Shown here: positions 1 through 34,172 of the stretch, piece by piece | How the letters are laid out: every line of letters begins with the position of its first letter | Position numbering within the stretch: position 1 is the stretch's first letter | UHGV virus genome: UHGV-2104448 | Source of the DNA: a virus | Direction: 5' to 3' (one strand) | Length of the DNA: 34,172 nucleotides | Position numbers and translations under genes: made by a program | Notes under the pieces: generated by a model | What the model was told of the DNA's origin: nothing | The model's input: the letters and a program-made list of their open reading frames with translations, nothing else | Database searches by the model: none

Positions 1-423
1 TTACGTGGGTAGGATCACTCTGTTCGGACCACTGACAAGAGCATACTTATATTCATCATCCAGTTTGATTACATTATAGCCACCATAGAAGGGGCCAAAA
101 AACGAAACCTTCAACGCTGCAGTTTTAGTATCTCCAGTAAAGTATGCTTTACCTTCGCTCTCGCTCCATTTATTTTTCGTTGGATCGTATCCACGGTTAA
201 GTACACGAATCCCTCCGTCGTTCCGTTTTCCATAAGTAGCGCTGACCTGTTCCAGACCACGTTCGAACCGGTTCTCGAGGCGAGCTATTTCATACCATTT
301 TCCGAGGTAGCGGTTGGCGTCAAAATTTGTAATCGGCTGCACACCTTTAGGTGGTGTCGGGGCCTTACATGCTATAAGAGTGAAAGAGAGTGCAATGCCA
401 GTCAACACAGGCCATAACTTCAT
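1..423 (-). CDS. Lipocalin-family outer-membrane lipoprotein (Blc-like)
   Basis: 140-aa ORF with an N-terminal signal peptide and lipobox (LIAC). Lipocalin motifs are present: NFDANRYLGKWYEIARLENRFERG and KVSFFGPFYGGYNVI. Stop codon lies at positions 1-3. Shorter at the C-terminus than E. coli Blc as I recall it. Confidence 0.8.
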   Translation of the reverse strand: MKLWPVLTGIALSFTLIACKAPTPPKGVQPITNFDANRYLGKWYEIARLENRFERGLEQVSATYGKRNDGGIRVLNRGYDPTKNKWSESEGKAYFTGDTKTAALKVSFFGPFYGGYNVIKLDDEYKYALVSGPNRVILPT

Positions 424-615
424 AATAAATCCTGTACTTTTGATAGTTGAAAGTAAGTATGAAAGATAGATGATTACGACCGATCACTTAAAGAACTTTC
501 ATACTATATTAGGAATAGTCCATAACAGAAAAATTGTCAGTGATGACGCCAGAAAGGCAATTTATTCCGTGCACTACACAGTTTATCTGTTAATGAATTA
601 GTCAAGGGGGAGGAT

Positions 616-1575
616 ATGATAAAAAAACCTGTGATTGGAATCAGCGGTTGTTTGGCCGGTTCTGCTGTTCGTTTTGATGGTGGTCACAAAAGAGCTGACT
701 TTTTAATGGACAAATTAGTGGAATGGGTAACATTCAGACCAGTATGTCCGGAAATGGCTATAGGGCTGCCAGTTCCGCGTCCTGCTCTACGTCTTGTGCG
801 CTCGACGCAAGGAAATATACGGATGTGTTTCAGCCACGACCAGAATGAGGATGTGACAGAGAGAATGACAGAGTTTAGTCGTTCTTATATGGACAAATTA
901 AAGGATGTATCGGGGTTTGTGGTTTGTGCTAAATCTCCCAGCTGTGGCATGGAGCGCGTGCGTGTCTATGATGAAAATGGTAATCGAGGTCGTAAAGATG
1001 GAGTGGGACTATTTACGAGCACTTTGATGGAAAAGTTTTCCTGGCTACCGGTTGAAGAGGATGGGCGATTACATGATCCAGTGCTTCGTGAGAATTTTGT
1101 TGAAAGAGTTTTTGCTTTGCATGAACTCAATCACCTTTACAAGGAGAGATTATCAAGAAGAGAGTTATTAGCTTTTCATAGTCGTTATAAGCTTCAGTTG
1201 TTGGCGCATAGTCAGGCAGGCTATAAAGATATGGGACCATTTGTGGCTGCAATACACGAGTGGGCGGACCTTGAATCATACTTTGAGGTGTATCGTGATA
1301 AGCTGATGGCGATTCTCAGAAAACCTGCATCACGTAAAAATCACACGAATGTACTGATGCATATACAGGGGTATTTTAGTAACTACTTAAGTACACGCCA
1401 GCGTAAAGAGTTGAGCGAGGTTATACTTAACTATCGTTCTGGCACATTGCCTCTTCTTGCGCCGTTGACTCTGCTGAAGCATTATCTGGGTGAGTATCCT
1501 AATGATTACTTGCTTACACAGAATTACTTCGATCCCTATCCGGAAGAACTGGCTTTAAGGCTGATGGTGAATTAA
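616..1575 (+). CDS. DUF523 (TudS-like, putative 4Fe-4S) / DUF1722 two-domain protein, YbgA-like
   Basis: 319 aa with a strong RBS (AAGGGGGAGG) upstream. Cysteines at residues 12, 44 and 104 match the spacing of the three cluster-ligating cysteines of the DUF523/TudS family. The C-terminal half resembles DUF1722. Family assignment is from motif recall only. Confidence 0.6.
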   Translation: MIKKPVIGISGCLAGSAVRFDGGHKRADFLMDKLVEWVTFRPVCPEMAIGLPVPRPALRLVRSTQGNIRMCFSHDQNEDVTERMTEFSRSYMDKLKDVSGFVVCAKSPSCGMERVRVYDENGNRGRKDGVGLFTSTLMEKFSWLPVEEDGRLHDPVLRENFVERVFALHELNHLYKERLSRRELLAFHSRYKLQLLAHSQAGYKDMGPFVAAIHEWADLESYFEVYRDKLMAILRKPASRKNHTNVLMHIQGYFSNYLSTRQRKELSEVILNYRSGTLPLLAPLTLLKHYLGEYPNDYLLTQNYFDPYPEELALRLMVN

Positions 1576-2054
1576 CTGTATGCGATATCATCTGAAAGTG
1601 ATGAGTTCCTGCATGCAGGATATTTACAATCGTAAAAACTACACTATGATACCCATAGTGTCAGTTTGTATAAAAATCCTGTTCACGCTGAAGAAAATAT
1701 TGAGATGCAATTTAATGTTGGTAAATATACCAGCCCCAAAATATTTTATTCAATCTGTTTTTATATAAAGATATTTCAAGTGAATATTAAGAGCATATAA
1801 TATTATTATTGCACGCAGCTATTATAATATAACAGATTAGTTTAATGATTTTTTGCGAGTTAAACACATGCTTTTATAGTTGTGATGCAATGAGATTTTC
1901 CTTATTGTTGAACTGGCGAATATTGATTATCCACCTATACTTACCTGGTGTAACCCCAATGATATCAGGTGGATAATATGCCATACATATGTTCTATGGT
2001 GATGCCTCTAATTAGTTGAATCTGATGTATAATACGGGCTTTTGAGGTTATCTC

Positions 2055-2327
2055 ATGGCCAGAGTTAATATTCATTGTCCCCGTTGTCAGTCAGCTCAGG
2101 TTTACCGCCATGGTCAGAACCCTAAAGGCCGTGACAGATTTCGCTGCCGTGACTGCCACCGTGTGTTTCAGCTCACTTATACTTATCAAGCACGTAAGCC
2201 GGGTATGAAAGAGCTGATAACTGAAATGGCCTTTAATGGTGCCGGGGTTCGCGATACCGCCAGGACAATGAAAATTGGTATTAACACCGTCATCCGGACT
2301 TTAAAAAACTCGCGCCAAAGCGAATAA
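2055..2327 (+). CDS. insA: IS1-family InsA (transposition repressor / N-terminal part of InsAB')
   Basis: 90 aa with a CPRC...CRDC zinc finger and an HTH. About 50% similar to classical IS1 InsA by recall, so a divergent IS1 relative. Confidence 0.85.
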   Translation: MARVNIHCPRCQSAQVYRHGQNPKGRDRFRCRDCHRVFQLTYTYQARKPGMKELITEMAFNGAGVRDTARTMKIGINTVIRTLKNSRQSE

Positions 2328-2749
2328 CTTCTTCGCCTGTTGCCCATGCTGATGTGGCGCTTATCTGCGAGCTTGATGAGCAATAGAGCTACGTTGGCAG
2401 TAAAGCCCGGCAACACTGGCTCTGGTACGCGTACAACACCAAAACAGGCGGTGTACTGGCCTACACTTTTGGTCCCCGAACCGATCAAACGTGCCGGGAG
2501 CTACTGGCACTGCTTACACCCTTCAACATCGGCATGCTGACCAGCGATGACTGGGGCAGCTATGGCCGGGAGGTGCCGAAGAATAAGCATCTGACCGGCA
2601 AAATATTCACCCAACGCATTGAGCGTAATAATCTGACGCTACGCACCCGCATTAAGCGGTTGGCTCGTAAAATAATCTGCTTCTCACGCTCAGTTGAGAT
2701 CCACGAAAAAGTGATCGGAGCGTTTATCGAAAAACACATGTTCTACTAA
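2303..2749 (+). pseudogene. insB: IS1-family insB transposase frame interrupted by an in-frame amber codon
   Basis: The -1 frame relative to insA, entered at the A6C motif, reads ...HADVALICELDEQ*SYVGSKARQHWLWYAYN... The TAG at 2384-2386 replaces the conserved Trp of the DEQW motif. The remainder, to the stop at 2747-2749, is InsB-like. Confidence 0.75.
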
Positions 2750-2768
2750 TTGGATGCACTACCATCAC

Positions 2769-3145
2769 TTGCATGTCTTGCTATCTTATCTTCAGAGAAA
2801 ATAGTGCAAAGGTTTTTATTTGGGTGTCTTAATAGTTTAGGAAGTAAAGTTAAGGCTATTATCCACAAGGATATATCTGCAACATGGAGACTTTGTGATA
2901 TATCTTCAAGACTGTGCCTGAGTGAAAGTTTGTTAAAAAGAAAATTAAAACACGAAGGCTTATCATTTGGTAAACTAAATCTTGAAGAGCGAATGGTGAT
3001 GGCGGAAAGCTTATTAAGCTACAATTTATATTCTGTTGGGAAAGTTGCTGAGATATGCGGTTATGAAAATACGTCATATTTTGTAAGTGTTTTCAGAAGA
3101 TATTTTGGTGTTCCTCTCCACAAATATTCATCAAGATTTTTTTAG
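2769..3145 (+). pseudogene. AraC-family regulator, C-terminal HTH domain only (5' part replaced by the IS1 element)
   Basis: The ORF translation carries a typical AraC/XylS HTH (…ERMVMAESLL…VGKVAEICGYENTSYFVSVFRRYFGVPLHKY), similar to the AppY/EnvY group. The reading frame runs into the IS1 right end, and no N-terminal domain was recognised. Confidence 0.7.
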
Positions 3146-3223
3146 AAAAACACATGATGTAACGTGATGCGATTTAATGATTTTGTAATTTTCGTATTTG
3201 ATAATTTTATGATGCTTTCAGCT

Positions 3224-3255
3224 ACGCCAGAATAATCGCTGGCGTTTTTCTTTTT
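3224..3255 (+). terminator. Intrinsic terminator-like hairpin between the AraC fragment and the holin
   Basis: 7-bp stem ACGCCAG / CTGGCGT with an 8-nt loop, followed by TTTTTCTTTTT. Confidence 0.5.
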
Positions 3256-3351
3256 GAATAGATGTTCAGGCCTTACGCTAATGTAACTTCTATACCTTTC
3301 CCTCTTCGTTCCGAACCGTGTATACCATCCGTTATTTGCGGAGGTGAGGCT

Positions 3352-3567
3352 ATGAAATCCATGGACAAGTTAACAACGGGCATTGCCTACGGCACCTCCG
3401 CAGGCAGTGCTGGCTACTGGTTTTTACAGTGGCTTGATCAGGTCAGTCCATCACAGTGGGCTGCTATTGGTGTGCTGGGAAGTCTGGTTCTGGGCTTTCT
3501 GACTTACCTGACGAATCTGTACTTCAAAATAAGAGAAGACAAGCGTAAAGCTGCGCGGGGAGAGTAA
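3352..3567 (+). CDS. essQ: Class II holin (pinholin, S21-like) with dual-start motif
   Basis: 71 aa, [71 protein letters not shown], closely matching phage 21 S21 as I recall it. Two start codons (Met1-Lys-Ser-Met4) preceded by the RBS GGAGGTGAGG. The upstream extension to 3262 in the ORF track is probably not translated. Confidence 0.85.
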
Positions 3568-3571
3568 TTCA

Positions 3572-3886
3572 ATGACTCAAAACTATGAACTGATTGTGAA
3601 AGGGATCCGCAATTTTGAGAATAAAGTTACGGTAATCTTAACGTTACAGGACAAAGAACGTTTTGCCGGTGAAATTTTTGACCTGGACATCTCGCTGGAC
3701 CGTGTTGAAGGTGCCGCGCTGGAGTTTTGTGAGGCAGTTGCCAGAAGGAGCATCAGACAGGTCTTCCTGGATGTTGCTGCCGGGTTATGTGAAGGGGACG
3801 AGCTGTTGCCAGAAACGCGACCCTGTTCAGAGGCTCGGTATACCATAAAAATTAACAGTTCAGATAACTCGATTACGGGTTGTTAG
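3572..3886 (+). CDS. ydfR: DUF1327-family protein (YdfR-like), inserted between holin and endolysin
   Basis: 104-aa ORF occupying the position of ydfR in the Qin-type lysis cassette. No functional motif recognised. Confidence 0.65.
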   Translation: MTQNYELIVKGIRNFENKVTVILTLQDKERFAGEIFDLDISLDRVEGAALEFCEAVARRSIRQVFLDVAAGLCEGDELLPETRPCSEARYTIKINSSDNSITGC

Positions 3887-3941
3887 CTTTTTGCAGTTGG
3901 CTTTCCAGTATCTTTCATTGGTAGCATCCTGATAAATATCC

Positions 3942-4969
<1,028 letters not shown>

Positions 4970-5330
4970 GGTAATATTAAATCGGAACATTTACATCGCG
5001 GAATGTAAAATTTAAATAAAAAGGACTCTTCCATGAGCCAAAATTCCTGAAATCTTAAGGGTAAGATAAAAGGTCTTAATCAGAATGACACGTTTTATTA
5101 ATAAATAAAGCTATTCTTTCATTGCTGTGTTTTTCTTTACAAAAGTAATCCTTGCTATGGGTGGTTAATCATGCGTTAATGGTGTTCTGGTTTGTTACAA
5201 ATTTATCTGAAGCAGTCATTGTTATAATTTTATTATTTGTACCTCTTGAGATTTCCTTGTTGGTTTTTCTCTCTGATATTTTTTTCGGACCATTCTGCCC
5301 AAGGGCTAATTTCTTCAAAAGGTAATAATT

Positions 5331-5543
5331 ATGTCTAACAAAATGACTGGTTTAGTGAAATGGTTTAACCCTGAAAAAGGTTTTGGTTTCATCACGCCGA
5401 AAGATGGCAGCAAAGATGTGTTTGTCCATTTCTCAGCAATTCAGAGCAACGATTTCAAAACATTAACTGAGAATCAGGAAGTTGAATTTGGTATTGAGAA
5501 CGGACCTAAAGGTCCTGCCGCTGTTCATGTAGTGGCGCTTTGA
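5331..5543 (+). CDS. cspI: CspA-family cold-shock protein
   Basis: 70 aa with RNP1/RNP2 motifs (KGFGFI, VFVHF). Preceded by a roughly 350-bp AT-rich leader. Paralog assignment is by position after Rz, as in Qin. Confidence 0.8.
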
Positions 5544-5747
5544 GGTAGACAATATTACAAACCATATTCACTTTAGATGCCCGTGTTGTCATGGTTCCCA
5601 GTATAGAACATCATCTTTTGATGTTTCTGACATGAATCCTTTCGGGGCAAAATGTATCTTTTGTAAATCAATGATGATTACATTTGATAATATTTCACAA
5701 TACTTAAATGCCAGCCGTCTGTCGTTGGATTTAAAAAAGTGAAAATG

Positions 5748-5771
5748 AAGGCTCCTTCGGGAGCTTTTTTG
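5748..5771 (+). terminator. Intrinsic terminator (GGCUCC-UUCG-GGAGC stem plus U-run)
   Basis: Stable tetraloop hairpin followed by TTTTTT, about 200 bp downstream of the cspI stop. Confidence 0.55.
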
Positions 5772-5816
5772 CTTGGTGTCTATTCGATGGATACTCACAT
5801 ACTACGGTAACATCAT

Positions 5817-6045
5817 GAAAAAAATCATAGTTTTTTTTAACTCTGAACCAGCAGTGGTAGTGCCAGCGATGACTGGAGTTAACACCATCATGCGTGAATA
5901 TCCAAATGGCGAAAAAACACACCTTACTGTAATGGCCGCAGGGTTTCCATCTCTGACCGGAGATCATAAAGTCATTTATGTAGCCGCGGATCGACATGTT
6001 ACTTCAGAAGAAATTCTGGAAGCAGCAATAAGGCTCTTGAGTTGA
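5817..6045 (+). CDS. Small hypothetical protein (position of ynfN in Qin-type prophages)
   Basis: ORF beginning MKKIIVFFNSEPAVVVP… (start chosen at an internal Met of the 5773..6045 ORF). No recognisable domain. Confidence 0.4.
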
Positions 6046-6213
6046 TTTGATGCTATTGCATTGATAATTCAGGAAAATTCTCTTTGTCTGTTTGTGTAAA
6101 ATTTAGACTATCGTATGTTGATTATTGCGATGTTTCATCTTATCTTTTACACGTTTGCACCATATAATCGACTTACTGTGTAACTGGAAAGTCATAACAG
6201 ACTAAAAGAGGAA

Positions 6214-6390
6214 ATGATGAATATTGAAAACTTAAAAACAAAAGCAGAAGCAGATATTTCTGAATATATAACAAAAAAAATTATTGAACTTAAGAAAAAG
6301 ACCGGGAAAGAAGTTACCAGTATTCAGTTTACCGCACGGGAAAAAATGACGGGTCTTGAAAGCTATGATGTCAAGATTAATTTAATCTGA
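6214..6390 (+). CDS. gnsB: GnsA/GnsB-family small protein
   Basis: 58 aa, MMNIENLKTKAEADISEYITKKIIELKKKTGKEVTSIQFTAREKMTGLESYDVKINLI, with RBS AAAAGAGGAA. Below the ORF-track size cut-off; found by reading the DNA. Confidence 0.7.
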   Translation: MMNIENLKTKAEADISEYITKKIIELKKKTGKEVTSIQFTAREKMTGLESYDVKINLI

Positions 6391-6534
6391 TGTATTCAAT
6401 AATAAAATTTATCCATAAACCTCGTTTTTACGGGGTTTTGTTATATTTGAATGGTTCCGAATATCTAAATCACAATTGTTGATGGTTTTTATTAAATCAA
6501 TGCAGTCCGGCTCAGGAGTGAGAGAAGCCGGACG

Positions 6535-6966
6535 TTATGGTTTAGCGTGGTAAGATCTGTGTAGTTTTCTGGATGCTTTCAGTAAATAGTAATGAATTAT
6601 AAAGGTATAGTAATATCTTTTTTGTTCGTGGATATTTGTAACCCACCGAAAAACTCCTGCTTTAGCAAGGTTTCTTCTGTATTCCTGAAATGTGATCTCT
6701 CTGGATTTCAGCTTATTAGAGGTCGTTTCTATAAGATGCCTATCCTTTGAAAATTTGACAGACACAATGTTTTTTAGGCCCTTTAATAACACTGTATTAT
6801 CATTTTTTAATACAATATGAACATTCTCTGTGGCTAAATAGTAAATGTAATGTGAGACATTGTGACGTTTTAGCTCAGAATAAAACCATTGATAGTTTAA
6901 ATCGTTTCGAACTTTATCAAATATTTGTTTAAAAATGACTACCTGATCCATAGATAAACCTTCCAT
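6535..6966 (-). CDS. ydfO: DUF1398-family protein (YdfO-like)
   Basis: 143-aa ORF antisense to the flanking late genes. Matches the YdfO/YbcV family by recall. The true start may be the internal Met of MDQVVIF. Confidence 0.7.
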
Positions 6967-7008
6967 GTGATATGAGGGGGCGTAGTCTGCACGATTATCT
7001 AAATTGCT

Positions 7009-7242
7009 TCAATCTGGTCTGACCTGTTTTCTGAGCAATTCAGTAATGTCACTCTTTTCTTTGTTTGCTTCAGAAGAAACTCTTTTTTCTGAGCACAGTC
7101 TCCGGCGGCAGGCTTCAATGACCCAGGCTGAGAAATTCCCGGACCCTTTTTGCTCAAGAGCGATGTTAATTTGTTCAATCATTTGGTTAGGAAAGCGGAT
7201 GTTGCGGGTTGTTGTTCTGCGGGTTCTGTTCTTCGTTGACAT
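7009..7242 (-). CDS. ynfO: Small ribbon-helix-helix-like protein (DUF3950, YnfO/YlcI-like)
   Basis: 77 aa. The segment RNIRFPNQMIEQINIALEQKGSGNFSAWVIEACRRRL fits a beta-strand, helix, G-x-S/N turn, helix (RHH) pattern. Lies immediately upstream of ydfO on the same strand. Confidence 0.6.
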   Translation of the reverse strand: MSTKNRTRRTTTRNIRFPNQMIEQINIALEQKGSGNFSAWVIEACRRRLCSEKRVSSEANKEKSDITELLRKQVRPD

Positions 7243-7389
7243 GAGGTTGTCCCGTATTCAGTGTCGCTGATTTGTATTGTCTGAAGTTGTTTTTACGTTA
7301 AGTTGATGCAGATCAATTAATACGATATCTGCGTCATAATTGATTATTTGACGTGGTTTGATTGCGTAGATGCACGTTGTGACATGCAG

Positions 7390-7625
7390 ATGATAATTAT
7401 TATCATTTTGTGGGTCCTTTCCGGCGATCCGACAGGTTACGGGGCGGCGACCTCGCGGGTTTTCGCTATTTATGAAAATTTTCCGGTTTAAGGCATTTCC
7501 GTTCTTCTTCGTCGTAACTTAATGTTTTTATTTAAAATACCCCCTGAAAAGAAAGGAAACGACAGGTGCTGAAAACGAGCTTTTGGGCCTCTGTCGTTTC
7601 CTTTCTCTGTTTTTGGCCGTGGAAT
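7390..7625 (+). other. Lambda-type cos site (cosQ, cosN, cosB)
   Basis: GGGCGGCGACCT at 7442-7453 is the lambda 12-nt cohesive end, preceded by …CCGACAGGTTACG (lambda right end). Inverted Nu1-binding R-site-like elements lie at 7551-7565 (GAAAGGAAACGACAG) and 7591-7605 (CTGTCGTTTCCTTTC), just upstream of the Nu1 start. Confidence 0.8.
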
Positions 7626-7630
7626 GAACA

Positions 7631-8150
7631 ATGGAAGTCAACAAAAAGCAGCTGGCTGACATTTTCGGTGCGAGTATCCGTACCATTCAGAACTGGCAGG
7701 AACAGGGAATGCCCGTTCTGCGAGGCGGTGGCAAGGGTAATGAGGTGCTTTATGACTCTGCCGCCGTTATAAGATGGTATGCCGAAAGGGATGCTGAAAT
7801 TGAGAACGAAAAGCTGCGCCGGGAAGTTGAAGAACTGCGGCAGGCCAGCGAGACAGATCTCCAGCCAGGGACTATTGAGTACGAACGCCATCGACTTACG
7901 CGTGCGCAGGCCGACGCACAGGAGCTGAAAAATGCCAGAGACTCCGCTGAAGTGGTGGAAACCGCATTCTGTACTTTCGTGCTGTCGCGGATCGCAGGTG
8001 AAATTGCCAGTATTCTCGACGGGATCCCCCTGTCGGTGCAGCGGCGTTTTCCGGAACTGGAAAACCGACATGTTGATTTCCTGAAACGGGATATCATCAA
8101 AGCCATGAACAAAGCAGCCGCGCTGGATGAACTGATACCGGGGTTGCTGA

Positions 8151-8176
<26 letters not shown>
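7631..8176 (+). CDS. nu1: Terminase small subunit (Nu1)
   Basis: 181 aa, MEVNKKQLADIFGASIRTIQNWQEQGMPVLRGGGKGNEVLYDSAAV…, near-identical to lambda Nu1 as recalled, including the N-terminal HTH. Confidence 0.9.
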
Positions 8177-11857
<3,681 letters not shown>

Positions 11858-11877
<20 letters not shown>

Positions 11878-13177
11878 TCTCCCGCATATTGCCAGCATGG
11901 CTTTTAATGAGCCGCTGATGCTTGAACCCGCCTATGCGCGGGTTTTCTTTTGTGCGCTTGCAGGCCAGCTTGGGATCAGCCGCCTGACGGATGCGGTGTC
12001 CGGCGACAGCCTGACTGCCCAGGAGGCACTCGCGACGCTGGCATTATCCGGTGATGATGACGGACCACGACAGGCCCGCAGTTATCAGGTCATGAACGGC
12101 ATCGCCGTGCTGCCGGTGTCCGGCACGCTGGTCAGCCGGACGCGGGCGCTGCAGCCGTACTCGGGGATGACCGGTTACAACGGCATTATCGCCCGTCTGC
12201 AACAGGCTGCCAGCGATCCGATGGTGGACGGCATTCTGCTCGATATGGACACGCCCGGCGGGATGGTGGCGGGGGCATTTGACTGCGCTGACATCATCGC
12301 CCGTGTGCGTGACATAAAGCCGGTATGGGCGCTGGCCAATGACATGAACTGCAGCGCAGGTCAGCTGCTTGCCAGTGCCGCCTCCCGGCGTCTGGTCACG
12401 CAGACCGCCCGGACAGGCTCCATCGGCGTCATGATGGCTCACAGTAATTACGGCGCTGCACTGGAGAAACAGGGCGTGGAAATCACGCTGATTTACAGCG
12501 GCAGCCATAAGGTGGATGGCAACCCCTACAGCCATCTACCGGATGATGTCCGGGAAACATTGCAGTCCCGGATGGATGCAACCCGCCGGATGTTTGCACA
12601 GAAGGTGTCGGCATATACCGGCCTGTCCGTGCAGGCTGTGCTGGATACCGAGGCTGCAGTGTACAGCGGTCAGGAGGCCATTGATGCCGGACTGGCTGAT
12701 GAACTTGTCAACAGCACCGATGCGATCACCGTTATGCGTGATGCACTGGATGCACGTAAATCCCGTCTCTCAGGAGGGCGAATGACCAAAGAGACTCAAT
12801 CAACAACTGTTTCAGCCACTGCTTCGCAGGCTGACGTTACTGACGTGGTGCCAGCGACGGAGGGCGAAAACGCCAGCGCGGCGCAGCCGGACGTGAACGC
12901 GCAGATCACCGCTGCGGTTGCGGCAGAAAACAGCCGCATTATGGGGATCCTCAACTGTGAGGAGGCTCACGGACGCGAAGAACAGGCCCGCGTGCTGGCA
13001 GAAACCCCCGGTATGACCGTGGAAACGGCCCGCCGCATTCTGGCAGCTGCACCACAGAGTGCACAGGCGCGCAGTGACACTGCGCTGGATCGTCTGATGC
13101 AGGGGGCACCGGCACCGCTGGCTGCAGGTAACCCGGCATCTGATGCCGTTAACGATTTGCTGAACACACCAGTGTAA
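11858..13177 (+). CDS. C: Head maturation protease / minor capsid protein C
   Basis: GTG start overlapping the B end. 439 aa beginning (M)TAELRNLPHIASMAFNEPL…, with a ClpP/S49-like protease core. Confidence 0.85.
12572..13177 (+). CDS. nu3: Scaffolding protein Nu3 (in-frame internal start within C)
   Basis: ATG at 12572 in the C frame (MDATRRMFAQKV…), placed by analogy with the lambda C/nu3 nested arrangement. Confidence 0.55.
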   Translation: MDATRRMFAQKVSAYTGLSVQAVLDTEAAVYSGQEAIDAGLADELVNSTDAITVMRDALDARKSRLSGGRMTKETQSTTVSATASQADVTDVVPATEGENASAAQPDVNAQITAAVAAENSRIMGILNCEEAHGREEQARVLAETPGMTVETARRILAAAPQSAQARSDTALDRLMQGAPAPLAAGNPASDAVNDLLNTPV

Positions 13178-13186
13178 GGGATGTTT

Positions 13187-13516
13187 ATGACGAGCAAAGA
13201 AACCTTTACCCACAACAACGCCACCAATACTGACCCGGCTCATACCGCAACCGCGCCCGGCGGATTGAGTGCGAAAGCGCCTGCAATGACCCCGCTGATG
13301 CTGGACACATCCACCCGTAAGCTGGTTGCGTGGGATGGCACCACCGACGGTGCTGCCGTTGGCATTCTTGCGGTTGCTGCTGACCAGACCAGCACCACAC
13401 TGACGTTCTACAAGTCCGGCACGTTCCGTTATGAGGATGTGCTCTGGCCGGAGGCTGCCAGCGACGAGACGAAAAAACGGACCGCGTTTGCCGGAACGGC
13501 AATCAGCATCGTTTAA
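13187..13516 (+). CDS. D: Head decoration protein D
   Basis: 109 aa, MTSKETFTH…[11 protein letters not shown]. The N-terminal approximately 20 residues differ from lambda gpD; the rest is co-linear. Confidence 0.85.
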
Positions 13517-13536
13517 CTTTACCCTTCATCACTAAA

Positions 13537-13558
13537 GGCCGCCTGTGCGGCTTTTTTT
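13537..13558 (+). terminator. Terminator-like hairpin between D and E (GCCGC-CUGU-GCGGC plus U7)
   Basis: GC stem with a 4-nt loop followed by TTTTTTT, 20 bp after the D stop. Confidence 0.45.
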
Positions 13559-13571
13559 ACGGGATTTTTTT

Positions 13572-14597
13572 ATGTCGATGTACACAACCGCCCAGCTGCT
13601 GGCGGCAAATGAGCAGAAATTTAAGTTTGATCCGCTGTTTCTGCGTCTCTTTTTCCGTGAGAGCTATCCCTTCACTACGGAGAAAGTCTATCTCTCACAA
13701 ATTCCGGGACTGGTAAACATGGCGCTGTACGTTTCGCCGATTGTTTCCGGTGAGGTTATCCGTTCCCGTGGCGGCTCCACCTCTGAATTTACGCCGGGAT
13801 ATGTCAAACCCAAGCATGAGGTGAATCCGCAGATGACCCTGCGTCGCCTGCCGGATGAAGATCCGCAGAATCTGGCGGACCCGGCTTACCGCCGCCGTCG
13901 CATCATCATGCAGAACATGCGTGACGAAGAGCTGGCCATTGCTCAGGTCGAAGAGATGCAGGCAGTTTCTGCCGTGCTCAAGGGCAAATACACCATGACC
14001 GGTGAAGCCTTCGATCCGGTTGAGGTGGATATGGGCCGCAGTGCGGCGAACAACATCACACAGTCCGGCGTCACGGAGTGGAGCAAGCGTGACAAGTCCA
14101 CGTATGACCCGACCGACGATATCGAAGCCTACGCGCTGAACGCCAGCGGTGTGGTGAATATCATCGTGTTTGACCCGAAAGGCTGGGCGCTGTTCCGTTC
14201 CTTCAAAGCCGTCAGGGAGAAGCTGGATACCCGTCGCGGCTCTCATTCCGAGCTGGAGACAGCGGTGAAAGACCTGGGCAAAGCGGTGTCCTATAAGGGA
14301 ATGTATGGCGATGTGGCCATCGTCGTGTATTCCGGACAGTACGTGGAAAACGGCGTCAAAAAGAACTTCCTGCCGGACAACACGATGGTGCTGGGGAACA
14401 CTCAGGCTCGCGGTCTGCGCACCTATGGCTGCATTCAGGATGCGGACGCACAGCGCGAAGGCATTAACGCCTCTGCCCGTTACCCGAAAAACTGGGTGAC
14501 CACCGGCGATCCGGCGCGTGAGTTCACCATGATTCAGTCAGCACCGCTGATGCTGCTGGCTGACCCTGATGAGTTCGTGTCCGTTCAACTGGCGTAA
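13572..14597 (+). CDS. E: Major capsid protein E
   Basis: 341 aa starting MSMYTTAQLLAANEQKFKFDPLFLRLFF…, co-linear with lambda gpE. The ORF-track start at 13545 is an upstream extension. Confidence 0.9.
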   Translation: MSMYTTAQLLAANEQKFKFDPLFLRLFFRESYPFTTEKVYLSQIPGLVNMALYVSPIVSGEVIRSRGGSTSEFTPGYVKPKHEVNPQMTLRRLPDEDPQNLADPAYRRRRIIMQNMRDEELAIAQVEEMQAVSAVLKGKYTMTGEAFDPVEVDMGRSAANNITQSGVTEWSKRDKSTYDPTDDIEAYALNASGVVNIIVFDPKGWALFRSFKAVREKLDTRRGSHSELETAVKDLGKAVSYKGMYGDVAIVVYSGQYVENGVKKNFLPDNTMVLGNTQARGLRTYGCIQDADAQREGINASARYPKNWVTTGDPAREFTMIQSAPLMLLADPDEFVSVQLA

Positions 14598-14638
14598 TCA
14601 TGGCCCTTCGGGGCCATTTTCTCTCTGTGGAGGAGTTC

Positions 14639-15037
14639 ATGACGAAAGATGAACTGATTGCCCGTCTTCAGGAGCTGGGTGAGCAACTGAACCGCGATGT
14701 CAGTTTGACGGGAACGAAAGAAGAACTGGCGCTTCGTGTGGCAGAGCTGGAAGAAGAGCTTGATGACACGGATGAAACTGCCGGTCAGGACACCCCTCTC
14801 AGCCGGGAAAATGTGCTGACCGGGCATGAAAATGAGGTGGTATCAGCGCAGCCGGATACCGTGATTCAGGATACGGCTGAACTGGTCACGGTCGTGGCAC
14901 TGGTGACGCTGCATACTGATGCACTTCACGCCACGCGGGATAAACCTGTGGCATTTGTGCTGCCGGGAACGGCGTTTCGTGTCTCTGCCGGTGTGGCAGC
15001 CGAAATGACAGAGCGCGGCCTGGCCAGAATGCAATAA
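14639..15037 (+). CDS. FI: DNA-packaging protein FI
   Basis: 132 aa, MTKDELIARLQELGEQLNRDVSLTGTKEELALRVAELEEELDD…, with RBS GGAGG. Confidence 0.8.
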   Translation: MTKDELIARLQELGEQLNRDVSLTGTKEELALRVAELEEELDDTDETAGQDTPLSRENVLTGHENEVVSAQPDTVIQDTAELVTVVALVTLHTDALHATRDKPVAFVLPGTAFRVSAGVAAEMTERGLARMQ

Positions 15038-15048
15038 CGGGAGGCGCT

Positions 15049-15402
15049 GTGGCTGATTTCGATAACCTGTTCGATGCTGCCATTGCCCGCGCCGATGAAA
15101 CGATACGCGGGTACATGGGAACGTCAGCCACCATGACATCCGGTGAGCAGTCAGGTGCGGTGATACGTGGTGTTTTTGATGACCCTGAAAATATCAGCTA
15201 TGCCGGACAGGGCGTGCGCGTTGAAGGCTCCAGCCCGTCCCTGTTTGTCCGGACTGATGATGCGCGGCAGCTGCGGCGTGGAGACACGCTGACCATCGGT
15301 GAGGAAAATTTCTGGGTAGATCGGGTTTCGCCGGATGATGGCGGAAGTTGTCATCTCTGGCTTGGACGGGGCGTACCGCCTGCCGTTAACCGTCGCCGCT
15401 GA
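15049..15402 (+). CDS. FII: Head-tail connector protein FII
   Basis: 117 aa, MADFDNLFDAAIARADETIRGYMGTSATMTSGEQSGAV…. Confidence 0.85.
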   Translation: MADFDNLFDAAIARADETIRGYMGTSATMTSGEQSGAVIRGVFDDPENISYAGQGVRVEGSSPSLFVRTDDARQLRRGDTLTIGEENFWVDRVSPDDGGSCHLWLGRGVPPAVNRRR

Positions 15403-15413
15403 AAGGGGGATGT

Positions 15414-15991
15414 ATGGTCATAAAAGGTCTTGAGCAGGCCGTTGAAAACCTCAGCCGTATCAGCAAAACGGCGGTGCCTGGTGCCGCCGCAATGGCCATT
15501 AACCGCGTTGCTTCATCCGCGATATCGCAGTCGGCGTCACAGGTTGCCCGTGAGACAAAGGTACGCCGGAAACTGGTAAAGGAAAGGGCCAGGCTGAAAA
15601 GGGCCACGGTCAAAAATCCGCAGGCCAGAATCAGGGTAACCGGGGGGATTTGCCCGTAATAAAGCTGGGTAACGCGCGGATTGTCCTGTCCCGACGCAGG
15701 CATCGTAAAAAGGGGCAGCGTTCAGCCCTGAAAGGTGGCGGCAGCGTGCTTGTGGTGGGAAACCGTCGTATTCCCGGCGCGTTTATTCAGCAACTGAAAA
15801 ATGGCCGCTGGCATGTCATGCAGCGTGTGGCCGGGAAAAACCGTTACCCCATTGATGTGGTGAAAATCCCGATGGCGGTGCCGCTGACCACGGCGTTTAA
15901 ACAGAATATTGAACGGATACGGCGTGAACGTCTTCCGAAAGAGCTGGGCTATGCGCTGCAGCATCAACTGAGAATGGTAATAAAGCGATGA
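15414..15991 (+). pseudogene. Z: Tail completion protein Z, reading frame split by a 1-nt frameshift
   Basis: Two overlapping ORFs (15414..15659 in frame 0, 15650..15991 in frame 2) together cover a gpZ-like sequence. The total span is 578 nt (not a multiple of 3), one short of the 579 nt of lambda Z as recalled. The shift lies at about 15630-15660, beside a G6 run at 15642-15647. Confidence 0.7.
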
Positions 15992-16383
15992 AACATACTG
16001 AACTCCGTGCAGCCGTACTGGATGCACTGGAGAAGCATGACACCGGGGCGACGCTTTTTGATGGTCGCCCCGCTGTTTTTGATGAGGCGGATTTTCCGGC
16101 AATTGCCGTTTATCTCACCGGCGCTGAATACACGGGCGAAGAGCTGGACAGCGATACCTGGCAGGCGGAGCTGCATATTGAAGTTTTCCTGCCTGCTCAG
16201 GTGCCGGATTCAGAGCTGGATTCGTGGATGGAGTCCCGGATTTATCCGGTGATGAGCGATATCCCGGCACTGTCAGATTTGATCACCAGTATGGTGGCCA
16301 GCGGCTATGACTACCGGCGCGACGATGATGCGGGCCTGTGGAGTTCAGCCGATCTGACTTATGTCATTACCTATGAAATGTGA
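15988..16383 (+). CDS. U: Tail terminator protein U
   Basis: 131 aa, [43 protein letters not shown]…. Confidence 0.85.
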
Positions 16384-16390
16384 GGACGCT

Positions 16391-17131
16391 ATGCCTGTAC
16401 CAAATCCAGTAATGCCGGTGAAAGGGGCCGGGACCACACTGTGGGTTTATAAGGGGAACGGTGACCCTTATGCGAACCCGCTTTCAGACGTTGACTGGTC
16501 GCGTCTGGCTAAAGTTAAAGACCTGACGCCCGGCGAACTGACCGCTGAGTCCTATGACGACAGCTATCTCGATGATGAAGATGCGGACTGGACTGCGACC
16601 GGGCAGGGGCAGAAATCTGCCGGAGATACCAGCTTCACGCTGGCGTGGATGCCCGGAGAGCAGGGGCAGCAGGCGCTGCTGGCGTGGTTTAATGAAGGGG
16701 ATACCCGAGCCTATAAAATCCGCTTCCCGAATGGCACGGTCGATGTGTTCCGCGGCTGGGTCAGCAGTATCGGTAAGGCGGTGACGGCGAAGGAAGTGAT
16801 CACCCGCACGGTGAAGGTCACCAATGTGGGCCGTCCGTCGATGGCAGAAGATCACAGCACGGTCACAGCGGCAACCGGCATGACCGTGACGCCTGCCAGC
16901 ACCTCGGTGGTGAAAGGGCAGAGCACCACGCTGACCGTGGCATTCCAGCCGGAAGGCGCAACCGACAAGAGCTTCCGTGCGGTGTCAGCGGATAAAACAA
17001 AAGCCACCGTGTCGGTCAGTGGTATGACCATCACCGTGAAAGGTGTTGCTGCAGGCAAGGTCAACATTCCGGTCGTATCCGGTAATGGTGAACTTGCTGC
17101 GGTTGCAGAAATCAACGTCACCGCCAGTTAA
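16391..17131 (+). CDS. V: Major tail tube protein V
   Basis: 246 aa, [22 protein letters not shown]…, with a C-terminal Ig-like domain. Confidence 0.9.
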
Positions 17132-17146
17132 TCCGGAGAGTCAGCG

Positions 17147-17569
17147 ATGTTCCTGAAAACCGAATCATTTGAACATAACGGTGTGACCGTCACGCTTTCT
17201 GAACTGTCAGCCCTGCAGCGTATTGAGCATCTCGCCCTGATGAAACGGCAGGCAGAACAGGCGGAGTCAGACAGCAACCGGAAGTTTACTGTGGAAGACG
17301 CCATCAGAACCGGTGCTTGTGTGGTGGCGATGTCCCTGTGGCATAACCATCCGCAGAAGACGCAGATGCCTTCCATGAATGAAGCCGTTAAACAGATTGA
17401 GCAGGAAGTGCTTACCACCTGGCCTACAGAGGCAATTTCTCATGCTGAAAACGTGGTGTACCGGCTGTCCGGTATGTATGAGTTTGTGGTGAATGATGCC
17501 CCTGAACAGGCAGAGGACGCCGGGCCTGCAGAGCCTGTTTCTGCGGGAAAGTGTTCGACGGTGAGCTGA
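17147..17569 (+). CDS. G: Tail assembly chaperone G
   Basis: 140 aa, MFLKTESFEHNGVTVTLSELSALQRIEHLALMKRQ…. Confidence 0.85.
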   Translation: MFLKTESFEHNGVTVTLSELSALQRIEHLALMKRQAEQAESDSNRKFTVEDAIRTGACVVAMSLWHNHPQKTQMPSMNEAVKQIEQEVLTTWPTEAISHAENVVYRLSGMYEFVVNDAPEQAEDAGPAEPVSAGKCSTVS

Positions 17570-17985
17570 GTTTTGCCCTGAAACTGGCGCGCGAGATGGG
17601 GCGACCCGACTGGCGTGCCATGCTTGCCGGGATGTCATCCACGGAGTATGCCGACTGGCACCGCTTTTACAGTACCCATTATTTTCATGATGTTCTGCTG
17701 GATATGCACTTTTCCGGGCTGACGTACACCGTGCTCAGCCTGTTTTTCAGCGATCCGGATATGCATCCGCTGGATTTCAGTCTGCTGAACCGGCGCGAGG
17801 CTGACGAAGAGACTGAAGATGATGTGCTGATGCAGAAAGCGGCAGGGCTTGCCGGAGGCGTTCGTTTTGGCCCGGACGGGAATGAAGTTATCCCCGCTTC
17901 CCCGGATGTGGCGGACATGACGGAGGATGACGTAATGCTGATGACAGTATCAGAAGGGATCGCAGGAGGAGTCCGGTATGGCTGA
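17147..17985 (+). CDS. G-T: Tail assembly chaperone G-T fusion (programmed -1 ribosomal frameshift)
   Basis: The T reading frame (17551..17985) is the -1 frame relative to G and has no plausible independent start. The slippery heptamer G GGA AAG lies at 17545-17551 in the correct G frame. Confidence 0.75.
17545..17551 (+). promoter_or_regulatory. -1 programmed frameshift slippery site GGGAAAG (G to G-T)
   Basis: X XXY YYZ heptamer in the G frame, 6 codons before the G stop. Confidence 0.7.
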
Positions 17986-20557
17986 ACCGGTAGGCGATCT
18001 GGTCGTTGATTTAAGTCTGGATGCGGCCAGATTTGACGAGCAGATGGCCAGAGTCAGGCGTCATTTTTCCGGTACGGAAAGTGATGCGAAAAAAACAGCG
18101 GCAGTCGTTGAACAGTCGATGAACCGGCAGGCGCTGGCTGCACAGAAAGCGGGAATTTCCGTCGGGCAGTATAAAGCCGCCATGCGTATGCTGCCTGCGC
18201 AGTTCACTGACGTGGCCACGCAGCTTGCAGGCGGGCAAAGTCCGTGGCTGATCCTGCTGCAACAGGGGGGTCAGGTGAAGGACTCCTTCGGCGGGATGAT
18301 CCCCATGTTCCGGGGGCTTGCCGGTGCGATCACCCTGCCGATGGTGGGGGCTACCTCGCTGGCGGTGGCGACCGGAGCGCTGGCGTATGCCTGGTATCAG
18401 GGCAACTCAACCCTGTCCAATTTCAACAAAACGCTGGTCCTTTCCGGCAATCAGGCGGGACTGACGGCAGATCGTATTCTGGCCCTGTCCAGAGCCGGGC
18501 AGGCGGCAGGGCTGACGTTTAACCAGACCAGCGAGTCACTGACGGCGCTGGTGAATGCCGGTGTGCGTGGTGGTGAGCAGTTTGAGGCGATCAGCCAGAG
18601 TGTGGCGCGTTTCTCCTCTGCATCCGGCGTGGAGGTGGACAAGGTCGCTGAAGCCTTCGGGAAGCTGACCACAGACCCGACGTCGGGACTGACAGCGATG
18701 GCACGTCAGTTCCATAACGTGACGGCGGAGCAGATTGCGTATGTTGCTCAGTTGCAGCGTTCCGGAGATGAAGCCGGGGCATTGCAGGCGGCGAACGAGG
18801 CCGCAACGAAAGGGTTTGATGACCAGACCCGCCGCCTGAAAGAGAACATGGGCACGCTGGAGACCTGGGCAGACAGGACAGCACGGGCATTCAAATCCAT
18901 GTGGGATTCGGTGCTGGATATTGGTCGCCCGGACACTGCCCAGGGAATGCTGGAGAAAGCAGAAAAGGCTTTTGATGAGGCGGACAAAAAATGGCAGTGG
19001 TATCAGAGCCGAAGCCACCGGCGCGGTAAAACCTCAGCATTTCTTGCCAATCTCCGGGGAGCATGGGAGGACAGAGCGAATGCGCAACTTGGGCTTTCAG
19101 CCGCCACGTTGCAGGCCGATCTTGAAAAGGCCAGAGAGATGGCAGCAAAGGACTGGGCCGAGTCTGAGGCATCACGGCTGAAATATACCGAAGAGGCGCA
19201 GAAGGCTTACGAACGCCTGCAGACGCCGCTGGAGAAATATACCGCCCGTCAGGAAGAACTGAACAAGGCACTGAAAGACGGGAAAATCCTGCAGGCAGAT
19301 TACAACACGCTGATGGCGGCGGCGAAAAAGGATTATGAAGCGACGCTGAAAAAGCCGAAACAGTCCGGCGTGAAAGTGTCTGCGGGCGATCGTCAGGAAG
19401 ACAGTGCTCATGCTGCCCTGCTGACGCTTCAGGCTGAACTCCGGACGCTGGAGAAGCATGCCGGAGCAAATGAGAAAATCAGCCAGCAGCGCCGGGATTT
19501 GTGGAAGGCGGAGAGTCAGTTCGCGGTACTGGAGGAGGCGGCGCAACGTCGCCAGCTGTCCGCACAGGAGAAATCCCTGCTGGCGCATAAAGATGAGACG
19601 CTGGAGTACAAACGCCAGCTGGCTGCACTTGGCGACAAGGTTACGTATCAGGAGCGCCTGAACGCGCTGGCGCAGCAGGCGGATAAGTTCGCACAGCAAC
19701 AACGGGCAAAACGGGCAGCCATTGAGGCGAAAAACCGGGGGCTTACTGACCGGCAGGCAGCGCGGGAAGCCACAGAACAGCGCCTGAAGGAACAGTATGG
19801 CGATAATTCGCTGGCGCTGAATAACGTCATGTCAGAGCAGAAAAAGACCTGGGCGGCTGAAGACCAGCTTCGCGGGAGCTGGATGGCAGGCCTCAGGTCC
19901 GGCTGGAGTGAGTGGGAAGAGAGCGCCACGGACAGTATGTCGCAGGTTAAAAGTGCAGCCACGCAGACCTTTGATGGTATTGCGCAGAATATGGCGGCGA
20001 TGCTGACCGGCAGTGAGCAGAACTGGCGCAGCTTCACCCGTTCCGTGCTGTCCATGATGACAGAAATTCTGCTTAAGCAGGCAATGGTGGGGATTGTCGG
20101 GAGTATCGGTAGCGCCATTGGCGGGGCTGTTGGTGGCGGCGCATCCGCATCAGGCGGTACAGCCATTCAGGCCGCTGCGGCGAAATTCCATTTTGCAACC
20201 GGAGGATTTACGGGAACCGGCGGCAAATATGAGCCAGCGGGGATTGTTCACCGTGGTGAATTTGTCTTCACGAAGGAGGCAACCAGCCGAATTGGTGTCG
20301 GTAACCTGTACCGCCTGATGCGGGGCTATGCGGAAGGTGGTTATGTGGGCGGTGCCGGAAGTCCGGCGCAGATGCGGCGGGCTGAAGGCATTAATTTTAA
20401 TCAGAACAATCACGTGGTGATTCAGAACGACGGTACGAATGGTCTGCCAGGTCCACAGATGATGAAGGCAGTGTATGACATGGCCCGCAAGGGTGCCCGT
20501 GATGAAATTCAGGCACAGATGCGCGATGGTGGTCTGTTCTCCGGAGGTGGACGATGA
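17978..20557 (+). CDS. H: Tail tape-measure protein H
   Basis: 859 aa, coiled-coil-rich, with Gly-rich segments near the C-terminus. Start overlaps the T end. Confidence 0.9.
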   Translation: MAEPVGDLVVDLSLDAARFDEQMARVRRHFSGTESDAKKTAAVVEQSMNRQALAAQKAGISVGQYKAAMRMLPAQFTDVATQLAGGQSPWLILLQQGGQVKDSFGGMIPMFRGLAGAITLPMVGATSLAVATGALAYAWYQGNSTLSNFNKTLVLSGNQAGLTADRILALSRAGQAAGLTFNQTSESLTALVNAGVRGGEQFEAISQSVARFSSASGVEVDKVAEAFGKLTTDPTSGLTAMARQFHNVTAEQIAYVAQLQRSGDEAGALQAANEAATKGFDDQTRRLKENMGTLETWADRTARAFKSMWDSVLDIGRPDTAQGMLEKAEKAFDEADKKWQWYQSRSHRRGKTSAFLANLRGAWEDRANAQLGLSAATLQADLEKAREMAAKDWAESEASRLKYTEEAQKAYERLQTPLEKYTARQEELNKALKDGKILQADYNTLMAAAKKDYEATLKKPKQSGVKVSAGDRQEDSAHAALLTLQAELRTLEKHAGANEKISQQRRDLWKAESQFAVLEEAAQRRQLSAQEKSLLAHKDETLEYKRQLAALGDKVTYQERLNALAQQADKFAQQQRAKRAAIEAKNRGLTDRQAAREATEQRLKEQYGDNSLALNNVMSEQKKTWAAEDQLRGSWMAGLRSGWSEWEESATDSMSQVKSAATQTFDGIAQNMAAMLTGSEQNWRSFTRSVLSMMTEILLKQAMVGIVGSIGSAIGGAVGGGASASGGTAIQAAAAKFHFATGGFTGTGGKYEPAGIVHRGEFVFTKEATSRIGVGNLYRLMRGYAEGGYVGGAGSPAQMRRAEGINFNQNNHVVIQNDGTNGLPGPQMMKAVYDMARKGARDEIQAQMRDGGLFSGGGR

Positions 20558-20883
20558 AGACCTTCCGCTGGAAAGTGAAACCCGGTATGGATGTGGCTTC
20601 GGCCCCTTCCGTCAGGAAAGTGCGCTTTGGTGATGGCTATTCCCAGCGAGCGCCTGCCGGGCTGAATGCCGACCTGAAAACGTACAGCGTGACGCTTTCT
20701 GTTCCCCGTTGGGAGGCCACGGCGCTGGAGTCGTTTCTGGCTGAGCACGGGGGCTGGAAAGCCTTTCTGTGGACGCCGCCTTATGAGTGGCGGCAGATAA
20801 AGGTGACCTGCGCAAAATGGTCGTCGCGGGTCAGTATGCTGCGTGTTGAGTTCAGCGCAGAGTTTGAACAGGTGGTGAACTGA
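20554..20883 (+). CDS. M: Tail tip protein M
   Basis: 109 aa, MKTFRWKVKPGMDVASAPSVRKVRFGDGYSQRAPAGLNADLKTY…. Confidence 0.85.
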   Translation: MKTFRWKVKPGMDVASAPSVRKVRFGDGYSQRAPAGLNADLKTYSVTLSVPRWEATALESFLAEHGGWKAFLWTPPYEWRQIKVTCAKWSSRVSMLRVEFSAEFEQVVN

Positions 20884-21581
20884 TGCAGGATATCCGGCAG
20901 GAAACACTGAATGAATGCACCCGTGCGGAGCAGTCGGCCAGCGTGGTGCTCTGGGAAATCGACCTGACAGAGGTCGGTGGAGAACGTTATTTTTTCTGTA
21001 ATGAGCAGAACGAAAAAGGTGAGCCGGTCACCTGGCAGGGGCGACAGTATCAGCCGTATCCCATTCAGGGGAGTGGTTTTGAACTGAATGGCAAAGGCAC
21101 CAGTACGCGCCCCACACTGACGGTTTCTAACCTGTACGGTATGGTCACCGGGATGGCGGAAGATCTGCAGAGTCTGGTCGGTGGAACGGTGGTCCGGCGT
21201 AAGGTTTACGCCCGTTTTCTGGATGCGGTGAACTTCGTCAACGGAAACAGTGGCGCCGATCCGGAGCAGGAGGTGATCAGCCGCTGGCGCATTGAGCAGT
21301 GCAGCGAACTGAGCGCGGTGAGTGCCTCTTTTGTACTGTCCACGCCGACGGAAACGGATGGCGCTGTTTTTCCGGGACGTATCATGCTGGCCAACACCTG
21401 CACCTGGACCTATCGCGGTGACGAGTGCGGTTATAGCGGTCCGGCTGTCGCGGATGAATATGACCAGCCAACGTCCGATATCACGAAGGATAAATGCAGC
21501 AAATGCCTGAGCGGTTGTAAGTTCCGCAATAACGTCGGCAACTTTGGCGGCTTCCTTTCCATTAACAAACTTTCGCAGTAA
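20883..21581 (+). CDS. L: Tail tip protein L
   Basis: 232 aa with a C-terminal Cys cluster (CGYSGP…CSKCLSGC), lambda gpL-like. Confidence 0.85.
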   Translation: MQDIRQETLNECTRAEQSASVVLWEIDLTEVGGERYFFCNEQNEKGEPVTWQGRQYQPYPIQGSGFELNGKGTSTRPTLTVSNLYGMVTGMAEDLQSLVGGTVVRRKVYARFLDAVNFVNGNSGADPEQEVISRWRIEQCSELSAVSASFVLSTPTETDGAVFPGRIMLANTCTWTYRGDECGYSGPAVADEYDQPTSDITKDKCSKCLSGCKFRNNVGNFGGFLSINKLSQ

Positions 21582-21586
21582 ATCCC

Positions 21587-22330
21587 ATGACACAGACAGA
21601 ATCAGCGATTCTGGCGCACGCCCGGCGATGTGCGCCAGCGGAGTCGTGCGGCTTCGTGGTAAGCACGCCGGAGGGGGAAAGATATTTCCCCTGCGTGAAT
21701 ATCTCCGGTGAGCCGGAGGCGTATTTCCGTATGTCGCCGGAAGACTGGCTGCAGGCAGAAATGCAGGGTGAGATTGTGGCGCTGGTCCACAGCCACCCCG
21801 GTGGTCTGCCCTGGCTGAGTGAGGCCGACCGGCGGCTGCAGGTGCAGAGTGATTTGCCGTGGTGGCTGGTCTGCCGGGGGACGATTCATAAGTTCCGCTG
21901 TGTGCCGCATCTCACCGGGCGGCGCTTTGAGCACGGTGTGACGGACTGTTACACACTGTTCCGGGATGCTTATCATCTGGCGGGGATTGAGATGCCGGAC
22001 TTTCATCGTGAGGATGACTGGTGGCGTAACGGCCAGAATCTCTATCTGGATAATCTGGAGGCGACGGGGCTGTATCAGGTGCCGTTGTCAGCGGCACAGC
22101 CGGGCGATGTGCTGCTGTGCTGTTTTGGTTCATCGGTGCCGAATCACGCCGCAATTTACTGCGGCGACGGCGAGCTGCTGCACCATATTCCTGAACAACT
22201 GAGCAAACGAGAGAGGTACACCGACAAATGGCAGCGACGCACACACTCCCTCTGGCGTCACCGGGCATGGCGCGCATCTGCCTTTACGGGGATTTACAAC
22301 GATTTGGTCGCCGCATCGACCTTCGTGTGA
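21587..22330 (+). CDS. K: Tail tip assembly protein K (JAMM/MPN plus NlpC/P60 domains)
   Basis: 247-aa ORF. A JAMM-type H-x-H-x7-S-x2-D motif is present in HSHPGGLPWLSEAD. The C-terminal half is NlpC/P60-like with a candidate active-site Cys in GVTDCYTLF. The classical lambda annotation starts at the internal Met at 21731 (199 aa). Confidence 0.8.
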   Translation: MTQTESAILAHARRCAPAESCGFVVSTPEGERYFPCVNISGEPEAYFRMSPEDWLQAEMQGEIVALVHSHPGGLPWLSEADRRLQVQSDLPWWLVCRGTIHKFRCVPHLTGRRFEHGVTDCYTLFRDAYHLAGIEMPDFHREDDWWRNGQNLYLDNLEATGLYQVPLSAAQPGDVLLCCFGSSVPNHAAIYCGDGELLHHIPEQLSKRERYTDKWQRRTHSLWRHRAWRASAFTGIYNDLVAASTFV

Positions 22331-22899
22331 AAACGGGGGCTGAAGCCATCCGGGCACTGGCCACACAGCTCCCGGCGTTTCGTCAGAAACTGAGCGACGG
22401 CTGGTATCAGGTACGGATTGCCGGGCGGGACGTCAGCACGTCCGGGTTAACGGCGCAGTTACATGAGACTCTGCCTGATGGCGCTGTGATTCATATTGTT
22501 CCCAGAGTCGCCGGGGCCAAGTCAGGTGGCGTATTCCAGATTGTCCTGGGGGCTGCCGCCATTGCCGGATCATTCTTTACCGCCGGAGCCACCCTTGCAG
22601 CATGGGGGGCAGCCATTGGGGCCGGTGGTATGACCGGCATCCTGTTTTCTCTCGGTGCCAGTATGGTGCTCGGTGGTGTGGCGCAGATGCTGGCACCGAA
22701 AGCCAGAACTCCCCGTACACAGACAACGGATAACGGCAAACAGAACACCTATTTCTCCTCACTGGATAACATGGTTGCCCAGGGCAATGTTCTGCCGGTT
22801 CTGTACGGTGAAATGCGCGTGGGGTCACGCGTGGTTTCTCAGGAGATCAGCACGGCAGACGAAGGGGACGGTGGTCAGGTTGTGGTGATTGGTCGCTGA
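22228..22899 (+). CDS. I: Tail tip assembly protein I
   Basis: 223 aa with an N-terminal ubiquitin-like region and a Gly/Ala-rich hydrophobic middle. Overlaps the K 3' end by 103 nt, as in lambda. Confidence 0.85.
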   Translation: MAATHTLPLASPGMARICLYGDLQRFGRRIDLRVKTGAEAIRALATQLPAFRQKLSDGWYQVRIAGRDVSTSGLTAQLHETLPDGAVIHIVPRVAGAKSGGVFQIVLGAAAIAGSFFTAGATLAAWGAAIGAGGMTGILFSLGASMVLGGVAQMLAPKARTPRTQTTDNGKQNTYFSSLDNMVAQGNVLPVLYGEMRVGSRVVSQEISTADEGDGGQVVVIGR

Positions 22900-22956
22900 T
22901 GCAAAATGTTTTATGTGAAACCGCCTGCGGGCGGTTTTGTCGTTTATGGAGCGTGA

Positions 22957-26358
<3,402 letters not shown>

Positions 26359-26376
26359 ATTTTATAACCCAGAACG

Positions 26377-26402
26377 GGCGTCAGAAATGACGCCTTTTTT
26401 AT
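26377..26402 (+). terminator. Intrinsic terminator after J (GGCGUCA-GAAA-UGACGCC plus U-run)
   Basis: Perfect 7-bp stem with a GAAA loop followed by TTTTTTATT, 19 bp after the J stop. Confidence 0.6.
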
Positions 26403-26424
26403 TGCAGAAAAGCGAGAGGTAATT

Positions 26425-27024
26425 ATGCGTAAACTTTATGCCGCCATTTTGTCCGCAGCCATCTGTCTGGCCGTATCCGGTGCGCCTGCATGGGCGTCTG
26501 AACATCAGTCCACGCTGAGCGCGGGCTATCTTCATGCCTCGACGAACGTTCCCGGCAGCGATGATCTTAACGGGATTAACGTGAAATACCGTTATGAGTT
26601 TACGGACACACTGGGGCTGGTGACGTCATTCAGCTATGCAGGAGACAAGAATCGCCAGCTGACCCGTTACAGCGATACCCGCTGGCATGAAGACTCCGTT
26701 CGTAACCGCTGGTTCAGCGTGATGGCGGGGCCGTCTGTACGCGTGAATGAATGGTTCAGCGCGTATGCGATGGCGGGTGTGGCTTACAGCCGTGTGTCGA
26801 CTTTCTCCGGGGATTATCTCCGCGTAACTGACAACAAGGGGAAAACGCACGATGTGCTGACCGGAAGTGATGACGCTTGCCACAGTAACACCTCTCTGGC
26901 GTGGGGAGCTGGCGTGCAGTTTAACCCGACCGAATCCGTGGCCGTTGATGTCGCTTATGAAGGCTCCGGCAGTGGCAACTGGCGCACTGACGGGTTCATC
27001 GTGGGTGTCGGTTATAAGTTCTGA
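26425..27024 (+). CDS. lom: Lom outer-membrane protein (Ail/Lom/OmpX family)
   Basis: 199 aa with a signal peptide and a beta-barrel ending in the C-terminal Phe (…GFIVGVGYKF). Lambda lom-like. Confidence 0.85.
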   Translation: MRKLYAAILSAAICLAVSGAPAWASEHQSTLSAGYLHASTNVPGSDDLNGINVKYRYEFTDTLGLVTSFSYAGDKNRQLTRYSDTRWHEDSVRNRWFSVMAGPSVRVNEWFSAYAMAGVAYSRVSTFSGDYLRVTDNKGKTHDVLTGSDDACHSNTSLAWGAGVQFNPTESVAVDVAYEGSGSGNWRTDGFIVGVGYKF

Positions 27025-27051
27025 TTAGCCAGGTAACACAGTGTTATGACA

Positions 27052-27077
27052 GCCCGCCGGTTCAGGCGGGCTTTTTT
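27052..27077 (+). terminator. Intrinsic terminator after lom (GCCCGCC stem plus U6)
   Basis: GCCCGCC-GGTTCA-GGCGGGC followed by TTTTTT. Confidence 0.55.
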
Positions 27078-27082
27078 GTGGG

Positions 27083-30000
27083 GTGAATATGGCAGTAAAG
27101 ATTTCAGGTGTACTGAAAGACGGTGCAGGTAAACCGGTACAGAACTGCACAATCCAGCTGAAAGCAAAACGTAACAGCACCACGGTGGTGGTGAACACGC
27201 TGGCCTCAGAAAATCCGGATGAAGCCGGGCGTTACAGCATGGACGTTGAGTACGGTCAGTACAGCGTTATTCTGTTGGTGGAAGGATTCCCGCCGTCACA
27301 TGCCGGGACCATCACCGTGTATGAAGATTCTCAACCCGGTACGCTGAATGATTTTCTCGGTGCCATGACGGAGGATGATGCCCGTCCGGAGGCACTGCGC
27401 CGTTTTGAACTGATGGTGGAAGAGGTGGCGCGTAACGCGTCCGCAGTGGCACAGAACACGGCAGCCGCGAAGAAGTCAGCCAGCGATGCCGGCACATCAG
27501 CCCGTGAGGCGGCAACCCATGCGACTGATGCTGCAGGCTCAGCACGCGCAGCCAGCACGTCAGCCGGACAGGCCGCTTCGTCGGCTCAGTCAGCGTCTTC
27601 CAGCGCAGGAACGGCATCAACAAAGGCCACTGAAGCATCAAAAAGTGCTGCCGCTGCAGAGTCCTCAAAAAGCGCGGCGGCCACCAGTGCCGGTGCGGCG
27701 AAAACGTCAGAAACGAATGCTGCAGTGTCACAAAAATCTGCAGCTACTTCTGCATCCACCGCGACCACGAAAGCGTCAGAAGCTGCCACCTCAGCCCGGG
27801 ATGCGGCGGCCTCAAAAGAGGTAGCGAAATCATCAGAAACGAACGCATCATCAAGTGCCAGTAGTGCAGCTTCCTCGGCAACGGCGGCAGGAAATTCCGC
27901 GAAGGCCGCAAAAACGTCTGAGACGAATGCGGATAACAGCGCACAGGCGGCAGCAGACTCACAAACTGCATCGGCAAACTCCGCGACAGCAGCCAAAAAA
28001 TCAGAAACCAACGCGAAAAATAGCGAGGCAGCAGCAAAGAGCAGCGAAACAAACGCTAAAGCCAGCGAAACTAATGCTAAATCCAGTGAAACAAACGCGG
28101 CGAAATCTGCGGCGGACGCACTTAATTATCGCAACCAGGCCCAGGGTATTGTTGGTACTAACATCGGTTTGGGATCATCACCGCGTGATTGCTCTGACAT
28201 CTCAGGAAATCCATCAGGTTATATTGGCTTTATGCGCATCATGGCTGATGCAACAGGTTTCCCGTCTATTGCATCCGGTGAAAGCAGTCTTACGGGGTTT
28301 ATTAGTCAGGTAGATGGAACTCCAGCGTATACAGGTGTATTTCAGGGATGGACTACTCGCTCGCTTTATACCTATCGCTGGAGTCCGACAACAGGCCCGC
28401 AATGGACACGCCACGCTCGCAAAAATGAAGTGGACCGTCTTGACCAATGGAATAGCGAAACATGGTTATATAACCATGATAAATCCATGCGCCTGGGTTT
28501 AACCGGATCAACATGGGGGTGTTACAGCGACACACAAAAAAAATGGATACCACTTGATGTTTCTCATGGTGGCACTGGCGCAAATAGCCTTGATGACGCC
28601 AAAACTAATTTGCAAATCCCTGAGGGTGGATTAACAAAAGCGATGACCCTTAATGCCCCTGGTGGTGCAGTGGATGGCAAATACTACCCTGTCATAATAG
28701 ACACATCCGCAATGAATGGGAGCGGTGCCATGTTATGTCCTGTTGAAATAAAAACAGCAGGAGGTCCGGCATCAAATCCGCTTAATAGTAACTCATTTTT
28801 TGGGTTCATTCGATGTGGTGGCTGGAGTGACGTTCGCGATGTGGCTTACGGGTCATTTGTTTGCTATGAAAAAAATGAACTCGGGATACTTTGCATTAAA
28901 GCGTCGCAAAGAGATTATGCGCAGCATGTAGCTTTCTACATCCATAAAAGCGCTTTTCCTGTCGTTGTGCAAACTGGCTACAAGGCAAAAGTTAAGGTTC
29001 CAACAGAAGACTACGTAATTGGTGACAACGGGGTTAGATATAAGTTTGGTGTATCAACGTCAACGGAGGATAACGACAAGAACTTTGTTAAAAATGTTCT
29101 TGACTTCACTGGCGGTGAACATGGCTTCTACAGCAACCTTCCGTTCAGACAAGGGGTGTCAGAAAGGATTGCATTAACAAATGGCCTGAGTTTTGACAAA
29201 AATTTTACCGTCACTATTCCTATATTTGTAAACAATGGTCAGATTAAAGCAACACAATCTTTCACCGCGTACGGTACGGACGCTTCAAACAGAACATTTG
29301 TTTCTCAAAGATTACAATCCGAAGGAGGTCCGGTTGTCGATCAAACTGAACTAAGGGCCGCTAACGCTTCTGGTGAAATTGTTGTCAGGGACATAAATAA
29401 TTCAGGGAACAGTAAGTTCTTTAATTTTAACCTTGATGGTACCTTCAGTTCTTATCAGGGATTGGTTGTTCACACAGGGCAAAACTGGAGCACTCAACAT
29501 ACAGAGAATGTAAATAAGTTTAAGCCAATAGCAGGGAGCGCAGGCGGTCCTGACGGAACAATGGTTGTTGGCGGATTCCATGCTCAATTTAGCGGTAATT
29601 ACGTCACACAATTCGCCGGTCGCAACTCCAAATTTTGGGCAAGAAGCTTTGAGGCTGGGGTTGATAAGGGATGGAAACGACTATTAACAGTAGACGATCT
29701 CAATTCATCTACCGATCTTGCTGTCAGGTCATTAACCACATCTAACCCGGTAAAATCTGGCGGAGGGCGGATTGATGTCCTTGGAAGCACGTCAGATTAT
29801 AGCAAAATGGATTGCTTTGTACGTGGGTTTGATAGCACCGGTAATTCTCTCGCGTGGGCGTTGGGTTCATCAGTCGGCGTAAGTAAGATGCTGTCGCTAA
29901 AAAATTTCTTTAGCGGAGCTGAGATACTGTTAAATGGTAATGACGGCGCGGTTCAACTCAAAACAGGTGCTGTTAACGGGGCTAAAGCGCACGCGCTCAC

Positions 30001-30691
30001 TATCAACAAGGATGAGGTTAACTCAACTGTTGATTTAACTCTTACAAAACAAACAGGGACTGGCAATCGTTTTGTTTTACAGAACTTAGGTAATACAGAA
30101 CTATCATTTGCCGCAAAAGTATGGGGATCAAGTGATCGACAAAACGTTTTTGAGGTTGGAACGTCTGCTGCGTATCTGTTTTATGCGCAAAAAACGTCAG
30201 CAGGCCAGTTGTTTGATGTAAATGGCGCTATTAATTGCACAACGCTGAATCAGTCATCAGACCGCGACCTTAAAGACGATATTCTCGTTATCAGCGACGC
30301 GACGAAAGCAATCCGTAAAATGAACGGATACACCTACACGCTCAGGGAAAACGGGATGCCTTATGCTGGCGTTATTGCACAGGAAGTAATGGAGGCGATA
30401 CCAGAAGCTGTAGGATCGTTTACTCATTACGGTGAAGAGTTGCAGGGACCAACGGTTGACGGCAATGAATTACGTGAAGAAACACGTTATCTGAATGTTG
30501 ACTACGCCGCCGTGACGGGGTTACTTGTTCAGGTCGCCCGTGAAACAGATGGTCGCGTTACCGCGCTGGAAGAGGAAAACATAACGCTACGTAAAAATCT
30601 GGCAACAGCAGGCACCCGGATCAGCACTCTGGAAAATCAGGTAAGCGAACTGGTTGCACTTGTCGGGCAGTTAACAGGAAGCGAACATTGA
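27083..30691 (+). CDS. stf: Side tail fibre protein, chimeric: lambda Stf-like N-terminus, divergent distal region, C-terminal intramolecular-chaperone (peptidase S74-like) domain
   Basis: 1202 aa. The N-terminal 130 aa or so (MAVKISGVLKDGAGKPVQNCTIQLKA…) are lambda Stf-like, followed by Ala/Ser-rich SETNA repeats. An HGGTGA fibre motif is present. The last 145 aa or so begin with the S-D-x-x-L-K motif (SSDRDLKDD at about 30254) and end in a coiled coil, typical of self-cleaving intramolecular chaperone domains. Confidence 0.85.
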   Translation: MNMAVKISGVLKDGAGKPVQNCTIQLKAKRNSTTVVVNTLASENPDEAGRYSMDVEYGQYSVILLVEGFPPSHAGTITVYEDSQPGTLNDFLGAMTEDDARPEALRRFELMVEEVARNASAVAQNTAAAKKSASDAGTSAREAATHATDAAGSARAASTSAGQAASSAQSASSSAGTASTKATEASKSAAAAESSKSAAATSAGAAKTSETNAAVSQKSAATSASTATTKASEAATSARDAAASKEVAKSSETNASSSASSAASSATAAGNSAKAAKTSETNADNSAQAAADSQTASANSATAAKKSETNAKNSEAAAKSSETNAKASETNAKSSETNAAKSAADALNYRNQAQGIVGTNIGLGSSPRDCSDISGNPSGYIGFMRIMADATGFPSIASGESSLTGFISQVDGTPAYTGVFQGWTTRSLYTYRWSPTTGPQWTRHARKNEVDRLDQWNSETWLYNHDKSMRLGLTGSTWGCYSDTQKKWIPLDVSHGGTGANSLDDAKTNLQIPEGGLTKAMTLNAPGGAVDGKYYPVIIDTSAMNGSGAMLCPVEIKTAGGPASNPLNSNSFFGFIRCGGWSDVRDVAYGSFVCYEKNELGILCIKASQRDYAQHVAFYIHKSAFPVVVQTGYKAKVKVPTEDYVIGDNGVRYKFGVSTSTEDNDKNFVKNVLDFTGGEHGFYSNLPFRQGVSERIALTNGLSFDKNFTVTIPIFVNNGQIKATQSFTAYGTDASNRTFVSQRLQSEGGPVVDQTELRAANASGEIVVRDINNSGNSKFFNFNLDGTFSSYQGLVVHTGQNWSTQHTENVNKFKPIAGSAGGPDGTMVVGGFHAQFSGNYVTQFAGRNSKFWARSFEAGVDKGWKRLLTVDDLNSSTDLAVRSLTTSNPVKSGGGRIDVLGSTSDYSKMDCFVRGFDSTGNSLAWALGSSVGVSKMLSLKNFFSGAEILLNGNDGAVQLKTGAVNGAKAHALTINKDEVNSTVDLTLTKQTGTGNRFVLQNLGNTELSFAAKVWGSSDRQNVFEVGTSAAYLFYAQKTSAGQLFDVNGAINCTTLNQSSDRDLKDDILVISDATKAIRKMNGYTYTLRENGMPYAGVIAQEVMEAIPEAVGSFTHYGEELQGPTVDGNELREETRYLNVDYAAVTGLLVQVARETDGRVTALEEENITLRKNLATAGTRISTLENQVSELVALVGQLTGSEH

Positions 30692-30865
30692 TATCCTTCA
30701 AGCCCTGAAGGAGGCTGTTCCTGGTACGTTCAGACTGTTGTTGAGCTGGAAATCGCAACGGAGGAAGAAACTTCGTTGCTGGAAGTCTGGAAAAAGTATC
30801 GGGTGTTGCTGAACCGTGTTAATACATCAGTAGTACCGGATATTGAATGGCCAGCACTGCCGTAG
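30692..30865 (+). pseudogene. 3' relic of a tail fibre assembly gene (tfa), no start codon
   Basis: In frame directly after the stf stop: …[44 protein letters not shown]. This is the conserved C-terminal signature of lambda-type Tfa proteins. Confidence 0.6.
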
Positions 30866-30962
30866 GGTAAAACATATAAATTCTATAATTAGATGTATCT
30901 TTCCATTTACGGCAAGGAAGGGGGCTTGGAAGACGTAAAGCATCTCACACCGAGATTATTTT

Positions 30963-31553
30963 TTATATGTCAGGTGTCTGAAGTTTTGCTTTGGCTCTTA
31001 AAATGGTTTGCCGCGAGGTTTTGAATTCCCGGGCAATGGCACTTATACTTACACCTGACTTAATTCGTTCGAATACCACCTGTTTCTGTTCTTCATTTAA
31101 CACAGGTGGTCGACCAAAACGTTTCCCTGCGCCGCGGGCTCTTACTATCCCGGAATGAGTGCGTTCAAGTAAAAGGTCTCGTTCAAATTCAGCGACTGCT
31201 GAAATTACTTGCATCATCATTTTTCCTGTTGGACTGGTCAGGTCAATGCCACCCAATGCTAAGCAATGCACTCTGATACCTGTTTCGGTCAGTTGTTCCA
31301 CTGTTTTCCTGATATCCATTGCATTACAACCAAGGCGATCCAGTTTTGTCACAATCAATTGATCACCACATTTCAGGCGAGCAAGCAACCGGTTAAAACC
31401 AGGACGCTCACTGGTTGCTGCTGAGCCGCTAATGTGTTCTTCGATTATTTGCTGAGGTTTGATTTTAAAACCTGCACTTTCGATTTCCCGGCGTTGATTT
31501 TCGGTGGTCTGATCCAGCGTTGATATCCGACAGTAAGCAAAAATTCGAGACAT
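30963..31553 (-). CDS. pinQ: Serine recombinase, Pin/Gin/Hin invertase family
   Basis: 196 aa with the N-terminal catalytic-serine motif (YCRISTLDQ), a resolvase-type catalytic domain and a C-terminal HTH. Convergent with stf. Confidence 0.85.
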
Positions 31554-31869
31554 AGTGAGACTCTATACGAAATTGGTGTTCATATCATAATGCATCTCAG
31601 AAAATAATTATGATTATTTTTGTGCATATTTGTATGTACACGTTCGAAAATAAACGAATGCGTATGCAACCCCGTAATTTTGGTGAGACCCAAAATCGAT
31701 TTTGTGAAAAATAGCTTTAACTCGGTTTGTTTTTCGAGTTCCGGGCGGACTCAAGGAAGAAGAATAGTGTTGCGTGTTATTTTAACCAGATTTCAAGTTG
31801 TTTGGTCGTGGAAAAGTGGAGCAAAATGTTGTTAAAGTGAAAAAATGATAAAAAAGTAAGTTTATTATA

Positions 31870-32103
31870 TTACATTTTACCATTTAAATTTTGGTTATCT
31901 TTAAGAACTGATATCGCTGTTTGTAATAATTCTTTGTTATCCAGCCATGATTTTTTCTTTATGTTTCCTTCAATGTAATCAAGCAATGTTCTGGTATTGA
32001 TAGGTCTTCCCTGTTTTGCTACTTCCACTACAGCATCCCCTAGGATAATTCTTACTTCAGGAAGCTGCGCAGGGAACCACTTTAGGGTGTCTTTTGATTT
32101 CAT
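31870..32103 (-). CDS. ydfK: Small prophage protein YdfK/YnaE-like
   Basis: 77 aa from the Met with the AAGGAA RBS (MKSKDTLKWFPAQLPEVRIILGDAVVEVAKQGRPINTRTLLDY…). The ORF track allows an upstream start at 32136. Confidence 0.6.
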   Translation of the reverse strand: MKSKDTLKWFPAQLPEVRIILGDAVVEVAKQGRPINTRTLLDYIEGNIKKKSWLDNKELLQTAISVLKDNQNLNGKM

Positions 32104-32888
32104 GAAGATATTCCTTAAAATATTATTGATTTTCATTGCGATATTGTATGTCTGATTCAGGATATGTTGACTTATACATCGGTTTTGTCTGGGTTATTGG
32201 ATATGCCAATCCCTAATTTTATTAGGGCATGACTAAAAATGCTGAATATGATAAGGAGAGATGTGATTATCAGTATGCTGTTCATATAGCCTCGAATTAG
32301 TAATGTGTTATATATGATATAGTTGACAATTTTTATCTTGGGTGTTCTTAAAGTTCGTAGATAAACATTGTCGTTTCAGGTATACAGGAATGCTAACAGG
32401 TGGCAGCAAAAATCAGGCGGTTTATGGCGCAAACTGAAGCGGCAACTGCAAACTATCTTATGCAGAGACTCTACACGGATTGGGTTTAAAAGTATACATA
32501 GATAACAGTTTTTATCTGAAAAAGAAAAATATCAAGGTGATATAGCCTATATGCCTTTAATGCGGAGGAATGAATGTGATGGGAGTGATGTATCTGAATA
32601 GTTGAAAAACCGCAGACACGCCTTATGCAAGAACGTGCTGCGGTTGGCTGGTAAATTTTTCGATAGTGTGAGTATTGAATGATTTCCAGCCGTTCTTGAT
32701 TTTACGCATAAATCCATGAAAAAACTACTTATCTGTTGGGGAGTTTTTTTGGGGCATATATGGGACAGAAATAGGCCCCAGATAGACACTGAGATCGAAC
32801 TTAGGATGCTTTTTAAAAAATGCAACTATCTGAAAAAACCTAGAAAACGCCAAGGAAACCACAGGATGGGAAAAAACACCTGTGAATT

Positions 32889-34172
32889 ATGGATTTCCAG
32901 TTATATTCGCTCGGCGCAGCGTTAGTGTTTCATGAAATATTTTTTCCTGAATCATCAACGGCAATGGCGTTAATTCTGGCAATGGGAACCTACGGTGCAG
33001 GTTATGTGGCGCGTATTGTCGGAGCATTTATTTTCGGCAAAATGGGCGACAGAATAGGGCGTAAAAAAGTGCTCTTTATTACCATCACCATGATGGGGAT
33101 CTGTACCACCTTAATTGGTGTGTTACCGACCTATGCACAGATTGGTGTTTTTGCCCCCATCTTGCTGGTGACGCTGCGTATTATTCAGGGATTGGGTGCA
33201 GGTGCGGAAATTTCCGGTGCCGGTACGATGCTGGCGGAATATGCGCCAAAAGGTAAGCGCGGAATTATCTCCTCATTTGTGGCTATGGGAACTAACTGCG
33301 GAACTTTAAGCGCAACGGCAATCTGGGCCTTTATGTTCTTCATTCTCAGTAAAGAGGAACTGCTGGCGTGGGGATGGCGTATACCGTTCCTGGCGAGCGT
33401 TGTCGTGATGGTCTTTGCTATCTGGTTGCGTATGAATCTGAAAGAAAGCCCGGTTTTTGAGAAGGTTAACGACAGCAACCAACCGACAGCAAAACCTGCA
33501 CTTGCTGGTAGCATGTTCCAGAGCAAATCCTTCTGGCTGGCAACAGGGCTGCGTTTTGGTCAGGCGGGTAACTCAGGTTTAATTCAGACTTTCCTTGCGG
33601 GCTATTTAGTGCAGACGTTATTGTTTAACAAAGCAATTCCAACAGATGCATTGATGATCAGTTCGATTCTCGGCTTTATGACCATTCCGTTCCTTGGTTG
33701 GTTATCCGATAAAATTGGTCGCCGGATCCCGTATATTATTATGAATACCTCCGCGATTGTGCTGGCATGGCCAATGCTTTCTATCATCGTAGATAAAAGC
33801 TATGCCCCGAGCACCATTATGGTTGCACTGATTGTGATTCATAACTGTGCGGTGCTGGGATTATTTGCTCTGGAAAATATTACCATGGCAGAAATGTTCG
33901 GCTGTAAAAACCGTTTTACCCGGATGGCTATTTCTAAAGAAATTGGTGGTCTTATCGCTTCCGGTTTTGGTCCTATCCTGGCGGGTATTTTCTGCACCAT
34001 GACGGAATCCTGGTATCCGATCGCCATTATGATCATGGCATATTCAGTGATTGGTTTAATCTCTGCGCTGAAAATGCCAGAAGTGAAAGACCGTGATTTA
34101 AGTGCGCTGGAAGACGCCGCGGAAGATCAACCGCGTGTTGTAAGAGCTGCGCAACCTTCCAGAAGTCTGTAA
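32889..34172 (+). CDS. ydfJ: MFS transporter, N-terminally truncated (host gene at the prophage junction)
   Basis: 427 aa and highly hydrophobic, with the MFS loop motif GKMGDRIGRKKVL. The ORF begins inside what should be TM2, so TM1 is missing, consistent with interruption of the gene by prophage integration. Confidence 0.8.
   Translation: MDFQLYSLGAALVFHEIFFPESSTAMALILAMGTYGAGYVARIVGAFIFGKMGDRIGRKKVLFITITMMGICTTLIGVLPTYAQIGVFAPILLVTLRIIQGLGAGAEISGAGTMLAEYAPKGKRGIISSFVAMGTNCGTLSATAIWAFMFFILSKEELLAWGWRIPFLASVVVMVFAIWLRMNLKESPVFEKVNDSNQPTAKPALAGSMFQSKSFWLATGLRFGQAGNSGLIQTFLAGYLVQTLLFNKAIPTDALMISSILGFMTIPFLGWLSDKIGRRIPYIIMNTSAIVLAWPMLSIIVDKSYAPSTIMVALIVIHNCAVLGLFALENITMAEMFGCKNRFTRMAISKEIGGLIASGFGPILAGIFCTMTESWYPIAIMIMAYSVIGLISALKMPEVKDRDLSALEDAAEDQPRVVRAAQPSRSL

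Follow-up and report, generated by a model that had tools for sequence, protein, structure and literature searches.

The open reading frame at positions 616-1575 of the window (the whole 34,172-nucleotide stretch of viral DNA analyzed here) is very probably an intact RudS-family gene in a decayed Escherichia coli prophage, and its function is already known. RudS is the name given by Jamontas et al. (2024) to the fusion of a TudS domain with a DUF1722 domain, a [4Fe-4S] desulfidase that converts 4-thiouridine (s4U) in tRNA to uridine (PMC11417400). The frame, called rudS here, runs uninterrupted from an ATG start to a TAA stop on the + strand, and a good Shine-Dalgarno sequence, AAGGGGGAGGATATG, is located upstream of the ATG. 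Its 319-residue product is 100% identical to the representative protein of a cluster with 2,556 members. It can be aligned without gaps, over all 319 residues, with RudS_vir (gp66 of Escherichia phage 1H12), at 93% identity and 98% similarity. The features of the locus are as follows.

1-17 (no strand): end of an IS3 element (the tip of its right inverted repeat), which otherwise lies just beyond the window
1-423 (- strand): truncated gene for a blc-like lipocalin lipoprotein, a 140-aa ORF in which about residues 1-138 of the 174-aa protein are left
424-615 (no strand): intergenic region between the divergent blc and rudS genes, with the Shine-Dalgarno sequence AAGGGGGAGG at about 604-613
616-1575 (+ strand): rudS, an intact TudS-DUF1722 fusion and predicted [4Fe-4S] tRNA 4-thiouridine desulfidase
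634-1062 (+ strand): TudS catalytic domain (PF04463, former DUF523), residues 7-149
649-651 (+ strand): codon of Cys12, predicted cluster ligand 1, aligned with TudS Cys10
745-753 (+ strand): codons of Cys44-Pro45-Glu46, predicted ligand 2 and catalytic glutamate, the CPE motif of TudS (Cys43-Glu45)
934-948 (+ strand): codons of Ser107-Pro108-Ser109-Cys110-Gly111, the SPSCG motif of TudS, with the predicted catalytic serines and predicted ligand 3 (Cys110)
1189-1542 (+ strand): DUF1722 domain (PF08349), residues 192-309, all-helical in the structure model
1576-1977 (no strand): AT-rich spacer (~30-36% G+C) from rudS to the AraC-like gene, collinear with the intact SC516 prophage
1998-2763 (+ strand): IS1-family element, with InsA domains on the ORF at 2055-2327; annotated in RefSeq as an IS1 family transposase that has an internal stop
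2764-3145 (+ strand): remnant of a YdeO/GadX-type AraC-family regulator with the C-terminal HTH, about residues 113-237 (Pfam HTH_18 and HTH_AraC)
3224-3245 (+ strand): terminator-like hairpin and T-run, just upstream of the holin gene
3352-3567 (+ strand): class II (S21-type) holin, with which the lysis cassette begins and the cargo slot ends on its downstream side (Pfam Phage_holin_2_1, E = 1e-34; also RefSeq and tblastn)

The initial annotation had described the product as a fusion of a TudS-like (DUF523) domain with DUF1722 and had proposed a Pfam search, which matched both families strongly. PF04463 ('2-thiour_desulf') covers residues 7-149 with an E value of 3.1e-40 and a score of 137.9 bits (cut-off, 34.7), and PF08349 covers residues 192-309 with an E value of 1.9e-40 and 138.2 bits (cut-off, 22.5). 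Each profile is covered in full (1-141 of 141 and 1-117 of 117), and both matches are far past chance. The RefSeq name of the product is 'YbgA family protein'. The PHROGs entry for the family, phrog_3275, is labeled "unknown function".

The cluster ligands had initially been placed at Cys12, Cys44, and Cys104. All three cysteines are present, and the first two are predicted ligands, but the alignments point to Cys110 rather than Cys104 as the third. In a profile alignment with TudS (PDB 6Z92; E = 1.3e-14), residues Cys10, Cys43, and Cys104 of TudS correspond to Cys12, Cys44, and Cys110 of the window protein, and 104 is thus the number of this ligand in TudS. Position 104 of the window protein (codon 925-927) is variable in an alignment of 85 homologous sequences, with Cys in 18 and Lys in 41. 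In comparison, Cys110 is found in 82/85 sequences. Cys12, Cys44, Glu46, Arg55, and Ser107 are each conserved in 84/85, Pro45 in 85/85, and Ser109 in 78/85. The published table lists Cys12, Cys44, and Cys110 for RudS_vir, and the same triad for RudS_ST of Salmonella (PMC11417400). The residues essential in RudS_KT of Pseudomonas putida include Glu51, Ser111, Ser113, and Arg60 (PMC11417400). Each essential residue of RudS_KT has a counterpart in the window protein (Cys12, Cys44, Cys110, Glu46, Ser107, Ser109, and Arg55, all present in at least 78/85 homologs), with the equivalence of the Glu, Ser, and Arg residues taken from their constant offset relative to the cysteines.

The AlphaFold model of RudS (pLDDT 95.8, pTM 0.92) indicates a TudS-like fold for the catalytic domain. 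A Foldseek search of the PDB finds TudS entries as the best five matches, all with a probability of 1.00 and with target-normalized TM-scores of 0.72-0.76, and the next match has an E value of 0.28. The DUF1722 part of the model consists of helices over residues 155 to 300 (pLDDT ~97), and no solved structural relative of this domain was found in the PDB with Foldseek. The structure prediction that had been suggested as a check on the annotation therefore supports the TudS fold, while the three-Cys site is at 12/44/110 by alignment and not at 12/44/104. From the alignment and the fold together, window RudS is predicted to bind a [4Fe-4S] cluster.

A prophage copy of rudS is carried by 1,136 of 5,426 complete E. 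coli genomes (21%), counted at nucleotide identity of at least 90%. All 87 of the 87 (pro)phage alleles compared are intact, with invariant catalytic residues and dN/dS values of 0.11-0.23. The gene, including its DUF1722 portion, is under purifying selection.

Stx phages carry toxin genes in the slot between Q and the lysis genes, and rudS had been assigned to this slot. The assignment is correct for intact relatives. In lambdoid phages, the interval from the Q antiterminator and its terminator to the holin contains three cargo genes: the blc lipocalin gene, rudS, and the gene of an AraC regulator of the YdeO/GadX type. The order Q-blc(-)-rudS-AraC-like-holin is observed in 73 of 80 IMG/VR viral contigs, in all five E. 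coli genomes sampled (5/5), and in two isolated phages. In the survey of this interval that had been called for, Q is located 1250 bp upstream in 79/80 of the IMG/VR loci, and a strong terminator follows Q in phage 1H12. In the intact phages, late transcription modified by Q must therefore extend across rudS, in addition to transcription from any promoter that rudS itself has. The window retains the holin downstream of rudS, in agreement with the description of the gene as prophage cargo adjoining the lysis cassette, but Q, pR', and tR' are deleted and an IS3 stands in their place, so that rudS here has lost its Q-controlled setting. The linkage to photolyase and MerR genes known for chromosomal homologs does not extend to the phage module. 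The neighbors of phage rudS are blc, the AraC-like gene, Q, and the holin, and no MerR or phr gene is present in the window, the two phages, or the five E. coli genomes.

The prophage in the window has decayed, with the loss of Q and the late promoter and with both neighbors of rudS broken by insertion sequences. Neither the window nor, at the near-identical locus of strain CX12, the upstream 14 kb contains a Q homolog. In this strain window position 1 is preceded, at a distance of 14 bases, by the end of an IS3 transposase coding sequence, and ...CCATATTACGTGGGTAGGATCA continues into window positions 1-17. Matches in genomes without this IS3 begin at query base 18. The 3' end of blc is missing because of the IS3 insertion. 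The truncated product matches Pfam Lipocalin_2 with an E value of 3.9e-30 over profile positions 2-107 of 146, and NCBIfam Blc over positions 1-136 of 176 with a score under the cut-off. With the intact Blc of phage 1H12 as the tblastn query, residues 1-138 align at 96%, and RefSeq lists the window blc as a partial pseudogene.

On the other side of rudS, the AraC-like gene (ATG at 1978) is interrupted by the IS1 element behind its seventh codon, and about 330 bp of the gene are lost, with the breakpoints taken from an alignment to the intact locus of strain SC516. The best NCBIfam match of the remnant is YdeO, and residues 113-237 align at 86% by tblastn. This third gene of the cargo module is therefore inactivated in the window. 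The hairpin upstream of the holin is also found in phage 1H12 (L003 9072-9093). A weak hairpin is located at 1641-1661, within the spacer 3' of rudS. An Rfam scan of positions 1-3600 found no RNA elements at E values up to 0.1.

The promoter of rudS itself presumably lies within 424-615. This 192-bp region has a mean column identity of 97% in six (pro)phage copies, some of which are only 92% identical in their coding sequences, and it contains a perfect 10-nt inverted repeat (456-465 and 496-505). As Q and the late promoter are lost, only a promoter in this conserved region could drive rudS in the window. A sigma-70 scan of positions 1-3400 gave 9 sites, compared to 8.5 expected from shuffles, so that no promoter can be claimed, and promoter-like matches within 424-615 (for example at 447-474) are no commoner than in shuffled sequence. 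With no promoter above chance and with Q and pR' absent, rudS may be silent in this strain. The region upstream of phage rudS shows no conservation in alignments with the chromosomal upstream regions of Kluyvera, Enterobacter, and Citrobacter, and a regulatory site shared by phage and chromosome is not supported.

A silent rudS could be a mere passenger, an intact frame stranded in a decaying prophage and contributing to neither phage nor host. We consider this unlikely for the window gene. It would fit the deletion of the early region together with Q and the late promoter, the truncation of blc by IS3, the destruction of the AraC-like gene by IS1 and a deletion, and the lack of a convincing promoter upstream of rudS. 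Moreover, the flanks of rudS are AT-rich, as is typical of H-NS-silenced DNA, and the gene may be silenced in this way. On the other hand, window RudS is intact and has the same sequence as the representative of the 2,556-member cluster, and rudS is under purifying selection across its alleles. Conservation of the 192-bp upstream region exceeds that of the coding sequence (97% compared to 92%), which suggests that a functional promoter/operator has been retained, and the gene may be expressed in the strain.

The main reading, an intact RudS-family gene with a known function in tRNA desulfidation, agrees with published work. All six RudS genes expressed in E. coli lowered tRNA s4U, RudS_vir among them, which was assayed by plasmid overexpression only (PMC11417400). 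The activity of RudS_KT was demonstrated in vitro and by mutagenesis, and its DUF1722 domain is a tRNA-binding module (PMC11417400). Action on thiolated tRNA, as the initial annotation had envisaged, is thus consistent with the s4U loss caused by RudS proteins, including the 93%-identical RudS_vir; its statement that no such role was established for a prophage copy is outdated, as the phage copy was named and assayed in 2024 (PMC11417400). Literature searches for a prophage-specific role of RudS or DUF523 gave nothing beyond this paper. With the enzyme class and a phage representative already published, the window gene adds little and is of low novelty.

In the proposed mechanism, the N-terminal TudS domain would hold the [4Fe-4S] cluster on Cys12, Cys44, and Cys110, and the free fourth iron would bind the sulfur of 4-thiouridine. 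Glu46 and Ser107/Ser109 would assist the exchange of sulfur for oxygen, as in TudS, where the reaction goes via a [4Fe-5S] intermediate. The helical C-terminal DUF1722 domain would dock RudS onto the tRNA, so that the substrate would be s4U at tRNA position 8 and the product plain uridine. TudS is absent from E. coli K-12, which has DUF1722 only as a stand-alone protein (YbgA). In this host, RudS expression would lower tRNA s4U and shorten the growth arrest that follows UVA cross-linking of s4U8 to C13. The window allele is expected to be active in the same manner.

It is quite improbable that phage RudS serves mainly in a TudS-like salvage or detoxification of free 4-thiouracil, 4-thiouridine, and 4-thio-UMP rather than on tRNA. 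Of the RudS proteins compared in a uracil-auxotroph assay, RudS_vir gave the shortest 4-thiouracil lag, and its tRNA desulfidation was comparatively low, below that of RudS_ST, despite good and similar protein levels (PMC11417400). The bona fide TudS fold predicted for the catalytic domain would also be compatible with such a role. However, growth support of the kind given by TudS was seen with none of the RudS variants, and each of them reduced tRNA s4U (PMC11417400). In addition, the tRNA-binding DUF1722 domain is full length in the phage protein and under purifying selection with the remainder of rudS. An action on other sulfur modifications, either tRNA bases of the s2U type or, for anti-defense, phosphorothioate DNA, as had also been proposed, is exceedingly unlikely: general desulfidase chemistry and the place among phage accessory genes are its sole support, whereas 2-thiouracil did not sustain growth with any RudS protein tested (PMC11417400), the active-site residues match the 4-thiouracil-specific TudS/RudS site, RudS, Blc, and the AraC-like protein have zero matches to PADLOC defense models, and the module (window locus and two phages) is devoid of Dnd and Ssp genes.

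For RudS as a tRNA s4U desulfidase, a biological role in the phage can be proposed tentatively. It is possible, although doubtful, that phage rudS acts both in the late operon and in lysogenic conversion. In intact phages, where Q and its terminator precede rudS and the holin follows it, prophage induction would turn the gene on, and sunlight/UV is itself a trigger of induction. If so, RudS from the late operon would erase s4U from the host tRNA, and neither UVA cross-linking nor the stringent response that results from it would any longer hold up the synthesis of late phage proteins. The benefit to the host would be UVA tolerance of lysogens, about one in five E. coli strains, in a species otherwise without RudS. 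With blc and the GadX/YdeO-type regulator linked to rudS, the module would amount to a cassette for stress tolerance. As the three-gene cassette is fixed in the slot of the Stx toxin genes, a link between prophage induction and tRNA modification is directly testable. E. coli is not uniformly RudS-free, which matters for "s4U-eraser-free" backgrounds and for UVA comparisons between strains. The survey results on E. coli carriage, the cassette, and the chromosomal pair are modest and would not surprise a specialist.

E. coli K-12 YbgA (b0707, upstream of phr) has the C-terminal DUF1722 domain in common with RudS. In contrast, it has no TudS domain, and window rudS does not adjoin a photolyase gene. 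YbgA left tRNA s4U unchanged (PMC11417400). The YbgA equivalog NF007549 matches window RudS over residues 160-315 only, with 190.5 bits against a cut-off of 237. Identity with stand-alone YbgA, a single-domain protein of ~169 aa, was rejected on the basis of this score and of the extra 150-residue catalytic domain.

TudS, a stand-alone DUF523 desulfidase of thiouracil and 4-thio-UMP, has the same catalytic fold as that modeled for RudS and the same three-Cys, Glu, and SPSCG pattern (PDB 6Z92). It has no DUF1722 domain, its substrates are free bases and nucleotides, and its identity to RudS over the shared domain is ~27%. The NCBIfam TudS-related model gives phage RudS 18 bits, compared to a cut-off of 130.

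The two-domain architecture of window RudS is shared with RudS_KT of P. putida. Chromosomal RudS proteins of the Enterobacterales, in Salmonella (RudS_ST/ORF319, STM1389), Citrobacter, Enterobacter, and Kluyvera, have the same architecture and the same length of 319 aa, with 70-77% identity. The genome scan for rudS relatives used 19 close sequences, and the species found are a sample rather than a census. Chromosomal copies also sit with photolyase (PMC11417400). Photolyase and light-responsive MerR/LitR regulators, which support the UVA story of chromosomal rudS, are missing from the phage module, and the MlrA-like MerR regulator adjoining the Enterobacter relatives is likewise not next to the phage copy. 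In Citrobacter braakii, rudS is the last gene of a cluster that also comprises SDR, amine oxidase, DUF1365, CFA synthase, and DUF3833 genes. An unannotated 175-aa gene in this cluster was considered as a lipocalin partner and rejected, having no similarity to phage Blc. Among the matches listed, the Kluyvera cryocrescens chromosome has the divergent blc(-)/rudS(+) pair as in the phage, and blc and rudS are two genes apart in the chromosomes of Enterobacter, Leclercia, and Huaxiibacter. The blc-rudS pair in enterobacterial chromosomes points to the likely source of the cassette.

The closest characterized relative is RudS_vir (YP_009909557). It has the same 319 residues in length, the same Cys12/Cys44/Cys110 triad, Glu46, and SPSCG motif, and its gene has the same blc and AraC-like neighbors and the same holin-proximal place. 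In 1H12, a viable phage, rudS lies downstream of Q and a terminator, whereas in the window Q is deleted and both neighbors are disrupted. The two proteins differ at 23 amino acids, and none of the differences is at a catalytic position.

The rudS open reading frame (616-1575, + strand) begins with an ATG codon, with AAGGGGGAGG located seven bases 5' of it, and encodes a protein of 319 amino acids. An HMM search finds two strong, full-length Pfam matches in this protein, without overlap: PF04463 (2-thiouracil desulfurase, formerly DUF523) at residues 7-149 (E = 3.1e-40) and PF08349 (DUF1722) at residues 192-309 (E = 1.9e-40). Both are far above chance, and they bear out the initial annotation of a TudS-like (DUF523) domain fused to DUF1722 in one reading frame. 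Fusions of TudS and DUF1722 have been named RudS (Jamontas et al., Nucleic Acids Res 2024; PMC11417400), and the assignment of the window ORF to this family is secure. The RefSeq name of the protein, "YbgA family protein", is loose. The NCBIfam model of E. coli K-12 YbgA, a stand-alone DUF1722 protein, covers residues 160-315 alone, with a score below the cut-off. An E. coli protein of 403 amino acids, found on a single contig, combines a part that is 99% identical to RudS (92% of the query) with a GGDEF domain (PF00990); this fusion more likely reflects rearrangement or mis-assembly than a genuine architecture.

The active site was compared in an alignment of the window protein with 84 homologues (35-93% identity). 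Pro45 is kept in all 85 sequences, Cys12, Cys44, Glu46, Arg55 and Ser107 in 84 each, Cys110 in 82 and Ser109 in 78. Position 104 is Cys in 18 of the 85 and Lys in 41. The profile of this alignment, compared with all PDB sequences, matched TudS alone (6Z92, E = 1.3e-14). In the profile alignment, the TudS motifs SaCLlG, CPE and SPSCG (Cys10, Cys43, Glu45 and Cys104) pair with Cys12, Cys44, Glu46 and Cys110 of the window protein. Cys12 and Cys44 are therefore retained from the cluster ligands originally proposed (Cys12, Cys44 and Cys104), while Cys104 is not: because TudS Cys104 aligns with Cys110, the number 104 is that of TudS and by chance matches an unrelated, variable cysteine here. By this alignment, Cys110 is the predicted third ligand.

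The AlphaFold2 model (84 sequences) is very confident, with a mean pLDDT of 95.8 and a pTM of 0.92. The N-terminal domain is modelled as an alpha/beta fold and the C-terminal half as all-helical. In a Foldseek search of the PDB, the only significant matches are the five TudS chains, at a probability of 1.00, a target-normalised TM-score of 0.72-0.76 and an E-value of about 1e-7.

E. coli strain CX12 (NZ_CP073719.1, from about 2,354,727) matches the window at 99.9% identity. The prophage is lambdoid and decayed, and it occupies the Qin site, with rspAB on one side and ydfJ on the other. Its features, in order, are:

Integrase, excisionase and truncated exonuclease gene
IS3 element, after the exonuclease gene
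1-17, IS3 inverted-repeat tip (last 17 bases)
1-423, - strand, truncated blc lipocalin gene, cut by IS3
616-1575, + strand, rudS
1978-3145, AraC-family gene, destroyed by an IS1-family insertion and a deletion of ~330 bp
1998-2763, IS1-family element, within the AraC-family gene
3352-3567, holin, first in the lysis cassette, then DUF1327 gene, lysozyme and Rz
cspI cluster, lambda-like head and tail genes, pinQ and ydfK
30963-31553, - strand, pinQ invertase

In CX12, IS3 is flanked by what is left of the exonuclease gene and of blc, and the early region from the exonuclease gene through Q has therefore been lost. A homologue of the Q antiterminator was found neither in the window nor in the 14 kb that precede it in CX12. 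The remnants of the AraC-like gene on either side of IS1 are codons 1-7 and about residues 113-237. The segment 5331-6100 has cspI and small cold-shock-like genes 3' of the lysis cassette, and 30963-34172 has pinQ, ydfK and, at the right end, a 5'-truncated ydfJ, which are typical Qin-prophage borders. With Qin-type cargo and borders, the prophage therefore sits at the K-12 Qin site, yet its structural genes are lambda-like. For the holin, a mechanical ORF list gives 101 amino acids (3262-3567), while both the match to S21-type holins and the RefSeq annotation place the start at 3352 (71 amino acids); the 30 codons upstream of this start show no conservation as protein. Searches for defence systems and RNA families gave no match.

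The placement of rudS between Q and the lysis genes, as first proposed, holds for its relatives and not for the window, where Q is absent. The arrangement Q(+), blc(-), rudS(+), AraC-family gene(+), holin(+) is shared by two isolated phages, 1H12 and IdasGreatGrand, and by all five E. coli genomes sampled, which span the identity range; it is complete in 73 of the 80 IMG/VR viral contigs carrying rudS. Q is about 1250 bp upstream of rudS, with blc between them, in 79 of these contigs; the remaining one has only about 630 bp of sequence upstream of rudS. Given this position, Q-modified late transcription would read through rudS in intact phages. In 1H12 (sequence L003), a strong intrinsic terminator (9-bp stem and T8 run, 6226-6249) follows Q within 100 bp, the layout expected for the late promoter and terminator (pR'/tR'). 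A second terminator-like hairpin with a T-run is located directly 5' of the holin (9072-9093 in L003, 3224-3245 in the window). The terminators on both sides of the cargo cassette in 1H12 suggest that it entered the late leader as one unit. One idea is that the Q-controlled position of rudS couples UV-triggered induction to loss of a UVA-sensitive tRNA base. The window retains no Q control, and neither of the partners of rudS in the cassette, blc and the AraC-like gene, is still functional.

The AraC-like gene is intact (237-243 amino acids) in most related prophages. Its sequences fall into at least two types, with 76-86% identity to that of 1H12, and the intact protein is a YdeO/GadX-type regulator. 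PatE, PsrA and PsrB, which are prophage regulators of EHEC, are in the same broad family (PMC10877973). In PHROGs, rudS, blc and the AraC-like gene belong to separate families (phrog_3275, phrog_2809 and phrog_1450, respectively), all tagged 'unknown function'; the label of the first could now become RudS.

The 192-bp region between blc and rudS is 97% conserved even where the coding sequences differ by 8%, which hints at a functional promoter or operator. A consensus promoter scan (1-3400) found none above chance. A perfect 10-nt inverted repeat (456-465 and 496-505, AGTATGAAAG ... CTTTCATACT), its arms 30 nt apart, might serve as an operator or form an RNA hairpin. The phage upstream sequence is not alignable with those of chromosomal rudS genes.

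At a nucleotide identity of at least 90%, rudS is present in 1,136 of 5,426 complete E. coli genomes, with at least 80% of the gene covered in 1,064 of them, and nearly all copies are chromosomal. In the phage collection, the full-length gene is found only in 12 Escherichia lambdoid phages. All 87 extracted (pro)phage alleles are intact with invariant catalytic residues, and their dN/dS relative to the window allele is 0.11-0.23.

The nearest relatives outside E. coli (70-77% identity) are 319-residue chromosomal proteins of Citrobacter, Serratia, Klebsiella, Enterobacter, Kluyvera and Pectobacterium. Kluyvera cryocrescens has the arrangement of the phage: rudS and a blc homologue, with 75% identity to phage Blc, are immediate, divergent neighbours. 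The two genes are kept apart in Enterobacter, Leclercia and Huaxiibacter by genes for an MlrA-like MerR regulator and a transthyretin-like protein, and in Citrobacter braakii rudS is the last gene of a SnoaL, SDR, amine oxidase, DUF1365, CFA synthase, DUF2878 and DUF3833 cluster. Most likely, the phage took blc-rudS as one unit from such a chromosome, without the MerR regulator.

In two Salmonella Derby contigs (rudS at 6001-6960 in L013 and 3704-4663 in L014), a 74%-identical rudS adjoins a DUF1367 phage gene and ttcA, which encodes tRNA 2-thiocytidine synthetase. As ttcA flanks the Rac prophage in E. coli, this rudS is apparently a prophage remnant, and would then be distinct from the SPI-2-linked ORF319. 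The rudS-ttcA adjacency is probably an attachment-site coincidence. Copies at 93% and 74% identity were also observed in contigs labelled Candidatus Nanosynbacter (a MAG, with AraC-like and holin genes as well) and uncultured Clostridiales, respectively, almost certainly mis-binned Enterobacteriaceae or phage contigs.

RudS removes sulfur from 4-thiouridine (s4U) in tRNA, as observed for six orthologues in vivo and for RudS_KT of Pseudomonas putida in vitro. Its catalytic core is the TudS domain with a three-Cys [4Fe-4S] cluster, and DUF1722 binds the tRNA. E. coli overexpressing RudS has a shorter UVA-induced growth delay, and YbgA is inactive on tRNA s4U (PMC11417400). A literature search found nothing further that alters this picture. 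One of the six, RudS_vir, is gp66 of Escherichia phage 1H12 (NC_049947), with Cys12, Cys44 and Cys110 given as ligands. It reduced tRNA s4U, but less than Salmonella RudS_ST at similar protein levels, and gave the shortest lag on 4-thiouracil (PMC11417400). The window protein aligns with RudS_vir along its full 319 residues without gaps, at 93% identity and 98% similarity, and the DNA identity of the genes is 91.9%. The initial statement that no such role is established for a prophage copy is out of date, as the biochemical function is already established for this phage protein.

Follow-up and report, generated by a model that had tools for sequence, protein, structure and literature searches.

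In its lambdoid prophage, the 34,172-nucleotide stretch analysed here (UHGV virus genome UHGV-2104448, hereafter the window) carries a gene for an AraC-like helix-turn-helix (HTH) protein that is interrupted by an IS1-family insertion sequence. This gene is located downstream of the Q antiterminator, with ybgA on one side and the holin gene on the other; the rest of the window holds prophage lysis, head and tail genes. This insertion sequence has a stop codon in its transposase frame and no target-site duplication at its ends, which raises the question of how it came to occupy its site and whether it can still leave it. Our comparative analysis makes it very probable that an IS1N-like element inserted into the gene and that the copy decayed into an immobile relic, with an adjacent deletion as the somewhat favoured route to the missing duplication.

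We defined the ends of the element (Table 1) with seven intact copies fetched from Escherichia coli chromosomes and plasmids. These IS1N-like copies are mutually identical over 766 bp, all of them start with GGTGATGCCT and finish with ATGCACTACC, and four of the seven are bordered exactly outside those ends by perfect 8–9 bp duplications (ATCATTCC, ATCAATTGC, ATCATTAT and AGGAAAAG). Because the seven copies share their ends and four have perfect duplications there, the element ends at 2763. The first-pass annotation had placed it at 1998–2768; its left end stands, the right end is corrected, and the five bases ATCAC that follow position 2763 belong to the flank. We also considered whether the ATCA behind the insertion sequence, shared by the window and the sister copies retrieved first, is part of the element, and rejected this, as most copies stop at 766 bp. 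The shared ATCA is a ranking artefact, in which hits whose flank extends the match are listed first, and in those first sister copies it belongs to their own duplications. Both the length of 766 bp and the imperfect 23-bp terminal inverted repeats agree with the IS1 family (about 770 bp, imperfect repeats of about 23 bp starting with GGT). A search with a degenerate terminal-repeat pattern returned just these two sites in the 34-kb window (chance expectation 0) and no second IS1N-like copy.

Table 1. The insertion sequence, its coding features and base changes, and the remnants of the interrupted gene (window coordinates).
Feature	Position	Strand	Description	Basis or comparison
IS1-family insertion sequence	1998..2763	+	766 bp, defective copy	
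Left terminal inverted repeat	1998..2020	+	GGTGATGCCTCTAATTAGTTGAA	18/23 complementary to right repeat
Right terminal inverted repeat	2741..2763	-	GGTAGTGCATCCAATTAGTAGAA (minus-strand reading)	18/23 match to left repeat
insA	2055..2327	+	Intact, 90 aa; derived substitutions S3R and L72M	Pfam Zn_ribbon_InsA and HTH_Tnp_IS1
A6C (AAAAAAC) motif	2303..2309	+	-1 programmed frameshift; context TTTAAAAAAC	Read directly; PGAP 'programmed frameshift'
insB' frame	2306..2749	+	-1 relative to insA; amber-interrupted; TAA at 2747-2749	Pfam DDE_Tnp_IS1
Amber codon	2384..2386	+	TAG replacing TGG (Trp of LDEQW)	All 18 orthologous copies examined
C to A	2063		InsA S3R	Intact consensus
C to A	2268		InsA L72M	Intact consensus
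G to T	2329		Synonymous, insB' frame	Intact consensus
G to A	2385		TGG to TAG	Intact consensus
C to T	2673		T to I, insB' frame	Intact consensus
Left remnant of AraC-like HTH gene	1978..1997	+	ATG and first 20 nt (MPYICS)	Identical to gene start in L004-L006
Right remnant of AraC-like HTH gene	2764..3162	+	From codon 111; extra frameshift near 3' end	

Within the IS1 family, the window copy is closest to a form that is common in E. coli, with 761 of 766 positions identical (99.35%). Of 5426 complete E. coli genomes, 1296 contain related IS1N-like sequence, at up to 44 places per genome, and copies at least 99% identical to the window element are frequent across E. coli genomes and plasmids. 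The intact E. coli protein (RefSeq WP_085949012.1), which PGAP labels just 'IS1 family transposase', is 95% identical at the amino acid level to an IS1N transposase of Shigella dysenteriae, and its 90% cluster includes proteins named 'IS1-like element IS1N family transposase' and 'iso-IS1N protein insA'. We would call the element IS1N-like, a name taken from this protein cluster and the S. dysenteriae proteins rather than from an ISfinder reference. Its earlier description as a divergent IS1 is apt relative to classical IS1A only and does not mark a novel form: the element is already known, being of the ordinary common E. coli IS1N-like type, and this copy is already marked as a pseudogene in public annotation. 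The literature on IS1N and IS1H yielded passing mentions and nothing at sequence level.

The absence of a target-site duplication, reported in the first-pass annotation, persists at the precise ends. Of the two 9-bp flanks compared there, the left one was correct and the right one, given as TTGCATGTC, becomes ATCACTTGC with the corrected end; ATGTTCTAT (1989–1997) and ATCACTTGC (2764–2772) agree at three of nine positions. Thus, the window copy lacks the 8–9 bp duplication typical of the family, which four of its seven sisters have. Shifting the ends to regain a duplication was rejected, as the ends taken from the seven intact copies leave no 8- or 9-bp repeat.

Both flanks occur without the insertion sequence in about 1000 E. 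coli genomes, and we compared three such IS-free loci in detail (L004, L005 and L006). In each of them, the sequence matching the left flank stops at locus position 2188/2189 and that matching the right flank begins at 2501, with 312 bp between them, so that the IS-free allele reads ATGCCATACATATGTTCTAT up to the left boundary, then CATTTTGG, continues through the 312 bp to GAAATCAAAT, and resumes beyond the right boundary with ATCACTTGC. Since the insertion sequence stands in place of these 312 bp and the boundaries are sharp at its ends, it replaces codons 7–110 of the 243-aa AraC-like gene, an in-frame deletion. The missing duplication is explained by this gap. A 12-nt likeness between the left flank (1985–1996) and the interior of the element (2734–2745; 11 of 12 positions) was considered as a remnant of a second insertion sequence and rejected, because the flank is native gene sequence in the IS-free alleles and, by our estimate, about one such chance match is expected per kilobase.

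How this gap could have formed is suggested by the behaviour of insertion sequences in general, whose missing duplications commonly result from adjacent deletions or from recombination between IS copies (PMC11708052). These were also the two origins proposed in the first-pass annotation; the 312-bp gap supports that proposal and does not by itself separate them. Because no intermediate, with the insertion sequence, an intact duplication and a full-length gene, was found among the 5426 complete genomes, we infer both the order of events and the route. An IS1N-like element would have entered the AT-rich AraC-like gene between ybgA and holin. While its transposase was still active, it would have generated an adjacent deletion by intramolecular replicative transposition, which would have removed one copy of the target duplication together with the 312 bp and left the element between non-matching flanks. 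Neutral decay would have come next, with the G-to-A change that turned the Trp codon of DEQW into TAG and ended InsAB' at residue 110. This order would place the deletion before the loss of the transposase, unless help was provided in trans. We lean towards adjacent deletion as the route, because a single insertion suffices.

A less probable course, and one we still take seriously, is that two IS1N-like copies in direct orientation once lay 312 bp apart, either in one gene or in the homologous genes of two prophages, and that recombination between them deleted one copy and the interval. Such recombination, a known cause of missing duplications (PMC11708052), would yield exactly the observed structure, in which the half-duplication on the left would stem from one copy and that on the right from the other; three of the seven intact copies, all on plasmids, lack duplications as well. 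The flanks themselves are of two allele types: the left one is closer to L005 (95.5% identity, against about 80% to L006) and the right one to L006 (95%, against 81% to L005). Among IS-free genomes, none that combined the two ranked higher than the L006 type. These mosaic flanks might point to an exchange between two loci. However, site 1981, the last informative one to the left of the insertion sequence, already has the L006 state; the switch of allele type may therefore be older than the element and independent of it, and a crossover upstream of the element may be ordinary prophage mosaicism. Recombination between copies would also require two independent hits within 312 bp, and the search of the 5426 complete genomes brought up neither a locus with both copies nor one with either insertion alone.

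It is distinctly improbable that insertion and loss of the 312 bp took place in one transposition reaction, with no duplication ever formed. IS5 and IS481 are reported to make duplication-less, deletion-linked moves without an earlier resident copy (PMC11708052), and the lack of an intermediate among the 5426 complete genomes would fit such an event. Yet the IS-plus-deletion events in the lines of a long-term evolution experiment were all two-step adjacent deletions (PMC11708052), and a one-step event is not described for IS1 in the literature examined.

Whether the element can still move depends on its coding frames, in which insA and insB' are joined at the A6C motif as in the IS1 family. 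The first-pass annotation had read insA as intact, the frameshift motif as conserved and the TAG as lying at the conserved Trp of DEQW, and our alignments bear out all three: the motif and the frame offset are those of IS1A, the intact sister copies read TGG where the window has TAG, and in an alignment of the fusion proteins both the MDEQW of IS1A and the LDEQW of S. dysenteriae IS1N place the stop at the conserved Trp. Apart from this codon, the -1 frame is open from 2306 to 2749. The intact sister protein matches PF03811 (75 bits), PF12759 (94), PF03400 (252) and NF033558 (261, cut-off 100), in each case with a score that exceeds the threshold by a wide margin, and the InsA and post-stop fragment of the window copy match the IS1 domains too.

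The amber codon corresponds to residue 111 of the 231-residue InsAB' fusion, whose product would halt at residue 110. As the DDE_Tnp_IS1 domain comprises residues 102–231, nearly all of it lies beyond the stop, which precludes synthesis of the catalytic domain; the first in-frame ATG after the TAG, at 2534, is past the first part of the domain. The window copy thus has no uninterrupted InsAB' with an intact DDE domain, as an autonomous element would, and the products it can make are solely InsA and a truncated DNA-binding fragment. In IS1, it is InsAB' that carries the DDE site, and the transposase is reported to act mainly in cis (PMC12903888).

The stop codon is genuine. The 1685-bp stretch 1576–3260 recurs with the TAG in nine complete genomes at 99.9–100% identity, from sources that include duck, chicken, human and seawater and from China, Canada, Pakistan and New Zealand, among others. 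Nine further assemblies, in which distinct places were read, all carry the TAG and identical junctions, and the exact variant InsA protein is present on 217 contigs in a large protein collection. PGAP annotates the locus as a pseudogene ('programmed frameshift; internal stop'). That the TAG arose by error in sequencing or assembly, or that an amber suppressor reads through it and leaves the element autonomous, is an a priori possibility with almost no probability left, given the identical TAG in 18 independent assemblies, the other derived missense changes on the copy and the second stop in sublineages, the variant's confinement to a single locus and the lack of any tRNA gene in the window; the error reading is effectively refuted. 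Common amber suppressors would fill the place of the conserved Trp with Gln, Tyr or Ser, which likewise argues against read-through. The check for a suppressor covered the 34-kb window, where no tRNA gene is present.

Among the complete genomes, copies within one base of the window's are those nine, all at this locus, and the next-best copies differ by five bases; the TAG variant was not seen at any other locus in the 5426 complete genomes or the nine further assemblies. In seven of the nine host chromosomes it is the sole IS1N-like copy. One sequence, L018 (CP050194.1, a 5.7-Mb genome), was examined as a possible second location and rejected: it matches the window from 213 bp to the left of the insertion sequence onwards, and the junctions are unchanged. 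Upstream of window position 1785, this genome carries type VI secretion (ImpA/VasL) and pyruvyl-transferase genes (L018 1–2730) in place of lipocalin and ybgA, a separate rearrangement 213 bp to the left of the element.

The base changes of the copy complete this picture. Relative to the intact consensus, the five fixed changes comprise three missense, one nonsense and one synonymous change, and three further changes are private to sublineages: two missense changes (P to L and E to K) and another stop, in which the serine codon TCA became TAA. The total of five missense changes and two nonsense changes against a single synonymous one, where the seven intact copies elsewhere show no differences, is the pattern of a neutrally decaying relic. 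The non-autonomous character suggested in the first-pass annotation is well supported: InsAB' is cut at residue 110 of 231, the TAG is inherited, and the variant is restricted to one locus. Judged from these comparisons of sequence, the copy would be a fixed, immobile relic, vertically inherited and shuffled together with its prophage module.

Could the dead element nevertheless be retained for a function? It lies in the late-transcript leader between Q and the holin gene, where it might be kept as a polar block that damps lysis and 'grounds' the prophage, or as an InsA-only restraint on incoming IS1N-like copies; we consider either role very improbable. Selection on InsA is argued against by its two missense changes and the absence of any synonymous change. 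The value of the locus lies mainly in its correct annotation, and it raises no new biology. Nevertheless, with junctions and TAG alike in all 18 assemblies examined, the copy can serve as a lineage marker of one prophage module, and it offers a textbook-clean case in which an insertion sequence is deprived of its target duplication by a small deletion beside it and decays afterwards.

The interrupted gene seems to be a dispensable, AT-rich 'moron', that is, an accessory gene unneeded for the phage cycle. It is frameshifted also in the IS-free strain EC21Z-101, and other insertion sequences have independently hit the interval between ybgA, the HTH gene and the holin gene. In strain 1506 (L025 1426–2193), the HTH gene is closely followed by a classical IS1A with the 9-bp duplication TGATAATTG, and two other strains carry IS3- and IS2-family elements in the interval (H166 and H167).

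The identical IS locus also occurs in strain MY203L1, whose prophage is 97.8% identical to the window overall. The Q-to-lysis module (window 1–7000) has 0–3 differing columns per kilobase between the two, compared with 8–81 in the packaging, head and tail genes (7000–25500); such an IS-marked module in differing structural-gene backgrounds looks like prophage mosaicism. Further to the right, the segment 27083–31553 encodes a 1202-aa tail fibre whose C-terminal domain is Peptidase_S74, an intramolecular chaperone; beyond it, in reverse orientation, lies the gene for a complete 196-aa serine recombinase (Resolvase and HTH_7, Pin/Gin-like). MY203L1 has a counterpart of the fibre gene that is split by ISEc22, a separate tfaQ and a shorter recombinase gene of 423 bp, directly after which comes an IS66-family element. 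This region may be the remnant of an invertible fibre segment. An open reading frame for an MFS transporter (32889–34172) continues beyond the last base of the window and is probably chromosomal; in that case, the prophage boundary would fall at about 31.6–32.9 kb.

Four of the intact IS1N-like copies that we sampled are on plasmids; three of these (L019, L020 and L021) have no duplication, and L020 and L021 have a common right flank and different left flanks. This pattern suggests IS-mediated rearrangements on F-type plasmids.

Compared with known elements, the window copy resembles IS1N (iso-IS1 'nu' of S. dysenteriae) and the E. coli IS1N-like form in its 766 bp and terminal repeats, and it has the insA, A6C and insB' layout of its E. 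coli sister copies. It differs from these in the replacement of W111 by an amber codon, in S3R and L72M of InsA, in a T-to-I change of InsB' and in one synonymous change. In contrast to the sisters with 8–9 bp duplications, it has none and abuts a 312-bp deletion. Classical IS1A (the E. coli K-12 type, with the sequence taken from strain 1506) is more distant, with 57% nucleotide and 44% amino acid identity to the element. Common to both are terminal repeats of about 23 bp that start with GGT, an InsA with Zn-ribbon and HTH domains, a DEQW motif at the start of the DDE domain, and the AAAAAAC -1 frameshift with an equal frame offset; unlike the window element, the IS1A of strain 1506 has its 9-bp duplication. 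At this level of identity, mobilisation of the element by the IS1A transposase is doubtful.

Adjacent deletion is a classical activity of IS1, reportedly described by Reif and Saedler in 1975 for IS1 in the gal region, with a deletion boundary that had no flanking repeat. Catalogued cases of IS150, IS903 and IS10 (PMC11708052) also share this structure with the window copy: the insertion sequence marks the precise edge of a deletion and has no repeat at its flanks. Relative to these cases, nothing mechanistically different is visible in the window, where the deletion is small (312 bp).

Follow-up and report, generated by a model that had tools for sequence, protein, structure and literature searches.

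Two short genes that run against the surrounding late genes close to the cohesive-end site of a lambdoid prophage raise the question whether they act together, i.e., as a toxin-antitoxin pair or as a regulator with a lysogen-expressed effector (original prediction), or merely lie side by side. The window, i.e., the complete analysed stretch of 34,172 nucleotides (UHGV virus genome UHGV-2104448), represents a Qin-type lambdoid prophage of Escherichia coli integrated at ydfJ and shares 99.6-99.9% identity with strains CX12 and S1. The favoured explanation, with an estimated probability of about 0.6, is that the two genes are separate accessory (moron-type) genes of lambdoid phages situated between lysis cassette and cos, rather than a functional pair.

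Locus layout and gene identity

The first gene, ynfO (7009-7242, minus strand), encodes a 77-aa protein of the YlcI/YnfO family (DUF3950; PF13132, E=2.7e-21; NF041551). It is followed on the same strand by a frameshifted copy of ydfO (6535-6951/6966; DUF1398; PF07166, E=8e-42), the annotated start of which is the second ATG (MDQVV, 6951) rather than that at 6966, leaving 57 bp between the ynfO stop and this ATG. Both are genes already catalogued as named y-genes of E. coli K-12, and ydfO and ynfO are also the RefSeq names in the matching 99.9%-identity region of S1 and CX12. The predicted layout of two minus-strand genes opposing the flanking late genes, with ynfO directly upstream of ydfO and both near cos, agrees with the open reading frame coordinates, the Pfam matches and the annotation of CX12, where all annotated genes from holin through tail fibre are plus-stranded except these two. 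The pair is flanked by cspI-ynfQ-ynfR-ynfN-gnsB on one side and by nohA/Nu1 and terminase on the other. The cohesive-end site cosN (GGGCGGCGACCT; 7442-7453, plus strand) is 200 bp away from where ynfO starts; next come the cosB R sites and, downstream of these, Nu1 (7631-8176, plus strand), with an inverted repeat (I1, 7550-7606) between cosN and Nu1.

The same organization is known from the Qin prophage of K-12 (ynfO, b4533; ydfO, b1549), where YnfO is identical, the spacing is the same and gnsB and nohA likewise form the flanks. Unlike K-12 Qin, the window carries a private 1-bp deletion in ydfO and keeps the full head and tail module.

The spacer of 57 nt between the two genes (6952-7008, minus strand) is in frame with both of them (one TGA, 19 sense codons), and contains no terminator-like structure (RNA folding z=+2.0). 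A natural TGA-to-TGG exchange, which fuses ynfO and ydfO into one protein of 233 aa, is known (P0002) and rare; in our view, the shared reading frame is a coincidence. Directly 3' of the ydfO stop, a stem-loop (6505-6533, minus strand; dG -15.2 kcal/mol, z=-4.0) has a terminator-like appearance but a weak T-run, and failed the consensus terminator scan. Since the spacer is unstructured and in frame and lacks a terminator, and since a strong hairpin follows ydfO, the latter is probably read from the ynfO transcript.

Two further elements may bear on regulation. Nested dyad symmetries (inverted repeats I2 and I4; 7304-7344, i.e., 60-100 bp upstream of ynfO) form a candidate operator/promoter region. 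Lambda and DLP12 show conservation of this region, in contrast to the DNA preceding the ynfO copy of Stx phages. No confident operator can be assigned, because the scan for sigma-70 consensus promoters yielded none on the minus strand and the dyads are not conserved upstream of the Stx-phage copy. The second element is a palindrome resembling a PdhR box (AACAGGTCAGACCAGAT; 7012-7028, minus strand) located 3'-terminally in ynfO; it belongs to a leader of ~80 nt that accompanies ydfO/ybcV, and the region is homologous to DNA upstream of ybcV in DLP12.

The YnfO and YdfO protein families

YnfO is 100% identical to WP_001368374.1 and belongs to its family by both curated models (PF13132, 75.6 bits vs. 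a cut-off of 25; NF041551, YlcI_YnfO_N, 36.6 vs. 30). The protein consists of a basic N-terminal arm, a putative ribbon-helix-helix (RHH) core (residues ~14-56) and a C-terminal tail specific to the Qin lineage. Its N-terminal 49 residues are invariant, whereas the tail after residue ~49 varies by genomic context, the Qin-type tail occurring only where ydfO adjoins. Comparison of ynfO with its Stx-phage counterpart gave a pS of 0.47 and a pN of 0.078 (pN/pS ~0.17), and third codon positions account for 24 of the 37 variable sites; this substitution pattern identifies ynfO as a genuine gene subject to purifying selection. Conservation of DUF3950 as a mere DNA element near cos was rejected on account of these third-position substitutions and the pN/pS ratio, and is also contradicted by a DUF3950 gene adjoining an unrelated packaging module.

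The RHH-like pattern of strand, helix, turn and helix that had been recognized in YnfO is retained as far as its shape is concerned. The AF2 monomer model displays a coil/extended segment (residues 1-18), a helix (19-32), a turn at G33 and a second helix (34-56), with a pLDDT of 85-87 in the core. In Foldseek, this model matched best with ParD proteins, which are antitoxins of the RHH type, and with a TCP domain, though never significantly (E of at least 1.6). Sequence-based comparison did not add statistical support: searches of the PDB with the single sequence and with a profile yielded only a chance match to uL16, BLASTP found no significant match to Arc or Mnt (hhalign probability 0.6%), and DUF3950 alone was matched in Pfam at E values up to 10. 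DNA binding of the RHH type is accordingly plausible for YnfO from the modelled shape, but not statistically shown. With ParD-ParE and the Arc/Mnt proteins of phage P22, YnfO has in common its size, the basic N-terminal arm, the predicted strand-helix-turn-helix succession and an NxRxP-like strand motif. It differs from them by the lack of a significant sequence, profile or fold score, by having no conserved partner gene and by a C-terminal tail that is not conserved. Weak tblastn matches to YnfO in Pasteurella phage Pmp7 and in vB_KppS-Ant were dropped, since they are on the strand opposite to annotated genes.

Canonical YdfO corresponds to PDB entry 2HH8, an NMR structure from structural genomics. 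The YdfO model contains an internal duplication, with two repeats of two helices and three strands each. The fold is an orphan without resemblance to known toxin folds, and a Foldseek search of BFVD returned nothing below E=0.02. The DUF1398 family is small (214 representatives at 50% identity among 1.84 billion proteins), and all genuine, non-contaminant loci from a scan of one genome per species are from Enterobacteriaceae. The same fold family includes YcgX, encoded beside bluR/iraM, and relatives in Kluyvera, Pseudocitrobacter, Raoultella and Salmonella (32-49% identity), which share the motifs YIYY.AT.N, AGVF[RK]W and DNxLL with the YdfO family. In contrast to ydfO, the YcgX-type genes stand alone at diverse non-phage sites that lack DUF3950.

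The ydfO copy of the window scores 142.5 bits against PF07166 (cut-off 22), confirming its membership in DUF1398. The match spans only profile positions 1-110 of 119, since the C-terminal part is lost by a frameshift. When aligned with the canonical allele, the copy shows a 1-bp deletion (one C of the plus strand) between 6600 and 6601. As a result, the last 19 YdfO residues are exchanged for 21 others and the gene ends with the shifted-frame stop at 6535 instead of the canonical stop at 6542, the protein being identical to K-12 YdfO up to residue 117. The segment lost comprises the DNxLLxxExI motif, which is kept down to homologues of 25% identity, as well as the final β-strand (121-126) of the YdfO model. 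This allele was not encountered in any of 5426 complete E. coli genomes (best match 99.2%, the difference being the gap itself), nor was the frameshifted protein found in a collection of 15 billion proteins. Devoid of the conserved last β-strand, the window copy is therefore probably a pseudogene or a sequencing error, and the product encoded here is probably non-functional, as judged from the sequence. A second single-base frameshift in the window splits a gpZ-like tail gene near 15636, and the ydfO lesion is therefore attributed to prophage decay or sequencing error. A separate natural frameshift allele of ydfO is represented by P0083/P0404. Programmed frameshifting in ydfO was considered and rejected, since ydfO alleles are normally in the zero frame and a motif found throughout the family is lost in the shifted tail.

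Distribution of the two genes and origin of their adjacency

The supposed co-occurrence of the two genes across prophages did not hold, since they proved to be largely independent: DUF3950 is present in 155 phage records as compared to 43 with DUF1398, and solo loci of both are common. Stx-converting phages contain DUF3950 only, facing Rz. Among viral contigs with enough flanking DNA, 52 of the 75 Stx-type DUF3950 loci are devoid of DUF1398, and solo genes of this type are followed downstream by opposite-strand Rz, endolysin, lipoprotein or Ant open reading frames. In phage YYZ-2008, Rz and an HNH-TerS-TerL module without relationship to Nu1 flank the antisense DUF3950 gene, which again faces Rz. 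About 30 chromosomal DUF1398 loci, retrieved from the contigs of one genome per species with an alignment of 5 sequences as query, have no DUF3950 within 10 kb. They belong to Escherichia, Citrobacter, Kluyvera, Pseudocitrobacter, Raoultella and Salmonella and have varying neighbours, some of them in neighbourhoods without phage genes; in K-12, ycgX (DUF1398) stands alone beside ymgL, ymgK and iraM. Matches in Pseudomonas, Brevibacillus, Flavobacterium and other genera were discarded as contamination with lambda DNA or sequencing control (contigs of 48.5 kb and ~3.5 kb). Copy numbers differ as well, with 7 ynfO-like places and 1 ydfO-like place in O157:H7 strain TR01 and 2 and 3, respectively, in a K-12-like strain.

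Direct adjacency was encountered in the one-genome-per-species scan only at Qin-type loci of Escherichia and Shigella; at loci of the lambda/DLP12 type in the same scan, DUF3950 and DUF1398 are separated by a gap of ~660 bp. Near-identical Qin-type relatives (at least 96% identity) have the pair together in 76-79 of 80 loci, with a gap of ~60 bp, which is due to shared ancestry only. Given this proportion, lineage-specific functional coupling of ynfO and ydfO in Qin may occur. Overall, three gene arrangements were seen in addition to solo forms of each gene, and ynfO and ydfO are distributed independently in the sampled genomes and phage records.

How the two genes became neighbours in Qin is apparent from a comparison with DLP12 (blastn). 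Positions 7080-8300 of the window, from the ynfO core through Nu1, share 98% identity with DLP12, and positions 6523-7029, comprising ydfO and the leader of ~80 nt, share 85% identity with ybcV and its leader. The 50 bp in between (7030-7079, ynfO codons ~55-70) have no match in DLP12 and form a Qin-specific junction, where DLP12 and lambda possess 609 bp with ybcW/lambdap79; homologues of ybcW or bor were not found in the window. The first ~54 codons of ynfO and the 389 bp up to the start of Nu1 are ~98% shared with lambda and DLP12, and the last ynfO codons are homologous to the untranslated ybcV leader. The Qin-type tail of YnfO is therefore explained by the mapped recombination junction together with the homology to the ybcV leader, and the apparent ynfO-ydfO cassette represents a lambdap79-less allele of the lambda right end. 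Breakpoints at three other loci coincide with the same junctions: two of them (L150, L185) carry DUF1398 and a divergent ybcW beside another terminase without DUF3950, and in the third (L059) ynfO is followed by IS5. Hence, the ynfO core and ydfO plus leader move independently of each other.

In DLP12, ylcI and ybcV (both minus strand) are split by ybcW (plus strand), the lambda equivalent of which is lambdap79. The ylcI gene of lambda (NC_001416, ~48112-48303, minus strand) encodes a DUF3950 protein with the first 49 residues identical to YnfO, and lambda and DLP12 resemble Qin in the distance of this gene to Nu1 (389 bp) and to cos. Their DUF1398 protein (lambdap78/ybcV) is 79% identical to YdfO and is preceded by a homologous leader of ~80 nt. 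The difference resides in the 609-bp segment between the genes and in bor following them, as opposed to 50 bp and no bor in Qin. Lambda-vir was reported to lose lambdap79, apparently via recombination with Qin, with the phage remaining viable (preprint 10.64898/2026.09.04.749371); hence, a Qin-type right end does not preclude lytic growth. As it stands, the locus amounts to a routine identification, and its layout to a lineage-specific rearrangement rather than a module.

Expression and possible roles

No functional study of the DUF3950 or DUF1398 family was found in the literature; transcripts and phenotypes are on record. The ydfO mRNA increased ~100-fold after ionic-liquid shock (PMC4077768), and ybcV mRNA decreased 10-fold in a pdhR mutant, with genomic SELEX peaks of PdhR at ybcV/ybcW and at ynfO/ydfO (PMC7660256). 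Up-regulation of ybcV was also observed in a sabinene-tolerant strain from adaptive laboratory evolution. In broad terms, the data agree with the assumption that the two genes are accessory genes whose expression does not depend on late transcription: both are oriented antisense to it, and regulated ydfO/ybcV transcripts are known from the cryptic prophages of K-12. Over-expression of YbcV from a viable ASKA clone resulted in glycogen-deficient colonies, a phenotype class that includes the toxins hokA and yoeB (PMC2853380), and may have mild effects on growth. The lambda homologue of ydfO, lambdap78, is non-essential by CRISPRi and gave no plating phenotype (PMC10695390). The neighbouring lambdap79 activates the NADase defence system Vulcan, and its loss gives escape (preprint 10.64898/2026.09.04.749371). 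A published claim of protection against oxidative stress by over-expressed YdfO was dismissed, as it could be traced to confusion with yfdO of prophage CPS-53; the study cited for it (Wang et al. 2010) concerns yfdO and never mentions ydfO.

According to the favoured explanation, ynfO would be part of the conserved right genome end and encode a small basic protein, most likely a dimeric DNA binder of the RHH type that may serve as transcriptional regulator. The ydfO gene and its leader of ~80 nt would constitute an independently mobile low-GC gene, with YdfO as a soluble orphan-fold protein dispensable for lytic growth. Its expression from the prophage would be under control of the host (PdhR, stress), and on the basis of such control YdfO probably modulates host physiology. 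In Qin, the presence of 50 bp in place of the 609-bp segment with lambdap79/ybcW and the region upstream of ybcV would have set ydfO 57 bp from ynfO, making their probable co-transcription an accident of rearrangement. The locus has several features of a moron: it is positioned between Rz and cos, the GC content of ydfO is 32% vs. 54% for the terminase genes, and presence/absence varies. The morons bor and lom similarly reside between late modules, are transcribed in opposite direction or independently, have a low GC content, are dispensable for plaques and show presence/absence polymorphism, but differ by their outer-membrane products and by phenotypes that are known for them.

A type II toxin-antitoxin system, with YnfO as RHH antitoxin/autorepressor and YdfO as toxin of a new fold, is highly improbable. 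The layout suggested by the original prediction, i.e., a small DNA-binder preceding a 136-aa protein at short spacing in a prophage, is indeed present, but each gene is widespread without the other and an opposite-strand gene lies between them in lambda/DLP12, such that a conserved co-occurring bicistronic unit was not found. The restriction of the Qin-type YnfO tail to loci with ydfO would fit such a system, yet this tail is accounted for by the recombination junction. The ParD antitoxins among the best YnfO matches in Foldseek would fit as well, though non-significant, and YdfO belongs to no known toxin fold or family and has no PADLOC match. Inactivation of ydfO by frameshift in several strains (window copy, P0083/P0404) would likewise fit; solo chromosomal DUF1398 genes are, however, intact in many genera. 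Furthermore, YdfO is said to have been produced alone in E. coli for the NMR work on 2HH8, which also argues against a toxin. Since direct adjacency is confined to one phage lineage, ynfO-ydfO is not regarded as a toxin-antitoxin pair, and this idea can be dropped on comparative grounds.

An obligate pair of regulator and effector likewise does not agree with the data, each gene commonly occurring without the other. A looser relation, in which YnfO is a prophage repressor specifically controlling ydfO/ybcV as lysogen effector, appears unlikely. It would be consistent with the orientation of both genes against late transcription, with the dyad symmetries upstream of ynfO, with distances of less than 1 kb between the genes in lambda, DLP12 and Qin, and with the strongly condition-dependent expression of ydfO. 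However, the majority of DUF3950 genes are not followed by a gene on the same strand, and regulation of DUF1398 genes without any DUF3950 occurs at chromosomal loci and next to other terminases. Moreover, the ybcV/ydfO leader contains a site for the host regulator PdhR, and the DNA upstream of ynfO is not conserved in Stx-phage copies.

Still less likely is a role of one or both genes in conflicts between phages or with the host (superinfection exclusion, anti-defence, decoy). One may point to the triggering of Vulcan by the neighbouring lambdap79 and escape by its loss through Qin recombination, as well as to the segment between Rz and cos being a hotspot of variable low-GC cargo (bor, gnsB, csp genes). 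The right end of lambda is also packaged last and injected first, which speaks for such a role. Evidence to the contrary comes from the defence models of PADLOC-DB 2.0, none of which matched YdfO, YnfO, GnsB or YnfN at E values up to 1, from the literature, where no link of either family to defence was found, from the knock-down of lambdap78 without plating phenotype, and from DUF1398 genes residing also in non-prophage chromosomal contexts. The labelling of phrog_413 as head protein and lambda records that speak of a head protein or putative envelope protein would make YdfO a component of virion or envelope. This can practically be disregarded, given that ydfO is antisense to the late operon, that its lambda homologue is non-essential and that DUF1398 also occurs in chromosomal loci without phage genes. 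YdfO is moreover a soluble protein of monomeric size with an NMR structure and has no N-terminal hydrophobic segment.

Compared to these alternatives, the explanation by two separate accessory genes is preferred. Irrespective of any pairing, the Qin arrangement is of interest as a right end lacking lambdap79, the gene whose loss a 2026 preprint ties to escape from Vulcan. One may further speculate that YlcI/YnfO is a regulator at the boundary of lysis and packaging genes, active in lysogens or early post-injection, with DUF1398 as an effector of orphan fold, either modulating the host or involved in conflict, that is sometimes under its promoter; this proposal is held only tentatively and considered rather unlikely. 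If true, the YnfO/YlcI regulator would be a new element in a very well studied phage. Antisense genes for YlcI/YnfO proteins are also found where lysis and packaging genes meet in phages with unrelated terminases, and in lambda the conserved ylcI gene, unannotated in the reference record NC_001416, is located 199 bp from the right cohesive end.

Partner genes of ydfO and relatives of YnfO

Across the contigs searched, the steadier partner of the DUF1398 gene (ydfO in the window) is a divergently oriented ybcW/lambdap79 gene (e.g., L150:5507-5713, L185:2390-2596 and L003:5881-6087) rather than the DUF3950 gene (ynfO), and this pairing is also encountered next to non-Nu1 terminases. lambdap79 has been described as trigger of the Vulcan defence system (2026 preprint, 10.64898/2026.09.04.749371). 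Since ynfO and ydfO lie in one reading frame, separated by 19 sense codons, fusion of the two is possible; indeed, a natural YnfO-YdfO fusion protein (P0002; 233 aa), arising from a TGA-to-TGG change, is encoded on 6 contigs.

A 64-aa YlcI/YnfO homologue, identical to YnfO in residues 1-49, is encoded on the minus strand of phage lambda (NC_001416, ~48112-48303; L165:193-384), 199 bp away from the right cohesive end. The reference lambda record contains no feature for this homologue; it is annotated in some newer lambdoid records. Contigs of 48.5 kb or ~3.5 kb consisting of phage lambda DNA (L165-L184, L187, L191, L197-L199 and L204), some of them labelled as plasmids, were found in many GTDB species-representative assemblies of unrelated taxa (among them Pseudomonas, Brevibacillus, Flavobacterium, Cohnella and Shewanella) and most likely represent sequencing-control or spike-in contamination.

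With respect to the function of YdfO, increased oxidative-stress resistance upon its over-expression is stated in PMC4077768 with reference to PMC3105296. The claim is a mix-up of gene names: the genes reported on in the latter paper are yfdK, yfdO and yfdS, which belong to prophage CPS-53, and ydfO does not occur in it.

Further features flanking ynfO and ydfO

The gene gnsB (6214-6390, plus strand), which converges with ydfO and has the cold-shock cluster cspI-ynfQ-ynfR-ynfN (5331-6045) upstream of it, is labelled "GnsA/GnsB family addiction module toxin" in both RefSeq and Pfam. Should a toxin-like gene be sought in this segment, gnsB is the annotated candidate. Its counterpart in E. coli CX12, a strain with a near-identical prophage locus, lacks 1 bp relative to the window (at 6273). 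Between cosN and Nu1, an inverted repeat (26 nt, 85 % complementary) is present at 7550-7606, which corresponds to the terminase-binding R-site region (cosB) known from lambda.

Integrity of the prophage

Besides that in ydfO, a second frameshift is present in the window: a 1-bp deletion near 15636 breaks the gpZ-like tail gene (15414-15991), unbroken in CX12 (192-aa product), leaving one ORF at 15414-15659 and another at 15650-15991. This second lesion points to prophage decay or sequencing errors.

In the CX12 counterpart of 2055-2749 and 2765-3162, a gene with an HTH domain, situated upstream of the lysis genes, is broken by IS1; immediately to the left of the window, the early region is replaced by IS3. 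On account of these two insertion elements, the prophage is defective, even though its head and tail module is complete.

Follow-up and report, generated by a model that had tools for sequence, protein, structure and literature searches.

In a Qin-type defective prophage of Escherichia coli, the tail completion gene Z is split by a lineage-specific 1-nt deletion, which we interpret as ordinary pseudogenisation (probability roughly 0.88). The lesion lies in a 34,172-nt stretch, UHGV virus genome UHGV-2104448, which was analysed at its full length and is called the window here. The evidence comes from the alignment of Z with its homologues, from the prophage in which it sits, and from the recurrence of the deletion in other assemblies.

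The ORF list places two overlapping plus-strand ORFs in the Z region, at 15414..15659 (81 aa, starting with ATG) and 15650..15991 (113 aa, starting with TTG). They overlap by 10 nt and sit between FII (15049-15402) and U (15988-16383). Against the 190-position Pfam profile Minor_tail_Z, the N-terminal fragment covers positions 1-74 (E=3e-27) and the C-terminal fragment positions 79-190 (E=7e-47), bearing out the split that an initial annotation of this DNA had described. The same annotation had counted the Z span as one nucleotide short of a multiple of three; from 15414 to 15991 it is indeed 578 nt, one less than 579, and a three-way alignment with the Z genes of lambda and mEp332 contained a single gap in 579 columns, at column 224. 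Alignments against CX12, AH04, MY203L1 and Z1322HEC0005 showed this same single gap. Codon 76 (Val) has lost one T, from GTT to GT, between 15637 and 15638, such that GGGTTAACC in the homologues becomes GGGTAACC at 15634-15641 of the window. In the wider context the homologues read CAGGGTTAACCGGGGGG (lambda, CAAAGTTAACCGGGGGG) and the window reads CAGGGTAACCGGGGGG.

A G6 run begins 4 nt downstream of the deletion. The initial annotation had put the frameshift between 15630 and 15660 beside this run, had named an alignment with lambda Z as a check, and had said that reads with one more G, restoring a single 192-codon ORF, would refute it. The gap falls inside that interval and the alignment did reveal a single-base loss, but the lost base is a T outside the run, and an added G would be the wrong base. 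The run comprises six Gs in lambda, mEp332, CX12 and the window, and has the same length in every intact homologue aligned. The T belongs to a 2-base run, TT, that forms the midpoint of the 8-bp palindrome GGTTAACC. Restoring it in silico yielded a 192-aa protein identical to the Z protein of CX12 (WP_001543785.1) and different from lambda gpZ at 5 of 192 residues. With a 701-nt query around Z, 108 phage records matched; every match listed is 702 nt long on the record side, and this length is shared by the best hits in a set of 3,979 complete-genome E. coli records.

The locus keeps the profile match and the FII-Z-U-V position of the Z family, and lacks the uninterrupted ORF of ~192 codons. 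The -1 frame is open from 15554, and its earliest start codon is the TTG at 15650. With no more than 75 of 192 residues ahead of the break, loss of Z function can be inferred, and the window Z would accordingly be a pseudogene of the gpZ family and not a functional member. A search for a solved gpZ structure gave no PDB match, and gpZ is unresolved in the lambda cryo-EM studies. The features of the window are collected in Table 1.

Table 1. Features of the window discussed in the text (position 1 is the first nucleotide of the 34,172-nt stretch).
Feature	Position	Strand	Remarks
IS3 right inverted repeat, last 17 nt	1..17	+	Equals CX12 locus 10001-10017, directly after the IS3 transposase CDS
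Lipocalin remnant without 3' end	18-423	-	Abuts IS3; match stops at profile position 107/146
IS1 transposase pseudogene	2055-2749	+	From collinear CX12 annotation; inserted in the AraC-type HTH cargo gene
AraC-type gene, 3' remnant	2765-3162	+	Pfam HTH_18/HTH_AraC on 2750-3145
ydfO (DUF1398)	6535..6951	-	1-nt deletion: C lost at 6600/6601 (+ strand)
cosN GGGCGGCGACCT, exact	7442-7453		Upstream of nu1
nu1/nohA, A, W, B, C, D, E, FI, FII	7631..15402	+	Intact; CX12 CDS boundaries
Predicted Z pseudogene, N-terminal fragment	15414..15659	+	Residues 1-75 authentic Z, then TGGICP; TAA at 15657-15659
1-nt deletion site	15637..15638	+	Alignment gap
G6 run	15642..15647	+	Length unchanged, not the lesion
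Predicted Z pseudogene, C-terminal part	15638..15991	+	-1 frame, codons 77-192; Pfam match
U, V, G, T, H, M, L, K, I, J, lom, stf	15988..30691	+	Intact tail genes
V	16391-17131		
G/T slippery heptamer GGGAAAG	17545-17551		
pinQ	30963-31553	-	Layout as in CX12, AH04 and K-12
ydfJ remnant without 5' end	32889..34172	+	Right-hand Qin boundary; CX12, AH04 and K-12 annotations

Sequence comparison identifies the window as an allele of the cryptic prophage Qin at the rspB/ydfJ locus. All 34,172 bases are collinear, at 99.6%, with a CX12 region bounded by rspB and a truncated ydfJ, and also with AH04 and related strains. The right end carries the truncated ydfJ together with pinQ, ydfK and ynfT, the late-region genes are shared with Qin (the NCBI annotation of the CX12 region uses the K-12 Qin names rrrQ, rzpQ, cspI, ynfN, gnsB, ydfO, ynfO, nohA, pinQ and ydfK), and the left rspB/intQ junction is present in CX12 and AH04, outside the window. 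Apart from Z, the genes from nu1 to J, as well as lom and stf, are all open, without internal stops, and as long as the annotated CDSs of CX12; most of these lengths are also those of lambda. The initial annotation had called everything from nu1 to J otherwise intact. This is true of the morphogenesis module, whereas the prophage as a whole is damaged, with an IS3 end at 1-17 and an IS1 insertion.

Some features of the late region are recorded here in their own right. In the region 27089-30865, the side tail fibre gene stf is 1200 codons long and encodes a Peptidase_S74 (intramolecular chaperone) domain at its C-terminal end. Behind it lie only a 126-nt tfa remnant (~30740-30865) and then pinQ, the Pin-invertible fibre cassette having seemingly been replaced or truncated. 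Gene D (13187-13516) has an N-terminal patch at 13212-13230 that is 3 nt shorter than in four relatives, where it encodes THYQPLGNSDP (109 versus 110 aa). This patch looks like a short recombination tract, and similar private patches are found in H (18081-18419) and J/lom (25013-26700).

K-12 Qin resembles the window in its right boundary (pinQ, ydfK, ynfT and the ydfJ remnant) and in the order holin, rrrQ, rzpQ, cspI, ynfQ, ynfR, ynfN, gnsB, ydfO, ynfO, nohA. In MG1655, however, nohA is followed by a truncated stf and A to J are deleted (K-12 locus 10403-11885), whereas the window keeps the full nu1-J, lom and stf (7631-30691, ~23 kb). Conversely, K-12 Qin retains Q (ydfT), relBE and the dicBF region, where the closest relatives of the window have IS3 instead. 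Opposite halves of this prophage have been eroded in different strains. Closest to the window are the Alberta isolates CX12, CX08, AH02, AH04 and CT01, which share its IS3 junction, IS1 insertion and tfa remnant; they differ in having Z and ydfO intact, and short recombination patches in D, H and J/lom set the window apart from them. A lesion confined to the relative CX12 was also seen, in gnsB: its A8 run is A7 there (16264-16389) and the gene is truncated, while the window (~6266-6273), AH04 and K-12 have A8 and an intact gnsB of 57 aa.

The left part of the window records further decay. MY203L1 and Z1322HEC0005 lack an IS3 at this place and match the window only from position 18 onwards, and the IS3 junction is base for base that of CX12 and AH04. 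These two strains have int-xis-exo', then IS3, then lipocalin', and immunity, replication, toxin-antitoxin and Q are all gone; in relatives that have decayed less, the gene order is cro, replication genes, hokD, rem, ydfU, Q, lipocalin, ybgA, the AraC-type gene and holin. The junction shared with CX12 and AH04 suggests that the early region and Q are absent from the lineage of the window too. The AraC-type gene that IS1 interrupts is intact, at 237 aa, in Z1322HEC0005 and in one further relative locus.

Between the expected Q site and the holin, the window (1-3162) carries cargo genes for a lipocalin (Blc-like), a YbgA-type protein and an AraC-type regulator, a cassette that is widespread in complete Qin-like prophages. 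The YbgA-type gene has 2-thiouracil desulfurase and DUF1722 domains, and its allele is on record in 264 blocks. A YbgA look-up for the left side of the IS3 returned contigs of other, more complete prophages, the allele being widespread, and was set aside.

A second private 1-nt deletion lies in ydfO, where a C is lost from TTATCAAAGG (the window reads TTATAAAGG), and the last 19 residues are replaced. None of the top matches among complete E. coli genomes, K-12 among them, has this deletion, but the metagenome contig ERZ27235172 does. This second deletion fits the same picture of decay as that in Z. Compared with four relatives, the window differs by five isolated private SNPs, three short recombination patches and the two private 1-nt deletions, an indel-to-SNP ratio that is unable to separate error from relaxed selection.

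Carriers of the Z deletion were found only through an exact-protein look-up of the 81-aa N-terminal fragment, which is present on nine contigs of other assemblies (ENA metagenome, Logan assemblies of SRA runs, and JGI/IMG). Three of the nine were examined, as assemblies. ERZ27235172 (ENA, a 95-kb contig) was 100% identical to the window over the 20.2 kb compared, SRR9333244 (Logan) was 100% identical over 5.9 kb, and ERZ28602868 (ENA, LUND18-1 scaffold) was 99.994% identical over 17.4 kb, with one SNP at 18955. None of the three alignments has a gap, which means that each contig shares the T deletion. ERZ27235172 and SRR9333244 possibly come from the same sample; ERZ28602868, with its extra SNP, is the only clearly separate genome among the three.

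In a search with a 61-mer centred on the lesion, the deletion allele was absent from 5,426 complete E. coli genomes: 1,372 E. coli records matched, none at 99% or above, and the best matches were all 62 nt long at 98.4%. Exact DNA-pattern searches of GTDB representatives, IMG/VR and JGI metagenomes likewise gave no match to the deletion allele; the intact allele, used as a positive control, was found on at least 120 IMG/VR contigs. The local context is intact in more than 1,000 complete E. coli genomes. Because the deletion allele is absent from those collections, it marks one lineage.

The same observations bear on whether the deletion is real. A sequencing or assembly error would mean that the true genome has an intact 192-codon Z from which the sequencer or assembler dropped a base. 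No consensus error is commoner in long-read data than the single-base deletion, the window has its second private 1-nt deletion at 6600 in ydfO, and some public split-Z assemblies combine a G6 to G5 change with many split genes (E, U, H). The allele is, moreover, missing from all complete RefSeq E. coli genomes. Absence from databases alone fits either a private mutation or an error; recurrence in other assemblies settled the choice. Identical Z and ydfO deletions occur in assemblies of other samples whose contig naming styles differ, one of them with a SNP elsewhere, and no other gene is broken from nu1 to stf. The homopolymer error that the initial annotation had offered as one explanation predicts a changed run length and no recurrence in independent data, but the length of the G run has not changed, the base was lost from a TT dinucleotide outside it, and the deletion recurs in assemblies of other samples made with other assemblers. 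Since the same context is intact in thousands of assemblies (at least 120 viral contigs and more than 1,000 complete E. coli genomes among them), a systematic context error is not credible. We conclude that the T deletion is a genuine, inherited allele of one lineage, and that a one-off sequencing error is very unlikely.

Even a real deletion could leave Z active if ribosomes or RNA polymerase bypassed it. A -1 shift on G6 by ribosomal or transcriptional slippage, programmed or leaky, would give a 192-aa Z with the substitutions N76T and R77G, a product near wild type. The -1 frame is open well before the 0 frame ends at 15659, the 0-frame stop comes 10 nt downstream of G6, and the tRNA-Gly on the second GGG could slip back by one base and still pair perfectly. 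Yet among thousands of homologues not one is split, each having Z as a single ORF, and the 0-frame context ACC GGG GGG ATT (C_GG.G_GG.A) does not fit the canonical heptamer X_XXZ_ZZN. In E. coli, motifs of the GGN type are among those least prone to shifting; tetramers without a stimulator stay at background (~0.15% versus 0.11%), and G_GG.G_GG.U without a stimulator gives 0.018% (PMC4066793). Nor was a downstream structure found, as the 80 nt after G6 (15648-15727) fold at -21.1 kcal/mol, which is not more stable than shuffled sequences (z = +0.59; 150 of the 200 shuffles did equally well or better). Six Gs are also a short run for efficient RNA-polymerase slippage. The slippery motif, the stimulatory structure and the conserved two-frame arrangement of a programmed -1 site are all lacking, and the deliberate slippage that the initial annotation had ranked last is contradicted on each count; we regard recoding at G6 as highly improbable. 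The chance is just as slim that the lesion is leaky, with occasional -1 slippage restoring the doubly substituted Z. If it were, expression of the late genes, as might be driven in trans by a co-resident lambdoid prophage, could still yield some infectious tails, since a virion probably needs only a few copies of gpZ. Most improbable of all is an active two-chain Z, assembled from the N-terminal 75 residues and a C-terminal chain whose translation restarts at TTG 15650. The 10-nt overlap of the ORFs makes termination-reinitiation geometrically possible, and the G run could serve as a weak Shine-Dalgarno element; G-rich motifs gave low-level -1-frame initiation in reporters (PMC4066793). Against such a split, the Pfam Z family is one 190-position domain with the break inside it, and no homologue is so organised. 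The G run ends 2 nt before the TTG, a spacing too short for efficient initiation. The unrelated Z lesions of other lineages (an amber codon at Q70, G7, and an added A) form a pattern of random decay.

Those lesions came from eight broken-Z loci of public assemblies, which were aligned with Z at ~2657-3246 in each. Three of the eight have G5 in place of G6, in assemblies with many other split genes, and these cases are probably errors. One has G7 with intact neighbours, one an extra A, and one several single-base deletions; in the remaining two a CAG to TAG change creates a nonsense codon at Gln70. G6 may be a hot spot, either of mutation or of sequencing error. Broken Z genes also recur in protein records: the protein collection has 2,623 blocks with the 81-aa C-terminal Z ORF called in the window, an ORF that the O157:H7 EDL933 annotation named as a tail component of prophage CP-933X. 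We conclude that broken Z is common, and that the T deletion of the window is one more independent lesion in a frequently decaying gene.

Pseudogenisation by deletion would have proceeded as follows. One T was lost from the Val76 GTT of Z in one natural lineage, probably by replication slippage on the TT at the centre of GGTTAACC. Translation would then leave the Z frame after residue 75 and stop at the TAA, with the remaining 116 codons in the -1 frame and lacking a proper start. The prophage was most likely non-functional already and Z no longer under selection, which would explain why the deletion arose and persisted. This order of events is our inference; the data cannot order the Z lesion relative to loss of the early region. 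With the late operon cut off from Q and the late promoter, the Z lesion is best read as neutral decay, and because all other structural genes are intact, any period of relaxed selection must have been short. The recent inactivating mutation favoured by the initial annotation agrees with an allele that is private to one lineage, recurs in other assemblies and, once repaired, equals the Z of CX12; that reading slightly mislocated the lesion but ranked its cause correctly.

Lambda particles without gpZ look normal and are mostly non-infectious (PMC11099176). The expectation in the initial annotation that the prophage could not make infectious tails fits this biology, but it is largely moot in an element that is already a remnant. 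The Z frameshift results from decay and is not the lesion that disables the phage. Matching E. coli genomes have a median of two Z-homologous places each, and Z could conceivably come in trans in polylysogens. Virion proteins can be supplied in trans by co-resident prophages in O157 Sakai (PMC2669165).

Several known systems are comparable. Lambda Z (PF06763) occupies the same FII-U position and is ~97-98% identical in nucleotide sequence, but in lambda and in all matched sequenced lambdoid phages it is a single 192-codon ORF, whereas the window Z is split. Laboratory lambda, compared with Ur-lambda, has a single frameshift that splits the tail-related gene stf within an otherwise intact module (PMC10721106, PMC12617516). 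Unlike Z, whose loss leaves particles mostly non-infectious (PMC11099176), stf is dispensable for plaque formation. The lambdoid prophages of O157:H7 Sakai likewise have morphogenesis or regulatory genes hit by point lesions and by IS insertions, and most of them are predicted to be defective (Asadulghani et al. 2009, PMC2669165). Sakai differs in strain background and in its prophages.

The Z lesion is not novel, and belongs to prophage decay of a known type. For annotation, Z should be entered as a pseudogene with a frameshift, and the element should be listed among defective Qin-type prophages rather than inducible phages of the lambda kind; beyond annotation the importance is slight. The Z and ydfO deletions together would make a convenient marker, in metagenome assemblies, of one E. 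coli lineage that is without a complete RefSeq genome and for which one sample label suggests a human-gut study. The element also offers a snapshot of decay in which the regulatory and early regions would have been lost first, through IS elements, and point lesions in the structural module would have followed.

Follow-up and report, generated by a model that had tools for sequence, protein, structure and literature searches.

A lambdoid prophage side tail fibre with a lambda-type anchor, a T5-like distal region and a predicted self-cleaving S74 chaperone domain

Both the modular exchange of tail-fibre tips and the S74 intramolecular chaperones belong to textbook phage biology. The side fibre of phage lambda depends on a separate protein, Tfa, and has been reported to bind OmpC and the unmodified O16 O-antigen (PMC11990801). 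The O-antigen is also the primary receptor of the lateral fibres of T5-like phages, and the same has been proposed for Nonagvirus (PMC8594841). Within the S74 family, residues S587 and K592 of MyRF, equivalent to S911 and K916 of endoNF, are essential, and cleavage takes place N-terminal to the serine (PMC8326128). Among lambdoid phages, mEp460 is an isolated phage from a study whose phages were confirmed to complete both the lytic and the lysogenic cycle (PMC9836094). Here, we compare with these systems the side tail fibre gene, stf, found in a window of 34,172 nucleotides (virus genome UHGV-2104448). We consider it probable, at about 0.85, that stf encodes a functional side fibre of a lambdoid prophage in which the distal two-thirds are of the T5-like/Queuovirinae type, a self-cleaving chaperone is built in and tfa has mostly been lost. 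The initial annotation had described a mosaic of three modules, a lambda anchor, a foreign distal region and an S74 chaperone, and the results below support it; the sequence features that it named are all present, at or close to the positions given. This reading of the architecture is not new, because the RefSeq name of the product (WP_308218991.1), [quoted passage not shown] already states both domains; the mosaic arrangement is already known and is often met in E. coli. A full-text literature search for experimental studies of S74-bearing lambdoid Stf proteins returned general or related work only. We give the result little weight as a discovery and see some practical value in it.

The stf gene and its genomic context

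The features of the locus are collected in Table 1. The gene is one uninterrupted open reading frame, whose 5' end is carried to a GTG at 27083 in the program-made listing; the ATG six nucleotides downstream is the likely start, judging from a product that then opens with MAVKISG, like lambda Stf and like PDB 9e7m. It stands in the order J, lom, stf in a prophage of lambdoid type that occupies the Qin/ydfJ site, downstream of a seemingly complete late operon; strain AH04 and another four complete genomes carry it with 100% nucleotide identity. The product matches PHROG 6578 "tail fiber protein" with 1558.6 bits, the best-scoring stretch being residues 473-1189.

Table 1. Coordinates of stf, its modules and its downstream flank in the window
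Feature	Position	Strand	Basis or remark
stf, side tail fibre gene	27089..30691	+	1200 codons and TGA stop; RefSeq gives 27089-30691 in identical strain AH04
N-terminal virion-attachment domain, lambda Stf type (aa 1-140)	27089..27508	+	Pfam phage_tail_N; identity to lambda Stf in 9e7m
Ala/Ser/Thr-rich shaft (aa 141-343), lambda-like at protein level	27509..28117	+	Ala+Ser+Thr content; blastp to orf-401
Conserved joint domain (aa 344-507), first non-lambda module, HGGTGA at its end	28118..28609	+	Homology to PhiR70_1, FritzHoffmann and slur09
Variable distal region, presumed to bind the receptor (aa 508-1056)	28610..30256	+	GC 0.43-0.44; no Pfam family; tblastn relatives
Peptidase_S74 intramolecular chaperone (aa 1057-1200, 15.8 kDa)	30257..30688	+	Pfam, profile and fold matches; predicted cut Ser1056/Ser1057
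Ser1057 codon	30257-30259	+	
Lys1062 codon	30272-30274	+	
C-terminal long helix (aa 1139-1197), probable trimeric coiled coil	30503..30679	+	AF2, heptads, coiled-coil matches
Spacer, stf stop to tfa relic	30692..30727	+	Two substitutions across four lambdoid phages/prophages with S74-type stf (alignment)
tfa relic lacking a start codon (last ~45 codons and stop), same frame as stf	30728..30865	+	Caudo_TAP; tblastn; RefSeq pseudogene

The location could also suggest a different reading, in which stf belongs to a cryptic Qin-like prophage in decay, is intact by chance, has ceased to yield fibres and bears an irrelevant S74 domain. Besides the ydfJ site itself, the right end of the prophage (tfa relic, pinQ, ydfK, ynfT, ydfJ') matches Qin, a cryptic prophage of K-12, at 98.6% identity, and a pseudogenised tfa adjoins stf. 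This is, however, difficult to reconcile with 1200 uninterrupted codons below a seemingly complete late operon, or with the side tail fibre of the isolated phage mEp460 (AFM76057.1), which is the same gene at 97.8% nucleotide and 98.5% amino acid identity. The dN/dS between the two is 0.11 (58 synonymous versus 21 non-synonymous changes), and this codon-level comparison places stf under purifying selection. Because free phages carry the tfa relic too, as part of the cassette, its presence does not point to decay at this locus, and we regard a dead remnant as unlikely.

A lambda-type anchor joined to a foreign distal region

The N-terminus, annotated from the outset as near-lambda, matches Pfam phage_tail_N (PF08400) over residues 3-136 (E 1.8e-71, 238.9 bits, above the cut-off), and 87 of the 94 N-terminal residues resolved in the lambda Stf chain of PDB 9e7m are the same (93%). 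With its place after J and lom, this match identifies the fibre as a lambda-type Stf. Lambda orf-401 aligns with aa 1-343 at 76.6% by blastp, and the nucleotide-level homology detected by blastn stops at aa 281. Beyond aa 343 (from about 28118), blastp found no lambda homology; for lambda orf-314 in particular, there was no specific homology, the sole blastp match being a 24%-identity alignment within the low-complexity shaft. The shaft had been described as Ala/Ser-rich repeats up to about 28100. The composition holds, with Ala, Ser and Thr making up 70.5% of aa 141-340 versus about 25-29% elsewhere in Stf, but the repeats in the strict sense do not: because the only strict tandem array found by TRF spans 28042-28098 (2.7 copies of a 21-nt unit), the shaft is better called low-complexity and degenerate than crisply repeated. 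A PDB sequence search gave weak similarity to two other Ala/Ser-rich shafts, one in T7 gp17 and one in an L-shaped fibre of the T5-like kind.

The change to more AT-rich sequence that had been placed at about 28100 is also seen, GC falling from 0.561 for aa 1-340 to 0.455 for aa 341-1200 and GC3 from 0.503 to 0.394, with the GC3 drop beginning earlier, at about aa 150. Part of the GC step is due to amino acid composition, because the GC excess of the shaft sits at codon position 2, where a value of 0.74 is the source of its high total GC. The mosaic junctions were defined by pairwise blastn and blastp against seven phages and lie near aa 281, 325-343, 359-370, 492-507, 879, 1054, and 1164; by these homology breaks, the mosaic is finer than three pieces.

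The HGGTGA motif pointed out in the AT-rich region occupies aa 493-498 (28565-28582). The joint domain that ends with it is common to PhiR70_1 (95%), FritzHoffmann, and slur09 and is 50-65% identical at the amino acid level to T5-like fibres, and two homology blocks break at aa 492-507. For the variable region that follows, tblastn found relatives in FritzHoffmann (82%), slur09 (74%), and many T5-like and Queuovirinae fibres (32-42%), with 54 phage records spanning at least 80% of aa 508-1056, whereas PhiR70_1 and Ayreon carry other sequence in its place. At the nucleotide level, blastn gave 83% identity to the lateral fibre of the Nonagvirus FritzHoffmann over aa 370-1164 and 74-83% to that of T5-like slur09. 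The homology to T5-like/Queuovirinae fibres covers the joint, the variable region and the S74 end and, with the lack of lambda homology past aa 343, bears out the annotation of the distal region as foreign. Pfam gave no family for three distal sub-regions even at E<=10, leaving aa 137-1056 free of any Pfam family; an NCBIfam search of Stf gave nothing meaningful, and PDB sequence and profile searches gave no match for aa 344-950. The monomer AF2 model of aa 493-1200 (15-sequence alignment, 72-97% identity) had a pLDDT of 36.8 and was unusable, likely because the prediction was monomer-only and the alignment shallow.

We propose that a lateral-fibre module of the T5-like/Queuovirinae kind replaced the distal two-thirds of stf, supplying joint, variable tip and S74 chaperone together. 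The lambda-type domain (aa 1-140) would dock the fibre trimer on the tail tip, the Ala/Ser/Thr-rich shaft would extend the fibre as far as aa 343, and for aa 508-1056 the primary receptor, bound reversibly, would most probably be a surface glycan such as the O-antigen or LPS. That this receptor differs from the one recognized by lambda Stf, as first suggested in the initial annotation, is plausible, since nothing is present of orf-314, the C-terminal part with which lambda Stf binds its receptor. A glycan as receptor class is suggested by analogy with the T5-like lateral fibres; FritzHoffmann was isolated on K-12 lacking O-antigen, which counts against taking glycan binding by this particular tip allele as given.

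The C-terminal S74 domain and its predicted cleavage

The S-D-x-x-L-K motif reported near the C-terminus is SDRDLK (aa 1057-1062, 30257-30274), and the match to Pfam Peptidase_S74 (PF13884) begins exactly there, scoring 47.2 bits versus a cut-off of 22 (E 2.7e-12, profile positions 1-57 of 58). By itself, the bare motif is weak evidence because it arises in 38 of 2000 shuffles of Stf, which does not hold for the Pfam match. Across 17 homologues, down to 36% identity, the lysine is invariant and the serine nearly so; these homologues come from a search with the chaperone domain only and, being short fragments, inform the alignment of the dyad and not the architecture. Profile matches with the dyad aligned were obtained for 6f45, 7dc3, and 3gud. 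The dyad aligns with SSDRRIK in S16 gp37 (E 3e-12), with ADLRAK in MyRF (S587(A)/K592 in the S587A crystal form, 7dc3; E 1e-7), and with SDERHK in GA-1, where residue 1 of the 3gud chain is that serine, the first residue of the released chaperone.

The AF2 model of the chaperone domain (pLDDT 76.5) gave Foldseek matches at a probability of at least 0.9 solely to 7dc3, 4uw8, 3gw6, and 3gud (E 2e-4 to 7e-2); four chains reached E<=0.001, and the next-best others were no better than E 0.88. The TM-scores against solved structures were modest (0.32-0.44 on query) because a trimer-dependent fold was modelled as a monomer. In the same region, AF2 predicts aa 1139-1197 as one long helix (block-mean pLDDT mostly 81-95) with 72% hydrophobic residues at heptad a/d positions versus 40% overall, in agreement with the coiled coil of the initial annotation, which is probably trimeric. 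The profile score, the Ser-Lys spacing of five aligned to proven residues and a fold with a long helix place the domain in the S74 family and uphold its description as a chaperone domain of the self-cleaving type. The outcome that the initial annotation had named as refuting, a missing S74-family match together with a Ser/Lys dyad that fails to align, is thus not what was found.

In the proposed mechanism, the long C-terminal helix would trimerize and template the folding of the preceding fibre, after which the Ser1057/Lys1062 dyad would cut between Ser1056 and Ser1057, freeing a 15.8-kDa fragment and leaving a mature fibre subunit of 110 kDa (predicted products of 15.77 and 110.35 kDa). One could argue instead that the S74-like domain only trimerizes and folds the fibre and stays attached, so that the chaperone domain itself is the tip, given that cleavage of this Stf is predicted rather than observed and that, in work on endoNF, non-cleaving mutants of some homologues reportedly still fold. 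Yet both catalytic residues are kept in position and spacing, here and in the relatives, the GA-1 chain in 3gud begins at the serine, and the members with an intact dyad that have been studied by experiment, including endoNF, GA-1 gp12, and MyRF, all release the domain (PMC8326128). A permanently attached domain is thus very improbable.

The tfa relic, spread of the cassette and comparison with known fibres

The tfa relic matches positions 87-130 of 131 of Pfam Caudo_TAP (E 8.5e-18) and, by tblastn, residues 147-191 of lambda Tfa and TfaQ; tblastn with the same two proteins found no second tfa in the window. The combination of a lambda/T4 gp37-like distal half and a downstream Tfa is absent. 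The junction between stf and the relic is the same in mEp460, Ayreon, and PhiR70_1. The annotated view that this fibre needs no separate Tfa gains indirect support from the reduction of tfa to about 45 codons and from the viable phage mEp460, which is arranged alike; Tfa would be dispensable because the folding help is built in. Most of tfa may have been deleted in the same event that imported the distal module, and the scar left behind is a tidy marker with which to trace the lineage of S74-type fibres. As to reading frame, the match between stf and the relic across the TGA has a one-in-three chance of arising, and an extension made by readthrough would leave with the cleaved chaperone.

Downstream, at a distance of 270 bp and on the opposite strand, an intact serine recombinase gene, pinQ (Resolvase and HTH_7), adjoins the tfa fragment as in invertible segments, which raises the idea of a Pin-type invertible host-range switch like those of Mu, P1, and e14, with pinQ flipping alternative fibre C-termini. 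The inverted-repeat search, on the other hand, gave weak, chance-level pairs only, the best around the fibre region being 25 nt with 72% complementarity within coding sequence; the window holds no alternative fibre C-terminus, and mEp460 has the same fibre but no invertase. A Pin/Gin/Cin-type segment was consequently rejected, and we see hardly any prospect that the tip is switched in this way.

Among 5426 complete E. coli genomes, 810 have the chaperone cassette, behind different tips, and 105 have this variable-tip allele. A broader and tentative scenario, to which we give somewhat less than even odds, is that all lambdoid S74-type side fibres go back to one ancestral replacement, with a T5/Queuovirinae-type distal fibre and its built-in chaperone taking the place of lambda's distal fibre and of three-quarters of tfa, and that the HGGTGA joint and the chaperone domain have since acted as homologous "handles" for swaps of glycan-binding tips between temperate lambdoid and virulent T5-like/Nonagvirus phages. 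The shared junction and spacer in four phages, the homology breaks at aa 492-507 and 1054, and the single cassette with different tips in the 810 genomes are compatible with it. If true, the stf alleles of E. coli prophages would form a catalogue of O-antigen/LPS specificities shared with virulent phages. From a practical point of view, this Stf is a clean natural fusion of a lambda Stf anchor and a chaperone-independent tip, a design type for lambda-based particles with new host ranges, in which the junctions at about aa 343, at the HGGTGA joint and at the Ser1056/Ser1057 boundary mark positions tolerated in nature.

Among the known systems, endoNF, GA-1 gp12, and MyRF (MEROPS S74) have in common with the domain described here Ser-x4-Lys at the domain start, a core of helix and hairpin, a long C-terminal trimerizing helix and a place at the extreme C-terminus, behind a fibre or beta-helix; the sequences are only 14-21% identical, the domain here is attached to a tail fibre and not to a glycosidase tailspike or transcription factor, and its cleavage is a prediction. 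T5-like/Queuovirinae lateral fibres share the GGTGA joint motif, a variable distal region and a C-terminal S74 chaperone, that of the T5 pb1 L-shaped fibre (PDB 4uw8) being a fold match to our model, but the anchor here is lambda-type and the phage temperate. The lateral tail fibres of FritzHoffmann (Bas20) and slur09 are homologous over aa 359-1164, at 74-82% and 52-74% amino acid identity, respectively; FritzHoffmann differs in the last ~36 coiled-coil residues, and slur09 carries an insertion of about 268 additional residues that includes a second GGTGA. Lambda (Ur-lambda) Stf shares with this fibre the attachment domain, the place after J and lom and, as far as aa 343, the Ala/Ser/Thr-rich shaft, whereas its orf-314 distal half and working tfa are both absent here, an intramolecular S74 chaperone apparently standing in Tfa's role. 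In mEp460, the region is colinear over 27000-30851, including the tfa relic, and the J-lom-stf context is alike, whereas the flank past the relic carries DinI-like and integrase genes in place of the Qin-type pinQ/ydfK found here.

A lambda-type anchor joined to a lateral-fibre module

The proposed foreign part takes up the distal two-thirds of one long ORF. Pairwise blastn and blastp comparisons with seven phage loci bear out the mosaic fibre proposed in the initial annotation and show a mosaic finer than three pieces. The N-terminus of the side tail fibre is lambda-like, as claimed: Pfam phage_tail_N matches residues 3-136 (E 1.8e-71), 87 of the 94 N-terminal residues are identical to lambda Stf (PDB 9e7m), and blastp similarity to lambda orf-401 extends to aa 343 (window ~28117). 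At the nucleotide level, homology to lambda runs to aa 281, and beyond aa 343 none is found until the tfa relic, the last ~45 codons of a tail fibre assembly gene. Ayreon and 640R1 share aa 1-325, with homology resuming at aa 879, and PhiR70_1 shares aa 1-507, just beyond HGGTGA, resuming at aa 1054, the chaperone boundary. Homology to the FritzHoffmann (Nonagvirus, Bas20) lateral fibre covers aa 370-1164 (83% nt), and that to T5-like slur09 covers aa 359-449 and aa 492-1161 (74-83% nt); the slur09 fibre carries an additional ~268-aa insert with a second GGTGA between these blocks (L004 3773-4577). The FritzHoffmann fibre (L003 2748-5930) likewise begins with a PF08400 domain, so that the PF08400 plus S74 architecture is not restricted to lambdoid phages. 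Among fibres of T5-like phages, Queuovirinae, and Vequintavirinae, the joint domain (aa 344-507) is reasonably well conserved (aa identity to the T5-like ones, 50-65%), whereas aa 508-1056, for which no Pfam family matched, are much more variable (32-42% identity), which points to the latter as the specificity-determining part.

Two compositional claims held with qualifications. Ala, Ser, and Thr make up 70.5% of aa 141-340, but the repeats include only one strict tandem array by TRF. The AT-rich shift near 28100 is present, aa 1-340 having a GC of 0.561 and a GC3 of 0.503 against 0.455 and 0.394 in aa 341-1200, but GC3 already drops from ~0.58 to ~0.45 near aa 150, within the lambda-homologous part (27509-28108). 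Because the high total GC of the shaft stems from codon position 2 (0.74; Ala/Ser/Thr codons), the visible step at the shaft end is partly amino-acid composition, and a plain GC plot sets the boundary later than a codon-aware one.

Coordinates of stf, its motifs, and neighboring features
Feature	Position	Strand	Residues	Remark
RF01766 cspA thermoregulator	5186-5570	+		inside prophage; 114 bits versus gathering score 78
J	22960-26358			precedes lom and stf
hairpin after J	26376-26395	+		strong, terminator-like, T-run
lom	26425-27024			between J and stf
hairpin after lom	27051-27072	+		strong, terminator-like, T-run; directly 5' of stf
stf ORF	27083-30691	+		single long ORF; 1202 aa if GTG start used
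strict tandem array	28042-28098			in shaft
HGGTGA	28565-28582	+	493-498	
SDRDLK	30257-30274	+	1057-1062	
tfa relic	30728-30865	+		
pinQ serine invertase	30963-31553	-		intact; Resolvase and HTH_7
ydfJ' (MFS transporter)	32889-34172	+		5' end removed by prophage, as in K-12 Qin; ORF continues beyond window end

The C-terminal chaperone domain and its predicted cleavage

Both motifs read from the sequence, HGGTGA and S-D-x-x-L-K, were located, and in keeping with the C-terminal coiled coil, a single long helix showing a heptad pattern is predicted for the final ~60 residues. The proposed Peptidase_S74 domain was found by HMM search, its match beginning at the Ser of SDRDLK (47.2 bits versus a gathering score of 22). 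Across 17 aligned homologues, the most divergent sharing 36% identity, Lys is invariant and Ser and Asp nearly so, and the profile of this alignment, searched against solved structures, aligned the Ser/Lys dyad columns with those of 6f45 (S16 gp37; E 3e-12, SSDRRIK), 7dc3 (MyRF auto-processing domain, S587A crystal form; E 1e-7, ADLRAK), and 3gud (released GA-1 chaperone, chain starting SDERHK; E 8e-4). The two outcomes that would have refuted the S74 reading, a missing family match and an unaligned dyad, did not occur. The AF2 model built for aa 1030-1200 (pLDDT 76.5) reached Foldseek probabilities of at least 0.9 only for 7dc3, 3gud, 4uw8 (the T5 L-shaped fibre with its chaperone), and 3gw6 (endoNF), at E 2e-4 to 7e-2; all remaining matches had E of at least 0.88. 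MyRF is cleaved at P586/S587, S587 and K592 (S911 and K916 in endoNF) being indispensable, and its trimerisation is driven by a C-terminal triple coiled coil (PMC8326128). The profile match, dyad alignment, MyRF mechanism, and fold together predict a cut between Ser1056 and Ser1057, with computed products of 110.35 kDa (mature chain) and 15.77 kDa (released fragment), and we infer that the stf product cleaves itself. Our literature search found no demonstration of self-cleavage in a lambdoid Stf; that the outcome there would be positive is not in doubt.

Genomic setting and integrity of the gene

ATG 27089, two codons after GTG 27083, yields MAVKISG, the N-terminus of lambda Stf in 9e7m, and is also the RefSeq start; we therefore number from it (1200 aa), and the mEp460 GenBank annotation, starting at the equivalent of the GTG, is probably two codons too long. 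The order J-lom-stf, followed by the tfa fragment, pinQ, ydfK, ynfT, and truncated ydfJ, identifies the window as a lambdoid prophage's late region and right end, inserted at the Qin/ydfJ site of E. coli, and the ydfJ truncation confirms the integration site. From 30729 on, the window matches the right end of K-12 Qin at 98.6% identity, the switch from mEp460-like sequence lying close to the 3' end of the relic. A Qin-type cold-shock gene (cspI/cspB-like) presumably has the RF01766 element as its 5' UTR. The hairpins after J and lom, gaps in which rho-independent terminators are annotated in mEp460, suggest that stf expression would depend on antiterminated late transcription.

A decaying prophage remnant could also retain such a gene, but this is unlikely given 58 synonymous against 21 non-synonymous differences from mEp460 (dN/dS 0.11), an identical chaperone domain, a complete-looking late operon upstream, and the status of mEp460 as an isolated lambdoid phage, from a study of phages confirmed for both life cycles (PMC9836094).

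Loss of tfa, receptor, and known relatives

Apart from the relic, the 34-kb window holds no Tfa-like sequence; the relic covers Caudo_TAP positions 87-130 of 131 (E 8.5e-18), corresponds to residues 147-191 of lambda Tfa and TfaQ, lacks a start codon, and is flagged as a pseudogene in RefSeq. mEp460, Ayreon, and PhiR70_1 have its left junction in common. Of the 36-nt spacer 3' of the stf stop, mEp460 has an exact copy, and the other two match it at all but two positions. Because central fibre regions differ among phages sharing this junction, the pattern points to a single ancestral replacement, which introduced the chaperone-bearing tip and removed most of tfa, with later tip swapping between conserved flanks. 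The spacer carries AAGGAGG and a CCTTCA/TGAAGG hairpin, and the relic is in frame with stf beyond the TGA and 12 codons (30692-30865). Readthrough of this TGA might conceivably reach it; spacer and in-frame relic are probably a mere recombination scar. An invertible host-range switch is ruled out, though pinQ is intact, as no flanking inverted repeats, crossover sites, or invertible segment were detected near it and no alternative fibre ends in the window; pinQ appears to be an orphan recombinase that came with the Qin-type right end.

Lambda Stf reportedly binds OmpC and, according to PMC11990801, unmodified O16 O-antigen, and the absence of the lambda distal half makes the same specificity unlikely here. 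T5-like lateral fibres bind O-antigens as reversible primary receptors, as also proposed for Nonagvirus (PMC8594841), and a glycan is our best guess for the imported module, given its membership of this fibre family. For aa 493-1200, AF2 run on the monomer reached a pLDDT of only 36.8, too low to lend this guess structural support.

The initial observation is thus confirmed and its interpretation supported, but the mechanism is ordinary and well understood and the finding already known; the mapped junctions and common tfa scar add minor value. RefSeq names the product 'prophage tail fiber N-terminal domain and S74 family endopeptidase-containing protein', GenBank lists it as the mEp460 side tail fibre, and PHROGs family 6578 matches with 1558.6 bits (best-scoring stretch, residues 473-1189). 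The gene is 100% identical in strain AH04 and four more complete genomes. Among 5426 complete E. coli genomes, 85 carry the full gene (at least 80% coverage), 105 the tip allele, and 810 the chaperone cassette, where it follows a variety of tips, among them that of a 'pyocin knob domain-containing S74 family peptidase'. S74 ends likewise occur on tail fibres of Straboviridae, Markadamsvirinae, Vequintavirinae, and Queuovirinae (PMC12143355) and on Stx-phage fibres (PMC4122784).

Follow-up and report, generated by a model that had tools for sequence, protein, structure and literature searches.

A tfa relic joined to the right end of an IS609-like element behind a self-chaperoning side tail fibre gene in a lambda-like prophage at the Qin site

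The segment that follows the side tail fibre gene (stf) at positions 30692-30865 of the window, the whole 34,172-nucleotide stretch of viral DNA analysed here, is very probably a non-functional composite scar in which the right end of an IS609-like insertion sequence is joined to a relic of the tail fibre assembly gene tfa, with a history of insertion followed by deletion. In the history that we propose a lambdoid stf would have gained a receptor-binding region carrying its own C-terminal S74 chaperone, which would have made Tfa dispensable, and an IS609-like element would then have transposed, on the opposite strand, into a TTAC/TTAT overlapping the stf stop codon. The terminal TCAA of the element would have created a new TGA stop with only the last Stf residue altered, and a deletion or illegitimate join, probably at a TTCAG, would have linked the tnpB stop-codon region to about codon 147 of tfa, removing the rest of the element together with three quarters of tfa. 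The joint would have formed once, long ago, and a compact cassette of S74 arm, remnant and relic would have spread among the lambdoid phages and prophages of E. coli, where homology of the relic to resident tfa genes would have led to crossovers, mosaic alleles and varied downstream neighbours including the pinQ arm.

The window represents the late half of a lambda-like prophage at the Qin attachment site, with genes running from terminase to J and then through lom, stf, the relic, pinQ, ydfK and ynfT to a split ydfJ. The serine invertase gene pinQ (30963-31553, minus strand; Pfam Resolvase and HTH_7, RefSeq pinQ) is convergent with the relic and marks the conserved Qin right arm, which begins inside the relic. 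The stf gene stops at a TGA (30689-30691) and the same frame remains open for 57 sense codons (30692-30862) until a TAG at 30863-30865. A first-pass annotation of this DNA had read the frame as 58 codons of Tfa C-terminus immediately after stf. The frame is open as described, but it counts 57 sense codons plus the stop and only the last 45 of them (30728-30862) are Tfa-like, so that the relic does not follow stf directly; 12 codons derived from IS609 stand in between.

With its TAG the relic occupies 30728-30865 on the plus strand, 37 nt past the stf stop and on the same strand, in the place held by tfaQ in L002, a prophage at the same chromosomal site, and by tfa in lambda. Its 45 codons are equivalent to residues 147-191 of TfaQ and lambda Tfa. 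The similarity to Tfa is real and far above chance: the Pfam profile Caudo_TAP (PF02413) is matched with E=8.5e-18 and a score of 65.2 bits where 22.1 is the cut-off, residues 14-57 of the 57-codon frame covering profile positions 87-130 of 131, and of the 45 residues (VQTVV...WPALP) 36 agree with TfaQ residues 147-191 and 34 with lambda Tfa. Database comparison thus upheld the assignment to Tfa C-termini. At the DNA level homology to full-length tfaQ begins at 30729. Codons 1-146, the N-terminal three quarters of the gene, are missing along with the start codon and the ribosome-binding site, and direct reading of the frame 30692-30862 found no ATG, GTG or TTG with a ribosome-binding site, as the first-pass annotation had said of the lack of a start in phase. 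RefSeq carries a PGAP entry at 30740-30865 for a 'tail fiber assembly protein, incomplete, missing N-terminus'. Because 45 of 191 codons are kept, no in-phase start is present and PGAP itself labels the feature incomplete, we class the relic as a pseudogene and not as a member gene. It resembles lambda Tfa and Qin TfaQ in its 45 homologous C-terminal codons, its place directly 3' of stf and its Qin-type flank to pinQ, but without codons 1-146, start and ribosome-binding site it cannot encode a chaperone.

The first 12 codons of the frame (30692-30727) are not derived from tfa and come from the IS609-like right-end remnant. The in-frame position of the relic relative to stf, to which significance had been attached, is for this reason a coincidence, with odds of 1/3 for the frame multiplied by about 0.56 for 12 stop-free codons. 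In a MAFFT alignment these 12 residues fell opposite Tfa residues ~99-115 (SPEG…W), which we judged an alignment artefact given the IS match. An AAGGAGG at 30708-30714 also lies inside the remnant, and no start codon comes after it.

The remnant itself, of IS200/IS605 type, extends from 30688 to about 30733 on the minus strand, inverted relative to stf, and was recognised by blastn to the 3' ends of tnpB/insQ genes. Read on the minus strand it consists of the tnpB stop codon (the complement of 30730-30732), 39 nt and then a terminal TCAA, which as TTGA on the plus strand supplies the third base of the final stf codon (His) and the TGA stop. Similarity to IS609 continues to 30738, and the remnant measures about 46-51 bp. 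Sensitive blastn searches gave an identity of 43/52 (83%) to tnpB/insQ 3' ends, with E=7e-6 among plasmids and E=1e-4 among phages in databases of 7.3 and 2.3 Gb respectively. Matches of the 37-nt stretch were of two sorts, either the same joint in other phages or the 3' ends of tnpB (insQ), and every match outside the cassette sits at the 3' end of a tnpB gene. These include more than 50 plasmids from E. coli, Salmonella, Providencia and E. albertii (about 83% identity), the chromosomal insQ adjoining ydcO, and a Morganella phage (E=1e-4) in which the gene concerned, labelled 'virulence protein', is a 402-aa TnpB. The products of the matched element are an RNA-guided TnpB (NF040570, E=1.9e-116) and a TnpA of IS200 type.

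The boundary between stf and the remnant coincides with the terminus of the element. In four independent insertions (L061, L062, L063 and L065) the flanking DNA is unrelated until TTGAC (TTGACATCC) is reached, and similarity of the window to the insertion sequence starts at the same terminal base (TTGATATCC at 30688); on the minus strand the remnant ends in …GGATATCAA where the IS609 copies end in …GGATGTCAA. IS608-like elements insert immediately 3' of TTAC. Among the IS copies compared the left end abuts TTAC or TTAT and the right end closes with TCAA, and the published cleavage sites of IS609 are TTAT on the left and TCAA on the right (PMC6906374).

Under insertion at such a target, the intact gene should have finished in …GGAAGCGAAC-A/G-GTAA and its opposite strand should have read TTAC. 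For the sequence so predicted, CAGTTAACAGGAAGCGAACAG, viral contigs gave no exact match, and a one-base variant of it is present in L080, a related fibre gene without the remnant that ends GGAAGCGAAGAGTAA (…GSEE and stop) and reads TTAC followed by TCTTCGCTTCC on the opposite strand. A second related fibre gene without the remnant, L064, ends GGAAGCAATGAATAA (…GSNE and stop), with TTAT followed by TCATTGCTTCC on the opposite strand. Past the right end of the element the window reads TCAA followed by TGTTCGCTTCC, a flank that matches that of L080 at 10 of 11 nt and in register; L080 and L064 are to be taken as related alleles and not as the true ancestor of the window stf. In both of these uninterrupted alleles the TTAC/TTAT target overlaps the native stop codon, and a terminator follows the fibre gene with no tfa. 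The intact terminus and the target together show that the stop codon of an S74-type stf was the site at which an IS609-like element inserted.

We considered whether the likeness of 30688-30738 to the IS609 right end could be due to chance or convergence, for example on a small hairpin motif, without any transposition. The shortness of the match (52 nt at 83%) and the loss from the remnant of the hairpin of the live element speak for such a reading, yet it is very improbable in view of the E-values obtained in databases of gigabase size, the restriction of all non-cassette matches to tnpB 3' ends, the start of homology at the terminal base of four independent IS copies, and the finding of the predicted TTAC/TTAT at the homologous place in uninterrupted alleles with a flank agreeing at all but one of 11 nt.

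The derivation from IS609 thus concerns its right end with TCAA, the exact-terminus boundary and the TTAC/TTAT target of uninterrupted alleles; in contrast to IS609 the window keeps the extreme right end only. No IS-like sequence (left end, tnpA or tnpB) was found beyond 30738 in the window alignments, and the 9-bp subterminal hairpin of live IS609 is decayed and not kept in register. Because nothing IS-like lies past 30738, the hairpin is lost and no genome was found with the full element here, we regard the element as a remnant only, a fossil that is neither a mobile element nor a working omega-RNA. It carries no annotation in the RefSeq and phage records examined. Compared with Rfam, the IS609 ends gave only weak, sub-threshold matches to HgcC, sot0042 and RAGATH-18. 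The sole Rfam match in the window, IS009 (RF02111), scored 88.5 bits, below the gathering threshold of 117, and is uninformative, as its consensus is tfa 3' coding sequence; no known RNA family in Rfam accounts for this stretch.

At its other side the remnant passes into tfa through TTCAG (30729-30733, plus strand), a putative microhomology that occurs both at the IS609 end (ACGTTCAGG) and within tfa (CACTTCAGG), and a short shared sequence of the kind that the first-pass annotation had suggested looking for at the junctions. This TTCAG was probably the microhomology at the deletion joint, and the break point in tfa can be placed only to within 30729-30745. No full-length tfa allele with CAGACTGTTGTTGAG was found, nor one containing CAGACTGTTGTTGAGCTGGA, all 44 matches to which were the same joint. 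A chimeric query for a complete IS609 between this stf end and tfa matched 0 of 5426 E. coli genomes, so that the order of insertion and then deletion is a proposed one.

The stf gene of the window (27083-30691, plus strand) starts at a GTG at 27083, or at an ATG at 27089 according to PGAP, and encodes 1202 aa named in RefSeq 'prophage tail fiber N-terminal domain and S74 family endopeptidase-containing protein'. The product begins with a lambda-like N-terminus (PF08400, aa 3-136, E=1.8e-71 in Pfam), continues with an imported receptor-binding region and ends in an S74 intramolecular chaperone (Pfam Peptidase_S74, PF13884, aa 1059-1110, E=2.7e-12). The chaperone part (30257-30688, plus strand) starts at the SDRDLK motif, and the conserved Ser…Lys autoproteolysis motif is present, SSDRDLK of Stf aligning with SSDRRIK of PDB 6f45 and SSDRRLK of phage FritzHoffmann. 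S74 domains in general are cleaved off after folding. T5 pb1, the K1F endosialidase and the lateral fibres of BASEL siphoviruses have the S74 domain and Ser…Lys motif as in the window Stf; unlike in those fibres, the S74 domain here is grafted on a lambda-type Stf N-terminus and has the fossil of a displaced chaperone attached.

An intramolecular chaperone and a separate Tfa are alternative solutions (PMC11990801). No tfa is annotated next to stf in phage mEp460 and no full-length tfa was found within the cassette-carrying loci, and we infer a history in which the fibre's own S74 chaperone made Tfa dispensable. The sequencing study of mEp460 reports lytic and lysogenic growth for 26 focus phages, with the membership of mEp460 among them unconfirmed (PMC9836094).

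Between 28196 and 30578 the gene resembles lateral fibre genes of other phages, with 83% identity for the virulent Nonagvirus FritzHoffmann and about 75% for a T5-like phage, and the C-terminus of Stf shows 70% protein identity to the FritzHoffmann lateral fibre. With the non-lambdoid fibre relatives, FritzHoffmann and slur09, homology is lost at about 30578 and the DNA downstream is unrelated. L002 has the classical arrangement stf-tfaQ-pinQ and aligns with the window over 25542-27930 at 85.6% and then over 30729-32000, beyond pinQ, at 98.3%, so that window 27931-30728 stands where L002 has the old 3' part of stf and tfa codons 1-146. Alignment with lambda gave the same two end points. The junction alignment proposed in the first-pass annotation, run against lambda and the Qin-site prophage L002, thus resolved end points of 27930 and 30729, and the idea that a self-chaperoning module displaced the 3' end of stf and most of tfa stands in outline, given the replaced block relative to L002 and the presence of S74.

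On the left-hand side the mosaic joints lie in an Ala/Ser-rich repeat zone (27467-28077, plus strand; repeat family D1) with six copies of a 23-nt motif, and homology to the stf genes of lambda and L002 stops at 27930 on the final base of one copy. With other relatives homology breaks at 28062, 28231, 28431 or 28609 and resumes at 29474, 29723 or 29972, and the S74 3' arm (from 29474 or 29723 on) is common to many fibre variants with differing central domains. From these recurrent break and resume points it follows that the portion exchanged is the central receptor-binding part, while the N-terminal arm on one side and the chaperone-plus-relic arm on the other are held in common.

The block comprising the stf end, the remnant and the start of the relic (30560-30745), at an identity of at least 95%, was found in 803 of 5426 complete E. 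coli genomes and at 1380 places, and the remnant accompanies this stf end in 806 of 822 records. Phages mEp460 and Ayreon have the joint as well, and so do 51 IMG/VR viral contigs; scans of GTDB representative genomes with the joint and with the stf end gave no matches. Divergence has brought the adjoining stf arms to 81-99% identity, yet no copy departs from the common 5' edge of the relic; the scar is thus an inherited part of the cassette. As the joint is common to hundreds of genomes and to at least seven contexts it is not local to this prophage, but an old scar, probably of single origin, carried within the cassette.

Phage mEp460 (NC_019716) is 97-98% identical to the window over 26341-30851, with the same S74 Stf, stop codon, remnant and relic 5' edge, but past about 30851 it has another tfa 3' end (…WLEEPNTM and stop) followed by dinI and int in place of pinQ. 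Ayreon shares the S74 Stf chaperone, stop codon, remnant and relic 5' edge and has a different central fibre domain. These differences show that the cassette moves between genomes.

The distribution bears on a simpler account in which the S74 module arrived by one illegitimate recombination event, the 37 nt being native downstream sequence of the donor and the 5' edge of the relic being the exchange junction of this very prophage. Such a swap would fit a replaced block that relative to L002 is one contiguous segment (27931-30728) and the failure to find an IS-bearing intermediate. We consider it quite improbable and already disfavoured, because the 37 nt match the IS609 right end with a boundary exactly at the IS terminus, homology to FritzHoffmann and slur09 ends some way before the stop with unrelated DNA beyond, uninterrupted related alleles have another downstream sequence with a terminator, and the joint recurs in hundreds of genomes and at least seven contexts. 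The earlier view of the relic as the scar of the recombination that swapped in the module therefore needs to be divided: tfa was displaced, but the joint would have arisen by IS insertion followed by deletion or an illegitimate join, and its edge, present in 803 of 5426 genomes, does not mark the right-hand exchange junction of this prophage, for which the crossover lies at about 30821-30851.

Returning to the insertion-deletion scar, its relic shows extensive mosaicism. Within the first 130 nt after the stop 29 haplotypes were distinguished among 53 copies, and the four-gamete test on the same 53 copies and 130 nt gave a minimum of 6 recombination events; the relic peptide has 35 variants. 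Past about 30851 the sequence falls into at least seven clearly different classes (14 at a 75% identity cut-off), including the Qin/pinQ, lambda (WPAVPVME and stop), mEp460, WPTNPVRE and WPVAPIG types. Alignments, the copy table and the four-gamete test define an allele-switch zone at 30821-30851 on the plus strand: the window relic follows the mEp460 allele up to 30820, carries a third allele (AAT ACA TCA GTA GTA) over 30821-30838, and matches the tfaQ-pinQ arm of L002 without difference from about 30840 onward. As the allele switches occur at 30821-30840, the latest right-hand crossovers, joining the cassette to pinQ-side DNA, lie in the last third of the relic (about 30821-30851). Mosaic alleles and at least seven downstream classes together argue that the relic alleles were shaped by later homologous crossovers with resident tfa genes inside the relic, to which it is about 85-94% identical. 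From the mosaic pattern the relic would have acted as a passive, not necessarily selected, right-hand homology patch for cassette exchange.

No evidence of expression of the relic was found, and the best-supported reading from the sequence data is that of a neutral fossil. A functional relic, either as a C-terminal extension of Stf by TGA read-through or as a mini-Tfa that aids folding or host binding, might be proposed from a frame that is open and in phase with stf, from the retention of 56-66 open codons in 53 of 55 copies examined, and from the fact that no block of Tfa is more conserved than the one retained. We consider this highly improbable. A start codon or ribosome-binding site in phase is lacking; nearly all copies end stf with TGA but L004 has TAA there, which argues against selected read-through of the TGA; the copy in L017 is frameshifted; and any extension would sit on the S74 chaperone, which, as is well established, is itself removed after folding. 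Repeated gene conversion by intact tfa genes (Rm at least 6) would account for both the open frame and its conservation.

The nearby invertase gene raises a different origin for the relic, as the leftover of a Pin-invertible segment that held the alternative tfa of a pinQ-served inversion system. An intact pinQ 98 bp downstream of the relic is what suggests it, and a pin gene adjoining stf/tfa is likewise a feature of the Mu G/gin, P1 C/cin and e14 P/pin systems. In contrast to those systems the window shows neither inverted crossover sites nor a second stf'/tfa' set in inverse orientation, and the relic lies direct, in the orientation of stf. A gix/pix-like core (AAACCNNGGTTT, one mismatch) is absent within 20 kb upstream of the stf-pinQ region, and the matches to this core in the whole window (6417, 9673 and 33445) are no more than expected by chance. 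The repeat search found no inverted or direct repeats bracketing the joint or region, the Ala/Ser family being the only relevant one. In full-length relatives one stf-tfaQ pair lies convergent with pinQ, and the window too has one stf/tfa set only. Taken against the proximity of pinQ, these observations leave the inversion origin exceedingly improbable. A scan of 30400-31800 for terminators found none.

An unlikely but more far-reaching extension of the IS609 reading is that the intact element, through TnpB and an omega-RNA guided by the sequence next to its right end, the stf 3' antisense (TGTTCGCTTCCTGTTAAC), cut empty stf alleles by TTAC and so drove tfa to be lost and the S74 cassette to spread. 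Were this the case, the breaks would have led to recombinational repair among co-resident lambdoid prophages, and the remnant and relic would be the fossil of that process with the relic kept as a right-hand homology arm.

A truncated tfa pseudogene beside a self-chaperoning fibre is a known kind of arrangement, and this instance is already annotated; the IS609 origin of the joint is a small new detail, and no description of the relic or of the IS609 joint was found in the literature. The locus offers a natural example of a trans-acting chaperone gene, tfa, that would have become dispensable and decayed once the fibre carried S74, and of a fibre-gene stop codon that in about 15% of complete E. 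coli genomes would have been donated by the tip of a long-dead IS609. Its recurrent crossover patch may be useful for designing or tracing chimeric side tail fibres in host-range engineering. The practical value lies mostly in annotation and in phage mosaicism, with no sign of a new kind of biological system.

Thirteen additional viral-contig loci end exactly at the stf stop codon and were uninformative. In phage Tritos a tfa relic without any IS remnant starts within about 10 nt of the start of the window relic, a coincidence that hints at a preferred break region and counts against the proposed history; its left partner is a different S74 fibre plus a 98-aa membrane ORF.

The homology of the side tail fibre gene (stf) ends repeatedly at fixed sites between positions 28062 and 29972 of the window, with recurrent left end points at 28062, 28231, 28431 and 28609 and right end points at 29474, 29723 and 29972. 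As these end points recur across approximately 50 related loci, the alignments suggest that the central receptor-binding domain is exchanged at fixed module boundaries. In one locus (IMGVR_UViG_2908572912_000001) the entire stf gene is absent and the lom coding sequence (…AACGGGATTAACGTGAAATATC) is joined straight onto the IS609-like remnant (ATATCCTTCAAGCC…), the fusion point at approximately 3737-3754 on the oriented strand being an ATATC microhomology, and both the IS remnant and the relic of the tail fibre assembly gene (tfa) are still present behind lom.

Fragments of tfa are also found in other arrangements. Phage Tritos (OV696610, 1823-3440) carries a tfa relic adjoining pinR in a layout that differs from that of the window, with a second short fibre gene of the S74 chaperone type followed by a terminator-like hairpin, then an ORF for a predicted membrane protein of 98 aa and finally the relic, and the IS609 remnant is absent from this interval. 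The Tritos relic starts at the equivalent of window position ~30740 (TGAGCTG…), which places its break point at nearly the same position as that of the window. A prophage at the potB site (NZ_CP085060, 5049-6228) contains two tfa 3' fragments, one behind an S74 stf and the IS remnant and the other approximately 1 kb further downstream, adjoining potB and separated from the first by a gene for a SAM-methyltransferase and part of dinI. The candidate sRNA family IS009 of Rfam (RF02111) matches the window at 30631-30831 with 88.5 bits, under its gathering score of 117. Because the IS009 consensus reads as tfa 3' coding sequence, what this "RNA family" describes appears to be a piece of prophage DNA that either codes for protein or is a pseudogene.

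Convergent with the tfa relic, pinQ (30963-31553, minus strand) is an intact gene for a 196-aa serine invertase. Neither gix/pix-like crossover sites nor an invertible segment were detectable near stf or the tfa relic, which leaves the PinQ invertase without an evident substrate nearby. RefSeq annotation shows disruptions in the early, left part of the prophage (1-3157), where the tnpC of an IS66 is truncated, a copy of IS1 contains an internal stop and an HTH gene is frameshifted. Although its morphogenesis block looks complete, the prophage is therefore probably defective. Twelve IMG/VR provirus records (L068-L079) stop exactly at the stf stop codon, and automated boundary calls have apparently trimmed the pin arm from them, together with the tfa relic and IS remnant.

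A complete IS609-like element with divergent tnpA and tnpB lies within a toxin-antitoxin pair on the IncI2 plasmid NZ_CP128966 (2141-4471), where it separates the annotated antidote gene (2141-2425) from the RelE/ParE toxin gene (4238-4471).
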